This document shows positions 1 to 64,000 of a DNA stretch of 64,000 bases, piece by piece. The stretch is taken from positions 1,056,001-1,120,000 of the forward strand of contig JBHYGA010000001.1 of the NCBI GenBank assembly GCA_051859245.1. Reading direction: 5' to 3'. The stretch comes from Gemmatimonadaceae bacterium (GTDB lineage Bacteria; Gemmatimonadota; Gemmatimonadetes; Gemmatimonadales; Gemmatimonadaceae). The translations under genes were made by a program, and so were the position numbers. The notes under the pieces are model-generated. The model was not told the DNA's origin, did no database searches, and was given only the letters and a program-made list of their open reading frames with translations. Position 1 is the first letter of the stretch; the number at the start of each line of letters is the position of its first letter.

Positions 1-142
1 GACTGCACGACTCGCGCTCGCGCCAGGTGTGCGCTTCCGCACACTCAGTCGCGATCTGTCCATTGGCAATACCAGTCGGTCCGTGACGCTATCGTACGTT
101 ACGGCCACCGTTGGATTGACGGTCGCCTTCTAGGATCCGGGA

Positions 143-1027
143 GTGACTGTGCGGGTGGTGTTGGTGCTTCTTGTTGCGGCGATCGTACTGGCAGGTGGTG
201 TGCTGGCGTGGTTCGCGCGCGCACCATCGAGCTTGCGCGCAACGTACGACCGCGAAGTAACGATCCAGCTCACCCGCGCATCGGCAGCTCGGAGCACGGT
301 GACATCCAACGTGCTCACCGAGTCGGAGCTGCAACGCCTGCCAAGAGCCGTTCAGCGGTACATACGGTTGTCCGGTGCTGTTGGACAGCCACACGTACAG
401 AACGTGCGAGCGCGAATGCGCGGCCGCATACGCAGCGGTCCGGATGCGCGCTGGATGTCGTTCACGGGAGAGCAGCACAACTTTTTTGATCAACCCTCGC
501 GATTGTTCTACCTTGATGCGCGCATGGTTGGCCTGCCTGTGCAGGTGTTTCACCGATATGTCGGAAGTGCGGCGACGATGCGCGTTACGCTGGCGTGGAC
601 GATGTCTATGGTGAACGCTGCCGGGCCGCAAATGGATGTTGGCGAAACAGTCACGATGTTCAACGATATGTGCTGGCTGGCAGCGGGGAGTCTGATCAGC
701 AATCACATTGCGTGGGAAGAGATCGACGCGTCCACTGTGCGCGCAACATTTACCAATGCGGGACACACGGTGAAGGCCCTGCTTCGGTTCAACGATCAGG
801 GCGAGCTTATTGACTTCGAGTCGGACGATCGCACGGCCGCTTCGTCAGATGGGCAATCGTTTACTGCAATGCGCTGGTCTACGCCACTCGGCCCGTATCG
901 CACCTTTGGACGGAACCGCGTGAGCGGTGGTGGCGAGGGACGATGGCATCCCGCATCCGGGAGCTACACGTATATTGAGCTTGAACTGCTTGACGTTGCC
1001 TACAACGTTCCTGTTCGAGATCAATAA
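143..1027 (+). CDS. DUF6544-like membrane-anchored conserved protein
   Basis: 294-aa ORF with N-terminal hydrophobic anchor; LPxxVQRY and FxSDDR...WSTP segments resemble this family. Confidence 0.6.
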   Translation: MTVRVVLVLLVAAIVLAGGVLAWFARAPSSLRATYDREVTIQLTRASAARSTVTSNVLTESELQRLPRAVQRYIRLSGAVGQPHVQNVRARMRGRIRSGPDARWMSFTGEQHNFFDQPSRLFYLDARMVGLPVQVFHRYVGSAATMRVTLAWTMSMVNAAGPQMDVGETVTMFNDMCWLAAGSLISNHIAWEEIDASTVRATFTNAGHTVKALLRFNDQGELIDFESDDRTAASSDGQSFTAMRWSTPLGPYRTFGRNRVSGGGEGRWHPASGSYTYIELELLDVAYNVPVRDQ

Positions 1028-1039
1028 CCCCCGCGAGAT

Positions 1040-1669
1040 ATGAATAGCTGTGCCTGTAGCGCGATCCATGAGGGACGCCGCGTTGTGCTCACGGGCGGCC
1101 CTGGCGCAGGAAAGTCGGCGGTGCTCGAACTCGCGAAACTCTTTTTCTGCACGCACGTGCACACGCTGCCCGAGGCCGCGGGTATCGTGTTCGGCGGGCG
1201 CTTTCCTCGCAATGGCGCACCACGCATCCGACGCGCGGCGCAGGAGGCGATCTATCATGTGCAACACGCGCTGGAATCCACGATTGAGACAACCAATACG
1301 GCCGTTGTGCTCTGCGATCGTGGAACGCCTGACGGCGCCGCGTACTGGGTTGGCGACGATACGCTCTGGCAGTATGTGAAGAGCACGCGTGACGCCGAGC
1401 TCGCGCGCTACTACGCGGTGATCCACCTGCGCACGCCAAGCGTGAGTGATCATTACAATCTGGACAATCCGCTGCGAACTGAATCGCACGATGAAGCGCG
1501 CGCGATTGATGCGCGTATTGCGCAGGAGTGGGCGGGTCACCCGCGCATGTTCGATGTACCCGCGACGGATGACTTTCTCGGCAAGGCTGCGGCCGCGCTC
1601 GGGATACTCCGGGAGTTGGTGCCCGACTGCTGCCGCACGCAGATGCGCCCGCTGATCTGGCCGGCGTAA
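1040..1669 (+). CDS. NadR/Ttd14-type (AAA_28) P-loop ATPase/kinase
   Basis: Walker A VLTGGPGAGKS, LPEAA and LCDRGTPD motifs. Confidence 0.75.
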   Translation: MNSCACSAIHEGRRVVLTGGPGAGKSAVLELAKLFFCTHVHTLPEAAGIVFGGRFPRNGAPRIRRAAQEAIYHVQHALESTIETTNTAVVLCDRGTPDGAAYWVGDDTLWQYVKSTRDAELARYYAVIHLRTPSVSDHYNLDNPLRTESHDEARAIDARIAQEWAGHPRMFDVPATDDFLGKAAAALGILRELVPDCCRTQMRPLIWPA

Positions 1670-1708
1670 CGCAACACAGGCGTGCGCCTTCTCTCAGAGG
1701 TCGAGCCC

Positions 1709-3073
1709 TCACACCGTCCGTGAGAACCGCCCCGCACCCGCCTGCGCCGGCAGGTACGCATCAAGTTCCATGCACAGATTGCGCAAGAAGAATCGTCCAA
1801 GAGGTGTGACCACGAGACGGTCCGCCTCATACGTGGCGAGACCGTCTTGCACGTACGGACTGAATCGAGGCCGCAGTTCTTCTTCAGCCCCCGGGAACAC
1901 GTCGTACGGCAGTTCGAGATTGCACATGAGATGGAGGATCGCATCCTGACGCGCGCGGTCGTCGTCGCTGCGAATGTGGCCACGAATCGTGGGCAAACGC
2001 CCGCGACTTACGCGTTCACGCCACGGTGACAATCCGGGTTCGTTCTGCGCGAAGTGCCCGGCCACATCGGAAATGGCACTCATGCCCACCGCCACGAGAT
2101 GCTGTGCCGGCATGGTCGTGTACCCCATGAAGTTCCGGTGCAATCGACCCTGACGCTGTGCAATGGTGAGCGGGTCATTGGCGCGGGCGAAGTGATCCAG
2201 TCCGATCCACGCATAACCGGCCGCAGTAAACGCCGACGCGGCCATGCGGAACAGCTCAAATCGCGTATGCGCGTCTGGCAGTTCGTCTTCGTGAATTACG
2301 CTCTGGTGCAAACGCTGGGTTGGCATGTGGGCGTAGCCAAAACACGCCACTCGGTCCGGCGCGAGTTCGATGACGCATTCGAGGGTTCGTGCGAACGTTT
2401 CGCGCGTTTGCCGAGGCAGGCCGTAAATGAGATCGAGGTTGATTTCCGCAAAACCCGCGGCCCGCGCGAGCGCAGACACCGTTTGCACCAGTTCGACCGG
2501 TTGCACCCGGCCAATCGCGTCTTGCACATCGTCATCCAGATCCTGCACGCCGAAGCTGATGCGCGTGAAGCCCAGCGCGTGAAGCAATCGCAACTGTCGC
2601 GGCGTGACCAAGCGAGGATCGGCCTCGATGCTTAGCTCAACATCGCGGGTAAAGCTGAATCGTCGCGAGAACATCTTGAATGCGCGAATGATTTGCGCGT
2701 CGTCGAGAAAGTTGGGGGTGCCGCCCCCCCAGTGCATTTGGGCCACGGCTCGCCCTTTGCCAAGCGCGTCGACCACGAGATCCAGTTCCGTCTCCAGCGT
2801 ATCGAGATATCGATCGACTATTTCGCGACGGGACGTTGTGAGTGCGTTGCACCCGCAGTAGAAGCACTTGGCGGCACAATAGGCGAAGTGCGCGTACAGT
2901 GCGATCGGCGCGTCGTCCGCGCTCGCTTGTACGAGCGCAGAGCGATAGGACGCATCATCCACGCTGGAGCTCCATGACGGCACCGTAGGATAGCTCGTGT
3001 AGCGCGGCCCGGATTTGTCGTACCGTTCGATCAGATCGCCCGGCACCTGGAGCGAATCGAGCGAGGTCAGCAC
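1709..3073 (-). CDS. hemN: Oxygen-independent coproporphyrinogen III oxidase
   Basis: GPRYTSYPT, CAAKCFYCGC radical SAM motif, HWGGGTPN, RISFGVQD, IGLDHFA, RNFMGYT; start overlaps the end of bchE. Confidence 0.92.
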   Translation of the reverse strand: MLTSLDSLQVPGDLIERYDKSGPRYTSYPTVPSWSSSVDDASYRSALVQASADDAPIALYAHFAYCAAKCFYCGCNALTTSRREIVDRYLDTLETELDLVVDALGKGRAVAQMHWGGGTPNFLDDAQIIRAFKMFSRRFSFTRDVELSIEADPRLVTPRQLRLLHALGFTRISFGVQDLDDDVQDAIGRVQPVELVQTVSALARAAGFAEINLDLIYGLPRQTRETFARTLECVIELAPDRVACFGYAHMPTQRLHQSVIHEDELPDAHTRFELFRMAASAFTAAGYAWIGLDHFARANDPLTIAQRQGRLHRNFMGYTTMPAQHLVAVGMSAISDVAGHFAQNEPGLSPWRERVSRGRLPTIRGHIRSDDDRARQDAILHLMCNLELPYDVFPGAEEELRPRFSPYVQDGLATYEADRLVVTPLGRFFLRNLCMELDAYLPAQAGAGRFSRTV

Positions 3074-4803
3074 GGGCGCACACTCGCCAGATCCGGCGCG
3101 GAGCCGTCGATCTCGCCAACATCGTCGGCTTCACCCTCGTTGTCCATGTCTGCGAGCGCGACTCCGCCATCCGTTGCCTTGGCCGACGCGTACAATCGCG
3201 AGCGCTTCGGTGCGATGAACTCGTCCGCTGGCAGTTCATGTCCGCCTGACGCCACCATCGGCAACGAGCCGCGGCTGCTCTGCCCATGCACGTGCTGGAT
3301 CTCGCGCTTGCTCTGCAGGCGCACCAACTCTTCCTTCGACGTGGTCTTGGCTTCGTCGAACTTCCAGTCCACCGTGGATTGTCCCCAGTAATTGATGCGC
3401 CCCAGATCGTAAAAGCGTCGTTCCATGGCGCTCTTGAGGTACGCTTTCAGGCAACCTCGTAAATACTTGCGCCGATAGGGATCCTTGTCCCAGAGATATC
3501 CTCCCGTTGCCTTTTTGAAGTAGAAGCGACGATAGTTGTTGAGAACGCCTTTAAGCACGTCGTCACGCGACATGAGATCAGGCTGGATGATCGGCGTGAC
3601 AAAGTTGTATTTGGCGTAGTCGCGCACTTCGACCTTGTCGCCGAGTTCCTGAAAGAGATCAGAGAAGGGCCACGGAGTGTAGCAGTTCCAGTTCACCAGG
3701 TCGGGCTTCCAGTCGAGCGCCATATTGTAGGTTTCCTCGAGCGTCTCGGCGGTTTCATTCTCGAGCCCCACGATGAACTGTGCTTCGGCGACGATGCCGT
3801 TTTCCCGAAGCAGTTCAATGGCCCGCTTGCTCTGCTCAACTTTGATCTCCTTGTTGAAACGATCAAGCTTGAGCTGCGCCGCCGCCTCTGTGCCCAGTGA
3901 CACGTGGACTAGTCCGGCTTTGCGGTACATCGGCAACAAGGCTTCGTCGCGCAAAATGTCGGTGACGCGCGTGTTGATGCCCCACTTCACGCCCAGGTCG
4001 CGCGCAATCAGTTCCTCGCAGAGCGCGACGAACTTCTTGCGGTTGATGGTCGGTTCTTCGTCAGCAAGAATGAAGAACCCGACGTTGTGATCTCGTACCA
4101 GCAGTTCGATTTCGTCCACGAACTTCTTGGGATCGCGCGTGCGATACTGCCGCCAGAACTTCCACTGCGAGCAAAAGCTGCAGGTAAAGGGACAACCGCG
4201 CGCAAAGTTCGGGATCGCGACGCGACAGTTGAGCGGGATGTACATGTAACGGTCCCAGTTCAGAATGCCCCAGTCGGGCGTGAGCGAATCGAGGTCCTGA
4301 ATGGGCGGGTGCGGCTGCGTGGCAAACGGTTTGTCGTTGTCGAGGTACGCAACGCCCTTGATGCTCGAGCGTTCTGTCGGAAGTCGACCTTCATCGAGGG
4401 CGCGAATGAGGTTGACGATGATCTCTTCGCCTTCGCCGCGCACGATGTAGTCAATCCACGGGGCCTCCGAGAGCACCTGTCCGTACATGAAGGTGCCGTG
4501 AATGCCGCCGAGGATCGTGACCGCGTTGGGATGCAGTCGACGTACCATCTGGAGCGTTTCCTGCGCCTTGTAAATCGCTGGTGTGATCGCGGTGGCGAGC
4601 ACGGCGTCCGGGCGTTCTTCGCGCAGCATGGCTTCCAACGCGTCGTCCGCGATGTGATCCGTCATCGCGTCAATAAATCGAATATCCGTGTAGCCGGCTT
4701 TCTTGAGCGCACCGCTCAGGTACGCCACCCAGGCTGGTGGCCAGTTTCCGGCGATTTCGGCACCGCCAGAGTGATAGTTCGGATGGATCAGAACAATGCG
4801 CAT
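3067..4803 (-). CDS. bchE: Anaerobic Mg-protoporphyrin IX monomethyl ester cyclase (B12-dependent radical SAM)
   Basis: Diagnostic N-terminus IHPNYHSGGAEIAGNWPPAWVAYL; ARGCPFTCSFCSQWKFWR; FFILADEEPTINR. Confidence 0.93.
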   Translation of the reverse strand: MRIVLIHPNYHSGGAEIAGNWPPAWVAYLSGALKKAGYTDIRFIDAMTDHIADDALEAMLREERPDAVLATAITPAIYKAQETLQMVRRLHPNAVTILGGIHGTFMYGQVLSEAPWIDYIVRGEGEEIIVNLIRALDEGRLPTERSSIKGVAYLDNDKPFATQPHPPIQDLDSLTPDWGILNWDRYMYIPLNCRVAIPNFARGCPFTCSFCSQWKFWRQYRTRDPKKFVDEIELLVRDHNVGFFILADEEPTINRKKFVALCEELIARDLGVKWGINTRVTDILRDEALLPMYRKAGLVHVSLGTEAAAQLKLDRFNKEIKVEQSKRAIELLRENGIVAEAQFIVGLENETAETLEETYNMALDWKPDLVNWNCYTPWPFSDLFQELGDKVEVRDYAKYNFVTPIIQPDLMSRDDVLKGVLNNYRRFYFKKATGGYLWDKDPYRRKYLRGCLKAYLKSAMERRFYDLGRINYWGQSTVDWKFDEAKTTSKEELVRLQSKREIQHVHGQSSRGSLPMVASGGHELPADEFIAPKRSRLYASAKATDGGVALADMDNEGEADDVGEIDGSAPDLASVRPC

Positions 4804-4849
4804 GCAGGATCTCCGGCGGAGCGCGATGAGACAGGACGAGAGCGTTCGG

Positions 4850-4862
4850 TTGACGACGTCAA
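4850..4862. promoter_or_regulatory. FNR/CRP-like palindrome TTGAC-GAC-GTCAA upstream of bchE
   Basis: Perfect 5-bp arms ~47 bp upstream of the bchE start; spacer is 3 nt versus the canonical 4 nt of an FNR box. Confidence 0.3.
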
Positions 4863-5060
4863 GCTGTCCATTGCACGCCCTCGCCGCAGCAAGGGAACTG
4901 CTGTCTGGATGTCGGGAAATCCTTCGTGATTCAACGCGATGATTGTCGGGGAACTACGGACAGCATCCTGCAAATGCAACACCGCCCGACTTCGCAGGTC
5001 GTGCGAAGCCGGGCGGTGCGCCCACAAATCATCGGAACCTACTTCTGTTCTCGCCTTGGA

Positions 5061-6359
5061 CTACGGGTTGGGCGGTGTGTTCGGATTGCTGGACCGTTCG
5101 TTGAGCGGGTACGGCAACCAGTTCACGCGCGCTTCCTGCGCTCGGCCAAACCGACGTAAGTCGCTCCACGCCAGACCGCTTCCGAAGAGTGAATAGCGAC
5201 GTTGACGCGCCACTTCATTGAGCATCGCCGGCTGCGTTGCCAAGTCTGTGGACGTGCGCGGTGTCAGGTTGGCACGTTGACGCACCGCATTCACTTGCGC
5301 GAGCGCCTCCGGCAGTCGATTCAACCGCGCCAGCGCTTCGGCGCGAATGAGCGACACTTCGTCCTGCGTAAACATCGGATACGCTTCGGTCTGCGTTGCA
5401 AAGATCAACACGGGCACAACGCTTGAGCCACCGAACGACGCTTGCGGCGTTGGGCCGAACAATCGTGTTACGCGTGAATCGCCCGCCTCGGCATCGGTAC
5501 GCAACGACGCCTGTGCGGAGAAGTAGCGAAGCCCGGTAAAGACCGACCAGAGCGGACTCTGATCTGCCGTGGCGTAGCGATACTCGCTCTGCGCAGTGGT
5601 CGCCACATCATTGGCAAACGCCAACGCTTGATCGTTGCGTCCGGCAGCGAGTGCGAAGCGCGCCTGCCAGGCACGAATAAGGTTTGGCAGATCGATGCCT
5701 GGTGTCAGCAACTGAGACGTGAACTCGGCACTCGGCGGCGTTGCGTCGAGCGCTTGCCGAGCCTGCGCCAGCAAGTCGAGCGTGGTGTTGAGCGCCGCTG
5801 CACGGTCCACGAACGCAGACTCGAATCCCGTAATGTCAACCGGGATTTGCTGCCACGCCTCGGCAAGCGTACCGAACGCGTAGGCCTTCATGGTGAACGC
5901 CAACGCGCGAATACCGGAGACAGTGCCGGGTGCGAGTGTGACGCCCTCAATGCTGGCCAGCAGCTCGTTGGCCGTACGCACGATCTGATAGTGACGGCTC
6001 CAGAAGTTGAGCAGGTCCACATTCACGTCTTCGAGCGGCGTAAGCGCCCCCGGATCAGGGAAACGCTGAAACGCGCGCTGCGGCGCGAGAGACGCGTTGG
6101 TCACACCTAGCTCATTGGCAACGAGTCCGGGAATCCAGACGGCATCCGCGCGCGCGTTGCCCCAACGTCCTTGCAAGCCAACCGCGAGCGCTCGCACACC
6201 AGCGGGAGTGGTGAGCACGTTCACCTCGGTCGCCGCATTCGGATTGGCGATTTCGAGGTTACACGCAGTGAGCACAGTTCCGGACGCCGCGCACACGAGG
6301 AGTGTCGTGAGCGCAGTACGGCGAGCCGGCCGGGCAGTGATGAATGTCATGGTCGGCAT
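5061..6359 (-). CDS. SusD/RagB-family outer-membrane lipoprotein
   Basis: Lipobox LTAC; LIRAEALAR, VNAVRQRA, WSDLRRFG and C-terminal PYPLNE..NPN; starts immediately after the SusC-like gene. Confidence 0.85.
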   Translation of the reverse strand: MPTMTFITARPARRTALTTLLVCAASGTVLTACNLEIANPNAATEVNVLTTPAGVRALAVGLQGRWGNARADAVWIPGLVANELGVTNASLAPQRAFQRFPDPGALTPLEDVNVDLLNFWSRHYQIVRTANELLASIEGVTLAPGTVSGIRALAFTMKAYAFGTLAEAWQQIPVDITGFESAFVDRAAALNTTLDLLAQARQALDATPPSAEFTSQLLTPGIDLPNLIRAWQARFALAAGRNDQALAFANDVATTAQSEYRYATADQSPLWSVFTGLRYFSAQASLRTDAEAGDSRVTRLFGPTPQASFGGSSVVPVLIFATQTEAYPMFTQDEVSLIRAEALARLNRLPEALAQVNAVRQRANLTPRTSTDLATQPAMLNEVARQRRYSLFGSGLAWSDLRRFGRAQEARVNWLPYPLNERSSNPNTPPNP

Positions 6360-6360
6360 C

Positions 6361-9312
6361 TCAGTAGTTCAGGTTCACAGACATGGCAATACTGCGCGGA
6401 ATCGGAACGGCGGCGAATCCAAAGCCGCGAACCACGGTGCGTTGTCCACCGGTGTTGGTTTCCGGATCCCATCCGGTATAGTCCGTCCACGTGACAAGGT
6501 TGCGCCCCGAGAACGTGATGGACGCGCCACGCGAGCGAAGCCGCTGCGCGAACGCGCTCGGCAAGGTGTAGGTGAGCGCGATCTCGCGCAGCTTCACGAA
6601 GCTGCCGTCTTCGATGTATTCCTCAAAGACGGAACGACGAGCCGCGAAGTAGCCGCGCGGCACTCGTCCTTCCAGTTCGTCCGCGTACGCAGCACCAACA
6701 CCGAAGGCTGGAGTCTCAAGCACACGACGGTCAAAGTTGAACAGGTCAACATCGCCCACTCCGTCGAACTGTACGCGCAGCGCGAGGCTGCGGCGAACGG
6801 TGAACTCATTGATCACCGACCAGTAGTTCTTGGGGTTCGGATTACCAAGCACCGCGGCGGGCCCAATGGCCGGAATTCCTGTGATCGTTCCGTTGGCATC
6901 TTCGATGGGGACACCGGCAGACGTCAGGATCTGGCCCGCTTCATTGCGGCGATACGTGCTGCCCCAGAAGTGACCAGGCGCCTGATCGGCCGCGACCCGA
7001 ATGATGTTGAAGCTCTCGGGAATGAAGAACGCGCCCCCCGACGCCACACGAGTGACGATTGGATCGTTGGTTGCGTAGGTGACCGTGGTGTTCCAGCTGA
7101 ACGCATCGCGCTGCACATTGAACGAGCGCAACAGAATCTCGTTGCCCTTGTTGCGCAGTGAGCCCACGTTCGACAGCTGCTCTGTAAATCCGCTCGACGG
7201 CGTGACGGTTTGCGGAAGGATGAGATCGGTCACATTGCGATCAAAGCGCGTGTACTCAATGCCAACGCGTCCGTTGAACAGCTCGGCGTCGAATCCGAGT
7301 TCTGTTTCTTTCGCGCGTTCGGGGCGCAGGCCTTCGTTGCCTTGACGCGTGCTGTTCACCACGCCCGACAGCGTGCCTGACGGCTCAAAGACATAGTTGG
7401 ACAAGCGATCAAAACTTCCCGGTGGCTGTTCGCCCGAAAATCCGAGACCACCGCGCAAGCGCAGGCGATTGACGAATGTGCCGGCGATGTTGCGGAAGCC
7501 TTCCAGTTCGGTCAGGTCAAGCGACGCGCCAAACTTTGGAAAATACTGCTGACGTTCGTCGCGACCGAAGGCGCTTGACGCATCAGTGCGGACAGCGGCG
7601 GTCAGTGTGAGCAGATCGCCGTAGGCAATCTGCTGCTGTCCGTAGTAACCGATGATGCGGCGTTCATCAATGGACTGACTCGCGAACTGCGCGCTGCCTT
7701 GCACTGTGCTCACGAGCAGCGCCAGGTTCTCCGCACGCGCGATGGTGGAGTTGAACGTTTGCTGCTGATAGTTCGACCCAACGCCGGTTACGAATCGCCA
7801 GCCGCCCAGTGCGGGCCATCGGTACGTGACATCGACGTCCTGATTGAGCAGACGTGCACGCAGATTCGCGGAGATGGCGAGTCCACCCTGCAAATCGGGC
7901 GCGGAGCTTCCGCGCGGCACGAACGACGACTGCGCGTCCGTGTAGTTGTCAATGCCGACGCGATAATCAACGGACAGCGCCTCGAAGGGTGTAGCGTTGA
8001 GCTGCACACCGCCGGTGAAGCGCGAAATCTCCTGCGGTGCTTTCCAGTTCGCCATCACTTCCAGCGGATTCGACGCGAGCTGACCAAGCGGATAGATCCC
8101 GGTTTCCGGGTTGGGAAACAGGTCACGATCGTTTGAGTTGAACAGGAAGTTCGTGAGCACGCCGCGATTGTTCACCAGACCGCCGGAGGCCTGACGATTG
8201 GCTCGACTGGTCACGTAGCCCGTGCTGGTGGACAGCTTGAGCCAGTTCGTGAGTTGACGGTCTACGTTCAAGCGGATGTTCTGTCGGAGATAGTCGGTGG
8301 TGCGAACGATGCCATCTTGCGTTTGCACCGAGCCGCCAAGATAGAACTGCGTCTTGTCATCACCGCCAGACAATCCGATTGATGTGTTCGACGTCAAACC
8401 GCGTTGAAAGATTTCGTCCTGGTAGTCAAAACGCCGCGTCACCGGCTGGCCGGCCGCGTTGACCGTGGCCTGGTTTACCGGAATGCGTGTCTCCACGTCG
8501 TCTTGACCAACTGACGTGCGCACATTCACGCGAAGCGCACCGGGCCGTCCGCGTTTCGTGAAAATCTGCACCACACCGTTGTTGGCCCGTGAACCGTAGA
8601 GCGCTGCGGCCGCAGCACCCTTCACGATTTCCATGCGCTCGATGTCGTTTGGATCCAGATCGGCGATGCGGTTACTTGTGTTGCCGCCAAGATCGACGAG
8701 CTGCGATGATCCGTTGTCGACAATGACGCCGTCAACGATGTACAACGGCTCTGCGCTGCGGCTGATCGTGGACAAGCCGCGCAGTCGCACACTGGAGCCA
8801 CCACCCGGTGTACCCGAGTTCAGCTGGACCAGTGCACCCGGTACCTTACCCGCAAGCGCCGCGTCCACCTGCGCCACGCCAGCGTTGGCGATGTCACTGC
8901 CCGTCACTGTTGCCAGTGACGCACCAAGACTCGCGCGTTCGGCTTCAACACGTGTGGCCGTGGTGACCAGCTGCGAAAGGTTGAGAATGTCGCGCGAAAG
9001 TCTGACATCCTGCGTGATCTGCCCGCTCGTTGTCGAGAGCGGAAAGCGCTGCGGCTTGTAGCCGAGCACGCGCACGAGCAAAACCAGTGGTGGACGCGGT
9101 TCGGCAACCACCAGACGATACGATCCATCGTCGTCCGTGACCGTGCCAAAGCGGGTGCCATCAATGAGGACCGAAACGGTCGGCAGGCCGCGACCGGTCT
9201 CATCGGTGACTCGACCAGAGACCGTGAGCTGAGCCTGGAGCAGCGCGGGCAGACCGATCATTCCCAGAAGGAACATCGTGGCTGCTCGCAGGTGCGTTCG
9301 AAGAGGCATCAT
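6361..9312 (-). CDS. SusC/RagA-family TonB-dependent transporter
   Basis: Signal peptide, carboxypeptidase-regulatory-like N domain, plug motifs PLYIVDGV and DIERMEIVKGAAAAALYGSRANNGVVQIFTK, barrel ending VNLNY; start placed at ATG 9312. Confidence 0.9.
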   Translation of the reverse strand: MMPLRTHLRAATMFLLGMIGLPALLQAQLTVSGRVTDETGRGLPTVSVLIDGTRFGTVTDDDGSYRLVVAEPRPPLVLLVRVLGYKPQRFPLSTTSGQITQDVRLSRDILNLSQLVTTATRVEAERASLGASLATVTGSDIANAGVAQVDAALAGKVPGALVQLNSGTPGGGSSVRLRGLSTISRSAEPLYIVDGVIVDNGSSQLVDLGGNTSNRIADLDPNDIERMEIVKGAAAAALYGSRANNGVVQIFTKRGRPGALRVNVRTSVGQDDVETRIPVNQATVNAAGQPVTRRFDYQDEIFQRGLTSNTSIGLSGGDDKTQFYLGGSVQTQDGIVRTTDYLRQNIRLNVDRQLTNWLKLSTSTGYVTSRANRQASGGLVNNRGVLTNFLFNSNDRDLFPNPETGIYPLGQLASNPLEVMANWKAPQEISRFTGGVQLNATPFEALSVDYRVGIDNYTDAQSSFVPRGSSAPDLQGGLAISANLRARLLNQDVDVTYRWPALGGWRFVTGVGSNYQQQTFNSTIARAENLALLVSTVQGSAQFASQSIDERRIIGYYGQQQIAYGDLLTLTAAVRTDASSAFGRDERQQYFPKFGASLDLTELEGFRNIAGTFVNRLRLRGGLGFSGEQPPGSFDRLSNYVFEPSGTLSGVVNSTRQGNEGLRPERAKETELGFDAELFNGRVGIEYTRFDRNVTDLILPQTVTPSSGFTEQLSNVGSLRNKGNEILLRSFNVQRDAFSWNTTVTYATNDPIVTRVASGGAFFIPESFNIIRVAADQAPGHFWGSTYRRNEAGQILTSAGVPIEDANGTITGIPAIGPAAVLGNPNPKNYWSVINEFTVRRSLALRVQFDGVGDVDLFNFDRRVLETPAFGVGAAYADELEGRVPRGYFAARRSVFEEYIEDGSFVKLREIALTYTLPSAFAQRLRSRGASITFSGRNLVTWTDYTGWDPETNTGGQRTVVRGFGFAAVPIPRSIAMSVNLNY

Positions 9313-9528
9313 GAGCGTGGGCGGGAGTGAGAGGAAACAGAAAAGTGCAGGCGGGCGGAACGTTCGCCGCCGACCCATTGCATAATGATTGTCCGTCGCG
9401 AATTGATCCCCCACGCTGGACCGTGGGACAAGGCGCTGCGTACGAGGGTCGTGGGGAGCGCTGGGCTGGAGCGCGCGGTAGATTGTTCGCTCGCTCGGGG
9501 TTGCTTTCTTCAACCGTTCAGGTAGCCA

Positions 9529-10221
9529 ATGTCGACTGAGCCTCTGCTTGCACGCCTGACCACTTCGTGGGTGGAGAACGCCGACGCGTGGACTACGGCC
9601 GTACGAAGCGGCGCGATCCCCAGCCGCCGCGCTGGTACTGATGACGCGATTCTTCGCGCGATCACGCAGGCACCGCCGGGCCCGTTGATCGATGTCGGAT
9701 GTGGCGAGGGGTGGCTGGCACGCGCCATCGCTGGCACAGGCCGCCGTGTACTCGGTGTCGACGCGAGCGGGCCGCTGATTGAAGCGGCGAAGCAGGCGGC
9801 GGGGGCTGGCGACCTGGACTACGAGCAGGCTACGTACGCCGAGCTGCCAGCTCGTGCGCGCGCGCGAGGCGATCTGTTTTCCGTGGCCGTCTGCAACTTT
9901 GCGTTGCTCGATGATCAACTCGCCGGCGCACTCGCGGCTATTCGCACGGTACTCGCGCCAACAGGCGTGTTACTCATTCAGACCGTACATCCGTTTACTG
10001 CGTGCGGCGAAGCCGCGTATCGTAACGGCTGGCGCGAAGAAACGTTTGATGCGTTTGGTGGTCGGTTCCCGTCACCGATGCCGTGGTACTTCCGCACGGT
10101 CGCCTCGTGGATCGACGAGATGAGCAGCGCGGGATTCGTGATCGAATCATTGGTGGAACCAGTCGCCACAGATGGAGTGCTGCCCTTGTCGTTGTTGTTG
10201 CGGGCTCGGCGCTCCGACTAG
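9529..10221 (+). CDS. Class I SAM-dependent methyltransferase
   Basis: IDVGCGEG motif I; GVDAS. Confidence 0.8.
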   Translation: MSTEPLLARLTTSWVENADAWTTAVRSGAIPSRRAGTDDAILRAITQAPPGPLIDVGCGEGWLARAIAGTGRRVLGVDASGPLIEAAKQAAGAGDLDYEQATYAELPARARARGDLFSVAVCNFALLDDQLAGALAAIRTVLAPTGVLLIQTVHPFTACGEAAYRNGWREETFDAFGGRFPSPMPWYFRTVASWIDEMSSAGFVIESLVEPVATDGVLPLSLLLRARRSD

Positions 10222-11792
10222 AACCGCACCGCGCTCGCCAGCTCCCACGCGCGTGACATGCCGCTTGTTTGCGGCGACGTCAGAAGCTGCCCGGCCACCA
10301 GCTGCGGATAGATGTCGGCGTAGCTGCGAATTTCCATGGCGCTGACACGCTTCATGATAAACCAGGGCTTAAGCTCGCGGGGCTGCTGCAGTCCGGCGGC
10401 GCCCAACACTTCAAAAAAGCTCTTGACCGTTTCGCGATGATACCGCGCCACACGTTCTGACTTGTCGCCCACGTGCAGGCCGGCTTCGAGTGCGCGATCC
10501 TGCGTTGCGATGCCGGTGGGGCACTGATTGGTATTGCATCGCAGTGCCTGAATGCATCCGAGCGCAAACATCATGGCGCGTGCCGCGTGACAAATGTCGG
10601 CGCCAAGTGCGACCTTGGTGGCCATGGCAAATCCGGTGTTCACCTTGCCCGACGCGATAATGCGGATTCGCTCGCGCAGCTCAGCACCAACCAGCGCATT
10701 GTGCACAAACGAAAGCCCTTCATTCAGTGGCGTACCAACGGAGTCGGAGAACTCCAGCGGAGCGGCGCCGGTGCCACCCTCGCCACCGTCAACCGTAATG
10801 AAGTCCGGAGTGATTCCGGTTTCCATCATCGCTTTGACGATGCCGAGAAACTCATGACGCTTACCAACGCACAGTTTGAATCCAACCGGTTTGCCGCCAC
10901 TTGCCACACGCAACCGTTTGATGAAGTGCAGGAGTTCGGTTGGCGTAGCGAACGCGGTATGCGCCGGTGGAGAGATCACGTCAAATCCCGGTTCGACCCC
11001 GCGAATCTCGACAATCTCTGGCGTAAGCTTTGACGCCGGAAGAATACCGCCGTGACCGGGTTTCGCTCCCTGCGAAAGCTTGATCTCGATCATCTTCACG
11101 TTTGGCAGCGTCGCGCGCTTTGCAAACTCTGTTTCGCTGAACCGTCCTGACTTGTCGCGGCAGCTGAAGTATCCGGTGCCGATCTGCCAGATGATGTCGC
11201 CACCGGGTTGCAGATGATAGGGACTCAGTCCACCTTCGCCCGTATTGTGTGCGAAGTTGCCAAGCCTGGCGCCTGTGTTGAGTGCGAGTACGGCGTTACG
11301 ACTGAGTGAGCCATAACTCATGCCCGACACGTTGAAAACCGACGAGGAATAGGGCTGCGTGCAATCCGGTCCCCCAACCATCACGCGCGCGTGCTGGGGA
11401 TCCGGGTGCACCGGCATCAGCGAATGATTGATCCATTCGTAGCCAGTGGCGTACACATCCTTCTGCGTACCAAAGGGCAGCGTGTCCGTATCGCCCTTCG
11501 CTCGCTGATAGATGACCGAACGATCGTTGCGGCTGAACGGTCGACCATCGTGGTTTGACTCGACGAAATACTGATTGATTTCCGGACGTATCGCTTCAAA
11601 CAGATAGCGTGCGTGCCCAATGAGCGGAAAGTTGCGCTTGATGGCCTGTCTGGTTTGCACCATGTCGGCCACACCGCGCGCGATGAGCGGCAGCAGAATG
11701 ACCAGAGACCACAAAGCCGGCGGCCACACAAGGGACACGCCGGCCACGGACAGCAACAGGACCGCTGAAACGGCCACGAAGAGAGTGCGCAT
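10218..11792 (-). CDS. Stand-alone FMN-binding glutamate synthase family protein, membrane anchored
   Basis: SGMSYGSLS, NTGEGG, EIKLSQGAKPGHGG, DGGEGGTGA, CIQALRCNTNQCPTG (3Fe-4S); start placed at MRTLFV. Confidence 0.88.
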   Translation of the reverse strand: MRTLFVAVSAVLLLSVAGVSLVWPPALWSLVILLPLIARGVADMVQTRQAIKRNFPLIGHARYLFEAIRPEINQYFVESNHDGRPFSRNDRSVIYQRAKGDTDTLPFGTQKDVYATGYEWINHSLMPVHPDPQHARVMVGGPDCTQPYSSSVFNVSGMSYGSLSRNAVLALNTGARLGNFAHNTGEGGLSPYHLQPGGDIIWQIGTGYFSCRDKSGRFSETEFAKRATLPNVKMIEIKLSQGAKPGHGGILPASKLTPEIVEIRGVEPGFDVISPPAHTAFATPTELLHFIKRLRVASGGKPVGFKLCVGKRHEFLGIVKAMMETGITPDFITVDGGEGGTGAAPLEFSDSVGTPLNEGLSFVHNALVGAELRERIRIIASGKVNTGFAMATKVALGADICHAARAMMFALGCIQALRCNTNQCPTGIATQDRALEAGLHVGDKSERVARYHRETVKSFFEVLGAAGLQQPRELKPWFIMKRVSAMEIRSYADIYPQLVAGQLLTSPQTSGMSRAWELASAVRF

Positions 11793-11850
11793 GCGGTGAT
11801 AGTATCGGCCGCCTGCGTGAGGAGTTGAGTCGTCTCGCGCCGAACGGCTG

Positions 11851-13491
11851 CTACGATCCGCCTTTGGGTGCAACTACCCGCTGTACTGCCGCGAGACCTG
11901 CGTCCACGACAATCGCAAGCAGCGCTGCCGGAAGGGCTCCTGAGAGCACAAGCCGGCTATCTGCGAGGGCAAGTCCAGTGACAATCGGCTCACCAAGTCC
12001 GCCCGCACCAATGAACGCGGCCAGTGTTGCTGCACCCACCGTGATCACAGCCGCGGTGCGAATACCGCCGAGCACCGCCGTCGACGCAAGCGGCAGTTGC
12101 ACGCGCCACAATCGCTGCGCCTGCGTCATGCCGAGTGCTTCGCTGGCCGCAACCGCATCGGGGTCGGCGGTGGACACGCCGGTGTAGGTGGCGCGCACAA
12201 TCGGAAGCAAGGCGTACAGCCACAGTGCCACGAGTGCCGGTGTGGTGCCGATCCCGAAGAACGGCAGCATGAACGCCAACAGCGCAATCGACGGGATCGT
12301 CTGAAATACGCCGAGCATCTGCATCACGACGGACGCGATGCGTGGCCGCTGCGTGAGCGTAATGCCGAGTGGCAGTGCGATCAGGACGGCAGCAAGCATG
12401 GCGACCAGAACCAACATGCTATGCTGCAACAAGAGCCGCAGCGTTTCTGCGCGCCGGTTGAAAAAGAACGACCAGAACCCGTCTTGCTGCGATGTTGGTG
12501 TGACCGCCGATGATTCAGCGGTACTCGTTGCGCGCAGCAATCCCAGCTGCTGTAACGCCGCGCGCGCGACGTCGGGAATTGGCACGCGTTCCACTTCGAT
12601 CTGTCGATTCCATTCGCGCACCGACGGCTCCGACAGCCGACCGCTCAACTGCGACAACACACCCACGACCTCAGGACGCGTCTGCGCGATGCGCGGCGAC
12701 ACGATTGCCGCCGCGTCGTACGGTGGAAAGAAGTGACGGTCATCATCAAGCACCACCAGATCGTAGCGCGCCAGCAATCCATCGGTGGTGTAACCATCAA
12801 TCACATCCACGGAGCCGGCGGCGAGCGCTTCATATTTGACGGCTGGCGCAAGCGGTACGGCGGACTTGAGACGAAGACCATACGCGTCTGCCAGCCCGCT
12901 GAATCCATCCGAACGCCCAATGAAGTCACTCGTAAATCCGGCGGAGAGCGCGCGCCCTTCGCGCACAAGGTCGCTGATCGTTCGCAGTCGCAATCGCTCG
13001 GCGGATTCGCGGCGCACGGCAATGGCATATCCGTTGCTGAATCCAAGCGGCGGCAACCACTGCACGCCAAACTGTGCTTTGAACTGCTGCGCCACGTGCG
13101 CATAGAGCACGCGTGGATCTTCCCGCATGCGTGCCGTCGCCGTATCTCGCAGGACGGCAATCAAACCGGTGCCTGTGTATTCTGGATACACGTCAATTGC
13201 GTCCGATCGCAAGGCGCGGAATGCGACTTCTGTTGAGCCGAGTCCTGGCCGGCGCTGCACGACGAGACCATTCGCTTCCAGCAGTTGCGCGAACATTTCC
13301 GCCAGCAGATACGACTCGCCAAACGGTTTGGACGCAACGATCACGGCTTGAAGCGTAGGCGTTGCCGATATCGGAATATCGGCGGTGCGAGGCGACGCTG
13401 GCTGTGCGTGCGCGCCAGTGCAGGCGCAGAGCACGACGAGCAGGGACGTGATCGCGCGGGTCGCAAGAAGGCGGTGTACGCCGCGCGTCAT
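11851..13491 (-). CDS. Fused substrate-binding + permease subunit of an osmoprotectant (QAT) ABC importer; candidate ergothioneine importer
   Basis: N-terminal OpuBC/OsmF-like domain (YPEYTGT, YTTDG, FFPPY) then permease (QTIPSIALL, GAGGLG). Confidence 0.85.
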   Translation of the reverse strand: MTRGVHRLLATRAITSLLVVLCACTGAHAQPASPRTADIPISATPTLQAVIVASKPFGESYLLAEMFAQLLEANGLVVQRRPGLGSTEVAFRALRSDAIDVYPEYTGTGLIAVLRDTATARMREDPRVLYAHVAQQFKAQFGVQWLPPLGFSNGYAIAVRRESAERLRLRTISDLVREGRALSAGFTSDFIGRSDGFSGLADAYGLRLKSAVPLAPAVKYEALAAGSVDVIDGYTTDGLLARYDLVVLDDDRHFFPPYDAAAIVSPRIAQTRPEVVGVLSQLSGRLSEPSVREWNRQIEVERVPIPDVARAALQQLGLLRATSTAESSAVTPTSQQDGFWSFFFNRRAETLRLLLQHSMLVLVAMLAAVLIALPLGITLTQRPRIASVVMQMLGVFQTIPSIALLAFMLPFFGIGTTPALVALWLYALLPIVRATYTGVSTADPDAVAASEALGMTQAQRLWRVQLPLASTAVLGGIRTAAVITVGAATLAAFIGAGGLGEPIVTGLALADSRLVLSGALPAALLAIVVDAGLAAVQRVVAPKGGS

Positions 13492-14243
13492 GTGCTGGTC
13501 GCGAGGAATGCGATCGAGCTGATCGCCTGTTTAATCAGAGACGCCACGTACGGCGTTGAGGGCGACGATCGCAGTTCCTCAAACGAGCCGATCTGTTCGA
13601 TTCGGCCCGCGCGCATGACGGCAATGGAATCGGCCAGGCGAGCCGCTTCCGACAAGTCATGCGTGACAAGAATCGCAGTGAATGCAAGTTCTCGACGAAC
13701 GCGCAAGAAAACGTCATGCAACGCACTCCGCGAGATCGCGTCGAGCGCGCCGAACGGCTCGTCCAGCAACACGATTTGCTGCTGCGCCGCGAGCGCTCTG
13801 GCGATTGCCACGCGCTGACGCTGCCCACCGGAGAGCTGCCGTGGGTAGCGCGCGCCGAACTCGTGGGCGGGCAGCCCGACCAGCTCGAGTGCTTTTGCCG
13901 CCAGCTCCAGCGGCGATGGTTGGCGCAGCAGTTCGGGTACGAGCGCGACGTTTCGCTGCACCGTCCAGTGCGGAAGCAGGCCGCCGGATTGTGGTACGTA
14001 TCCAATGCGTCGACGCAGCGTCACCGGATCAAGCGTACGCACATCGTCGCCGTGCACGTGCACCCGACCGCTATCGGGCTCAACCAGCCTGTTGAAGGTC
14101 CGAAGCAGCGTGGTTTTTCCCGAACCACTCTCCCCAACAAGAGCAAGAGCGTCGCCAGCGCGAACGTCAACACTCACGCCGTTTAGCGCTTGAACGGTAC
14201 CGAACGAGTGCGAAATATCACGTGCGTGCAGGGCAGCGGTCAC
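13488..14243 (-). CDS. ABC transporter ATP-binding subunit
   Basis: GESGSGKT, LSGGQRQRV, LLDEPF; stop overlaps the permease start. Confidence 0.92.
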   Translation of the reverse strand: MTAALHARDISHSFGTVQALNGVSVDVRAGDALALVGESGSGKTTLLRTFNRLVEPDSGRVHVHGDDVRTLDPVTLRRRIGYVPQSGGLLPHWTVQRNVALVPELLRQPSPLELAAKALELVGLPAHEFGARYPRQLSGGQRQRVAIARALAAQQQIVLLDEPFGALDAISRSALHDVFLRVRRELAFTAILVTHDLSEAARLADSIAVMRAGRIEQIGSFEELRSSPSTPYVASLIKQAISSIAFLATST

Positions 14244-14247
14244 TTCT

Positions 14248-14351
14248 GGCAGGCTTCGGGGACGAAAGCGACAGGGTGGGGAACCTACTTGGCATCCATA
14301 TGATACATCAACATAAGGTTATACCCTACGCGTTTTCGTCCCTCTACTGCC
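14248..14351. promoter_or_regulatory. Long imperfect palindrome filling the divergent ABC/egtB intergenic region
   Basis: Mirrored blocks GGCAG/CTGCC, GGGACGAAA/TTTCGTCCC, AGGGT/ACCCT, AACCT/AGGTT around central CATATG (14297-14302). Confidence 0.6.
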
Positions 14352-14355
14352 CGCC

Positions 14356-15618
14356 ATGACCGTTGCCCGTCTCGACGCCACAGCTCTCTCACTCGCGGAA
14401 CGATATCGAAGCGTCCGAGAGGCAACGGTGGCGCTCTGTGTTCCGCTGGAAACCGAGGACTTTGTTGTTTCCAGCATGGACGACGTGAGCCCGACCAAGT
14501 GGCACCTCGCGCACACGAGTTGGTTTTTTGAGACCTTTGTGCTCGCGCCATTCATGGCATCGTACGTGGCGCGCCATCCGCGTTACGCGTTTCTCTTCAA
14601 CTCATACTATGTGCAGGCGGGCGAGCGACATTGCCGAGCCCAGCGTGGATTGGTCACACGCCCGACGGTGAGTGAGGTGTTCGAATATCGTCGCTACGTG
14701 GATGAGGCCGTCTTGTCGTTGTGCGATTCCATCGGAGACGATACGAATCACCCCGCATGGCACGTGCTGGAGCTGGGGCTCCATCATGAACAGCAACATC
14801 AGGAGCTGTTGCTCACTGATATCAAGCACGTGTTCTGGACGAATCCGATGCGCCCGGTGTATCACGACGCGCCGCTTCCGGTCCCGCCGTCCGTTGTTCA
14901 GGATTGGCAGGCGATCAGCGAAGGTGTGTACGACATCGGTCACGACGGCGCACAGTTTGCGTTCGACAATGAAGGACCGCGTCATCGCACATACGTGCAG
15001 TCAGCAAAGCTGGCCACGCGCTTGATCACCAACGCAGAGTACGCGCAGTTCATTGCCGACGGCGGGTATCGACAGCCGGCGCTCTGGCTCAGCGCGGGGT
15101 GGAGCACGGTGCAGTTGGAGAAGTGGGTCGCTCCGTTATACTGGGAGTTGCGCGATGGCAGTTGGCACGAGTTTACGCTGCGTGGTGACGGTCCAATCAA
15201 TGCCACGGCACCAGTCACGCACCTGAGCTATTTCGAAGCCGACGCGTTCGCTCGATGGGCCGGTGCGCGTTTGCCAACGGAAGCCGAATGGGAGCTGATC
15301 GCACGAACGCATGCGGTCAGCGGACGATTCGTGGAAGAGCGCATGTGGCATCCGGGGGCAGCTGTCGGCAGTGGCATGCAGCAGCTATTCGGCGACGTGT
15401 GGCAGTGGACGCAAAGTCCGTACGTCGCATATCCCGGATTTCGGCCGTCTGCAGGAGCGATCGGCGAATACAACGGGAAGTTCATGTGCGACCAGTGGGT
15501 ATTGCGCGGTGCTTCGTGCGCAACGCCTCGCTCGCACGCGCGGGCGACATATCGCAACTTTTTCCCCAGTGACGCACGCTGGCAGTTCTCGGGTATTCGA
15601 CTGGCGGCGGACGCATGA
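14356..15618 (+). CDS. egtB: Ergothioneine biosynthesis sulfoxide synthase
   Basis: SPTKWHLAHT, FNSYY, HHEQQHQELL iron ligands, FGE-sulfatase domain (RLPTEAEWE, EYNGKFM, RATYRNFF); followed by egtD. Confidence 0.9.
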   Translation: MTVARLDATALSLAERYRSVREATVALCVPLETEDFVVSSMDDVSPTKWHLAHTSWFFETFVLAPFMASYVARHPRYAFLFNSYYVQAGERHCRAQRGLVTRPTVSEVFEYRRYVDEAVLSLCDSIGDDTNHPAWHVLELGLHHEQQHQELLLTDIKHVFWTNPMRPVYHDAPLPVPPSVVQDWQAISEGVYDIGHDGAQFAFDNEGPRHRTYVQSAKLATRLITNAEYAQFIADGGYRQPALWLSAGWSTVQLEKWVAPLYWELRDGSWHEFTLRGDGPINATAPVTHLSYFEADAFARWAGARLPTEAEWELIARTHAVSGRFVEERMWHPGAAVGSGMQQLFGDVWQWTQSPYVAYPGFRPSAGAIGEYNGKFMCDQWVLRGASCATPRSHARATYRNFFPSDARWQFSGIRLAADA

Positions 15619-16592
15619 CGCGAGCTGCGACGAACAATCTGTCGCTTCGGCACACCACGCCACGATCCGCATTCTCTCCGTCGCTCACGGCGACGGTCAT
15701 TCGTGGGCTCACGGACAGCGTCAAGACGCTGCCAGCGGTGCTGTTCTACGATGCGAAGGGAGCTCGCCTGTTTGAGGAAATCTGCGAGCAGCCGGAGTAC
15801 TATCCCACGCGCACCGAAATCGAGATTCTCACACGTCATGCGCCTAATCTCGCGCAGCACGCGGGGGCTCACGCCGCGCTGATTGAATATGGGAGTGGCG
15901 CAGGTGTGAAGGTGCGTTATCTGCTCGACGCGTTGCGGGATCCGGCAGCGTACATCCCGGTCGACGTGTCGCAGGAACAGCTGGTGCACGTGGCACGGGA
16001 ACGGGGACGACAGTACCCGGGATTACGCATTGCGCCTGTATGTGCAGACTACACCTTGCCGTTCGATCTGCCTGCGCTGCCCGTCGAGACACGACGCGTT
16101 GCGTTCTTCCCAGGCTCGACGATCGGCAATTTTCACCCCACGGAAGCGGCGGCCTTTCTGCACCGCATTCGCCATACCGTTGGCCCCAAGGGTGGCTTGA
16201 TCCTCGGCGTTGATCGGCGGAAAGACTTCCGTGTACTGCACGAGGCGTACAACGATCGTGCAGGCGTGACCGCGGCGTTCAACCTGAACATGTTGGCGCA
16301 TCTCAATCAGGCAATGAACGCCAACTTCGATCTGACCCAGTTCCGGCACGTGGCGTTCTTCAACAACGAAGCCAGCCGCATCGAGATGCATCTGGAATCG
16401 CTGGTCGAGCAGGAGGTGGTGGTGAACGACACGCTCGTGTACTTCGACGCTGGCGAAACGGTGCAGACGGAGTGCTCCTACAAATACGACGAGCAGACGC
16501 TGCGCGCATTGGTGGAGAGCAGCGGGTTCACCATTGACACGCTGTATTCGGATGACAACGACTGGTTCTACGTGGCGTGGCTCCGGCCATAA
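15615..16592 (+). CDS. egtD: L-histidine N-alpha-trimethyltransferase
   Basis: LFEEIC..PEYYPTRTE, IEYGSG, FPGSTIGNF, AYNDRAGVTAAFN, RIEMHL, TECSYKY. Confidence 0.92.
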   Translation: MTRAATNNLSLRHTTPRSAFSPSLTATVIRGLTDSVKTLPAVLFYDAKGARLFEEICEQPEYYPTRTEIEILTRHAPNLAQHAGAHAALIEYGSGAGVKVRYLLDALRDPAAYIPVDVSQEQLVHVARERGRQYPGLRIAPVCADYTLPFDLPALPVETRRVAFFPGSTIGNFHPTEAAAFLHRIRHTVGPKGGLILGVDRRKDFRVLHEAYNDRAGVTAAFNLNMLAHLNQAMNANFDLTQFRHVAFFNNEASRIEMHLESLVEQEVVVNDTLVYFDAGETVQTECSYKYDEQTLRALVESSGFTIDTLYSDDNDWFYVAWLRP

Positions 16593-16612
16593 ACTTTTCA
16601 CTTGATATTGAC

Positions 16613-16894
16613 ATGAAAGCATTGTGGAATGGCGTCGTCATCGCTGAGAGTGATGACACGGTTATTGTCGAGGGCAACCACTATTTCCCGGCCGACTCTC
16701 TCCGCCGCGAGTACATCGTGGAGAGCGCGCATCAGACAACGTGCCCGTGGAAGGGCACCGCATCGTACTACAGTCTGAATGTGAACGGCGCGGAAAACCG
16801 AGACGCGGTGTGGTACTACGCCACGCCGAAAGCCGGTGCCGAACAGGTGGCGAAGCGGGTGGCGTTCTGGAAAGGTGTACAGGTCGCCGCGTGA
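16613..16894 (+). CDS. DUF427 domain protein
   Basis: KALWNGVVIAESD, VEGNHYFP, CPWKGTASYY. Confidence 0.88.
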   Translation: MKALWNGVVIAESDDTVIVEGNHYFPADSLRREYIVESAHQTTCPWKGTASYYSLNVNGAENRDAVWYYATPKAGAEQVAKRVAFWKGVQVAA

Positions 16895-18336
16895 TCCAAT
16901 CCCGTGCTGAGGGGTCGCCAACGCCGTTGATCGTTGACGCGGTGATTATCGGCACGGGTCAGGCGGCCGTGCCTCTGGCGGTCGCACTTGCCACGCAGGG
17001 TGAAACTGTGGCGCTGTTCGAAGGCGGTCAGCTCGGCGGCAGTTGCGTGAACGTCGGTTGCACACCAACAAAGACCTTACGCAAGAGCGCCCGCGTTGCG
17101 CACATGGCACGACGCGCGCATGAGTTTGGTGTGAACGTGGGTGAGGTTCGGGTTGACTTCGCCGCCGCGATGGAGCGTGCGGCCGCAGTTGTCGACGCAT
17201 CGCGAAACGGACTCACACGTTGGCTCGGTGACGCCGCCGGTGTGACCCTGGTTCGTGAGTGGGGCAGGCTTGATGGCAAGGCGAGCGACCGATTTGTGGT
17301 GCGTGGAAGCGCGACCGTCGTGCACGCATCACGCGTGTACGTGAACAGCGGCACGCGTCCTTTTCTTCCTCCCATTCCTGGCTTGTCGGATGTACCCGTG
17401 CTCACGAATGAGAGCATCATGCAGTTGCGTGCACTCCCGCGTCATCTGATGATTCTTGGTGGCAGTTACATTGGGCTGGAGTTCGGTCAGATCTTTCGGC
17501 GTCTCGGTAGTCAGGTCTCCATCATCGAAGCTGCTGAGACGGTGGCCAATCGGGAAGACGACGATATCGTCTCCCGCATTACGGCGCTCATGGAAGCCGA
17601 GGGCGTATCGTTGTACACGCAGGCGTCCGTGGTGGCCGTGGAACGCAGCACCGCAGCCGCCCCAAGCGAGACCTTGACGGTCACTATTCAGCATCGCGGT
17701 ACGAATGTACGCGAGGAGTTGTTTGCGTCACACGTGCTCGTCGCGACGGGTCGCGTTCCCAATACCGATCAACTCGGTCTGGAGACGGTTGGCGTCGCGC
17801 TCGATGACCGCGGATTCATTCCCGTGAACGGCGCGCTGGAAACGACAGTGCCCGGCATCTTCGCTCTGGGAGATGTGAACCGACGTGGTGCGTTTACGCA
17901 CACCAGCTACCAGGACTATGAGATCGTGCTCGCGAATCATCGCGGCACAGCGCGATCAGCTGATGGCCGCATCAGCACCTACGCTATGTATACCGACCCT
18001 CCGCTCGGACGCGTAGGACTTTCCGAGCGGGAAGCGCGCACGCTCGCCACACAGGGTCGGCGCTTCCTCACGGCATCGCACGAGATGCGGTTTGTGAGCC
18101 GTGCCAAGGAAGAAGGTGAAACCGTGGGTGTGATCAAGATGCTCGTTGACGCCGAAACGCGCCGGTTTGTTGGTGCGTCATTGCTCGGTATCGGTGCGGA
18201 CGAGATTGTGCAAATCATTGGCGCCATGATTGCGGCCGACGCTCCGTACGAAGTTTTGCGCGACGCGTTGCCGGTACACCCAACCGTCACCGAGTTTTTC
18301 CCTACGATCCTAGGGAAGCTCGCTCCACTCGAATAG
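16891..18336 (+). CDS. Class I pyridine nucleotide-disulfide oxidoreductase (MerA/RclA-like, no C-terminal Cys pair)
   Basis: IIGTGQA, GGSCVNVGCTPTK redox disulfide, LGGSYIGLE, C-terminal HPTVTE; GTG start overlaps the DUF427 stop. Confidence 0.85.
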   Translation: MIQSRAEGSPTPLIVDAVIIGTGQAAVPLAVALATQGETVALFEGGQLGGSCVNVGCTPTKTLRKSARVAHMARRAHEFGVNVGEVRVDFAAAMERAAAVVDASRNGLTRWLGDAAGVTLVREWGRLDGKASDRFVVRGSATVVHASRVYVNSGTRPFLPPIPGLSDVPVLTNESIMQLRALPRHLMILGGSYIGLEFGQIFRRLGSQVSIIEAAETVANREDDDIVSRITALMEAEGVSLYTQASVVAVERSTAAAPSETLTVTIQHRGTNVREELFASHVLVATGRVPNTDQLGLETVGVALDDRGFIPVNGALETTVPGIFALGDVNRRGAFTHTSYQDYEIVLANHRGTARSADGRISTYAMYTDPPLGRVGLSEREARTLATQGRRFLTASHEMRFVSRAKEEGETVGVIKMLVDAETRRFVGASLLGIGADEIVQIIGAMIAADAPYEVLRDALPVHPTVTEFFPTILGKLAPLE

Positions 18337-18380
18337 CAATCGCTTATGGCGCGACGCGATCATTGGCCCAACGCGAGCGT

Positions 18381-19217
18381 CTAGCGTGATCCATCCGGCG
18401 GCGTCTCCCGCCGGTACTCTACACCGAGCACACGTACGAGCTGCACCACGTCTGCAGCAGGCCAGCGCTCACCGTTGCTCGGTCGATTGTACCACCACGC
18501 CGCGGCCGTTGAATCCGGCATGACAATCAACGGCGATACTTCACGAAACGACGAGAATCCCTCAAGCCGCGCCGGTCCCTCGCGCGTACTCGCCACCAGC
18601 GAGAACTCAACGCGCTGCAGCACGCTCGTTGTCGAATCAAGCGTGACGGTGCCGCTCCAATCGGGCCAGCGTACGGCGTCGCTTGGTGCGAAGCCAAGGC
18701 GCACCTGCGCGCGACCGCTCGCGAAGGACGACGAGACACCGGTGACACAGTGATACGACCAGAATTCGGGATCGCCGAGTGTCTCAACGAAGAGGATCTG
18801 CGCGGAGAATCCGCCGCATGTGCCGGTGCGAACCACGTCGTACGGCTTGTATCGGTCGCCCCATCGCTCTGAGTTCGTGCGTTCCTCGTGGCGTGTCTCT
18901 CTCGGCGGTCGCGTGGGTCCATCGTGCTTCGAGGTGCGGGGCTCGGTCTGCACACGAAATGGGTACGCCCGCCGGAACGAGCCGTAGCGCTCAGCGCCTT
19001 CGCGAAGTTGCAGCAGTGCCCAGTAGGCAAGAGGCGCTTGCTCCGGAGCGATTGCGGGGCAGCCTCGCGCTTCGGTAATCGCCACCGTGGGAAGGTCCAG
19101 GGCGACGACTTTGATTGCCGTCCGTACGATCACAACGAGGGATTGCGACTGCGCGGCGAGTTGTGGTGCGCCTGCGAATAAGAACAGAGCGGACAGGGCC
19201 AGACATTTCACCACCAT
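18381..19217 (-). CDS. Exported hypothetical protein
   Basis: Signal-peptide-like N-terminus; start overlaps the stop of the upstream YdeI-like gene. Confidence 0.55.
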   Translation of the reverse strand: MVVKCLALSALFLFAGAPQLAAQSQSLVVIVRTAIKVVALDLPTVAITEARGCPAIAPEQAPLAYWALLQLREGAERYGSFRRAYPFRVQTEPRTSKHDGPTRPPRETRHEERTNSERWGDRYKPYDVVRTGTCGGFSAQILFVETLGDPEFWSYHCVTGVSSSFASGRAQVRLGFAPSDAVRWPDWSGTVTLDSTTSVLQRVEFSLVASTREGPARLEGFSSFREVSPLIVMPDSTAAAWWYNRPSNGERWPAADVVQLVRVLGVEYRRETPPDGSR

Positions 19218-19849
19218 TAACCACCTTTCGACGTCACCGGATGGATGGTCTCCCCACGCGCGAGCATTGCGACCAACTCGGCAATTTTCAGCGCGCGGCG
19301 TGCAGGTGTGGTCGCGGTCTCCACGCGAAACAGAATCGCATAGCGGTTGTCGCGCTTCAGCTGCTCAAACGCCGCGAGGGCCACCGGGTTCGCATTGAGT
19401 GCCTGCTGCAAGTCGTCTGGAACCGAACTCTTACTCGACGACGAATATGCGCGGTCCCACCGACCGTCGGACTTGGCGGCCTCAACCGCTGCCAATCCCG
19501 CGGGTTGCATTACACCGCTCGCGATCAAACGCTCCACATGTCCAACGTTCACTTTGGACCAGATGCTGCGCGGCCCGCGTGGCGTGAACTTGATCAGGTA
19601 TGACGCGTCATCGTATCGCTTGAGCTGGCCATCGATCCAGCCGTAGCAGAGCGCGATATCCAGCGCTTCGGCGTACTTCATAGTCGTGTATGCCGCCGCT
19701 TTCTTGGCAAAGCGTAGCCAAACTCCGCGCGCCGTCGTGTGCTGTGCATGCAGCCACACCTGCCACTCCTCAGGCGACGCAAACATCAGCGTTGGATACT
19801 CGGCGCGCGAGGAGCTTTGCGAGGCAGACGCGGTGGATTTTTTCATCAT
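19217..19849 (-). CDS. YdeI/OmpD-associated family protein
   Basis: ALCYGWIDG, FTPRGPRSIWSKVN, VPDDLQQAL. Confidence 0.88.
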   Translation of the reverse strand: MMKKSTASASQSSSRAEYPTLMFASPEEWQVWLHAQHTTARGVWLRFAKKAAAYTTMKYAEALDIALCYGWIDGQLKRYDDASYLIKFTPRGPRSIWSKVNVGHVERLIASGVMQPAGLAAVEAAKSDGRWDRAYSSSSKSSVPDDLQQALNANPVALAAFEQLKRDNRYAILFRVETATTPARRALKIAELVAMLARGETIHPVTSKGG

Positions 19850-19991
19850 GTCTCTGGAGTCAAGTCAACTGAACGCGATTGCGTCAGTGTTTCCCTGACA
19901 CTTCTAGAGGGAGACGCTGGTGTCGTTGTGTGGATCGTCCCGTCATACTGACCGGAGGACATGCCATCGTCAAGAACGGGAGGATCTGCAG

Positions 19992-20252
19992 ATGTTCGAC
20001 TTCACGGAACAGGTGGCGCTTGCCGAAACTCCGCAGCCCCTGGGCTGGACACGCGTAGCACTCACCACGGTCGGTACGCTGCTCGTGTTGATCGCGTGTT
20101 TCTTCTATGTGCCACATTGGTTGCTGACGCAGCTTGATGCCGTGGCCCGAGGTGTTCGCGTGTGGTTGGCGACTGCATGGATGGCGATGGCGTTTGCACT
20201 CTCCTGTGTCGCCGCGCTGCGAACGACACGAAACCCAGCCCGCGGCAGATGA
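19992..20252 (+). CDS. Small two-TM membrane protein, first gene of the flavoprotein-Rieske/cyt b operon
   Basis: GGAGG upstream of ATG 19992; two hydrophobic segments. Confidence 0.6.
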   Translation: MFDFTEQVALAETPQPLGWTRVALTTVGTLLVLIACFFYVPHWLLTQLDAVARGVRVWLATAWMAMAFALSCVAALRTTRNPARGR

Positions 20253-20270
20253 TGTCCTTGTTCAGCAGCG

Positions 20271-22181
20271 ATGCGTGCTGACATGCGTACTGATCAGCGT
20301 GACGATGCGCATATGATCCGCCCGACCTCCGACTTTGGCGCAACAATGCAGGGCACGCCCGCACCGTGTCGCGCGGCGTGCCCGGTTGGAACAGACGCGG
20401 CGGCCTACGTTGCACTGCTCGCCGAAGGACGCATTACTGATGCGTATGATGTCGCGCGGCAGCACAATCCGTTTCCCTCCGTGTGTGGTCGGGTATGCTC
20501 CGCGCCTTGTGAACGCTCCTGTCGTCGAAGTGTGATCGACTCGGCAGTGTCGATCCGTGCGCTGAAACGCGTGTTGTGCGATGTATACGGAGCGGAGCGC
20601 GGTGATACCTCTCGGTGGATGCAGGGCGTACGTTCCGTGCCGCCCATCAGCCGTGAGTCGGTGGGCATCATTGGTGCCGGTCCGGCAGGATTGGCCGCAG
20701 CGCATGATCTTCGCGTTGCCGGACACGCCGTGACTATCTACGAAGCGATGGAGTACGCTGGCGGCATGATGCGCTACGGCATTCCCGCGTTTCGACTTCC
20801 ACGCGAAATGATCGACGCGGAAATCGCGGCGATCATCTCGCTCGGAGTTGAACTGCGATTGAGTTGCCGTATCGGACGTGATGTCACCTTCAACGCGCTG
20901 TTGCAGCGGCACGCGGCCGTACTCGTTACGATCGGCTGTCAGCAAGGGCGACAACTTCGCGCGCCTGGCTCCGACCTGCCCGGCGTGGTGCGCTCCGTTG
21001 ACTTTCTACGCGCTGAAAATGCACGCGTCGAAGGAAAACCGGCGTCGGTGTCGCTCCTTGGTGACGGTGCGGTGGTGGTGATCGGTGGCGGCAGTGTGGC
21101 GTTCGACGCCGCGCGTAGCGCCTGGCGTGCCAGTGCGATGACCGCGTACGATGGCCAGACGGCTGTTGACGTCGCGCGCAGCGCACGACGTGCCGAGCAG
21201 TCGGGAGTGGTACGCGATGTCACGATGGTCGCGCCAGAGCAACGTGCCGCACTGCCAGTTCCCGTCGAAGAACTGCACGAGGCCACGGTTGAAGGCGTCA
21301 CACTGCGCGATGGATTTGGCGTCGTTCGCATCGTTGGCGAGTCGGCAGTTACGGGCGTGGAGATCGCGCCCGTGCAGCGACTGTTCGACGAGACTGGTCG
21401 ATTCGCGCCGGTACTTGACGAAGCGCGCAGTACCGTGCTGCCCGCACGCACGGTCGTGCTGGCAATCGGGCAGCAATCAGACAGCGGATTTTTGTCGGAC
21501 ACGCCAGACGTGCAGCTCACTGGCTGGGGCGGCCTGGTGGTGGACGCTGATCTGCGCTCCACGCACCCGCGCGTGTGGGCCGCTGGTGATGCGGCATCTG
21601 GTCCCCGTGATTTGATTGACGCCATCGCTGCAGGACAGCGCGCCGCTCTCTCCATCGTGCGCACGTTTGGCGTGGCGTCTGTGACTGCCCAAGAGGAGCC
21701 CACGGATCTGCGAGCGCGTCGCCGAGCGATCCATGTGCCGAGCGTATACACCGCACCAGCGCTCGCCACGAACACGCGGTTCTGGAGTCGATACGACGAC
21801 GTTACACGCGCACCGCTTCCTGTACTGCAACCCACGGCGCGCGACGCTTCCACAGAAGTTGAGACTGTGCTCGCACCGGACGACGCGCGTATCGAAGCAG
21901 CCCGCTGCCTTCGCTGCGATGAACACATGCAGTTCGCTGCTCGGCGCTGCATCGCCTGTGCGCTCTGTGTGGACGTCTGTCCACAATCATCGCTGGCGCT
22001 GCTCCCCGCTGGTGATCGCGGACTCGCACTGGTTTTTGACGACCAGACATGTATCCGGTGCGGACTCTGCGTACATCGCTGCCCTACGGATGCCTTGATG
22101 TTTACACTCGCACCGACAGATCGAATGCCCGTTCTTGCGGACCTCGCGTCAGAATTGTCACGGACGACGGCACATGGCTGA
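20271..22181 (+). CDS. GltD/NfnB/DsrL-like NAD(P)-dependent Fe-S flavoprotein with C-terminal 2x[4Fe-4S] ferredoxin
   Basis: PCRAACP..CGRVCSAPCERSC; IIGAGPAGL; VIGGGSVAFDAAR; EAARCLRC; CIACALCVDVCP and CIRCGLCVHRCP; start may be at 20313. Confidence 0.85.
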   Translation: MRADMRTDQRDDAHMIRPTSDFGATMQGTPAPCRAACPVGTDAAAYVALLAEGRITDAYDVARQHNPFPSVCGRVCSAPCERSCRRSVIDSAVSIRALKRVLCDVYGAERGDTSRWMQGVRSVPPISRESVGIIGAGPAGLAAAHDLRVAGHAVTIYEAMEYAGGMMRYGIPAFRLPREMIDAEIAAIISLGVELRLSCRIGRDVTFNALLQRHAAVLVTIGCQQGRQLRAPGSDLPGVVRSVDFLRAENARVEGKPASVSLLGDGAVVVIGGGSVAFDAARSAWRASAMTAYDGQTAVDVARSARRAEQSGVVRDVTMVAPEQRAALPVPVEELHEATVEGVTLRDGFGVVRIVGESAVTGVEIAPVQRLFDETGRFAPVLDEARSTVLPARTVVLAIGQQSDSGFLSDTPDVQLTGWGGLVVDADLRSTHPRVWAAGDAASGPRDLIDAIAAGQRAALSIVRTFGVASVTAQEEPTDLRARRRAIHVPSVYTAPALATNTRFWSRYDDVTRAPLPVLQPTARDASTEVETVLAPDDARIEAARCLRCDEHMQFAARRCIACALCVDVCPQSSLALLPAGDRGLALVFDDQTCIRCGLCVHRCPTDALMFTLAPTDRMPVLADLASELSRTTAHG

Positions 22182-23481
22182 ATCTGACCATCGGAATCGA
22201 CGCGCCGACGGTTGGCTGAAGCGCGCGCAGGAGACAACGATCTATCGATCGGTTGTCCGAACGCCGTCGCTGGATTCGCCGCGTGGCCGTGCGCAACGGG
22301 CGTTCGGGAATGTGTTCCTGCACGTCTATCCAGTGCGGGTGCCGAGAGCGCTGCTGAAGTTCCGATCCACGTGGCGTCTGGGATTCATCTCAACGGTGCT
22401 CTTCGCGATTTTGCTGATCACCGGTGTATACCTGATGTTCTTTTATACGCCGGCCGTCACAATGGCGTATGGAGACATGCAGGTGTTGCGCTCGCAAGTT
22501 GGTTTCGGGCAGCTCATCCGTAACGTGCATCGATGGGGTGCGCACCTCATGGTGCTCGCCGTCGTGTTTCATTTGGTGCGTGTGTTCATTGACGGTGGAT
22601 ACAAAGCGCCGAGGCAGTTCAACTGGGTCATCGGTGTTGGACTGTTGGTTGTCACCTTGGCGTATTCGTTTACCGGCTACTTGCTGCCGTGGGACCAGCT
22701 CGCGTATTGGGCGGTCACCGTTGGTTCAGACCTTGTGCAGTACGCGCCTGGTATTGGTCCGTGGATGCGCAACTTCCTGCTCGGCGGAAGCACCATTGGG
22801 CAGGCGGCATTGCTTCGCTTCTACGTGATTCACGTGGCCGTGCTCACGGCGGCATTCTTCGCGCTCATGGCGGTTCATCTGTGGCGCTTGCGAAAGGATG
22901 GGCTTGTTGTTGGCGATCCGCCGCACGCGCGCGATATCACCAAGCGTGTTACTGAAGGAAACGCGGATACGTCGCCGACCCAATGGCTGCCCGATGGCCG
23001 CCGAGTGTTGGGTGTCGTGGAGCTGGAAGGAACGCCCGCGCACGCGCGCGATCCCGAAGATGAAGTGTTCTCGTGGCCGCACCTGTTTGTGCGTCACCAG
23101 GTAATTGCGCTCGCGGTCTGTGCGCTGGTACTGGCACTTGGTGTCGCGTTTGAAGCGCCGCTGCGTGAACTGGCCAATCCCAACCTTACACCGGAGCCAG
23201 CCAAGGCCCCGTGGTATTTCGTGGGACTGCAAGAATTGCTGGCGCACTTTGATCCGCTGGTGGCGGGTGTGTTGGTGCCGGGCGTTTTGATTGCGGCGCT
23301 GGTGGCGTTGCCCTACATCGACCGCAATCCTTCACGTAGTCCACAGGATCGACGAGTTGCGCTCGCACTGTTTCTGTCGCTGTTCATCGCACTCGTGATT
23401 CTCACGATTATCGGCGCACTGTTTCGCGGACCCGGCTGGGCTTTTGTCTTGCCGTGGGAACACTTGTATTTCGAACCGTAA
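22174..23481 (+). CDS. Cytochrome b of a Rieske/cyt b complex (b6-like part fused to subunit-IV-like part)
   Basis: [43 protein letters not shown], Qo motif KAPWYF. Confidence 0.9.
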
Positions 23482-23494
23482 TGCAGGAGCAGAC

Positions 23495-23986
23495 ATGAGT
23501 CCGACACGCCGGGAGATGCTGGAAGCCGGATGGAAGGTGGGCAGCGGGCTGCTCGTGGCCGCAGCCGGCTGGACAACGTTCGAAGCGCTGAAGCCGCTGG
23601 CCGATGTGTCAGGCGGTGGCGCCGTGACGTTGCTGGAGCCGGATGCCTACGCGGAAGGCTCGGTAACGTACGTGCGTGAGGGTCGTTTTTTTGTTACGCG
23701 CGCGAAGAACGAGTTGTTCGCCGTCTCGCAGAAGTGCCCGCATCTGGGGTGTGCCGTGCCGTTCTGTGAGGAATCCGGGCGGTTCCAGTGCCCCTGTCAT
23801 GGCTCAGTGTATAACGTGGCCGGTGAATGGATCAGCGGGCCTGCACCGCGAGGCATGGATCGGCATCCGCTGCTCATTGCTGATGGACGCGTCGTGGTGA
23901 ACACCGCCGTGCTCGAGCAAGGTCCACCTTTGGGTTCATTGAAGTACGATACGCCGTCGCGCGGCGGGAGCTGCGAGCCGACGTGA
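23495..23986 (+). CDS. Rieske [2Fe-2S] protein
   Basis: Tat-like [33 protein letters not shown] before ATG 23495. Confidence 0.92.
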
Positions 23987-24480
23987 CGCCTGCTCCACTC
24001 GATACTCCGGAAGAATCGCGCGCGCTCGATCGGTATTACATCGTTGGCCTGATATGTATGCTGATCCTGATCGTCGCGTTTCCGCTGTACAAATATGGCG
24101 AACCCGCGCGTCGTGAACGCACGCAGGACGCCATGCGGGAAGAGAACATTGCGATCGGTGGCGCGATGTTTGCGCAGCACTGCGCCGCGTGTCACGGCGA
24201 CAACGCTTCGGGAGGGCGCGGCTTTCCCACGCTCGGCTCCAAGGAGTTCCTGGCGTCGGTAAGTGACAAGCAGTTGCAGTGGCTGATCTCGGGCGGTGTG
24301 CCGGGCTCGGCCATGACAGCTTACGATATGGATCTTGGTGGGCCGTTCACTGCTCAGGAGATCCTGCGCATCGTGACGTATCTTCGTTCGCTCGAGAAGG
24401 ACGCGCCGTCCGTGCCGGGTTGGTACAAGGGAGCGCCGGCGACATCGACCGCCGTGTCCGCACGCGACGAACTGCGCTAG
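23983..24480 (+). CDS. Membrane-anchored monoheme cytochrome c
   Basis: TM helix, CAACH, distal Met in GSAMTAY; start overlaps the Rieske stop. Confidence 0.88.
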
Positions 24481-24496
24481 TGCGGTTTCTGAGTGG

Positions 24497-25108
24497 CTAG
24501 GAGAGGCGAACTGCGTAGCGGCAGCAGCAGCCACCACTCGCGGCGCTGTCTACCTGCGTGACGCGTGTGCCGGGGCGAACGAGCGTATCGAGCAACCGCT
24601 CGAACGTGCCGGTATAGAAGTCGCACACCGGTGCGCTCAGCGTGAGGCCTCGACAGAGCGGACAGTCACGAATGGCAAAGGTTGGTGTTGACGCCGCTCG
24701 GAAAACGAACGCGCCACTGCCAGCAAACGTCCATGCATGCTGCGCCATGGCGCGCGCGAGCAGTCGCAGTGCGGCGCGCGCGGGCAGTGCGCGGAGCAGC
24801 CATTGCACCGGCCGAGGAATCCGATGATCCAGCAGATACAGTGCGGTGCGATCGCCCGATTCACGCAATAACTCGCGAGTGCGCGTTGCGCCAAGCTGCT
24901 CAAGGCAGAGCACCAGCAGATCGTGCACCTCGCCTTCATCCACCATGTGTGAAGGCAACTCATCCAGCGTTCGCCCCGTCGCGCGATGCAACAGGTCTGC
25001 AGCGAGCGGTGTGCCATATCGCTCCTGCAGCACGGCGACGGTCTGAATGATGGCATTGGGGCCAATACGACCGTGCGTGGTTACGCGTTCATGGGTGGTG
25101 GCGGTCAT
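24497..25108 (-). CDS. bchJ: BchJ (V4R-domain bacteriochlorophyll biosynthesis protein)
   Basis: GRIGPNAIIQ, YLLDHRIP, HAWTFAGSG, CPLC..VCDFY..FERL..CCCRY. Confidence 0.88.
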   Translation of the reverse strand: MTATTHERVTTHGRIGPNAIIQTVAVLQERYGTPLAADLLHRATGRTLDELPSHMVDEGEVHDLLVLCLEQLGATRTRELLRESGDRTALYLLDHRIPRPVQWLLRALPARAALRLLARAMAQHAWTFAGSGAFVFRAASTPTFAIRDCPLCRGLTLSAPVCDFYTGTFERLLDTLVRPGTRVTQVDSAASGGCCCRYAVRLS

Positions 25109-26472
25109 TACACAATGCGTGAGAGGCGTTGCGGCTCAAACGCAGAGAACGAATCTCTTTCGGGATGCAGCGCGCTCACGAGCGACGAAAGGAAATAGCG
25201 ACCGGTGGGTGTGACCGTGATCATGCGCTCACCAATCATCACGAGGCCGTCTGCCTCGAACTGCTGGAACGACTGCATGATGCGTCCCCCGTTGTCTGGG
25301 AGTGCGTCTCGGCGCAGCGCCAGTGTGGTGGTCAGCGCCCGAATCGCGCTGCGTCTTGTCCGATCATCGTCCGTGAGTCGATGTCCGCGCGCAAAGGGAA
25401 GCCGTCCGTTGTCCACGGCACGCTGCCAGTCCGTCAGTGCACACTCGTTCTGGACCAGCACACCTCCAACCTCGCTGATCGCGCTCACGCCGCCGCCTAC
25501 GAACGAGCGCGAACGGCTCGCTGTGTATCCCATGTGGTCACGATGGAGCTGTCCAGTTGCAGCCGCCATGAACAGCGCGTCCTCAGGCTTTGCAAAAAGT
25601 TCGGGCCCTATCCACAGGTACCCGGCTTCTGTGAGCCGCCGTACCGCGAGTTGATACAGCGCAAAGCGCGCGGTGCAATCCGGGAGTGTGGCTTCATCAA
25701 TCCGACGTTGATGCGGAAGCAACCATGGGGTGTGTACATACCCGCGACACGTGACGCGATCCGGCGCAAGCTCGATGACGGCGTCGATCGTATCGCCCAG
25801 GCTCGCGGTGGTTTGGTGTGGCAAGCCAAAGAGCACATCCAGGCTCAGCGACTGGAATCCCTGCTCACGCGCGCGCTCAACGACGTCGGTGATCAGGGCG
25901 ATCGATTGCACACGTCCGATGGCGTGCTGCACGAGGGGATCAAGATCCTGCACGCCGAAGCGGAGCTGGTTGAATCCCAGGCCGCGCAGCCAGCGCAACT
26001 GCGTGGTGGTCACCAACCGCGGATCCGCCTCGACGGAGCATTCGACGTTCGACGACAGCGCGAACCGTTCGGCCACAAGATCAAACACCCGTACCAACTG
26101 ACCATCGGCGAGAAAGTTTGGTGTGCCGCCGCCCCAGTGCATCTCGCGTACCACCGGTTCGCCGCCCATCACGGAATGCAGCAGCTCGAGCTCTGTTTCG
26201 AGGCGCGTGATGTATTCGGTCACTTCATCACGGTGTGTGTTCACCGTAGCGTGAGAGTCGCAGTACAGACAGCGCAGCGCGCAAAACGGAAGGTGCAGCT
26301 GCACGGACAGATCGCCGCTGACGGTACTCAGGGCGTCGCAATACTCGCGATAGGTGACATCGCCGTTCCAGTCATTGACAGTGGGATACGTGCCAATGCC
26401 TGCGCTGCTTCCACCGTATTTGGCCAGCAACGACGACGTGATCGGGCGCGAAGACATTGAGGTCTGGGCCAT
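25108..26472 (-). CDS. Second, diverged HemN-family radical SAM protein
   Basis: HLPFCALRCLYC, HWGGGTPN, FGVQD retained; RYTSYPT and RNFxGY altered; TAATG overlap with bchJ; alternative GTG start at 26478. Confidence 0.8.
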   Translation of the reverse strand: MAQTSMSSRPITSSLLAKYGGSSAGIGTYPTVNDWNGDVTYREYCDALSTVSGDLSVQLHLPFCALRCLYCDSHATVNTHRDEVTEYITRLETELELLHSVMGGEPVVREMHWGGGTPNFLADGQLVRVFDLVAERFALSSNVECSVEADPRLVTTTQLRWLRGLGFNQLRFGVQDLDPLVQHAIGRVQSIALITDVVERAREQGFQSLSLDVLFGLPHQTTASLGDTIDAVIELAPDRVTCRGYVHTPWLLPHQRRIDEATLPDCTARFALYQLAVRRLTEAGYLWIGPELFAKPEDALFMAAATGQLHRDHMGYTASRSRSFVGGGVSAISEVGGVLVQNECALTDWQRAVDNGRLPFARGHRLTDDDRTRRSAIRALTTTLALRRDALPDNGGRIMQSFQQFEADGLVMIGERMITVTPTGRYFLSSLVSALHPERDSFSAFEPQRLSRIV

Positions 26473-26745
26473 GCCCACCGAGACTGCTGCGTGGCGCCGT
26501 GCTCTCGGTATGCCACCGTTGTGACCATGGCAGACCGTCCCGTGGCGCCTGAGGGATCGGTCTGCGTCGACCGTACCTCAAGTGTACGGTCGGTCGAGCA
26601 GGTGAGGATCCGGCAGACGGCGTACAGCGGCGTCGGGGGAAGCCCGACCGTCCTTCGATGCGGTGCTCGGAACGGGCGCCGCACCGAGAGCGTTGCGTGC
26701 GCGTACGTGACGGTCTACGTGGCATGATTCCTCAAGGAGCCCTGA

Positions 26746-27153
26746 ATGCTGTTTCCGAATGAGTCGTACTTCAACGTCTACGACGGGGTGCTGGGCGCAC
26801 TGGCGTTTGATGACGAAAAGCCAATGGCGATCTGGAGCCACTACCATGCGGACGCGCTCGCCGCTCGCATGACGGAGTATCGGAATCGATTGCGCGTGGC
26901 TGAGTGGCGTGTGGCTGACAATACCGCGCGATTGGATACCAACGCCAATGCCTCAGAGGGCGTGCGAACGCGACTGCAGGAGTGCGTCGCCATCGCGACC
27001 GCCGAGCGCGATGCGATCCGCGCGCGGCTCTCCGTTCTGGTGGGGCGCGCGCGCGTAATGGAAGCCGCGCGTGTGGCGGACTGGTATGCGATCAAGGTCA
27101 GTCCGTTCGAGTTCGCGGATGAAGAAGCAGCGGTGGCGGAGACCCCGCGCTAG
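26746..27153 (+). CDS. Hypothetical protein (helical, coiled-coil-like)
   Basis: AAGGAG upstream of ATG 26746; 135 aa; followed by a GC hairpin. Confidence 0.6.
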   Translation: MLFPNESYFNVYDGVLGALAFDDEKPMAIWSHYHADALAARMTEYRNRLRVAEWRVADNTARLDTNANASEGVRTRLQECVAIATAERDAIRARLSVLVGRARVMEAARVADWYAIKVSPFEFADEEAAVAETPR

Positions 27154-27216
27154 TCCGGTCTTGCCTTCGCGGTTCGTCACGCCGAAAAGGCGACTCGAAC
27201 CGCAAATCCGAAATGT

Positions 27217-27247
27217 TGTGACGCGGGTTGACGTGGGGCGGGTATTC
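27217..27247 (+). promoter_or_regulatory. Putative ECF promoter copy 1 (TGTGAC-N19-GTATTC)
   Basis: Same motif and spacing recurs at 28620 and 30551. Confidence 0.6.
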
Positions 27248-27255
27248 GCGGGTGT

Positions 27256-28596
27256 ATGCCATCATCCGCTCTCGCTCCGCGTCACCTGCGTCGTTGGCCG
27301 TTGTCAGCCGCAGCGTCGCTAGTCTTTGCTGGTTCGGCTTCCGCCGGCCTGTCAGCGCAGTCGCCGTCGGGCCTGGAGTTCGCCTCGGCGATCGCCTCGC
27401 ACTCGCAGCCGTCGTGCGGCGTCGCCGCGCTCACGTCGGTCGGCGCGCACTGGCCGCAAGCGTCGGTACGCCTCTTGTCGGGACCCATCACCGGTTCCGA
27501 CCCGGCGCTTCAGTGGCGACCTCGAATCGCGCTCGACCTCGCGTCGGCAGACCACCGCAACTGGCGTGTGCGCGGCAGCGGCGTTATCGGCCCCATCGAT
27601 CAGCGCTGCGATACGCAGCGTGAGCAAACGCGCGGTTGGCTGGAGATCTCCCGCAGGCTTGGGCGGAGTACCTTCGCATTGTCCGCAGGAACGGGCGCGC
27701 GCGAAACGTTCGATCCGTCTCGTGAGCGCCAAGGCATCACCCTGAGTTTTGCGCGGGCGTATCAGGCACGCGCGTTTGGCATTGATGTGCGCGCGTTCGA
27801 GACGGAGCGCACCGTGCTCGGCTACTTTAGTCGCGCGCTGATGCAGCCCGATAGCGTACGGGTCGACTCGGCGGGTGGTTGGGTCCCAACCACTCGTACA
27901 ATCGTGGTTCGTGATTCCAGCATGCGGCGGAATCAGGCCGGCATGCTCGGGTTGAACGCACATTGGATCGAGCAACACGGCCGATTCGTGTTTACGTTCC
28001 GGGTCGGTGGGGCAGGCGAGGTACGCTCACAAAGAGTGCAGGCGGCGAACGGCGACTCGCTGCCTGCCGGGACATCGCCGCGTGCCTTTCAGATACAAAT
28101 GTGGGCGGCGGCTGGAGTAGACGCCCGCGTGTCGGAGCGACTGACGGCTGCGCTGACCTTCGCCGCGCTGCCAAGAGATCTCTCAGGTGGCCTGCGCGCC
28201 TCGCGTGCCGCAACACTTGGTATGACGGTGTCAACCGGTGGTCTGCGTCGCAAGCGCGCCGAATCGGAGGCAGAAGGTGGACACGTCTTCGAAATGACGC
28301 GTCTTGCGGTGTCCTCGGAGGCGGCGTCCGTCTTCGCGCGCGACAGTGGCTACGTACGCATCCGGGTGCGCAATCCGCGGGCCGCAAGCATTGAGGTGTC
28401 TGGTGATGCGTTCGGCTGGCAGCCGATCGCACTCATGCGAACGCGCAACGGCTGGTGGGAACGAGACGTGCCGCTCGGTGCGGGCACGTATCGAATCAGC
28501 ATGCGTGTTGACGGCGGACGCTGGACCGCACCGCCGGGGTTCCCCGCATTGAACGACGAGTTCGGCAGCGAAGCCTCGCTGGTCTCGGTGCCCTGA
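27256..28596 (+). CDS. Exported beta-rich (possibly outer-membrane) protein with C-terminal CBM48/AMPK-CBM-like domain
   Basis: Signal peptide ending GLSA-Q; C-terminal IEVSGDAFGWQP..GWW..LGAGTY..VDGGRW..DEFG. Confidence 0.7.
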   Translation: MPSSALAPRHLRRWPLSAAASLVFAGSASAGLSAQSPSGLEFASAIASHSQPSCGVAALTSVGAHWPQASVRLLSGPITGSDPALQWRPRIALDLASADHRNWRVRGSGVIGPIDQRCDTQREQTRGWLEISRRLGRSTFALSAGTGARETFDPSRERQGITLSFARAYQARAFGIDVRAFETERTVLGYFSRALMQPDSVRVDSAGGWVPTTRTIVVRDSSMRRNQAGMLGLNAHWIEQHGRFVFTFRVGGAGEVRSQRVQAANGDSLPAGTSPRAFQIQMWAAAGVDARVSERLTAALTFAALPRDLSGGLRASRAATLGMTVSTGGLRRKRAESEAEGGHVFEMTRLAVSSEAASVFARDSGYVRIRVRNPRAASIEVSGDAFGWQPIALMRTRNGWWERDVPLGAGTYRISMRVDGGRWTAPPGFPALNDEFGSEASLVSVP

Positions 28597-28619
28597 CACG
28601 CGCGTACGCTGCAGAAAGT

Positions 28620-28650
28620 TGTGACGCGACGAACATGGCCGAAGGTACCA
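28620..28650 (+). promoter_or_regulatory. Putative ECF promoter copy 2 (TGTGAC-N19-GTACCA), before the sigma gene
   Basis: Ends 10 nt before ATG 28661. Confidence 0.65.
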
Positions 28651-28660
28651 CTCGTCAACA

Positions 28661-29200
28661 ATGACTGACGAACAACTGGCACAGCGTATTCTCGCAGGTG
28701 AAACAACGGCGTTCGATCAACTGATCGACCGCCACGCCGCCTCGTGCATGCGTTTCGCCACGCGAATGCTGAACAGCCATGAGGATGCGCAAGAGGTCAC
28801 GCAAGACGCATGGTTGCGCGCCTACCGAGCCCTCGACCGCTTTGACACATCGATGCCATTCCGGACCTGGCTCTTCGCGATTCTCGTGAATCGGTGTCGT
28901 ACACATCTCGCAACGCGTCAACGCCGTGAGCGTGTGTTTGTGGAGGAGCCAGCATTGATGCATGAAACGTGGGGAGGCAGCGAGCATGAAAGCTGGCCGC
29001 TTCGCGTCGAGCTGCAGCGAGCGCTGGAACAATTGTCGCCCGAGCTGCGCGAGGCGTTCTTGCTGAAACACGTGGAACAGTTGGAGTACACGGATATGGC
29101 GAGCTTGCTGAACGCAAGCGTGTCGGCCCTCAAGATGCGAGTCCAACGGGCCTGTCTTCACCTTCGCGCTTTACTGCAGGAGTACAGCGATGCACGCTGA
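28661..29200 (+). CDS. ECF RNA polymerase sigma factor
   Basis: Region 2 DAQEVTQDAWLRAY..FRTWLFAILVNRC; region 4 LSPELREAFLLKHVEQLEYTDMASLL..ALKMRVQRA. Confidence 0.92.
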   Translation: MTDEQLAQRILAGETTAFDQLIDRHAASCMRFATRMLNSHEDAQEVTQDAWLRAYRALDRFDTSMPFRTWLFAILVNRCRTHLATRQRRERVFVEEPALMHETWGGSEHESWPLRVELQRALEQLSPELREAFLLKHVEQLEYTDMASLLNASVSALKMRVQRACLHLRALLQEYSDAR

Positions 29201-29822
29201 ACAGCCGAACGATCTGTCTCGCTGGCGTCACGCGTCGGATGAGGTTCCTGATGCGCTTCGCGGGGTCGTTGACGAACTACGGCGAGACGTAGACGTGCCA
29301 GCACAGTGGCGGCAATCGCTCACCGCGGCGATTCAGAACGAGCCTCGAGCGTCCGCCGAACTCCCCCGCGCGCCGCGGCGCATCGAACTGCGTCCGCTCT
29401 ACGCTGCTGCGGCGGCGCTGGCGTTCACCACGTTCGGTGCGTTCGGCACGTTTCTGGCCACGTCGGGACCGCGTGCCTTACAAATTGCAGCGACCGCAGA
29501 TTCGCCCGGTCAGGCGTCGGTCAGTGCGACTCGCGTAAGTGGTGACGGTTCGCGTGTGAGTGTGAGATTTTCGCTTGTTGCCCCGGGAGCACACCGTGTG
29601 AGCGTTGTGGGCGCGTTCAATCAGTGGGACCCGTCTGCCAATGCCATGCAACTCGCCGAAGATGGCGTGACGTGGACCGCCACGCTGGCAATGCCCGTTG
29701 GCAAGCACAGCTACGCATTCGTGATCGACGGCGAAGTCACGCCGGACCCCGCAGCACCGGCATCGGCAGACGATGATTTTGGCGTGCCGAATTCGTTTCT
29801 CCTCGTGAGCAATTCGCTATGA
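29190..29822 (+). CDS. Putative single-TM anti-sigma factor with C-terminal CBM48/AMPK-CBM-like domain
   Basis: Overlaps the sigma gene; TM YAAAAALAFTTFGAFGTFLA; VRFSLVAPGAHRVSVVGAFNQW..HSYAFVIDG..DDDFG..NS. Confidence 0.78.
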   Translation: MHAEQPNDLSRWRHASDEVPDALRGVVDELRRDVDVPAQWRQSLTAAIQNEPRASAELPRAPRRIELRPLYAAAAALAFTTFGAFGTFLATSGPRALQIAATADSPGQASVSATRVSGDGSRVSVRFSLVAPGAHRVSVVGAFNQWDPSANAMQLAEDGVTWTATLAMPVGKHSYAFVIDGEVTPDPAAPASADDDFGVPNSFLLVSNSL

Positions 29823-30475
29823 CGCACCCTCTGATCAAGACCTGTGGTCATCTCGCTGTATGCGCCTCGCTGCTCGTCACAGCAGCAGCCAGCCTTGAAG
29901 CGCAAGCCGTACGACGCGGTGCTGCGATCCCGGATCGCGTGGCGACGTCGACGAGAGTCGGCATCCAGGCGCTGGTCGACTCACTCGACGCCGAACAGTT
30001 GCCGTCCTTCGCACTGTTGGACAAAGCGGCGGAAGGGGCGCTCAAGGGCGCCGACGACAGTCGCATCCTGATGGCCGTCCGCGCACTCGCCGCTCGTTTG
30101 CGCAGCGGCCGAGAGTTGCTCGGCCCGCGCGCATCAGACAGCGAGTTGCTTGCGGCGTCGAGTGCGTTGTACGCGGGTGTTTCCGAGAACGCCATCACGC
30201 AACTGGTGCAAACACAACGGGCACGCGATGCGAGCACGCCACTGACGAGTGCGCTGAGTATTGTCGCCGAGCTTGCCTCGGCGTCAGTGCCCGCGGATCT
30301 CGCGCTGTCGTCTGTAGACGCGCTGCTTGCGAAGGGAGCGCGGGATGTGGAGCTGGCCGCGTTTCGGGTCGCGGTGGATCGAGAGATCCGCGGCGGCGTC
30401 ACACCACGTGACGCAACCACTGCAGGCTTGAAGCGCGCGCTGAGCAATCTTGATCGTGCATCTCGCACACCGTGA
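29819..30475 (+). CDS. Exported helical hypothetical protein
   Basis: Signal peptide ending LEA-Q; ATGA overlap with the anti-sigma gene. Confidence 0.7.
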   Translation: MTHPLIKTCGHLAVCASLLVTAAASLEAQAVRRGAAIPDRVATSTRVGIQALVDSLDAEQLPSFALLDKAAEGALKGADDSRILMAVRALAARLRSGRELLGPRASDSELLAASSALYAGVSENAITQLVQTQRARDASTPLTSALSIVAELASASVPADLALSSVDALLAKGARDVELAAFRVAVDREIRGGVTPRDATTAGLKRALSNLDRASRTP

Positions 30476-30550
30476 CATTCGTAGAGTGTGTGATCGCCCC
30501 ATGTGTGCAGTTGTATGTGTAAAGGACTCTGAGTAGTTGGTGCGCGAAGA

Positions 30551-30581
30551 TGTGACCTGACGTGACGCTGATGAAGTACCA
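30551..30581 (+). promoter_or_regulatory. Putative ECF promoter copy 3 (TGTGAC-N19-GTACCA)
   Basis: Upstream of the lipoprotein gene; identical terminal hexamers to copy 2. Confidence 0.65.
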
Positions 30582-30628
30582 CGCGGTGAGTGCATAACAT
30601 CAACGATCACCGTTCAGAAGGAGTCAAC

Positions 30629-31432
30629 ATGCAGCATGGTTCAACGCGTGCCACAATCGCTTTCATCGCCGCAGGTCTTGCGCTGAGCGCGTGTTCTGAT
30701 CAATCCCCGCTCAATGTGAGCGCCGACGGCGCCAAGCTGGAGCTCATTGCCGAAGCGGCAACGAATCCTGGTATTGAGCTCGACCCAAACGCGGCCACGT
30801 TGTACGTACACGAGGGAATCATCATTCGCGCACGGGTGGTTGACGCGTCCGGTGCGGTGATTGCCGGAGCGCAACCAACGTGGCGCAGCAGTGACGCCTG
30901 GGTTGCCGCTGTAAACATCCTGCCAGACTCCATTTCCACACCTGGAGCGCGCGCATCCGTGATTGGTGTCGCGATTGGTGAAGCGCGAGTCACCGCCAGC
31001 TACGCCGAACTTGCGGCGACAACCATGATCACGGTACGTGCCAGGCCCGACTCCGGCAACAACACGCCGCGTCCTCAACCTCAGCCTCGCCCCACAACGT
31101 TCGACGCGGCGATTACGGTGTTGGGATTCATTGCCGGTCCCGATACGTCCACCACTTCGTCGGAGCTGGTACCGGGCAGCACGGTCACGCTGACGTTACT
31201 GCCTCCGGCGCCGGGAGACTCAACCGCCGTTGGCACGCCCACCACAACGGAGACGCGGTTCGCAAGCGCGATTGCCAACGCGCAGTCCCGCGTTCAGTTC
31301 ACCGGTGTCCCGCAGTCGCGTTTCCGAATCGATGTAGTGCCGCCCGCCGGCTCCCCCTGGAAGGCCGCGTCGTTTACATCGCCTGCGCCCTTTGTGGGAT
31401 CGTACACACGCACGCTGTTCCTGGAAAAATGA
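30629..31432 (+). CDS. Lipoprotein with Ig-like (Big_2-type) domain
   Basis: AAGGAG before ATG 30629; lipobox LSAC; TWRSSD..VAAV..GEARVTA; Pro/Gln linker. Confidence 0.75.
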   Translation: MQHGSTRATIAFIAAGLALSACSDQSPLNVSADGAKLELIAEAATNPGIELDPNAATLYVHEGIIIRARVVDASGAVIAGAQPTWRSSDAWVAAVNILPDSISTPGARASVIGVAIGEARVTASYAELAATTMITVRARPDSGNNTPRPQPQPRPTTFDAAITVLGFIAGPDTSTTSSELVPGSTVTLTLLPPAPGDSTAVGTPTTTETRFASAIANAQSRVQFTGVPQSRFRIDVVPPAGSPWKAASFTSPAPFVGSYTRTLFLEK

Positions 31433-31452
31433 TGGTGTGATACCAGCGCGCC

Positions 31453-31492
31453 GCCGCCGATATTCCTTTATATTTAAAGGAATATCGGCGGC
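31453..31492. promoter_or_regulatory. Perfect 18-bp inverted repeat (MarR operator and/or terminator hairpin)
   Basis: GCCGCCGATATTCCTTTA-TATT-TAAAGGAATATCGGCGGC, 20 nt before the abm-type operon. Confidence 0.6.
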
Positions 31493-31512
31493 ATCCCTTC
31501 CGGAGTCCTCGC

Positions 31513-33882
31513 GTGCGCATCCTTGTTGTTGGCGGCGGTCCTGGTGGTCTCTACGCGGCGCTGCTGCTCAAGCGCCGACATCCCAAGGCCCACATCACGG
31601 TTACTGAGCGCAACTCGCGCGACAGCACGTTTGGTTGGGGCGTCGTTCTCTCGGATCAAACGGTTGCCAACCTGCGCGACGCTGATCCACCGAGCGCGGA
31701 TCGCATCGCCGCCGCGCTGCATCGCTGGGATGACATCGAGATTCATTTTGGCGGCCAGACCATTCGATCTGGTGGCCATGGCTTCAGCGGCATTGGCCGC
31801 CTCGAATTGCTGCGCATTCTGCAGGAGCGATGCCTCGAGCTCGGCGTAGCGCTCGAGTTTCGCGCCGAAACGTCGCCAGACCTTGAATCGGTCATCGCAC
31901 GCGACGGCATCGATCTGGTGATCGCCGCCGATGGCATCAACAGTCGTATTCGCGAGCGGTACGAAGGCACATTCAAACCCGATGTGGACCTTCGGGAATG
32001 CCGGTACGTGTGGCTCGGAACGCCTCGGCAGTTCAATGCCTTCACGTTCGCGTTTGCGGAAACACCGTTTGGCTGGTTCCAGGCGCACGCGTATCAGTTT
32101 GATCAAGGCATGAGCACGTTTATCGTGGAGACGCCGCAACACGTGTGGGAAGCGGCGGGTCTCGATGCCATGGAGTCCGAAGCCGCGATCGGGTTCTGCG
32201 AACAGTTGTTCGCACCACAACTTGGCGGTGCGCCGCTGGTGAGTAACGCAACACATCTGCGCGGCTCAGCCCAATGGATTCGTTTCCCACGGATCACGTG
32301 CGCAGAATGGGTGCACTGGTTGCACGCGGAGTCGCGTGATGTCCCCGTAGTCCTGCTCGGCGACGCGGCGCACACCGCACACTTTTCCATTGGTTCGGGA
32401 ACCAAGCTGGCACTCGAAGACGCGATGGCGCTGGACGCGGCGATCGCCAGTGGCACGAGCACCATGCAACACGCGCTGGCCGCGTACCAGGCCGATCGCA
32501 GTGTTGAAGTGCTCAAACTGCAGAACGCCGCGCGCAACTCGACCGAATGGTTCGAGCACGTACACCGCTACGCCTCGCTCGCGCCTGAACAGTTCGCATA
32601 CTCCCTGCTCACACGGTCGCAGCGCATATCGCACGAGAATTTGCGAGAGCGCGACGCCGACTACGTGGCCGCGTTTGAGCTGTGGTTCGCGGAGCGTGCG
32701 GGACTTGCCCCAGCGGTCAACGCACCACCCGCGTTGCTCACGCCGTTCACCGTGCGCGGCCTCACGTTGCCCAATCGCGTGGTCGTGTCGCCAATGGCGC
32801 AGTACTCGGCGCACACCGACGGCCGTCCAAGCGATTGGCACTTTGTGCATCTCGGCGCGCGTGCAAGTGGAGGTGCCGCACTCGTCATGACAGAAATGAC
32901 CTGCGTGGCACCAGACGCGCGCATTACACCCTGGTGCCCCGGACTCTGGAACAACGCGCACGAGAGTGAGTGGGCGCGCATTGTGCGCTACGTGCACGAG
33001 TACACTCCTGCGCGCATTGGCTTGCAGCTCGGCCACGCGGGCGCAAAAGGCGCCACGAAGAAGATGTGGGAAGGAGTAGACGAACCGTTGCCCGAGGGTG
33101 AATGGCCGCTGATGGCGCCTTCGGAAACTCAATATCTGCCCGGCGTCTCGCAAACCGCGCGGGAGATGACCGCGGCTGACATGACGCTGGTGCTCTCACA
33201 ATTCGTGGAGAGCACGCTCCGTGCCGCACGCGCCGGTTTTGATTGGTTGGAGTTGCACTGTGCGCATGGCTATCTGCTGTCCGCGTTTCTTTCGCCACTC
33301 ACCAACCATCGAACCGACGCGTATGGCGGCACGATCGATGCACGCGCCAGGTTCCCGCTTGAGGTTTTTCGCGCCATGCGTGAGGTCTGGCCCGCAGAAC
33401 GTCCAATGTCCATACGCATTTCAGCACACGACTGGGCCGAAGGCGGTAATACTGCGGATGACGCCGTACATATCGCCCGACTGTTCAAGAACGCCGGCGC
33501 AGACATGATTGATGTCTCGGCCGGGCAGGTGGTGAAACACGAACGACCGGTATTCGGACGCATGTGGCAAACCCCCTTCTCGGATCGTGTACGACAGGAG
33601 GCAGGCATTGCCACCATTGCGGTGGGCGCCATCACCGACGCCGATCAGGCCACGGGTATCATCGCGTCCGGACGTGCGGACCTTGTCGCAATCGGTCGGC
33701 CGCATCTGGTGAACCCTGCATGGACGCTTACTGAGGCCGTGCGCGCGGGCTACATCGGTGCCGAGGCGTTGTGGCCGCCGCAGTATCGGGCCGGCAAATC
33801 GCAGCTTGAGCGTTTGATGCTACGCGAGCGTGCTGAGCGTGCTGCGGCGCAGGATCAACCGCCACGCGGTGAGCTGACATGA
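31513..33882 (+). CDS. abmA: Bifunctional 2-aminobenzoyl-CoA monooxygenase/reductase (salicylyl-CoA 5-hydroxylase family)
   Basis: GGGPGGLY, TFGWGVV, GDAAHTAHFSIGSGTKLA fused to an Old Yellow Enzyme domain (VSPMAQYS, LHCAHGYLL). Confidence 0.88.
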   Translation: MRILVVGGGPGGLYAALLLKRRHPKAHITVTERNSRDSTFGWGVVLSDQTVANLRDADPPSADRIAAALHRWDDIEIHFGGQTIRSGGHGFSGIGRLELLRILQERCLELGVALEFRAETSPDLESVIARDGIDLVIAADGINSRIRERYEGTFKPDVDLRECRYVWLGTPRQFNAFTFAFAETPFGWFQAHAYQFDQGMSTFIVETPQHVWEAAGLDAMESEAAIGFCEQLFAPQLGGAPLVSNATHLRGSAQWIRFPRITCAEWVHWLHAESRDVPVVLLGDAAHTAHFSIGSGTKLALEDAMALDAAIASGTSTMQHALAAYQADRSVEVLKLQNAARNSTEWFEHVHRYASLAPEQFAYSLLTRSQRISHENLRERDADYVAAFELWFAERAGLAPAVNAPPALLTPFTVRGLTLPNRVVVSPMAQYSAHTDGRPSDWHFVHLGARASGGAALVMTEMTCVAPDARITPWCPGLWNNAHESEWARIVRYVHEYTPARIGLQLGHAGAKGATKKMWEGVDEPLPEGEWPLMAPSETQYLPGVSQTAREMTAADMTLVLSQFVESTLRAARAGFDWLELHCAHGYLLSAFLSPLTNHRTDAYGGTIDARARFPLEVFRAMREVWPAERPMSIRISAHDWAEGGNTADDAVHIARLFKNAGADMIDVSAGQVVKHERPVFGRMWQTPFSDRVRQEAGIATIAVGAITDADQATGIIASGRADLVAIGRPHLVNPAWTLTEAVRAGYIGAEALWPPQYRAGKSQLERLMLRERAERAAAQDQPPRGELT

Positions 33883-34667
33883 ATGAAGCAACGATTGCCA
33901 CTCGCGCGCTCTCAGCACGACACGCACTCGTCACGGGGGCGAATCGTGGCATTGGTGCGGCAACGGCGCGTGCGTTGTCGGGTGCCGGGGCAGACGTCAC
34001 GCTCATGGTGCGGGATCGCAGCGGAGGTGAAGCGCTTGCGCGCACGCTCAAGGGACGCACACACATCGTGCTTGCCGACGTGACCGATCATGACGCCGTG
34101 CGTGCGGCGGTTTCGGAAGCCAACGCGGCGTTTGGTCCGGTAGATATCCTCGTGAACAATGCCGGCTCCGTGCAGGCCACGCCTTTTCTTCGCGCGACTC
34201 CTTTGCTATTCGAGGAGATGTTTGCCGTGCATGTGCTCGGCGCGGTCGTTACGTCGCAGGCGGTGCTCTCGGATATGGTCAAGCGCGGATTCGGGCGCAT
34301 TATCAACGTTGCCAGCATTGCGGGTCTTGAAGGAGCACCGTACGTCGCGCACTACGTGGCCGCCAAGCACGCACTCGTTGGTCTCACGCGCGCGCTGGCT
34401 GCGGAGTACGCAAGCAAACAGGTCACCGTAAACGCCGTCTGCCCAGGCTACACACAAACCGACCTGGTCAGCGAATCAGTGCAACGCATTGTGGGCAAGA
34501 CGGGGCGTTCGCCGGAAGACGCGTTGCACGCCATGCTCGCCGAGGCGGGACAGTCTCGATTGGTTACTGTGCAGGAAGTCGCCGCTGCGATTGTTGCCCT
34601 CTGTCTGCCTGCTGCAAGTGAGCGCACGGGGGAATGTGTTGTGCTTCTGGGAGAGGAGTCAACATGA
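33879..34667 (+). CDS. SDR family oxidoreductase
   Basis: TGANRGIG, NNAG, YVAAK. Confidence 0.9.
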   Translation: MNEATIATRALSARHALVTGANRGIGAATARALSGAGADVTLMVRDRSGGEALARTLKGRTHIVLADVTDHDAVRAAVSEANAAFGPVDILVNNAGSVQATPFLRATPLLFEEMFAVHVLGAVVTSQAVLSDMVKRGFGRIINVASIAGLEGAPYVAHYVAAKHALVGLTRALAAEYASKQVTVNAVCPGYTQTDLVSESVQRIVGKTGRSPEDALHAMLAEAGQSRLVTVQEVAAAIVALCLPAASERTGECVVLLGEEST

Positions 34668-35170
34668 GCACAGCCGCGCAGGCGCAACGCCTCGATCCGG
34701 AGTCTCGGCTCGACGGCGCAGAGCAGGACTCGCTTCGCCTCTGGCTTCGATTATTCACCTGCAGCAAGCTGATCGAACGCGAAGTGGATAGCGTGCTCAA
34801 GCGTGAGTTCGGTTCATCGTTGCCGCGGTTCGATTTGCTGGCGCAGTTGGAGCGATCGCCCGGCGGATTGCGCATGGGCGAGTTATCGGCGCGCACACTG
34901 AGTACCGGTGGGAACATCACGTGGCTTGTCGCCGCCCTCGAGCGTGATGGGCTGGTGTCTCGGCGCGTTGCTGCAAAAGACAAGCGTGCCGCACAAGTCA
35001 AGCTGACAGCTGCCGGTCGTCGTCACTTCAGCGCGATGGCCAAAGTGCATGAGCAACTCATCGCGGAACGTTTTGGCGCGCTGTGCGAGGCGGATCGCCG
35101 CACGCTGCATACGCTGCTCGGCACCGTCAAGCAGCGACTCCCTTCTGTTGCCCCGGTGGAGACTACATGA
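34664..35170 (+). CDS. MarR family transcriptional regulator
   Basis: [38 protein letters not shown] before ATG 34664. Confidence 0.9.
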
Positions 35171-36015
35171 TGGCGGAAAATCCGATGTCGGCCATGTCGA
35201 ACGCCATGGCAAACCGTGAACTGAAACACGCGCACTTGTCCGTGAGCGACGATGGGCAGATTGCCACCATCACGCTGAACCGACCGGAGCGCAAGAACCC
35301 GCTCACGTTTGATTCGTACGCGGAGTTGCGCGACTTCTTTCGTGATCTGCAATACGCGACGGATATTCGCGTGGTAATTCTCACCGGCGCTGATGGCAAC
35401 TTTTGCTCTGGCGGCGATGTGTTCGAGATTATCGAACCGCTCACAAGAATGGCGATCCCAGAGCTGCTCGCGTTCACGCGCATGACGGGTGATCTCGTCA
35501 AAGCCATGCGTGCGTGCCCGCAGCCAATCATCGCCGCTGTTGACGGCGTGGCAGCCGGTGCTGGTGCGATTCTGGCCATGGCGTCGGATATCCGCCTGGC
35601 CACACCGCGCGCCAGGACGGCGTTCCTGTTTTCGCGCGTGGGGCTGGCCGGCTGCGACATGGGCGCGTGTTCGTTGCTGCCGCGGATTATAGGTCAGGGG
35701 CGTGCCGCCGAGCTGCTGTACTCTGGTCGCACGATGTCGGCGGAGGAAGGTGAACGCTGGGGATTTCACAACGCCCTCGTCGAGCCCGAGCTTCTGATGG
35801 CGGAAGCGATGCGGCGCGCCGGCGAGCTCGCCGCCGGACCCACGTTCGCCCACGCCATGACCAAGACGATGTTGCAACAGGAATGGAATGTGTCGGTGCA
35901 GCAGGCAATCGAAATGGAAGCGCAGGCGCAAGCCTTGTGCATGGGCACGCAAGATTTTCAGCGCGCCTTCGCGGCGTTCGCGGCCAAGCGCCCGCCTGTG
36001 TTTGAGGGCAACTGA
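35167..36015 (+). CDS. Enoyl-CoA hydratase family protein
   Basis: [27 protein letters not shown]. Confidence 0.9.
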
Positions 36016-36017
36016 TC

Positions 36018-37211
36018 ATGACCACGTCGAACGTCTCGCCGTCGCGCGCAGTGCAGGCGGAGCTACACCTGGCCTGGCCGTTCTTCGACGAGATGCACCG
36101 CGCTCTTGCCGCTCGTGTGACCGAGTGGGTGACGACGCAACACGTTGACCACGCCGATACTGACGCGGCGTGTCGGGATTGGGTGCGGCGGCTCGGCGAC
36201 GCCGGCTTTCTCCAGTACTGTGTGCCCAGGCAATGGGGCGGTGCACTCGATGCCATCGACTCGCGCAGCGTCTGCATCCTTCGTGAGCATCTCGCCATGC
36301 ACAACGGTTTGGCAGATTTTGCGCTGGCCATGCAAGGCATTGGATCTGGTCCGCTGGCACTGGCCGGTTCCGACGCATTGCGCACGAGCTGGCTCCCCAA
36401 GGTGGCCAGTGGAAAGGCAATCGCCGCGTTTGCCCTCACCGAACCCGACGCCGGTTCCGACGCGGCCGCCATCACCACGTCGGCAACTCGCGTGCATGAC
36501 GGATGGGAACTCTCGGGCACAAAAACCTGGATCTCCAACGGCGGTATTGCCGACTTCTATTGTGTGTTCGCGCGATCACAGGCTGATTCACGTGGTGCCA
36601 AGGGCGTGAGCGCGTACTTCGTGCCAGCCGGTACGCCTGGGCTGACGGTGGTTGAGCGTTTCAACGTCATGGCTCCGCATCCGCTGGCCACGTTGCGCTT
36701 TGAACGATGCGTGGTGCCGGAATCGAATCTGCTAGGCGATGAAGGCGACGGCTTCAAGCTCGCCATGCGGACCCTCGACATCTTCCGGATGTCCGTGGCT
36801 GCGGCTGCGACAGGGTTCGCTCGGCGTGCATTACGTGAGACGCTGCACCACGCCAACACGCGCGCGATGTTTGGCGGCTCGCTCGGTGCGCAACCACTCG
36901 CGCAGGCCATGATTGGTGACATGGCCACTGAGCTCGACAGCGCGGCGCTGCTCACGTATCGGGCCGCCTGGTTTCGTGATACGCAGGAAGGGCGTGTGAC
37001 CACCGTTGCGGCGATGGCCAAGCTTGCAGCGACCGAGTTGGCACAACGCATCATCGATCGCGCCGTGCAATTGCACGGCGCCAAAGGCGTGCTGACGGGA
37101 CAGGTGGTGGAGCATTTGTACCGTGAGATTCGCGCATTGCGCATTTACGAAGGCGCTAGCGAGGTGCAACGACTGCTGGTGGGTCGTGAAACGCTACGCG
37201 CCGAATCCTGA
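36018..37211 (+). CDS. Acyl-CoA dehydrogenase
   Basis: FALTEPDAGSD, GTKTWISNG, RIYEGASEV. Confidence 0.92.
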   Translation: MTTSNVSPSRAVQAELHLAWPFFDEMHRALAARVTEWVTTQHVDHADTDAACRDWVRRLGDAGFLQYCVPRQWGGALDAIDSRSVCILREHLAMHNGLADFALAMQGIGSGPLALAGSDALRTSWLPKVASGKAIAAFALTEPDAGSDAAAITTSATRVHDGWELSGTKTWISNGGIADFYCVFARSQADSRGAKGVSAYFVPAGTPGLTVVERFNVMAPHPLATLRFERCVVPESNLLGDEGDGFKLAMRTLDIFRMSVAAAATGFARRALRETLHHANTRAMFGGSLGAQPLAQAMIGDMATELDSAALLTYRAAWFRDTQEGRVTTVAAMAKLAATELAQRIIDRAVQLHGAKGVLTGQVVEHLYREIRALRIYEGASEVQRLLVGRETLRAES

Positions 37212-37226
37212 ACAAACGGAACATCG

Positions 37227-38873
37227 ATGCAACCACTTCTCCCCAGTGCGCACGATGATGTCTGGACGCGAGAGCAGCTCCCGCCAATGGAACAGTGGCC
37301 GCTGCTCAATCTCGAACCGCCGTATAACTATCCGGCGCGCCTCAACGCGGCGGTGCGCTTGCTCGACTCGGCAATCGCCGAGGGCTTTGGTGAGCACATC
37401 GCACTGATCACGCGAAGTGCGGAGGGCGTGTACGAAGAGACCACATACGCGCAACTCAGCGCTCTCGTCGATGCCATCGCCCATGTGTTGCGCGACGATC
37501 TGTCGCTGCTGTCCGGCAATCGTGTACTGCTGCGCGGATACAATGGTCGTTGGATGGCGGCCGCGTGGCTCGCGACGATCAAGGCCGGTTGTGTTGCGGT
37601 CACTACCATGCCGCTGCTGCGGGCCAGGGAGCTGCACACGATCATTGAACGAGCCCGATGTTCGGCTGCACTCTGCGATACGCGGCTGGAAGACGAACTG
37701 TTGTCGGCGATCATGACATCGACAACGGCTTGCCAGGTGCGAATATGGGGAAACGGTGCGCCACAAAGCCTCGAGGCGCTCTGCTCAACACACACTCAAC
37801 CATTCGACGCGCATTCCACGAGTCAGGATGATGTGTGCTTGATCGCGTTCACCTCCGGCACGACAGGCGATCCGAAAGGCTGCATGCACTTTCATCGTGA
37901 TGTGATGGCCATGTGCGATGGATTTGCCCGGCAGGTGCTTGGTACCACGCACACGGATCGCTGCATTGGTACGCCGCCCTTGGCATTCACCTTCGGACTC
38001 GGTGGGTTGTTGTGTTTTCCGCTGGCTGCTCGTGCCACGGCGGTCCTGCTCGAGAAGTCCACCCCGGAATCATTGCTTGAAGCCATCGCGGCAACGCGCG
38101 CCACGGTAAGTTTTACCGCGCCAACGTTCTATCGGCAAATGGCGCTGGCGATGCAGCGTGCGCCTGATCGTTTCGATACGTCATCGCTGCGCGCCTGTGT
38201 ATCTGCGGGTGAAGCACTGCCCGACGCCACTCGCGTGCTGTGGCGTCAGGAAGCCGGCATCGAGTTGCTGGACGGCATCGGCGCGACAGAACTGATTCAC
38301 ATCTTTGTTGCTGCCGCGGGCAAGGATGTGCGATCGGGTGCAATTGGCCGCGCCGTTCCCGGCTATGAAATCGCGATTCTTGATGACGCGTTGCAATCCG
38401 TCGCGAACGGCACCGTTGGTCGGCTGGCCGTGCGCGGTCCAACGGGCTGCCGATATCTCAATGATGTCAGACAGCAGGCGTACGTGCAGGGCAGCTGGAA
38501 TCTCACCGGAGACGCGGCCTCAATGGACGAACACGGCTACGTGTACTTCAAAGCGCGCACGGATGATCTGATCATTTCATCTGGTCACAACATCGGCGCA
38601 CCCGAAGTGGAGTCGGCGGTGCTGACACACCCTGACGTGAGCGAGTGTGCGGTGATCGGTGTGCCCGACGAAGATCGCGGACAAGCAGTCAAGGCATTCA
38701 TTGTCTTGCGTGCCGGTGCCGCTGCTTCGCCGCAGCTGGCAAAGGCCGTGCAGGATCATGTGAAGGCAACCATCGCGCCATACAAGTATCCGCGCCTGGT
38801 GGAGTTTGTCGCATCGCTTCCCAAAACAGACACGGGTAAGCTGCAGCGTTTCCGTCTCAAGGAGGATCAGTGA
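37227..38873 (+). CDS. 2-aminobenzoate-CoA ligase-like AMP-binding enzyme
   Basis: FTSGTTGDPKG, SAGEAL, GIGATE, IAPYKYPR, KLQRF; operon context. Confidence 0.85.
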   Translation: MQPLLPSAHDDVWTREQLPPMEQWPLLNLEPPYNYPARLNAAVRLLDSAIAEGFGEHIALITRSAEGVYEETTYAQLSALVDAIAHVLRDDLSLLSGNRVLLRGYNGRWMAAAWLATIKAGCVAVTTMPLLRARELHTIIERARCSAALCDTRLEDELLSAIMTSTTACQVRIWGNGAPQSLEALCSTHTQPFDAHSTSQDDVCLIAFTSGTTGDPKGCMHFHRDVMAMCDGFARQVLGTTHTDRCIGTPPLAFTFGLGGLLCFPLAARATAVLLEKSTPESLLEAIAATRATVSFTAPTFYRQMALAMQRAPDRFDTSSLRACVSAGEALPDATRVLWRQEAGIELLDGIGATELIHIFVAAAGKDVRSGAIGRAVPGYEIAILDDALQSVANGTVGRLAVRGPTGCRYLNDVRQQAYVQGSWNLTGDAASMDEHGYVYFKARTDDLIISSGHNIGAPEVESAVLTHPDVSECAVIGVPDEDRGQAVKAFIVLRAGAAASPQLAKAVQDHVKATIAPYKYPRLVEFVASLPKTDTGKLQRFRLKEDQ

Positions 38874-39271
38874 CGCATCGAGTATTGCAGCCGGAGAGTT
38901 GGCCGAGGCCGCGCGGGTATGCGAACGGGGTCTCCGCCGTTGGACGCACAATCTTTGTCGCGGGCCAGATTGGCTGGAATGCGCAACAGCAACTCGTTGG
39001 CAGCGACCTGGTGAGTCAGGCCCGGCAGGCGCTGCTCAACATTCTGGTTGTGCTGGCGGAAGACAACGCACGCGCCGAACACCTGGTGCGGCTCACCTGG
39101 TATGTGACGAACCGCACACAATATCTCAACGCGTCTACCGAGCTTGGCGTTGTGTATCGGGAAGTTCTTGGCCGTCATTACCCCGCGATGTCGGCGGTGG
39201 AAGTCAGTGCGCTCATGGAAGAGGGCGCAGTGGTTGAAGTTGAAGCCACTGCTGTTGTGCCACACGAATAG
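38870..39271 (+). CDS. RidA/YjgF family protein
   Basis: WPRPRGYANG, FVAGQIG, VEVEATAV. Confidence 0.9.
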   Translation: MTHRVLQPESWPRPRGYANGVSAVGRTIFVAGQIGWNAQQQLVGSDLVSQARQALLNILVVLAEDNARAEHLVRLTWYVTNRTQYLNASTELGVVYREVLGRHYPAMSAVEVSALMEEGAVVEVEATAVVPHE

Positions 39272-39301
39272 AGACCACACACACATTGGGAGTGTACCGG
39301 C

Positions 39302-40045
39302 ATGGGGTTGCGACACGTCAAGGAAGTCTTTGAGCACTACGGGCGAACCGATCCGATGTACGCCGTGCTCACCGACCACACTCGGCGTGGTGGCAAATGG
39401 GACCCGGCCGATTTTTTCGCGCACGGCCGAGAGGAGATTGCGCGGGTGATGCAGTATCTCACCGAGGCGAAGCTGGTGCCGGCGTTCGGAGATGCGTTGG
39501 ACTTTGGATGTGGTGTGGGTCGCCTCTCACAGGCGCTGGCCGCGCATTTTTCGCGCGTGACTGGCGTGGATATTTCGAGCACCATGGTGGCCGCCGCGGA
39601 GCAGCACAATACGGCTGGCGAACGCGTGTCGTACATCATGAACGACGTGCCCGATCTCAAGCGGTTCGAGACTGCCAGTTTCGATTTTGTGTATAGCAAC
39701 ATCACCTTGCAGCATGTGCCGCCCGAGCCGGCGCTCGGCTACATCGGCGAGTTTGTGCGGCTGCTCACGCCACACGGCCTAGCGCTTTTTCAGGTGCGCA
39801 TTGGCACGCGCGTTGATCCAGGCACGTTGTCCGCCTGGTGGTATCGGTTGCGACGCGAACATCTGCGACGGCTTTGGCAGCGCATGCGCGGACGCATTCC
39901 GTACGAAATGCACTTTGTTTCGCGTGCGCAGGTGGAAGAAGTCGTGGCAGCGCACGGTGGACGGATTGTTGATGTCCTGGATATGAGCCGCGAGCAGAAT
40001 GGGAAGAGTCTGCGGTTTGCGGTTCGGCGGGCGGCCGTTATCTGA
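39302..40045 (+). CDS. Class I SAM-dependent methyltransferase
   Basis: LDFGCGVGR, GVDIS, FDFVYS..LQH. Confidence 0.85.
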   Translation: MGLRHVKEVFEHYGRTDPMYAVLTDHTRRGGKWDPADFFAHGREEIARVMQYLTEAKLVPAFGDALDFGCGVGRLSQALAAHFSRVTGVDISSTMVAAAEQHNTAGERVSYIMNDVPDLKRFETASFDFVYSNITLQHVPPEPALGYIGEFVRLLTPHGLALFQVRIGTRVDPGTLSAWWYRLRREHLRRLWQRMRGRIPYEMHFVSRAQVEEVVAAHGGRIVDVLDMSREQNGKSLRFAVRRAAVI

Positions 40046-40105
40046 GGTCGCAGCTACGGCTGAGGTCGGCTGCTCAATGAATGTGCACGATTCCATTTTT
40101 CGATC

Positions 40106-40134
40106 TTGACGTGTTTTCAGGAAAGTGGTACCGT
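40106..40134 (+). promoter_or_regulatory. Sigma70-type promoter for the DsbA-like gene
   Basis: TTGACG (40106-40111), 17-nt spacer, TACCGT (40129-40134) with extended TGn. Confidence 0.55.
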
Positions 40135-40919
40135 CGAGCATCGCGAACTTCGGAGCTGCGCATGAAGTACTTGAGCAGGCGAGCAGGCGAGCAGGCGAGC
40201 AGGCGAGACGGCGCACCGGTAAGGTTTCCGAGTCTGCGCTCAATCTGGTTCTGACGATCGCCGTGGTGGCCGCCGCGTCAACGTACGTGTGGAAAGAAGT
40301 CGTAGGACCCTGGGTCTTTCCAGAGCCTTCACCTGTGGCAACCCAAGAGGGCGGTCCGCTAACGGCGACGCGCATTGACGACGCGTTGTGGACGCGCATT
40401 CTGACGACGGGACATGTGAACGGGCGTAGCGACGCCCCAGTGCAAGTCGCTGTGTTCTCGGATTTCGAGTGTCCGTTCTGCAAGAATCTCCATCCGCAGA
40501 TCAGGCAAATGCAGGCGCTCTTTGGTGACACCGTGGCTGTAATTCTTTTGCACTTCCCACTTCCGCAGCATCGCTTCGCTGAAGGCGCCGCAGTGGCAGC
40601 CGAGTGTTCAGCCTCAGAGCGCAGATTCGCGGAGATGGAAGACGCGCTGTTCGCGCGTTCCGATTCGTTCGGCTTGCGCTCATGGACAGCCTACGCCGTG
40701 GATGCCGGCGTTCGCGACACCATTGCATTCGCCGGCTGCCTGAAATCTGAGGAAATGCGAGGTCGTGTTTCGCGAGGTCGCGCGCTCGGGGAAGAAATCG
40801 GTCTCCGCGGCACGCCCACATTGTTGATCAATGGTGAGCAGTACTCCAGACCGCTCTCAAGCGGCGAGTTGGAAACCACGATTCGCGAACGCGCGGGAGG
40901 AGCCCAAACGAGGCAGTGA
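40125..40919 (+). CDS. Membrane-anchored DsbA/BdbD-family thiol-disulfide oxidoreductase; 5' end possibly frameshifted
   Basis: FSDFECPFC, HFPL..H, GTPT; the GTG at 40125 lies inside the predicted promoter, and the SD-preceded ATG 40162 is out of frame. Confidence 0.82.
   Translation: MVPSSIANFGAAHEVLEQASRRAGEQARRRTGKVSESALNLVLTIAVVAAASTYVWKEVVGPWVFPEPSPVATQEGGPLTATRIDDALWTRILTTGHVNGRSDAPVQVAVFSDFECPFCKNLHPQIRQMQALFGDTVAVILLHFPLPQHRFAEGAAVAAECSASERRFAEMEDALFARSDSFGLRSWTAYAVDAGVRDTIAFAGCLKSEEMRGRVSRGRALGEEIGLRGTPTLLINGEQYSRPLSSGELETTIRERAGGAQTRQ
40173..40204 (+). repeat. Tandem repeat (GAGCAGGC)x4 followed by degenerate GAGACGGC
   Basis: Read directly from the sequence. Confidence 0.95.
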
Positions 40920-40968
40920 CCTTAGTTCCCGTATAATCGACGTACCCCATCACGACGGAGTGTTGGAA

Positions 40969-41262
40969 ATGACCAAGCTTACTTTCCGGGTTCGTGCATT
41001 TATTGCGATTGCGATGATCAGCGCTATTTGGTCGTCCGAGCCCACGGAAGCAGCTGCTGCTCAGTCTGCCTCGTCATGCTATGTCTGTCTAGGCATCGGC
41101 GGTTCGTGTCCTGCTCCGCAAGATTTGGGTGACTACACTGCAGCATGTTTGTCACGGTGTGGCTCTTTCTCATACCCTGGAGGATGTGGATCGCACCCCA
41201 ATGGCTACACGCCGGAGTGTGGCAACGACGAAGTTGTGTGGTGTTACGACCCTGCACGATGA
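40969..41262 (+). CDS. Secreted cysteine-rich miniprotein (97 aa, 8 Cys)
   Basis: GGAG upstream; signal peptide ending AAAA-Q; 8 Cys in the mature region. Confidence 0.7.
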   Translation: MTKLTFRVRAFIAIAMISAIWSSEPTEAAAAQSASSCYVCLGIGGSCPAPQDLGDYTAACLSRCGSFSYPGGCGSHPNGYTPECGNDEVVWCYDPAR

Positions 41263-42149
41263 GTTTACACGATTCATCCGAGGGTGTGCGGGTGTCGCCT
41301 CTTTACAAGGTTCTTTTGCGCAAATGCGCTGGAGCTATTTCTATCCCGCCACAACTGCGAAGGTTCGCGGTCGTGGCGGCCAGCGCGCTGCTCGCTTTAG
41401 GCTACGTGAACGAAGCGTCGGCGCAGAACGTCATTGTGCAGGTTACCGATTCAGTTGGCCAGCCTATTCCGTTCGCGCTGGTCGACGTGAACTCGGTGAC
41501 GGGACGGGTCGCTGACACGGCAGGGTTCGTGCGCGTGGCGAATGTACGCGGCGAGACGCTCAAAGTGCGCGCGAGACGCATCGGATATGTGCCTGTTGAG
41601 ACCACGCTACGTCGAACATCCGACAACGACGCGTTTCGCATCGTGCTCAAGCGCGTCGCGAGCGAAATTGAGAGTGTGTACGTGCGCGCGGAGCGGTCAA
41701 CGACCGTTTCTCGCACAGGCTTCTACGACCGAATGGAACGGGTTCGAAACGGCGCCATCGTTGCAGAGTTCATCACGCCCGAGGAACTAGACCAGCGTAA
41801 ACCCATGCAGATCTCGCACATCCTGCAGGGCCGACGTTACGTTCAGGTACAACGGGAAGGAAGCCGGTCGAGGGCAGTTATGCTTGGGCGCGGCAGATGC
41901 AAAATGACAATTCTTCTCGATGGTGTGCGAATGAACGGCGTCATTGGGCCCGGCGAAGGTCGCGACCCCGTGGGTCCACTCGGAATCAGCGCCCCCATGA
42001 ACCTCTCCATCGACGAACTGGTGGAAGGCGGTTCGGTGGCTGCGGTTGAGATCTACCCCAGCACCGCCAACGCCCCCGCCGAGCTCATCCCCCTCACCGG
42101 CGGCGGTTCCTGCGGCATCATCGCACTTTGGACCGGCGGACGGCGGTAG
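41259..42149 (+). CDS. Exported protein: carboxypeptidase-regulatory-like domain + TonB-plug-like domain, copy 1
   Basis: VTDSVGQPIPFALV..RRIGY; GFYDR..FITPEEL; VAAVEIY..CGIIALWT; start uncertain. Confidence 0.7.
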   Translation: MSLHDSSEGVRVSPLYKVLLRKCAGAISIPPQLRRFAVVAASALLALGYVNEASAQNVIVQVTDSVGQPIPFALVDVNSVTGRVADTAGFVRVANVRGETLKVRARRIGYVPVETTLRRTSDNDAFRIVLKRVASEIESVYVRAERSTTVSRTGFYDRMERVRNGAIVAEFITPEELDQRKPMQISHILQGRRYVQVQREGSRSRAVMLGRGRCKMTILLDGVRMNGVIGPGEGRDPVGPLGISAPMNLSIDELVEGGSVAAVEIYPSTANAPAELIPLTGGGSCGIIALWTGGRR

Positions 42150-43001
42150 GTGCCGCACGATCAAGGTTGGCCTCGACCGCGTTTCATCGCGCCACAACTG
42201 CGAAGGCTCGCGGTCGTGACGGCCAGCGTGCTGTTTGCGTCGCTCTACGTGAGCGAAGCTGCGGCGCAGACTGTGGTTGTACAGGTTACCGATTCAGTTG
42301 GCCAACCTATTCCGTTCGCACTCGTCGACGTGAACTCGGTGACGGGACGCGTGGCCGACACCGCAGGCTACGTGCGCGTTGCGAATGTTCGCGGGGAGTC
42401 ACTGAAGGTGCGTGCGCGACGGATTGGGTACACGCCCGTCGAAACTACGCTACGTCGCACATCCGACAATGACGCGTTTCGCATCATGCTCAAGCGCGTC
42501 GCGAGCGAGATCGAGAGTGTGTATGTACGCGCGGAGCGGTCGACCACTGTTTCCCGCACGGGCTTCTATGACCGAATGGAACGCGTGCGGAACGGTGCGA
42601 TCGTCGGCGAGTTCATTACACCTGAGGAGCTTGACCAGCGAAAGCCCCTACAGATTTCGCATATCCTTCAGGGCCGCCGATACGTCCAAGTTCAACGGGA
42701 AGGCGGCCGTTCTCGCGCGGTCATACTCGGTCGCGCCCGGTGCACAATGACTATTCTGCTCGACGGCGTACGCATGAATGGTGTGCTCGGGCCGGGCGAG
42801 GAAACAGAGGCGGAACGCGCGCCGATGCAGTCGAGGAGGATCACGTCGATGAACCTTTCCATAGATGAACTCGTCGAAGGCAACGCCGTCGCTGCCGTCG
42901 AGATCTACCCAAGCACCGCCAACGCCCCCGCCGAGCTGATCCCCCTCACCGGCGGCGGCTCCTGCGGGATCATCGCCCTCTGGACGGGCGGGCGGCGGTA
43001 A
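42150..43001 (+). CDS. Tandem paralogue of the preceding gene, copy 2
   Basis: Nearly identical protein including the C-terminus; start uncertain. Confidence 0.72.
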   Translation: MPHDQGWPRPRFIAPQLRRLAVVTASVLFASLYVSEAAAQTVVVQVTDSVGQPIPFALVDVNSVTGRVADTAGYVRVANVRGESLKVRARRIGYTPVETTLRRTSDNDAFRIMLKRVASEIESVYVRAERSTTVSRTGFYDRMERVRNGAIVGEFITPEELDQRKPLQISHILQGRRYVQVQREGGRSRAVILGRARCTMTILLDGVRMNGVLGPGEETEAERAPMQSRRITSMNLSIDELVEGNAVAAVEIYPSTANAPAELIPLTGGGSCGIIALWTGGRR

Positions 43002-43095
43002 GGGGCTCGGCAGTAGCCTGGACCAGCGGGGCGGGTGAGCCAGCAGCGCCCTCCCCGCTGGCAATCCCACCCCGCCTCGGCTATGTTCCAAGGCT

Positions 43096-44454
<1,359 letters not shown>

Positions 44455-44569
44455 CCGAACGCGTCGCGACTAACGCGACGATTACACAACCCGAGTGCGC
44501 ATCGGAAACGCCGATGTCGCGAGGAGCTCGGTACCGCACTGTTCACACTCTGCAGCGAGGCAGTACCCA

Positions 44570-44899
44570 ATGGCCGTAAAGATTCGCCTCCGTCGTGAAG
44601 GACGGAAAAAGACCCCGATGTATCGTATCGTTGTTGCCGATTCGCGCGCTCCGCGTGATGGCCGCTTCGTGGAAATCATCGGACAGTACCAGCCGCGCAT
44701 CGCGGAGAATGCGATCAATCTCAAGATCGATCGCGTGAACTACTGGTTGAACGTTGGCGCGCAGCCCACCGATACGGTGCGTTCGCTTCTGCGTAAGGCC
44801 GGCGTGCTCAAGGCGCGTCACGAAGCGCGTCTGGCGTCCAAGCTCGGCGCTGCTGCTGTGCCGCTCTCCGAGACGGCTTCGGCCGAGGCGGAAGGCTGA
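44570..44899 (+). CDS. rpsP: 30S ribosomal protein S16
   Basis: [37 protein letters not shown]. Confidence 0.98.
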
Positions 44900-45417
44900 G
44901 CAACAGACTGCTTGTCGGTCGGGTGCGTCGCGCACATGGTGTGCGTGGCGCGCTGCTGATCGAACCGAAGTCCGACGTGCCGGGTGCGGTGTTCGCGCCC
45001 GGCCGTGTCGTTTATATCGGCACGGCCGACGGCGCGCGCGTTGACGAGCAGCCGCGGGAAATCACCGAGGCGCGTGAAGCGAACGCGGGTTGGATTGTGT
45101 CGCTCGAGGGTGTGAGCGATCGCAATGTGGCCGAGTCGTGGAAAGCGCGCACGGTGTTTGCCGATGCAGACACGCTACCGCCGCCCGACGAAGACGAAGT
45201 GTACATGCACGAGCTTGTCGGGCTGACGGTGCATGCGTTTGACGGCTCTGTCGCCGGTCCAGTAGTCGACGTGTACGAAGCGCCGCAGGGACTACTGATT
45301 GAGGTCGAAACAGAGAACGGCAAGAAACTTGTGCCGTGGCGCGACGAACTCATTGAGCATGCCGATTGGGACGCGCGCAAGGTGACGCTGGTGAACTTGC
45401 CCGGCCTGCTCGACTGA
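44896..45417 (+). CDS. rimM: Ribosome maturation factor RimM (probable CTG start)
   Basis: [31 protein letters not shown]; position between rpsP and trmD. Confidence 0.9.
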
Positions 45418-45428
45418 TCGAGGCGCGC

Positions 45429-46208
45429 GTGCTCACGATCAACATTATCACGATCTTCCCGGGCTTTTTTGACGGACCTCTCGGATTGAGCATTCCGGCG
45501 CGCGCGGCCGCCGCTGGTGGTGTGACGTATCGCTGCATTGATCTGCGCGATTTCACGCACGACAAACACCGCAGTGTCGACGATTATCCGTTTGGTGGTG
45601 GACCGGGCATGGTGATGCGTCCAGGTCCGTTCTTCGAAGCGGTTGAGTCAGTTGGTGCGACGTCGCCAATCGTATTGATGTCAGCGCGCGGAAGAAAGTT
45701 TACGCACGCCGACGCCGTACGATTCGCCGCAGGAACTGAGCTGACGCTGCTCTGCGGTCACTACAAGGATGTTGACCAGCGCGTGGCTGATCATCTCGCG
45801 ACGGAAGAGCTCTCACTCGGTGATTTCGTATTGTCGGGTGGTGAACCGGCCGCGCTCGCAATCGTTGACGCCACCGTGCGGTTGTTGCCCGGCGCGATGA
45901 GCGATCTCGAAAGCGCGCGGACCGATTCGTTCTATGATCGTGGTATCAGCGCTCCGAGTTATACGCGGCCGGCGGAGTATCGCGGGTTTACGGTGCCGGA
46001 CGTGCTCATCGGCGGCGATCACGCGAAGGTCGACGCGTGGCGCGACGAGCAGTCGCTTCAGCGTACGCGTGAGTCGGAGGCGCGTGATCGTGAGCTCACC
46101 GCCGCGCGCGAACGAGAGATCGCGGCGCGCGAGGCGGTGATTGCTGAACGTGAAGCGGCGGAAGCGGCGCGTCTCGCAAAGAAAGCGCGCAAAAAGAAAC
46201 GTTCATAG
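45429..46208 (+). CDS. trmD: tRNA (guanine37-N1)-methyltransferase
   Basis: DDYPFGGGPGMVM, LCGHY, SLGDFVLSGGE, YTRP. Confidence 0.97.
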   Translation: MLTINIITIFPGFFDGPLGLSIPARAAAAGGVTYRCIDLRDFTHDKHRSVDDYPFGGGPGMVMRPGPFFEAVESVGATSPIVLMSARGRKFTHADAVRFAAGTELTLLCGHYKDVDQRVADHLATEELSLGDFVLSGGEPAALAIVDATVRLLPGAMSDLESARTDSFYDRGISAPSYTRPAEYRGFTVPDVLIGGDHAKVDAWRDEQSLQRTRESEARDRELTAAREREIAAREAVIAEREAAEAARLAKKARKKKRS

Positions 46209-46251
46209 CGCGGGTCTGCACTGCAGCGCGAGCGCTACCAAACGCGTTCCG

Positions 46252-47109
46252 CTAGCGAGCGCTGAACGTATCGCACGCATCCGGATCGCCGCTCTGCAAT
46301 CCGCGACGGAACCACTCCATGCGCTGTGCCGACGTGCCGTGGGTGAACGCTTCCGGTGACACGCGCGTGCCGCTCATGCGCTGCAGCCGGTCATCACCAA
46401 TGGCTGCGGCCGCGGCGAGTCCTTCGTCTACATCGCCTTCATCAAGCAAGTTGCGCTGCGCGGTGGAGTGCGCCCACACGCCCGCGTAACAGTCGGCTTG
46501 CAACTCCATGCGGACCGAGAGCTGATTGGCCTGCGCCGGTTGACGCGCCTGCAGTTCACGAACCTGCGACGAGGTACCCGTGACGGTTTGAATGTGATGT
46601 CCGATTTCATGCGCGAGCACATACGCCTGCGCAAAATCCCCGGCCGCGCCAAATCGCGAGTGCAGCTCCTCGAAGAACTCGAGATCGATGTACACCTTCT
46701 GATCGCCCGGGCAGTAGAACGGTCCGGCCTGGGACTGTCCGGTACCGCACGCCGTGGGAGTCGCAGCGCGATACAGCACCAGCGTGCTTGGTGGGTACTG
46801 ACTGCCGTCGGCCGCGAACAGTTTGGCCCAGGTGTCCTGCGTGTCATTCAGTACGAAGGTCACGAAGTCCACCAGGCTGTCTTCTGCGGGTGATGACACG
46901 ACCGGTCCGCCGGGACCTTCCATCGTCATGCCGGGCGCGCCGCCGCCGGGGGCTGCGAGACTGAGAAAGTCCTTCTTGAAGACGAAGCTCAGGATCGCGA
47001 GCAGCACGAGTCCGCCCAGTCCTACCCGCATGCCGCCCCCACCGCCGCCCCCGCTGGCGCCGCGACGATCTTCGAGGTTGCTACTGCGATTTCCCGGGGA
47101 CCAGCGCAT
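46252..47109 (-). CDS. YpfJ-like neutral zinc metallopeptidase
   Basis: SSNLEDRRG, GPFYCPGD, AHEIGHH, ELQADCYAG, FTHGTSAQR. Confidence 0.9.
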   Translation of the reverse strand: MRWSPGNRSSNLEDRRGASGGGGGGGMRVGLGGLVLLAILSFVFKKDFLSLAAPGGGAPGMTMEGPGGPVVSSPAEDSLVDFVTFVLNDTQDTWAKLFAADGSQYPPSTLVLYRAATPTACGTGQSQAGPFYCPGDQKVYIDLEFFEELHSRFGAAGDFAQAYVLAHEIGHHIQTVTGTSSQVRELQARQPAQANQLSVRMELQADCYAGVWAHSTAQRNLLDEGDVDEGLAAAAAIGDDRLQRMSGTRVSPEAFTHGTSAQRMEWFRRGLQSGDPDACDTFSAR

Positions 47110-47324
47110 AGGGCAACTCCAATCGGTGAGGACAGCGCGGGGAGGACGGATTCGGTCGATTCGACGCATGTCGCGTCGACTAGTGAGCAGACGCAGCGAG
47201 TCGCAGCGAGGTATACCAAGTTGCAGCAGACGCTTGGGACGAAGCTACCCGCGGCGCTGGCCGCTGCAACAGTGGGTACACCGCGGCACGTTCCTCAGTG
47301 TGTGATTTCGCCTACATTTGTCGC

Positions 47325-48761
47325 ATGACCGTCACCGCCAGTACCACGAAGTCCGAGCCCGCGCCCGCGAAGAAGTACGATCGATCGATCGTGGAGGGGC
47401 CGCTACTGCCCGCCGTCTGGCGACTGGCGTGGCCGACCATGCTGCAGAACATCATTGGTGGGCTGCAAGGCGTGATTGATCACGCCATGGTCGGGCACTT
47501 TGTGGGTTACACGGGCAATGCGGCCATTGGTGTGAGCCTGCAAATCTTTCTTGTCGTCGTCGTGTTCATCTCGTCGTTGTTCACGGGCATGAGCATTCTG
47601 GTGGCGCGCTTTGCCGGCAGTGGCGATACGGAGAAGGTGAATCGCACGGTGTATCAGGCGTTTCTCACGGCCGTCGCGCTTTCGGTGTTCGTGCTGGCGC
47701 CGCTTGGTTACGTGTTTGCGCCGTCACTGCTCAACATTGTGAATGCCGCACCCGATGTGCAGCGCGAAGCGTTGCCGTACTTGCGTATCATGTTCGGCTT
47801 CAGCTTTGGCATGTTGATCTTCTTCATGCTCGGCGGCGCGCTGCGTTCGGCGGGAGATGCGCGCACGCCGCTGCGTGTTGGCGTGTATGTCACGGCAATG
47901 AACATCACACTCAACGTGATCCTCATTCGTGGCTGGGGGCCGATTCCAGCGCTCGGGACCACCGGTGCAGCGATGGGCACGGTGATCGCGACGGGCACAG
48001 CGGCGTTTTACGCGCTCTATTCGCTCTGGCGCGGATCGTGGGTCGTACGCTTCCCGCGCGGTGGTCCGTGGAGGCCCGACTGGGATGTGATTCGCGCGCT
48101 ATTTCGTTTTGGATTACCGGCCGGCGTGCAGGGTATCGCCATGAACATTGGCGGTGTGTTGCTGTTGGGCTTTATCGGATCACTCGCATTGAGTGCGCAG
48201 GCGCAGGCCGCGTACGCGGTCGCGTATACGGAACTGTTCAGCCTGATCACGTGGACGTCGGTCGGCCTCATGGGCGCCGTCGCCGCGGTGACGGGACAGA
48301 ACATTGGCGCCGGAAAACCTGAACGTGCAGAAGAGGCGGCGCATGTCGCGGCGCGTTTTGCCTTTGGAGGCGCGTTGCTCATCGGCCTCATGTTCGTGCT
48401 CATGCCACGAGTGCTGCTCGGCGTCTTTGGCATGCGCGATCCCGTGGTCGTTGAGCTTGGTGTGCAGCTCTTGCGTTACCTGAGCGTATCGGGCGTGTTC
48501 ATTGCCGTGGCGCTCACGTACACCGGCGCGCTGCAAGGGTCTGGTGATACGCGCAGTCCGCTGTACATCTCGATTGTATCGCAGGTGGTGCTGCCCATTG
48601 GCATCTGCTTTCTGGTGCAACGTTTCGGGACGCTGCAACCCGCGCACATCTGGTCCGCGATTGTGGTCGGGCACGTCACGCGCTGCGTACTGAGTGCCGC
48701 GCGTTTTCGACAGGGGCGGTGGCGCAGCATCAACGTGAACATCGAGCAGCGAGCGCGTTAG
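47325..48761 (+). CDS. MATE family efflux transporter
   Basis: LAWPT, GDARTPL and GDTRSPL internal repeats, multiple TM helices. Confidence 0.9.
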   Translation: MTVTASTTKSEPAPAKKYDRSIVEGPLLPAVWRLAWPTMLQNIIGGLQGVIDHAMVGHFVGYTGNAAIGVSLQIFLVVVVFISSLFTGMSILVARFAGSGDTEKVNRTVYQAFLTAVALSVFVLAPLGYVFAPSLLNIVNAAPDVQREALPYLRIMFGFSFGMLIFFMLGGALRSAGDARTPLRVGVYVTAMNITLNVILIRGWGPIPALGTTGAAMGTVIATGTAAFYALYSLWRGSWVVRFPRGGPWRPDWDVIRALFRFGLPAGVQGIAMNIGGVLLLGFIGSLALSAQAQAAYAVAYTELFSLITWTSVGLMGAVAAVTGQNIGAGKPERAEEAAHVAARFAFGGALLIGLMFVLMPRVLLGVFGMRDPVVVELGVQLLRYLSVSGVFIAVALTYTGALQGSGDTRSPLYISIVSQVVLPIGICFLVQRFGTLQPAHIWSAIVVGHVTRCVLSAARFRQGRWRSINVNIEQRAR

Positions 48762-48824
48762 GAACGACCGCGTCACGAATCGCGGCGTCAGGAACTCCCG
48801 CGAAACGCAGTCGTTGATACGTGC

Positions 48825-50324
48825 ATGACTGCACTCCGTCCTGCCATCGTCTGGCTGCGCAACGATCTGCGTTTGCATGACCACGAGCCGCTGCACCGCG
48901 CAATCGCCACGGGTGCACCTGTGTGTCTGGTGTATTGCGTTGACCCGCGGCAGTTCGCCACGCTGGAGATCGGAGCCCCCAAAACAGGCGCATTTCGCGC
49001 TCGTTTCCTGCTCGAAGCACTCGCTGATCTGCGACACTCGGTCCGTGCCTTGGGGGGCGATCTGGTGGTGCGCGTTGGAGAGCCTGAGCAGGTGCTCCCC
49101 GCGATCGCGCGCGAGGTGAACGCCGGTGAATTGTACTATCAGGCGGACGTGGCGAGCGAAGAGCAGCGTGTGGAGCGTGCGGTTGTGCGCGCGCTCGATG
49201 CGCTGCAGGTCAAGACTCGCGACTTCTGGGGACACACGCTGGTCCATCGCGACGATCTGCCGTTCAGCATACACGGCTTGCCCGATGTGTTCACGCAGTA
49301 TCGCAAGCGCGTTGAGTCCGCACTGAAGGTTCGCGCGGCGCTGCCGGCGCCCTCCACGCTACGATGCGTCAGCATTGAAGCCGGCGACATGCCTACGCTT
49401 GCATCACTCGGACTCAACGAGCCAGCACGCGATCCGCGCACCACGATGGAGTTCCGCGGCGGCGAACAGGCCGCACTCGCACGGCTGGCTGAATGGATGT
49501 GGGAAGCGGACCGTCTTCGCACGTACAAAACAACGCGCAACTTCATGTTGCACGCCGACGACTCCAGCAAGCTCTCACCGTGGCTCGCGCTTGGCTGCCT
49601 GTCGCCCCGACGCGTGTACGAAGAGGTGTTGCGCTACGAGCGAGTGCGAGTGCGCAATGACGACACCGCGTGGCTCATCTTCGAGTTGCACTGGCGCGAC
49701 TATTTCCGCTTCATCGCGGCCAAGTGGGGCGACAGACTCTTCCACGCGGGCGGCTTGAACGAGCTGCGCTTTCCCTGGCGCGGCCTCACATCGCAAAAGG
49801 CCCGTGATGAGTTCACCGCCTGGCAACACGGGATCACCGGCTTTCCGCTGGTCGATGCCGCCATGCGTGAGCTCGCCGCCACCGGCTTCACAAGCAATCG
49901 CACACGGCAGAACGTCGCCAGTTTCCTCACGCGTGTGCTTGGCCTTGACTGGCGACTGGGCGCCTCATGGTTTGAGTCGTGCCTGATCGACTACGATGTC
50001 GCGAGCAACTGGGCCAACTGGGCGTACGTGGCGGGTGTTGGAAACGACGCGCGCGGTTTCCGCTTTTTCAACGTGCACAAACAGGCCGTGGACTACGACC
50101 CCAACGGTGAATACGCACGGCACTGGATGCCTGAGCTTGCGGCGCTACGCGGTGCGCGAGCCTACCGCCCCGATACGCTCACGCCGGATGAGCAGGCACG
50201 ATTTGGCGTGGTACTCGGCACGGATTATCCGCGGCCGATCGTGGACATGTTTCGATCGGCCGAACACAACGCGGAGAAATACAAAGTGGCTGTTGCCAAA
50301 CTTCCCGCGCCGCGATTTTCCTGA
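48825..50324 (+). CDS. DASH-family cryptochrome/photolyase
   Basis: WLRNDLRLHD, FTQYRKRVE, SKLSPWLALG, SNRTRQNVAS, YVAGVGND. Confidence 0.85.
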   Translation: MTALRPAIVWLRNDLRLHDHEPLHRAIATGAPVCLVYCVDPRQFATLEIGAPKTGAFRARFLLEALADLRHSVRALGGDLVVRVGEPEQVLPAIAREVNAGELYYQADVASEEQRVERAVVRALDALQVKTRDFWGHTLVHRDDLPFSIHGLPDVFTQYRKRVESALKVRAALPAPSTLRCVSIEAGDMPTLASLGLNEPARDPRTTMEFRGGEQAALARLAEWMWEADRLRTYKTTRNFMLHADDSSKLSPWLALGCLSPRRVYEEVLRYERVRVRNDDTAWLIFELHWRDYFRFIAAKWGDRLFHAGGLNELRFPWRGLTSQKARDEFTAWQHGITGFPLVDAAMRELAATGFTSNRTRQNVASFLTRVLGLDWRLGASWFESCLIDYDVASNWANWAYVAGVGNDARGFRFFNVHKQAVDYDPNGEYARHWMPELAALRGARAYRPDTLTPDEQARFGVVLGTDYPRPIVDMFRSAEHNAEKYKVAVAKLPAPRFS

Positions 50325-50328
50325 GCGT

Positions 50329-52559
50329 TTATTCCAGAATCTCGATTCGCCGTTCGCCGCGCGCACGTGAACCATCGGGACGCGACATTTCAACGATGAA
50401 CGCGTAACTGCCGGCGGCAAGGTTTCGCAGGTCAATCGCAATCGTGCGCGCGACGGTTGGTACGCGCGCCTCAATCACGGCCGCGTCACGACCCGGATCG
50501 GGTTCGCGCCACTTGATGCTGATGCTGTCGCGGCGACCGTCTGCCACACCAAGCGCTGCGCCGAGTGTGCGGAGCACGCTGTTTTCGTCGCGTCGTACAA
50601 TTCGTACTTCAACATCAACCGTATCCCCGGGAACAAAGCCGTAGCTCTCCCAGAAAAGTGCAACCGGCGCTTCACGAGTAAACTCGAGCGAACCCACCAT
50701 TTGATTGAGCACCGGTTCAATCTCTAGCGGCGCCTTGTCTCCTCGTTCGGGAAGGAGCACGAACACTGGATCGGAGACACCCACCTCGCCGGGCAGCATA
50801 TCTGACAGCGACGGCGGTGGCGTAATGCCGAATCGACTGCGATGGTCAATCTCGGTGCTTACACGACCGGGCACTTCCACACTCACCACACTCGGCGCCG
50901 ACTTCAGATGCCCGTTCGCCCGAAGTGATACGCCCGGCGGCAAGGTTGTGTCTGCAATGGTCCGGATATCAACCGGGCTGGTGCTCGCGACAATCGCCAC
51001 CGGAATCGGGGTGCGAACGCGCGGATCGAGTTGGTGCACGGGATCGTCAATGGCAATGCCGAACAGCACGCTGGTGTCGCGTCGCAACATCAGCGTTTGG
51101 CCTTCGGGCAGGAGCGCGATTCGGCGAGGGAATGCCACATGCTCGGTGGGCCACCAATCGTCCTGGGAAATGCTATCGGGACGACCGAGTGGCCAATCGG
51201 TGGCGCGTGCTTCAAACGGATTGTTGATCGCGCGATAATCGGGAAGCAAGGTGACGCGATCGGGCGCGTATTCCTTGGACGTGTAGGGCGGCTCCGCCTG
51301 CATCATCACGCTTTCGCGGCCAATGTTGATGGCCGAGTCCATCTGGTAGCCCGCCCAATAGGTATGCGTGGGCCAGCCATATCGAATGATTGTTTCCTGC
51401 AGCGCTTCACCAGCCGCGACCGCGCGCCACACGTAGCGTTCGTCTTCTTCGAACGCGGAGCGCAGCGCCAGGTGTGTGCGACGCGCGTGGTGCGCCACGA
51501 ATCGTTCGTTGCCGGGAATGGACCAGAGTGGATCCGACATCCACCACACGCGCTCACCCAGCTCGGCTTGCACTTCGCACGGCAATCCACGGGCTTCGCG
51601 TCGCGGTCCGGCGGGCAACAGCACCAGCACGGTGGTGTCGGCACAGGGCACGCCCGCGCTTTTCTTTTCTGCGGCCACGCTACGCCGAAACGCACGTTCG
51701 GCATCCTGGAGTTGCCACGACTGTTCATACACCAGGCCTTCGAGGGCCGCGCACCACGCTTCGTCACTGGTGCACGCACGCGCGACCGAGAGCGCGCGAT
51801 CGAAGTCGGAGTTGTCAATCAGAAAGCGTACCAGCTGGCCGGAAATCCAGCCATCGTTTGGATAGCGTTGGGCCGCCTGCGTCAAACGTGTGATCACGGT
51901 GTCTCGCGCCCGTCGAACGATGGGGCGAATGCCGATCGGAAGCGCCAGATCAAGTCGTTCTCCTTCATCGAGCGGAATACCGATTTCTTCCGGCACCCAC
52001 ATGGGACACACCTGGCCCTTATTGCGGTCGCCGCGAACTCGACGCGGATTCTCGAGCGAGAGCGAATTGCCTCCAATCGTACTCGCGGAGATGGAGGGCG
52101 AATCTTCTCCCGAGGGTGCGCTGCGCGCTGCACTCGCGGCCACCATGCGATCAACAACGCTCGCGCGTTCACGCACACTCACTGGTGCGGCAACATTGGT
52201 TCCGTACAACTGGGCTTCGGCGTTGGCCATATCCACTTCGCCGAGCCAGCCGGTGTAGCACAGCAGCGCCTGGTAGCGTCGTACCTCAGGCGTGAAGTTT
52301 CGAAAGTTGTAGTCGTTCTGTGTCTGCGTCAGGTTGATGTTCACCTGCCCGCGATCAATCAGCGATTCCTTCCACGCGTCGCGCCAGGTGCGATGGAAGC
52401 GCGAGATGCGCTTGACCAGATCTTTCCGCAGCTCGATCGAGTCTTTGTCCGGCGGTTGCACCATTACTACCGACGCGCTCGCGGGCGCGGGCGTCATGAT
52501 GATCGCGCCGAGGAGAAGCGTTCGAAAACCGCGCGCCACATGGTGGACAAGACACAGGT

Positions 52560-52563
<4 letters not shown>
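50329..52563 (-). CDS. Large exported hypothetical protein (TPR-like segment, IRYGWP motif)
   Basis: Signal peptide; ATGA overlap with the prolyl oligopeptidase gene. Confidence 0.65.
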
Positions 52564-54683
<2,120 letters not shown>

Positions 54684-55012
54684 AGACCTAGAATGCGCCA
54701 GAACGAGAGTTCGCTCCAGCACATGTGACGAGGATTTTGGGACGATTGGACGAACGGGAGCCAGAAAGCTAGAGCATGCCCCTAGCGTGGGATTGCCCGA
54801 ATGGGATAGCTTACGAGGCTGGGCGTTCGCGCCCGGAAACCCTGCCGGCCGAGTTCGGGGCCGCCGGCAGTGGCGATGCCACGCTGATTCACCGCCGGAG
54901 AAGTGCTCCGGTTGGGCAGCGCGGCCTCTCGCACCACAGGCCGACGCAGCAGGTCGGATTTGTGGCTCCAGCTGTCCTCGCAAACGGGCGCCGGGCGTCC
55001 GGGAGTATCAAT

Positions 55013-55390
55013 ATGCATCCGTTCATCGAAACGCAGAAAGAGTGGCTGCGCGACGACATTCCGCCGTTCCGTCCAGGCGATACCGTGCGCGTCAATGTGC
55101 GAGTGAAGGAAGGCGACAAGGAGCGCTTGCAGGCGTTCGAAGGTGTGTGCATCGCCCGTCGTGGTGGTGGTGTGAGCGAAACGTTTACGGTGCGCAAGAT
55201 CTCGAACGGTGTTGGCGTGGAGCGCATTTTCCCGCTGCACAGCCCGATGATCGGGAGCCTGATCGTGGTGCGTCGTGGTGTCGTGCGTCGCGCAAAGCTG
55301 TACTACCTGCGTGATGTGGTCGGCAAGGCCGCGCGTATCAAGGAACGCAAGACGGTGCGTCCGCCCAAGGGATCGGCCACCAGCAACTGA
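55013..55390 (+). CDS. rplS: 50S ribosomal protein L19
   Basis: [37 protein letters not shown] before ATG 55013. Confidence 0.98.
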
Positions 55391-55429
55391 TCCAACGGTG
55401 CACACGCGCGTCGCGGGAGCACCTGACTG

Positions 55430-56062
55430 ATGGCGCGGTGGAGTCGCCTCGAAGCGACGTTGCGCACGCGACACGGGCCCGTGCTCGCCGGAGTCGATGA
55501 AGTCGGACGGGGCCCCCTAGCGGGCCCCGTCGTCGCATGTGCGGTCGTCATGCCGGCCGGCGTGCGCGCGATCTCTGGCGTGGCCGATTCCAAACAGCTT
55601 GATGCCAACACACGCACCGTGCTGGCGGCGCGCATTCGCGACACGGCGCTGAGCATCGGGGTGGGGGCCGCGTCTGTGCGCGAGATTGATCAGATCAACA
55701 TTCTCCACGCCACGGTGCGCGCCATGCAGCGCGCGCTTGCACACTGTGAGCGACGGTTGGGCCAGCGCCCGGATCATATTCTGGTTGACGGAAATCCTCT
55801 GCGATGGCTCGGCGTGGAGCACACGGCCGTGGTCAAAGGCGACGCGTCATGTTATTCCATCGCCTGCGCGTCGATTGTTGCGAAAGTGCTGCGCGACGGA
55901 TTGATGCAGCGTTTGGCAACCCGACATCAGGGATACGCATGGGAGCGGAATGTGGGCTACGGAACCGCTGCCCATCGTGCGGCGATTGAACAACACGGAT
56001 TGTCGGTGCACCATCGACGATCGTTCTGTCTTTCGCTGCAGACCTCGCTGGAGTTGTTGTGA
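55430..56062 (+). CDS. rnhB: Ribonuclease HII
   Basis: GVDEVGRGPLAGPV, DSKQL, KGD, ASIVAKV.RD, GYGT..H. Confidence 0.96.
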   Translation: MARWSRLEATLRTRHGPVLAGVDEVGRGPLAGPVVACAVVMPAGVRAISGVADSKQLDANTRTVLAARIRDTALSIGVGAASVREIDQINILHATVRAMQRALAHCERRLGQRPDHILVDGNPLRWLGVEHTAVVKGDASCYSIACASIVAKVLRDGLMQRLATRHQGYAWERNVGYGTAAHRAAIEQHGLSVHHRRSFCLSLQTSLELL

Positions 56063-56625
56063 CGGATTCTGAGGAGGAAGCGGCCGCGCTCGCAAACGCG
56101 ATCACGCTTGAGCTGCCGATGCACGAGCATGTGCCGGCGCCCATGCTTGACAATCAGCCGCGCAGCCTCGCGCCTCGTGTGATTTGGGCGTGGCGTATCG
56201 GCATGATGACGCAGGCAATTTTCCCGTCCATCCTGCTCGGCGTTGGTGTGTGGATCGTCTGGCGTGTGGAGCACGTGTGGTGGATCGCCGGCGCCGTCGC
56301 CGCGCCGTGGCTGCTCGCGGCAGTGCTCGCGTATCGACTACCACCACGCCGCTACGCCGTGTGGCGCTATCAGGTCACCGACGACGCACTGCGGCTGGAC
56401 CGCGGCGTGATGGTGCGCGTGGAAAGTGTGGTGCCCTATACACGCATTCAGCACGTGGATACGGAGCAGGGGCCGATTGAACGTGCACTCGGCCTCACGC
56501 GCGTGATTGTGCACACCGCCTCGGGCAGTGGCAGCACGCTGTCGATTCCCGGACTGACGCCGTCCGATGCGGCCGCACTGCGCGAACGACTCGCCGTGCT
56601 CGCCGGTGTTGTTGAGCCGCTCTAG
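56059..56625 (+). CDS. YdbS-like bacterial PH-domain membrane protein
   Basis: Two TM helices; VPYTRIQHVD..QGPIER..GL. Confidence 0.85.
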   Translation: MTDSEEEAAALANAITLELPMHEHVPAPMLDNQPRSLAPRVIWAWRIGMMTQAIFPSILLGVGVWIVWRVEHVWWIAGAVAAPWLLAAVLAYRLPPRRYAVWRYQVTDDALRLDRGVMVRVESVVPYTRIQHVDTEQGPIERALGLTRVIVHTASGSGSTLSIPGLTPSDAAALRERLAVLAGVVEPL

Positions 56626-58358
56626 TGCACGCTGATCAAGCCGACGCGGCGCCAACGCGGGCGACCGAACCCGTGCTCAAGCGACTGCACATTCTCTCAG
56701 TGCTGCTTGAATGGGTGACCGCACTGTCGCGCACGGTGATTCCGTTGTTGTTGCTCTATGTACAAACGCGCGACAAAGGTGGTCGCATTATCGCGATCCT
56801 TGGCGTGAGTGCGCTGGCGCTCACCGCGCTCTGGTCGATTGCCTCGTACCTCGCCACGCGGTACGGCGTGAGCGATGACGCGCTGCTTGTGCGCAGCGGC
56901 GTGTTGCGACGCCAGTCCCGAATCATTCCGTTCAGTCGCATCCAAACGGTGAACGTGCAGCAGAAGGCGCTGCAACGCGTGTTCGGTGTGGCCGAGTTGC
57001 GCGTGGAAACAGCGACTCAAGGGAGCGAAGCCGAGGCGGTACTGAGCGTGTTGCGGTGGCGCGACGCGCAGGCGTTGCGCGAACAGTTGGTGGCGGCGCG
57101 ACTCTCGGCGATCGCGCCGCGCATGGCCGCGGCTCGCGCGCCGCTGTCGAACACGCACAACGCGCACTCGCCTGACGCGCACTCGCCTGACGCGCACTCG
57201 CCTGACGCGCACTCGCCTGACGCGCACTCGCCTGACGCACCATCGCACGCCGAAGCGCCGCACGCCGCGCCTACGCCGGAACTGATTGCGGCGATTGATG
57301 TGGAAGAACTGATGGTGGCCGGTGGCACGTCAAACAACATTGGTGTGCTGCTCGCCTTGCTGATCAGTGGATGTGAACGCTTCGGTTCGTCGTTTATTGA
57401 GGGGCTGCTGCTTCCGGGTGGACTCGGCACGCCGATGAATGCGCTCTCGCTTGCCATGAGCAACACCTGGGCCATCGCGCTGCTGGTGCTCGTCGGCGTG
57501 ATCCCGATCTTGTTCGCGTCGTGGCTGGTGTCTGTTGCGGGTTCGGTGGTACGCTACTACGGCTTCACGCTTGAACGGGTGGGGCGTGATTTGCGTCGTC
57601 GCCACGGCTTGTTCAGCCGTGTCGAAGCCAGCGTTCCCATGGCGCGCGCGCAAGCGCTGCGATTCAAACAATCACTGCTGCGACGTCCCTTCGGGCGCGG
57701 CGAACTGTTGCTTGTATCGGCGGGCTCCGTGGCCACGCGCGAGAACACCTCCGGTGGACAGCAGCATCTCATGCCGATTCTGCGTGTGGAGAAAGTCGCC
57801 GAGTTGGTGTCGGTGGTGTTTCCGGATGCTGATGTATCTGAGGTGCTGGCTGCGCACACCACGGAGTCCGTGTGGCAACGTGCGTCCCCGGTGTCGTGGC
57901 TTCGCAACGCGCTCAGTCTCAGTTTGCAACTGGGCATACTGCTCGGGGTGCTGGTGATGTGGCTTGGCGAGAGTTGGTGGAGCGCGGCCTGGTTGTTCCC
58001 GCTGGTCTGGCTCCTCGCGTGCGCGCGCTGGCGTGCACGCGGACTGACGCTAGTGCCGGGCTACGTGCTGGTTCGACAAGGCGGCATTTCGCGCACCACC
58101 ATCATCATGCCTGAGAGCAAGCTGCAGTTGATTGAAGTGCAGCAAGGACCGCTGCAGCGTATGTTCGGATTGGCCACGCTGCACCTGACCACTGCCGGAC
58201 AAGGTGGTGAGGCCAGCATGGTTGATCTGCGGTTGGCGGAAGCACGAGCCGTACGTGATGACCTTGCTGCACGCCTGCCTCGATCAGTGCGCGCGTCGGG
58301 TCGAACCATCCGCGATGCCGCGGCACCACTTCACCTCGCACCACTCCGGAGTACTTGA
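56625..58358 (+). CDS. YdbT-like membrane protein with several bacterial PH domains
   Basis: IPFSRIQTV, ARAQAL, SKLQLIEVQQGPLQRMFGLA; follows the YdbS-like gene. Confidence 0.85.
   Translation: MHADQADAAPTRATEPVLKRLHILSVLLEWVTALSRTVIPLLLLYVQTRDKGGRIIAILGVSALALTALWSIASYLATRYGVSDDALLVRSGVLRRQSRIIPFSRIQTVNVQQKALQRVFGVAELRVETATQGSEAEAVLSVLRWRDAQALREQLVAARLSAIAPRMAAARAPLSNTHNAHSPDAHSPDAHSPDAHSPDAHSPDAPSHAEAPHAAPTPELIAAIDVEELMVAGGTSNNIGVLLALLISGCERFGSSFIEGLLLPGGLGTPMNALSLAMSNTWAIALLVLVGVIPILFASWLVSVAGSVVRYYGFTLERVGRDLRRRHGLFSRVEASVPMARAQALRFKQSLLRRPFGRGELLLVSAGSVATRENTSGGQQHLMPILRVEKVAELVSVVFPDADVSEVLAAHTTESVWQRASPVSWLRNALSLSLQLGILLGVLVMWLGESWWSAAWLFPLVWLLACARWRARGLTLVPGYVLVRQGGISRTTIIMPESKLQLIEVQQGPLQRMFGLATLHLTTAGQGGEASMVDLRLAEARAVRDDLAARLPRSVRASGRTIRDAAAPLHLAPLRST
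57161..57235 (+). repeat. In-frame tandem repeat (CGCGCACTCGCCTGA)x5 encoding (AHSPD)5
   Basis: Five identical 15-bp units read directly. Confidence 0.97.
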
Positions 58359-58361
58359 GCC

Positions 58362-59192
58362 ATGGCGCCAGAACCCGACGCGATTTTTCGACCCGACTTG
58401 CTGGCAGGGCACGTCGCGCTGATCACCGGTGGTGGCAGTGGCATTGGTCTCGGCATTTCCGAGCTGCTGGCGTCACTTGGTATGCACGTGGTGATTGCCA
58501 GTCGCAAGCCGGAGCACTTTGACGTGGCGCGTGACAGTCTGCTGGCGAAGGGTTTGTCGGTCAGCAGCGTTGCGCTTGATGTGCGTGATCAGGAGCGCGT
58601 GCGTACTGTGGTCGATCAGGTATCACAACAACACGGTCGTCTCGATCTGTTGGTCAATAACGCCGCCGGCAATTTCTACGCGCCCAGTGCAACGCTCTCA
58701 CCGAACGCATGGAAGGCCGTGCTGGAAATTGATCTGTACGGCACGTTTCACTGTTCGCAGGCCGTATATCCGATCATGAAAGCGCAGGGCGGTGGTCGCA
58801 TTGTGAGCACGTCCATGACGCTGCACTATCGTGGTTGGCCGCAGATGGCGCACGCCACGGCAGCGAAAGCCGGTGTGGACGCGCTCACTCGAACGCTCGC
58901 GGTGGAGTGGGCGCCAGAGCGTATTCGTGTGAATGCAATTGCACCAGGTCCAATTCCCACCGAAGGTGTTCGCAAAGCGTTCACGCCGCTCCCAGACAGC
59001 GGTATTCCCGATGTGTTTGCGGCCGCAACGGAACGCATGGAACAGTACGCGCGCGATCGCATACCACTGGGTCGATGGGGCACACCGCGCGACGTGGCGA
59101 ACATGGTCGCGTTTCTGGCCTCACCGGGCGGAGATTGGATTACGGGCGCGATTTTTGTGATCGACGGCGGAGAGTGGCTCGCAAAAAGTTAA
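58362..59192 (+). CDS. SDR, 2,4-dienoyl-CoA reductase-like
   Basis: TGGGSGIG, NNAAGNF, LSPNAWKAV, AAKAG, IAPGPI. Confidence 0.85.
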   Translation: MAPEPDAIFRPDLLAGHVALITGGGSGIGLGISELLASLGMHVVIASRKPEHFDVARDSLLAKGLSVSSVALDVRDQERVRTVVDQVSQQHGRLDLLVNNAAGNFYAPSATLSPNAWKAVLEIDLYGTFHCSQAVYPIMKAQGGGRIVSTSMTLHYRGWPQMAHATAAKAGVDALTRTLAVEWAPERIRVNAIAPGPIPTEGVRKAFTPLPDSGIPDVFAAATERMEQYARDRIPLGRWGTPRDVANMVAFLASPGGDWITGAIFVIDGGEWLAKS

Positions 59193-59293
59193 GAACCCGT
59201 GCGCTGGGTCACTGCAGCGGACCAGAGTGTCACCTTTCTTACATGCAGTGTGCCGGCTCTGGTGCCGCGCACCTTCACATGAGAGGAGGCTGT

Positions 59294-59923
59294 ATGCGTA
59301 CACTGCGACTGTTTGGAATGGCGGCGCTGGCAGCGACGTCACTCGGTGCCTGTGCCACGAAGGGTTTTGTTCGGACCGGACTTGAAGAGCAGCGTTCTGC
59401 ACTCACGGCCGAGATTGCCGCTGAGCGCGCGGGCCGTATTGCTGGTGACAGCGCGATTCGCGTTGACCTGGTCGCGATGCGATCCGACCTCACGGCGCTC
59501 CGTGATGAGTTCGGCGCCAAGATCACGGCCATGGAAGGCAAGGTGAAGTTTGCATTCCCGGTGCATTTCGCATTCGATGACGCCACGGTTCGCGAAGATG
59601 ATCGCGTTGCCCTTGAGCGCTTCGCAGAAGTTGTGCGCACGTACTACAACGGCGCCGCCATCACCGTGGAAGGATTCGCGGATCCGGCGGGCTCGAAGGC
59701 GTACAACCTCGCCCTGTCGCAGCGTCGTGCCGACGCCGTTCGTGAGTTCCTTGCTGGCCGTGGCGTTGCACCGTCACTCGTCACGAGCGTTGGCTACGGC
59801 AGTGACCGTCAGGTGCGCCCCGGCGCCATGCGTGATGACGCGGGTGCCGAACTGAATCGCCGTGTGGCGTTTGTGATTGAGTCGCCGGCCGAAAGCACGA
59901 TCGCGGCGATCTCCATGCGCTAA
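59294..59923 (+). CDS. OmpA/Pal-like peptidoglycan-binding lipoprotein
   Basis: AGGAGG before ATG; lipobox LGAC; HFAFD, EGFAD..G..YN..LSQRRA, NRRV. Confidence 0.88.
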   Translation: MRTLRLFGMAALAATSLGACATKGFVRTGLEEQRSALTAEIAAERAGRIAGDSAIRVDLVAMRSDLTALRDEFGAKITAMEGKVKFAFPVHFAFDDATVREDDRVALERFAEVVRTYYNGAAITVEGFADPAGSKAYNLALSQRRADAVREFLAGRGVAPSLVTSVGYGSDRQVRPGAMRDDAGAELNRRVAFVIESPAESTIAAISMR

Positions 59924-60135
59924 CAGACGCCTTTGCCGCGAATCGTGACGGTGGTGTCACGGGGACATCTCAGTTCCACGACATCACCTCCGGATCGCTG
60001 CAGCGGCAACGCGCGCGCACGTACACTCCGTACATGCACGCACTCACCGGTTCACGTCGCGAACGGTTGTTGTCGCCCACATTTGCCAAACCGGCGAGTG
60101 TGGGCGGCTTGCCGTTAACGCGCTTCAGGCCCTTG

Positions 60136-61296
60136 ATGACCGACGAGCAATCACTGCGGCTCGCACTCTTTACCGAAACGTGGACACCCCAGGTCAATGG
60201 GGTGGCGCGCACGCTCGAGCGTTTACGAGACGCTGTGATCGCGCGCGGCGGCGATGTGTTGGTGGTCACGGCGGATGATCCGGATGCGCGGGCAGAACCC
60301 AATGTCTACCGCGCACCCAGTGCCCCCTTTTGGGCCTATCCGCAGTTGCGTTTAGCGTGGCCAACGCGGAACACGGTGAGTGAAGTGTTGCGCGCGTTTT
60401 CGCCCACGCTTGTGCATGTGGCGACAGAGTTTGGCGTTGGGCTCGCGGGCCGCTCCGCAGCGCAACGCATGCAACTGCCGCTTGTCACATCGTATCACAC
60501 CAACTTTACTGCGTACGCGCAGTACTACAGTCTTGGCATGCTGGCGCGGCCAGGTTGGCAATATCTCCGGTGGTTTCACTCGGCTGGCGCACGCACATAT
60601 TGCCCCACACAGTCCATCGTGCGCGAAGTGCAGGCGCAAGGGTTTCAGAACTGTGCGGTGTGGTCGCGCGGCGTGGACACGCAGCGTTTTTCTCCGATGC
60701 ACAAACGCAGTGCGTTGCGTGAACAGCTCGGTATTGCCGATGACGTGCTGCTGGTGACGTACGTTGGGCGGATCGCGGCGGAGAAAGGGCTTGATGTGGC
60801 GCTGCACGCCATGCGTCTGGCCGCACAGGCGCGACCGGGGAAAATCGCGTTTGCGGTAATTGGCGATGGTCCGTTCGAACAGGAAACACGCGCTCGCACG
60901 CCGGAGCCGCGCTGGATACCGGGAAAGCTGCTCGGCGCCGAGCTCAGCACGGCGTACGCGTCGTCTGATCTGTTCCTGTTTCCCAGCACCACCGATACGT
61001 TCGGCAACGTGCTGCTTGAGGCGATGGCGTCAGGGTTGCCGGTGGTTGGCGCCGATGTGGGTCCTACCCGCGAACTGATCGGTGAAACGCGCGGCTGGTT
61101 GGTGGCGCCGGGGAACGCGGAGGCCATGGCCGCGGCGCTGGTGCAAGCCGTGGACGAGCCTGCGCTGCGCTACGAGCGCGCGACCGCCGCGCTGGAGTTT
61201 GCCGGGGCGTGCAGCTGGGACGGCGTCTGGGATCGCCTGTTTCAGGACTACTTGCGACTCCAGCAGCCGAATCGCCCTGTGATCGCGGCGGATTGA
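60136..61296 (+). CDS. GT4 glycosyltransferase
   Basis: PQVNGV, SYHTNF, YVGR..EKG, FPSTTDTFGNVLLEAMASGLPVV. Confidence 0.9.
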   Translation: MTDEQSLRLALFTETWTPQVNGVARTLERLRDAVIARGGDVLVVTADDPDARAEPNVYRAPSAPFWAYPQLRLAWPTRNTVSEVLRAFSPTLVHVATEFGVGLAGRSAAQRMQLPLVTSYHTNFTAYAQYYSLGMLARPGWQYLRWFHSAGARTYCPTQSIVREVQAQGFQNCAVWSRGVDTQRFSPMHKRSALREQLGIADDVLLVTYVGRIAAEKGLDVALHAMRLAAQARPGKIAFAVIGDGPFEQETRARTPEPRWIPGKLLGAELSTAYASSDLFLFPSTTDTFGNVLLEAMASGLPVVGADVGPTRELIGETRGWLVAPGNAEAMAAALVQAVDEPALRYERATAALEFAGACSWDGVWDRLFQDYLRLQQPNRPVIAAD

Positions 61297-61322
61297 CATA
61301 GGGGGTGGGGGTATTATAAGCT
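61293..61322 (+). promoter_or_regulatory. copZ promoter with CsoR-family-like operator
   Basis: TTGACA at 61293; ATAG-GGGGTGGGG-GTAT (61298-61314); -10 candidate TATAAG or TAAGCT. Confidence 0.6.
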
Positions 61323-61383
61323 TCCGGTAGCTGCCGGAGACGGCGTATGACGACGCTGACCCCCTTTCTTGGAGTGAACACCG

Positions 61384-61602
61384 ATGGAGACCCTGTCCCT
61401 GCACATCGAGGGCATGAGCTGCCAGCACTGTGTGCGTGCCGTCCGCAACGCCTTGACGGCGATGCCTGGGGTGGCGCTGGATAGCGTGAATCTGGGCACC
61501 GCGACGCTTTCCTTTGACCCGGCGCAGTCGAGCGCTGAGGCCATCACGGAGGCTGTGCAGGACGCCGGATACTCCGCCACAGCAGTTCTCGTGAACGACT
61601 GA
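61384..61602 (+). CDS. copZ: Copper chaperone (HMA domain)
   Basis: IEGMSCQHCV and C-terminal DAGY; 72 aa. Confidence 0.9.
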   Translation: METLSLHIEGMSCQHCVRAVRNALTAMPGVALDSVNLGTATLSFDPAQSSAEAITEAVQDAGYSATAVLVND

Positions 61603-61661
61603 CAGTTTTCGCGAACATTTGTATATATTGCGACGTTCCTCCACGCAGTGTGGAGTGTGTC

Positions 61662-61734
61662 GACTCGGTAGCTCAGCTGGTAGAGCAGCGGACTTTTAAT
61701 CCGTAGGTCGTGGGTTCAAGTCCCACCCGGGTCA
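61662..61734 (+). tRNA. tRNA-Lys(UUU), CCA not encoded
   Basis: Acceptor GACTCGG/CCGGGTC, D arm GCTC..GAGC, anticodon loop CTTTTAA, T loop TTCAAGT. Confidence 0.96.
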
Positions 61735-61777
61735 TTGGCGTCCCCGTTGTGCACGGTGATGCGCCATCTTTCTTCGT

Positions 61778-63526
61778 ATGATACGTCAAACAGTCCGCGC
61801 GCTCGCGTTCCTCACGGTGGGCGCAGCGGCGTCAGTCCTTGAGATTCACGGCGCAACGCAGTGGCCCACCTCGTTCGGGCCCGCTCGCGCGCTTACGCAG
61901 GCCGACTCCACGGAGAATGAGGCCCGCCGCTCACTCGTCGTCACCAAGCTGCATCCGGCCATGCGATGGTCGCGGCTCGACGATGTGGCCGTCACGCTCT
62001 CGGCGCTCTACGACACGGTCAGCTGGTCACCGCTCTGGTTGCAGAACGGTGAGCCCACACCGCAGGCCGCGGCGCTCATGCAAGTCTTGAGCAACGCCGC
62101 GTCCGTTGGTCTCATTCCCGCGGACTACGATGCCGGGCGCTTGCCGGCGATGGCGACCTATCTCAAGTCGCCGCAGCATCGCGCTGCGTTTGACGTGGCG
62201 CTCACCGCCAATGCCATCCGTCATGTGCGCGCCTTGCACGACGGTCGCATTGACCCGCGTTCGGCGCACGCCACGCTCAAGATCCCGCGCGAGTTGATCA
62301 ACGCCGAACAGGCAGTGCGGTTGCTGACCACGAGCAACAACGTGCGCAGCACCATTGAATCGTACGAACCGCCGTTTGTGCACTACACGCTGGTCAAGGA
62401 ATCGCTGGTGCGAATGCGTGCGCTGGCGGCCGAGTCCACGCTCACGCGACTGCCCGCATTGCCCGAGGGCAAATCGCTGCGCGAGGGCGATGAGTGGATC
62501 GGCGTGCCCAAACTGTGGCGACTCCTTTCGGCGCTTGGCGATGCACCCGCGGGCGTAACGCCAGACAGTGCGGCGATGGCGGATTCCTTGCGCATCACGG
62601 CCGGTGTGGTGGAGGCGCTGACGCGTTTTCAGCGGCGCACTGGTCTTGATGCCGACGGTGTGCTCGGTCGAGGAACGCTCGCGTCACTCACCCGCCCGGT
62701 CACCGACAAGGTGCGATCGCTCGAGCTCACGCTTGAACGCTGGCGCTGGCTTCCGCACACGTTCGGCGCACCACCGTTGATTGTGAATGTGCCCGCATTC
62801 CGCCTGTATGCATTTTCCGATTCGCGCGACGACGAGACCGAGTTGTTGCGCATGGATGTGGTCGTCGGTAAGGCATTCGACACGCGCACGCCGATCTTCA
62901 GTGATACGCTCACCACCTTGTCGTTCTCGCCGTATTGGGACGTGCCCACCAGCATCATGCGTGGGGAAATTCTTCCGGCCGCGCGAAAGGACAGAACCTA
63001 CCTGTCGCGCAATCGCTTCGAAGTAGTGCGTGGTGATGGTGACAACGCACCCTCGCTCGGTACCGGAGCGGACGCCGTGGCCGCATTGCAGGCTGGGCGC
63101 GCGCGCGTGCGACAGCTGCCCGGGCCGAACAACTCACTCGGTCGAGTGAAGTTTCTGTTTCCGAATTCGTACAACATCTATTTCCATGACACCCCGGCGA
63201 AGTCCGTGTTTGCGCGCGCGCGTCGCGACGCGAGTCATGGTTGCATACGGCTCGCGGATCCGGTGGGGTTGGCGAAACTGTTGCTCAAAGACGAGGACAG
63301 CTGGACCGACGCGCGCATCGCCGAGTCAATGAATCTTGAGCGTCCGGTGTACGTTCGGCTGAAACAACCACGCCCCGTGTTTATCCTGTACGCAACGGCG
63401 ATGACCACACAAGATGGTGAGACACGCTTTTACCCGGACATTTACGGCTTCGATGACGAACTTGCTCGCCGGCTTGCGGCTGGCTTTCCGTACACAACCG
63501 AAAGCGCGGTTGCGCGTGCGCGATAA
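61778..63526 (+). CDS. YcbB/LdtD-like murein L,D-transpeptidase
   Basis: PG-binding FQRRTGLDADG..G..T; VNVPAF, VVVGK, LGRVKFLFPN, YFHDTP, SHGCIRL. Confidence 0.9.
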   Translation: MIRQTVRALAFLTVGAAASVLEIHGATQWPTSFGPARALTQADSTENEARRSLVVTKLHPAMRWSRLDDVAVTLSALYDTVSWSPLWLQNGEPTPQAAALMQVLSNAASVGLIPADYDAGRLPAMATYLKSPQHRAAFDVALTANAIRHVRALHDGRIDPRSAHATLKIPRELINAEQAVRLLTTSNNVRSTIESYEPPFVHYTLVKESLVRMRALAAESTLTRLPALPEGKSLREGDEWIGVPKLWRLLSALGDAPAGVTPDSAAMADSLRITAGVVEALTRFQRRTGLDADGVLGRGTLASLTRPVTDKVRSLELTLERWRWLPHTFGAPPLIVNVPAFRLYAFSDSRDDETELLRMDVVVGKAFDTRTPIFSDTLTTLSFSPYWDVPTSIMRGEILPAARKDRTYLSRNRFEVVRGDGDNAPSLGTGADAVAALQAGRARVRQLPGPNNSLGRVKFLFPNSYNIYFHDTPAKSVFARARRDASHGCIRLADPVGLAKLLLKDEDSWTDARIAESMNLERPVYVRLKQPRPVFILYATAMTTQDGETRFYPDIYGFDDELARRLAAGFPYTTESAVARAR

Positions 63527-64000
63527 ACACCACGCGGTGCTCGGCGCGTTCGCGCTGGCGCTGCTGTGCAATCCGTTCGCGGTGGCACACGCGCAGTTTG
63601 GAATTTTCAAACCCAAAACGGCGGACGCGGCGCAGGACTCTGTTGCACCCGCAGAAACGGTGGTGTCGCCCGATTCCCCGCGTGCGTCGGTCATGGCGTT
63701 TTTGCAGCTCGCCGCGCAACACAACTACGCTCAAGCCAGTCAGTATCTCGATCTCTCACCAAGCGACGCGGCGCGAGGAACGGAACTGGCGCGCCGACTC
63801 TCCGAAGTGCTCGACCAGCGCCTGTGGATTGATGTGGAGAGCGTATCGCCGTTCGCCGAGGGCAACGTCGATGATGACGATGCGCAGCGTGATCGCATTG
63901 GTGTGATTCCAGGCGCGACTGGTCTGCCCGAACCCGTGCTCGTGGCGCGTTTTGACGGTGGTGCAGTGCGGCGTTGGCGGTTTGATCGCGCCACGGTGGC
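63516..64000 (+). CDS. MscS-family mechanosensitive channel, N-terminal part (truncated by window end)
   Basis: My translation (not in ORF track): VRDKHHAVLGAFALALL..DSPRASVMAFL..QYLDL..LARRLSEVLDQ..WRF, resembling long-N-terminus MscS proteins; channel domain not visible. Confidence 0.65.
   Translation, partial: MRDKHHAVLGAFALALLCNPFAVAHAQFGIFKPKTADAAQDSVAPAETVVSPDSPRASVMAFLQLAAQHNYAQASQYLDLSPSDAARGTELARRLSEVLDQRLWIDVESVSPFAEGNVDDDDAQRDRIGVIPGATGLPEPVLVARFDGGAVRRWRFDRATV

Follow-up and report, generated by a model that had tools for sequence, protein, structure and literature searches.

The Operon and Its Genomic Setting

The window, a 64-kb stretch of DNA from a soil/freshwater-type, light-harvesting aerobic phototroph of the Gemmatimonadota, contains a relative of complex III encoded by five tightly packed genes. 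All five lie on the + strand between positions 19992 and 24480, in agreement with the sequence-only reading that first drew attention to the locus, and are preceded by a divergent gene of the OmdA family:

19217..19849, - strand: OmdA-family gene, divergent from the operon
19850..19991, no strand: intergenic region from which the OmdA-family gene and the operon diverge, presumed to hold the promoter (sequence read)
19992..20252, + strand: small protein with two transmembrane (TM) helices, 86 aa from the ATG at 19992; the ORF is open from a GTG at 19920
20271..22181, + strand: GltD/NfnB-like Fe-S flavoprotein, 636 aa (Pfam/NCBIfam, alignment, AF2, Foldseek)
22174..23481, + strand: cytochrome b, a fused b6 + subunit IV (PF00033 and PF00032 in one chain)
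23495..23986, + strand: Rieske [2Fe-2S] protein with a twin-arginine signal/anchor (PF00355, E 3.1e-11; motifs)
23983..24480, + strand: membrane-anchored monohaem cytochrome c (PF00034, E 1e-7; PF13442, E 2.1e-7; motifs)

The ATG of cytochrome b overlaps the TGA of the flavoprotein by 8 nt (ATGGCTGA), as had been noticed from the sequence, and the GTG start of cytochrome c overlaps the Rieske stop by 4 nt. Within the gene block, no promoter-like sites were found (1.1 expected) and terminator-like sites were not in excess (4 versus 5.0 expected). The presumed promoter region, 19850-19991, contains neither a sigma-70 consensus nor a PpsR-type TGT-N12-ACA palindrome, of which the window has 11 against 12.8 expected. 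The five genes resemble their neighbours in composition, and hence bear no compositional sign of recent transfer. The gene for the small 2-TM protein falls just outside the locus start originally given, 20271, and the database copy of the flavoprotein is a 632-residue protein starting at 20283.

At its 3' end, the operon meets two converging genes, bchJ (TIGR02019, 198 bits against a cut-off of 74) and one of hemN type (TIGR00538, 346 bits against 325). The proximity of bchJ had been read as a sign of low-oxygen phototrophic use, but it is conserved in none of the five relatives with enough flanking sequence. Because bchJ and hemN are missing from all five loci (L002, L003, L078, L079, and L080), and none of the window's remaining flanking genes recur there either, this adjacency was rejected as a functional clue. 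A link to phototrophy is possible on other grounds, since within the Gemmatimonadaceae the cluster was seen only in genomes that encode a reaction centre (6/6).

A Four-Cluster Flavoprotein with an NAD(H)-Type Signature

The flavoprotein consists of an N-terminal Fer4_20 domain for two [4Fe-4S] clusters (residues 30-105, E 4.7e-16), FAD- and NAD(H)-type Rossmann domains matched by Pyr_redox_2 (residues 131-455, E 1.9e-22), and a C-terminal 2x[4Fe-4S] ferredoxin domain matched by Fer4_7 (residues 559-608, E 5.3e-10). The Fe-S cysteines, two dinucleotide motifs (GAGPAG at 135, GGGSVA at 272), and C-terminal dicluster described in the sequence-only reading are thus all present; the dicluster is built from two CxxCxxCxxxCP motifs (560-570, 594-604), with an additional CxxC at 546/549. 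In a 62-sequence alignment, all cysteines of the four [4Fe-4S] motifs and the GGG-VA-D-AR motif are invariant. The protein has the features of the GltD/NfnB family, i.e., a two-cluster Fer4_20 domain, an FAD-type GxGxxG, and a second GGGxxAxDxAR motif, while all its NCBIfam matches fall under their cut-offs (best NF009410, 416.5 bits versus 516). An AF2 model (pLDDT 87.6, pTM 0.89) retrieved NfnABC/StnABC chains as top Foldseek matches (9bov_A, 8oh5_C, 9n5u_A), followed by the NfnI large subunit and GltD, with E-values between 2.5e-44 and 1.8e-31. A profile search of PDB sequences gave E-values from 6e-117 (9n5u_A) to 1.6e-79.

In enzymes of this fold, an arginine pair (YRR) after strand beta-2 holds the 2'-phosphate of NADPH. 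YRR is present in the solved chains 9n5u_A, 8oh5_C, and 9bov_A, and R[RK] occupies this site in 19/19 Gemmatimonadota paralogues unlinked to cytochrome b. By contrast, a glutamate replaces the arginine pair in all 64 linked flavoproteins and in none of the 19 unlinked ones; the window protein reads APE and has a 25-residue insert ahead of strand beta-2 relative to NfnABC/StnABC chains. This difference makes NAD(H) the likely nucleotide, in preference to NADP(H), and the substitution is a simple sequence marker of the whole linked clade.

The Membrane Subunits

Cytochrome b is a single chain (PF00033, E 3.9e-43; PF00032, E 4.3e-12) that joins a b6-like part of four helices to a subunit-IV-like part of three. 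Its four haem-ligand histidines (119, 133, 220, and 235) have the b6-type 15-residue spacing in helix D, and its closest solved sequence is cyanobacterial b6 (2zt9_A, E 1.1e-56, versus 8.8e-44 for a bc1 cytochrome b). Where b6 reads YCLGG, the window protein reads fRLGF in place of the expected CxGG, so the haem cn cysteine is lacking, as it is from all 57 linked cytochromes b examined. At the quinol site, the P-E-W-Y position reads APWY, without the glutamate, and is invariant in 16 type-A sequences. The N-terminal cytoplasmic region is conserved and His50 is invariant: a regular expression for the LHxxP histidine matched 19/19 type-A and 37/38 type-B cytochromes b, but only 4/18 unlinked ones, and the single type-B miss, L101, reads VLHIQP. 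By position, His50 corresponds to the N-terminal histidine to which AF3 models of Kuenenia complexes assign an additional haem b (PMC12954380), and it may possibly bind a further haem here. Identity with the b-type cytochromes ExtP/ExtQ was rejected by score (NF040969, 248.3 bits versus 290; NF040970, 65.7 versus 150).

The Rieske protein has a twin-arginine motif (TRREML) and the cluster-binding pair CPHLGC...CPCHGS, and the pair of sites that correlates with a high midpoint potential (PMC3509893, PMC12954380) is occupied by Ser and Tyr. Across type-A Rieske proteins, Ser/Tyr occurs in 7/16 and Ser/Phe in 9/16. Cytochrome c has one N-terminal TM helix and a single haem motif, CAACH at 67.

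The small subunit, with two TM helices predicted from hydropathy, matches no family in Pfam or NCBIfam. In the window, L003, L091, L079, L080, and 18/19 further type-A loci, a counterpart ORF immediately precedes the flavoprotein gene. A profile from 20 aligned sequences (alignment A3) found 224 representative clusters at E<=1e-3 and 124 at E<=1e-10, nearly all of 60-115 aa. A role for its histidine as a haem ligand was ruled out, as most copies outside the Gemmatimonadaceae have N, Q, or D.

Conservation and Phylogeny of the Flavoprotein-Cytochrome b Pair

The sequence-only reading proposed a non-canonical Rieske/cytochrome b complex linked to NAD(P)(H) and called for a synteny survey and a phylogeny. 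In 48 of the 50 evaluable metagenome loci, the next gene downstream of that for the flavoprotein codes for cytochrome b or the Rieske protein, two gene orders being represented; the pairing is thus not due to chance. The flavoprotein adjoins cytochrome b in G000, G103 (a related complete single-contig genome that also has the cluster), L002, and L003; a distant Gemmatimonadota family has the pair in the other gene order, and adjacency is retained across several phyla. The 8-nt overlap is found in 9/17 type-A loci, using heuristic start calls. In a phylogenetic tree built without anammox sequences, the split between 60 linked flavoproteins and the 19 unlinked paralogues of Gemmatimonadota had 99% SH-aLRT support, and the type-A clade had 100% support. 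The taxonomy of the sister type-A clade is drawn from a single source name, P0095, an Ilumatobacteraceae MAG 75% identical to L091, and from F420-related neighbours.

The adjacency in two gene orders, separate clade, and translational overlap support the flavoprotein, at the level of sequence, as a dedicated partner of a non-canonical Rieske/cytochrome b complex. This part of the proposal stands; the nucleotide is more probably NAD(H) than NADP(H). The same evidence bears on the notion that the flavoprotein is a soluble enzyme, merely co-transcribed and not bound to the products of the membrane genes, which we consider highly improbable: the pair stays adjacent in either gene order and across several phyla, the linked flavoproteins group apart from the unlinked ones, the end of the flavoprotein gene runs into the start of that for cytochrome b, and the subunits of the Kuenenia complexes are all reported to co-migrate (PMC12954380, citing its ref. 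9).

Respiratory Context of the Host

In the window genome, the operon cytochrome b is the sole PF00033 match. The search for a separate complex III, suggested at the outset, turned up a complete ACIII cluster and no further cytochrome b, and the genome also encodes proton-pumping NDH-1 and a type-II reaction centre. Genomes G191, G238, and G256 likewise have one cytochrome b each, while G159, another reaction-centre genome of the Gemmatimonadaceae, has none whatever. With NDH-1 and ACIII present, the complex is unneeded for plain NADH oxidation or plain complex III work. It could nevertheless be an ordinary quinol:cytochrome c reductase with a Q cycle, the flavoprotein serving in a side role such as a guard against b-haem over-reduction, a redox sensor, or an assembly factor. 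A sole cytochrome b in four genomes, and the intact haem histidines, Rieske protein, and cytochrome c, are what one would expect of such an enzyme; yet ACIII is available for this work, G159 dispenses with any cytochrome b, and 636 residues carrying four invariant cluster motifs, besides FAD and nucleotide sites, would make a costly sensor. We regard this role as unlikely.

Regarding the quinone, Gemmatimonas phototrophica makes menaquinone (MQ8/MQ9; PMC8849296), and men genes are described in Gemmatimonadota (PMC9426454).

Proposed Mechanism and Direction of Electron Flow

We tentatively favour a reading in which the five gene products form one membrane complex that couples menaquinol oxidation to the reduction of both cytochrome c and NAD+. 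The proposal has three parts. (i) Architecture: a core of b6-type cytochrome b, Rieske protein, anchored cytochrome c, and small 2-TM subunit would oxidise menaquinol, and the Fe-S flavoprotein that binds NAD(H) would dock to its cytoplasmic, negative side. (ii) Bifurcation: quinol oxidation at the positive-side site would part two electrons, the first passing through the Rieske protein and cytochrome c to a photo-oxidised reaction centre or a terminal oxidase, the second crossing the membrane via two b haems and, possibly, a further haem on His50. (iii) NAD+ reduction: the second electron would continue through the C-terminal 2x[4Fe-4S] domain to the two Fer4_20 clusters, FAD, and NAD+. The net reaction would be 2 MKH2 + 2 cyt c(ox) + NAD+ -> 2 MK + 2 cyt c(red) + NADH; it would be near-reversible, with light or O2 holding cytochrome c oxidised and pulling toward NADH.

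The direction toward NADH is favoured by a Ser/Tyr Rieske protein, of the +300-350 mV class, in a menaquinone-making phylum. Measurements on the Rieske proteins of Kuenenia revealed such a mismatch between potential and menaquinone there too, and it was taken as a point in favour of NAD(P)+ reduction (PMC12954380). Against it, only 7/16 type-A Rieske proteins have Ser/Tyr, the haem cn cysteine is missing from the 57 linked cytochromes b, so that any path from haem bN to the first Fe-S cluster is putative, and the NAD(H) signature is equally compatible with NADH as a donor. Photoheterotrophs, moreover, obtain NADH easily from organic substrates, which makes the benefit of forming it from quinol doubtful.

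The same complex may instead run in reverse, with NADH as donor and the Fe-S wire feeding the negative-side haem(s), so that menaquinone is reduced at a negative-side site or a Q cycle primed. It would then provide a non-pumping NADH:quinone (or NADH:cytochrome c) route, or a redox valve through which surplus NADH is discharged in light or high oxygen. Such a role is a possibility, if a doubtful one. The glutamate found in all linked flavoproteins is typical of NAD(H) enzymes, the downhill flow makes special haem potentials unnecessary, and non-pumping NADH dehydrogenases are kept beside NDH-1 in many bacteria. In chloroplasts, FNR likewise attaches to this face of b6f (PMC5600118). However, with NDH-1 present, energy would be wasted, as argued for Kuenenia (PMC12954380), and a reversed complex leaves unexplained both the tie of the flavoprotein to a full high-potential Rieske/cytochrome c branch (48/50 loci) and a high-potential Ser/Tyr Rieske protein on a menaquinone pool.

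If the direction is toward NADH, the complex could further be a non-cyclic outlet for the type-II reaction centre, i.e., a light-driven source of NADH by quinone-based bifurcation, an extension that we deem rather improbable. Under illumination, cytochrome c would be held in the oxidised state and the quinone pool in the reduced one, and every second menaquinol electron would be lifted to NAD+; no proton-motive force would be spent, and the route would differ from reverse electron transport via NDH-1. Such an outlet would account for the finding of the cluster, in the Gemmatimonadaceae, only in reaction-centre genomes.

Novelty and Significance

Flavoprotein-bearing Rieske/cytochrome b complexes are known mainly from anammox bacteria, and direct formation of NAD(P)H from quinol has been proposed for them since about 2011-2013. 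The organisms behind the idea are slow, live without oxygen, and are difficult to manipulate. Complexes of this kind are thus already published (anammox; cytochrome b subfamily G), and what is new here is a distinct variant that lacks haem cn, has a small subunit conserved among its members, and was found, in the Gemmatimonadaceae, only in reaction-centre genomes. Our literature search found no paper on such a cluster in Gemmatimonadota; PMC9426454 treats complex III in this phylum without the word Rieske. With five genes, one haem c, and no multihaem or HAO partner, the Gemmatimonadaceae variant is the simplest among those examined. If a cultured carrier exists, its light- or oxygen-driven membranes would allow a direct readout of NAD+ reduction, making a long-standing question testable.

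Comparison with Known Systems

The likeness to anammox Rieske/cytochrome b clusters, suggested by the sequence-only reading, is apt (PMC12954380, PMC5600118): a Rieske protein, a b6-type cytochrome b, and a GltD/NfnB-like Fe-S flavoprotein are found in one cluster. By their published description, the two Kuenenia stuttgartiensis complexes (Kuste4569-4574 and Kustd1480-1485) similarly combine a Rieske protein, a b6-type cytochrome b, and a cytoplasmic NAD(P) oxidoreductase with an Fe-S chain, and their Rieske protein, of the high-potential Ser/Tyr kind, likewise works on menaquinone (PMC12954380). Their nearest flavoprotein structures are also NfnABC (9bp5 there; 9bov_A, of the same sequence set, here), and their cytochrome b has an N-terminal histidine at the proposed extra-haem ligand position (PMC12954380). 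Unlike the fused Gemmatimonadaceae chain, with RLGF and three subunit IV helices, Kuenenia has a split cytochrome b6 and subunit IV, with the haem cn cysteine (CxGG) and five subunit IV helices. Hexa/octahaem cytochromes and an HAO-like partner in Kuenenia contrast with a monohaem cytochrome c and no HAO-like partner here; the small 2-TM subunit is an addition, and the host is an aerobic phototroph without an anammoxosome. The haem cn site, split chains, and multihaem cytochromes mark the Kuenenia complexes in particular and do not define the broader group.

A further comparison is with cytochrome b subfamily G of Dibrova et al. 2017 (PMC5600118), members of which, such as DAMO_0768 and Acid_3505, have the helix C-D block in common with the window protein. 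Comparable oxidoreductase genes are stated to neighbour those of such cytochromes b 'in many other cases', and fusion of short cytochrome b with subunit IV accompanies loss of CxGG (PMC5600118). The only Gemmatimonadota entry found in the accessible part of that paper, GAU_0696, is another cytochrome b type, and no mention of the small subunit, glutamate signature, or reaction-centre tie was found there.

Bfu-type NfnABC/StnABC and the NfnI large subunit/GltD have the same fold, with Fer4_20, FAD, and nucleotide domains. However, NfnABC/StnABC are soluble, bind NADPH via YRR, and have other partner domains, whereas the linked flavoproteins have a glutamate and a membrane cytochrome b as partner. 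Of the features of canonical b6f and bc1, the four haem-ligand histidines and the Rieske CxH...CxxH are present here, and the quinol-site glutamate is absent (APWY). Canonical operons encode no nucleotide-binding subunit, whereas here the flavoprotein gene overlaps cytochrome b, and their c-type subunit is cytochrome f or c1, in place of the class I type (PF00034/PF13442) seen here. Cytochrome b6f with ferredoxin:NADP+ reductase offers a parallel in design, in that a nucleotide-linked flavoprotein sits at the negative side of a b6-type core (PMC5600118); FNR differs in having an unrelated fold, no Fe-S clusters, and a gene apart from those of b6f.

Operon organization and gene products

Five plus-strand genes span positions 19992-24480 of the window in a tight array, with gaps of 18 nt between the small gene and the flavoprotein gene and 13 nt between the cytochrome b and Rieske genes, and overlaps of 8 nt between flavoprotein and cytochrome b and 4 nt between Rieske and cytochrome c. 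Pfam and NCBIfam assign families to four of the five products; the small membrane protein matches no family in either collection. In order, the genes are:

From 19992, + strand: first operon gene, small two-helix membrane protein
Second, + strand: flavoprotein of 636 aa, with Fer4_20, a Pyr_redox_2 core carrying GAGPAG and GGGSVA, and a C-terminal dicluster ferredoxin domain
Third, + strand: cytochrome b, a single chain holding b6-like and subunit-IV-like Pfam domains
Fourth, + strand: Rieske protein with the twin-arginine motif TRREML
Fifth, to 24480, + strand: cytochrome c with one TM helix and one CAACH

Gene content, strand, tight spacing and domains agree with the sequence-only reading; the operon that it placed at 20271-24480 stands, but this start omits the small-protein gene. 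In the flavoprotein, residues 546-549 form an invariant CxxC pair that precedes two canonical dicluster motifs and aligns with a C-x-x-C-x-C stretch of NfnA and of the 9bov_A chain; the pair might take part in binding a fifth cluster. Elsewhere in the window are a 551-aa protein (10218-11873, -) whose similarity to the glutamate synthase large subunit is confined to the central part of the latter and far under the cut-off (E 6.4e-42), the ergothioneine genes egtB/egtD (14356-16592, +), salicylyl-CoA 5-hydroxylase, enoyl-CoA hydratase, acyl-CoA dehydrogenase and benzoate-CoA-ligase-family genes (31513-38873, +), and a DASH-family cryptochrome (48825-50324, +). No second GltD-like protein was found in the host genome at E<=1e-20.

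Conservation of the flavoprotein-cytochrome b pairing

We searched 151 Gemmatimonadota genomes for near-full-length flavoprotein relatives adjoining cytochrome b. The window's order, flavoprotein-cytochrome b-Rieske-cytochrome c (type A), occurs in G000 and G103, and three genomes from a distant family (G022, G017, G008) have flavoprotein-Rieske-cytochrome b6-subunit IV-multihaem c (type B, with Rieske before cytochrome b). A metagenome scan added 80 loci, 50 of them evaluable, their sequence extending 600 bp or more past the flavoprotein. A cytochrome b or Rieske gene starts within 600 bp in 48 of the 50 (15 type A, 33 type B), the exceptions being L140 and L142. The pairing is thus conserved, and the lack of conservation that the sequence-only reading had named as telling against it was not found. 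By heuristic start calls, the identical 8-nt stop/start overlap is present in 9 of 17 type-A loci.

After removal of seven rows (four fragments, and three that repeated places already included), a flavoprotein tree of 79 rows, built by a quick method with a midpoint root and no anammox sequences, separated 60 rows with Rieske/cytochrome b or unknown context from 19 unlinked Gemmatimonadota paralogues (99% SH-aLRT), with type A as a clade of 100% support. It is very improbable that the flavoprotein is simply co-transcribed with the membrane genes; the operon is likely to encode a real flavoprotein-bearing complex.

The small subunit is likewise conserved in type A. The window and loci L003, L091, L079 and L080 each have a two-helix ORF of 75-100 aa immediately 5' of the flavoprotein gene, as do 18 of the 19 other type-A loci. 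An alignment of 20 sequences conserves W, R, R and AT positions, and a profile matched 224 representative clusters, nearly always of the same size. These ORFs make up a genuine gene family that is characteristic of type A. The cytochrome c is monohaem in the window and G103 (165-176 aa) and in eight metagenome loci, and dihaem (281-297 aa, two CxxCH) in the closest relatives, L079 (G238), L080 (G256), L002 and L003.

The type-B clusters of L081, L083 and L084 (from G022, G008 and G017) follow a sigma-54 two-component pair, a family-less 420-460 aa protein and a CarboxypepD_reg-domain protein, the latter two found again in metagenome loci L145 and L157. In L082 (G022:C10:8000-19596), flavoprotein-Rieske-cytochrome b6-subunit IV-multihaem c is followed by same-strand cbb3-type oxidase genes (COX1, FixO). 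A third flavoprotein-Rieske-cytochrome b cluster of the same genome, L085 (G022:C103:1-16000), is headed by an Rrf2 regulator and contains a long cytochrome b (573 aa), MobA, a multihaem cytochrome of 900 aa, a molybdopterin oxidoreductase of 922 aa and an Fe-S protein.

Cytochrome b and Rieske core

The window cytochrome b matches cyanobacterial b6 more closely (E 1.1e-56) than it does bc1 cytochrome b (E 8.8e-44), has the four conserved haem His at b6-type spacing, and carries APWY as its quinol-site motif. Its fRLGF aligns with b6 YCLGG, so it has no Cys for haem cn; CxGG was found in 0 of 57 linked cytochrome b sequences inspected.

Three further His (His50, His124, His308) are invariant across type A. 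The first is part of a conserved cytoplasmic N-terminal motif, LHxxP, matched by regular expression in 19/19 evaluable type-A, 37/38 type-B and 4/18 unlinked sequences; the single type-B miss, L101, reads VLHIQP. The window Rieske protein has the Ser/Tyr pair that has been tied to potentials of +300-350 mV (PMC3509893). Among 16 type-A Rieske proteins, seven have Ser/Tyr and nine Ser/Phe, with Ser/Tyr in 5 of the 6 from Gemmatimonadaceae.

Possible link with phototrophy

The operon converges at its 3' end with bchJ and a hemN-type gene (family matches), its cytochrome c gene ending 17 nt short of the stop codon of bchJ on the opposite strand. From this adjacency, the sequence-only reading proposed low-oxygen phototrophic use. 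Its core idea, a flavoprotein belonging with a non-canonical Rieske/cytochrome b complex, holds, but the bchJ argument does not, the bchJ/hemN neighbourhood recurring in none of five relatives with enough flank. Two pigment gene pairs, bchJ with a second hemN-type gene (24497-26478, -) and hemN with bchE (1709-4803, -; TIGR00538, 468 bits, and TIGR02026, 792 bits), lie outside the main photosynthesis gene cluster; both represent radical-SAM routes that work without oxygen, which is odd in an aerobic phototroph.

A sample of 151 genomes from the family contains five with a flavoprotein orthologue (E<=1e-90) and 16 with reaction-centre genes; all five carriers belong to the 16, and the orthologue is missing from each of the 135 reaction-centre-free genomes. 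G103 is a sixth genome with both operon and reaction centre, and carriers in the family belong to four genus-level groups. Type A provides the sole cytochrome b in G191, G238 and G256; G136 has a reaction centre but a cytochrome b of another type, and G159 a reaction centre and no cytochrome b. The co-occurrence of orthologue and reaction-centre genes, counted with no control for relatedness, is only suggestive of a tie between cluster and reaction centre within Gemmatimonadaceae. Outside the family, the tie fails: no reaction-centre genes were found in the three type-B genomes. The type-A sister clade contains a protein named by its source as from an Ilumatobacteraceae MAG. In four of the five loci of this non-Gemmatimonadaceae clade with an annotated upstream flank (L089, L091, L098 and L164; not L093), a same-strand cupredoxin gene (plastocyanin/azurin/sulfocyanin-like) lies just upstream of the small-subunit gene, where the window has none.

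Host genome and proposed mechanism

The host genome (4.70 Mb, 11 contigs), whose nearest public loci to the operon are Gemmatimonas/Gemmatimonadales MAGs, has pufL and pufM on a different contig from the operon and also encodes NDH-1 (NuoD match). A check for a separate complex III, suggested by the sequence-only reading, found a complete ACIII-like cluster (multihaem c, Mo/Fe-S subunit, NrfD-like subunit, ActD and cytochrome c) and exactly one cytochrome b, the operon's own. The quinone was taken to be menaquinone, since G. phototrophica is reported to have MQ8 and some MQ9 (PMC8849296, in part) and Gemmatimonadota to have men genes and incomplete ubiquinone genes (PMC9426454, in part).

As a mode of action, we tentatively favor quinone-based bifurcation. 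Menaquinol would be oxidized at the positive-side site, the first electron entering a high-potential Rieske/cytochrome c branch and the second passing through the b haems and an Fe-S wire to FAD and NAD+; cytochrome c kept oxidized by a reaction centre or oxidase would pull the reaction towards NADH. On textbook potentials, the mean of the cytochrome c and NAD couples lies near that of menaquinone, so the reaction is expected to be reversible. The main alternative, which we consider less likely, is that NADH would be the electron input to the complex. An ordinary Q cycle, with the flavoprotein as an accessory, is unlikely in our estimate.

Comparison with known systems

Flavoprotein-bearing anammox complexes have been published (work by Kartal and by de Almeida, to which the portions of PMC12954380 and PMC5600118 covered refer), and cytochrome b subfamily G is stated to cluster with similar oxidoreductase genes "in many other cases" (PMC5600118, main text in part). 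Our literature search returned no publication that describes this cluster in Gemmatimonadota; the PMC5600118 supplements were covered by word search, and Fig. S1 there may show related clusters. The operon is a real, conserved variant of this published kind, the function of which is a proposal. In the sections of PMC12954380 covered, AF3 models of the Rieske/cytochrome b complexes of Kuenenia stuttgartiensis place an unexpected haem b between N-terminal His43/His62, at the dimer interface and beside the first Fe-S cluster; His50 of the window cytochrome b may correspond to a ligand of this haem, an equivalence by position only.
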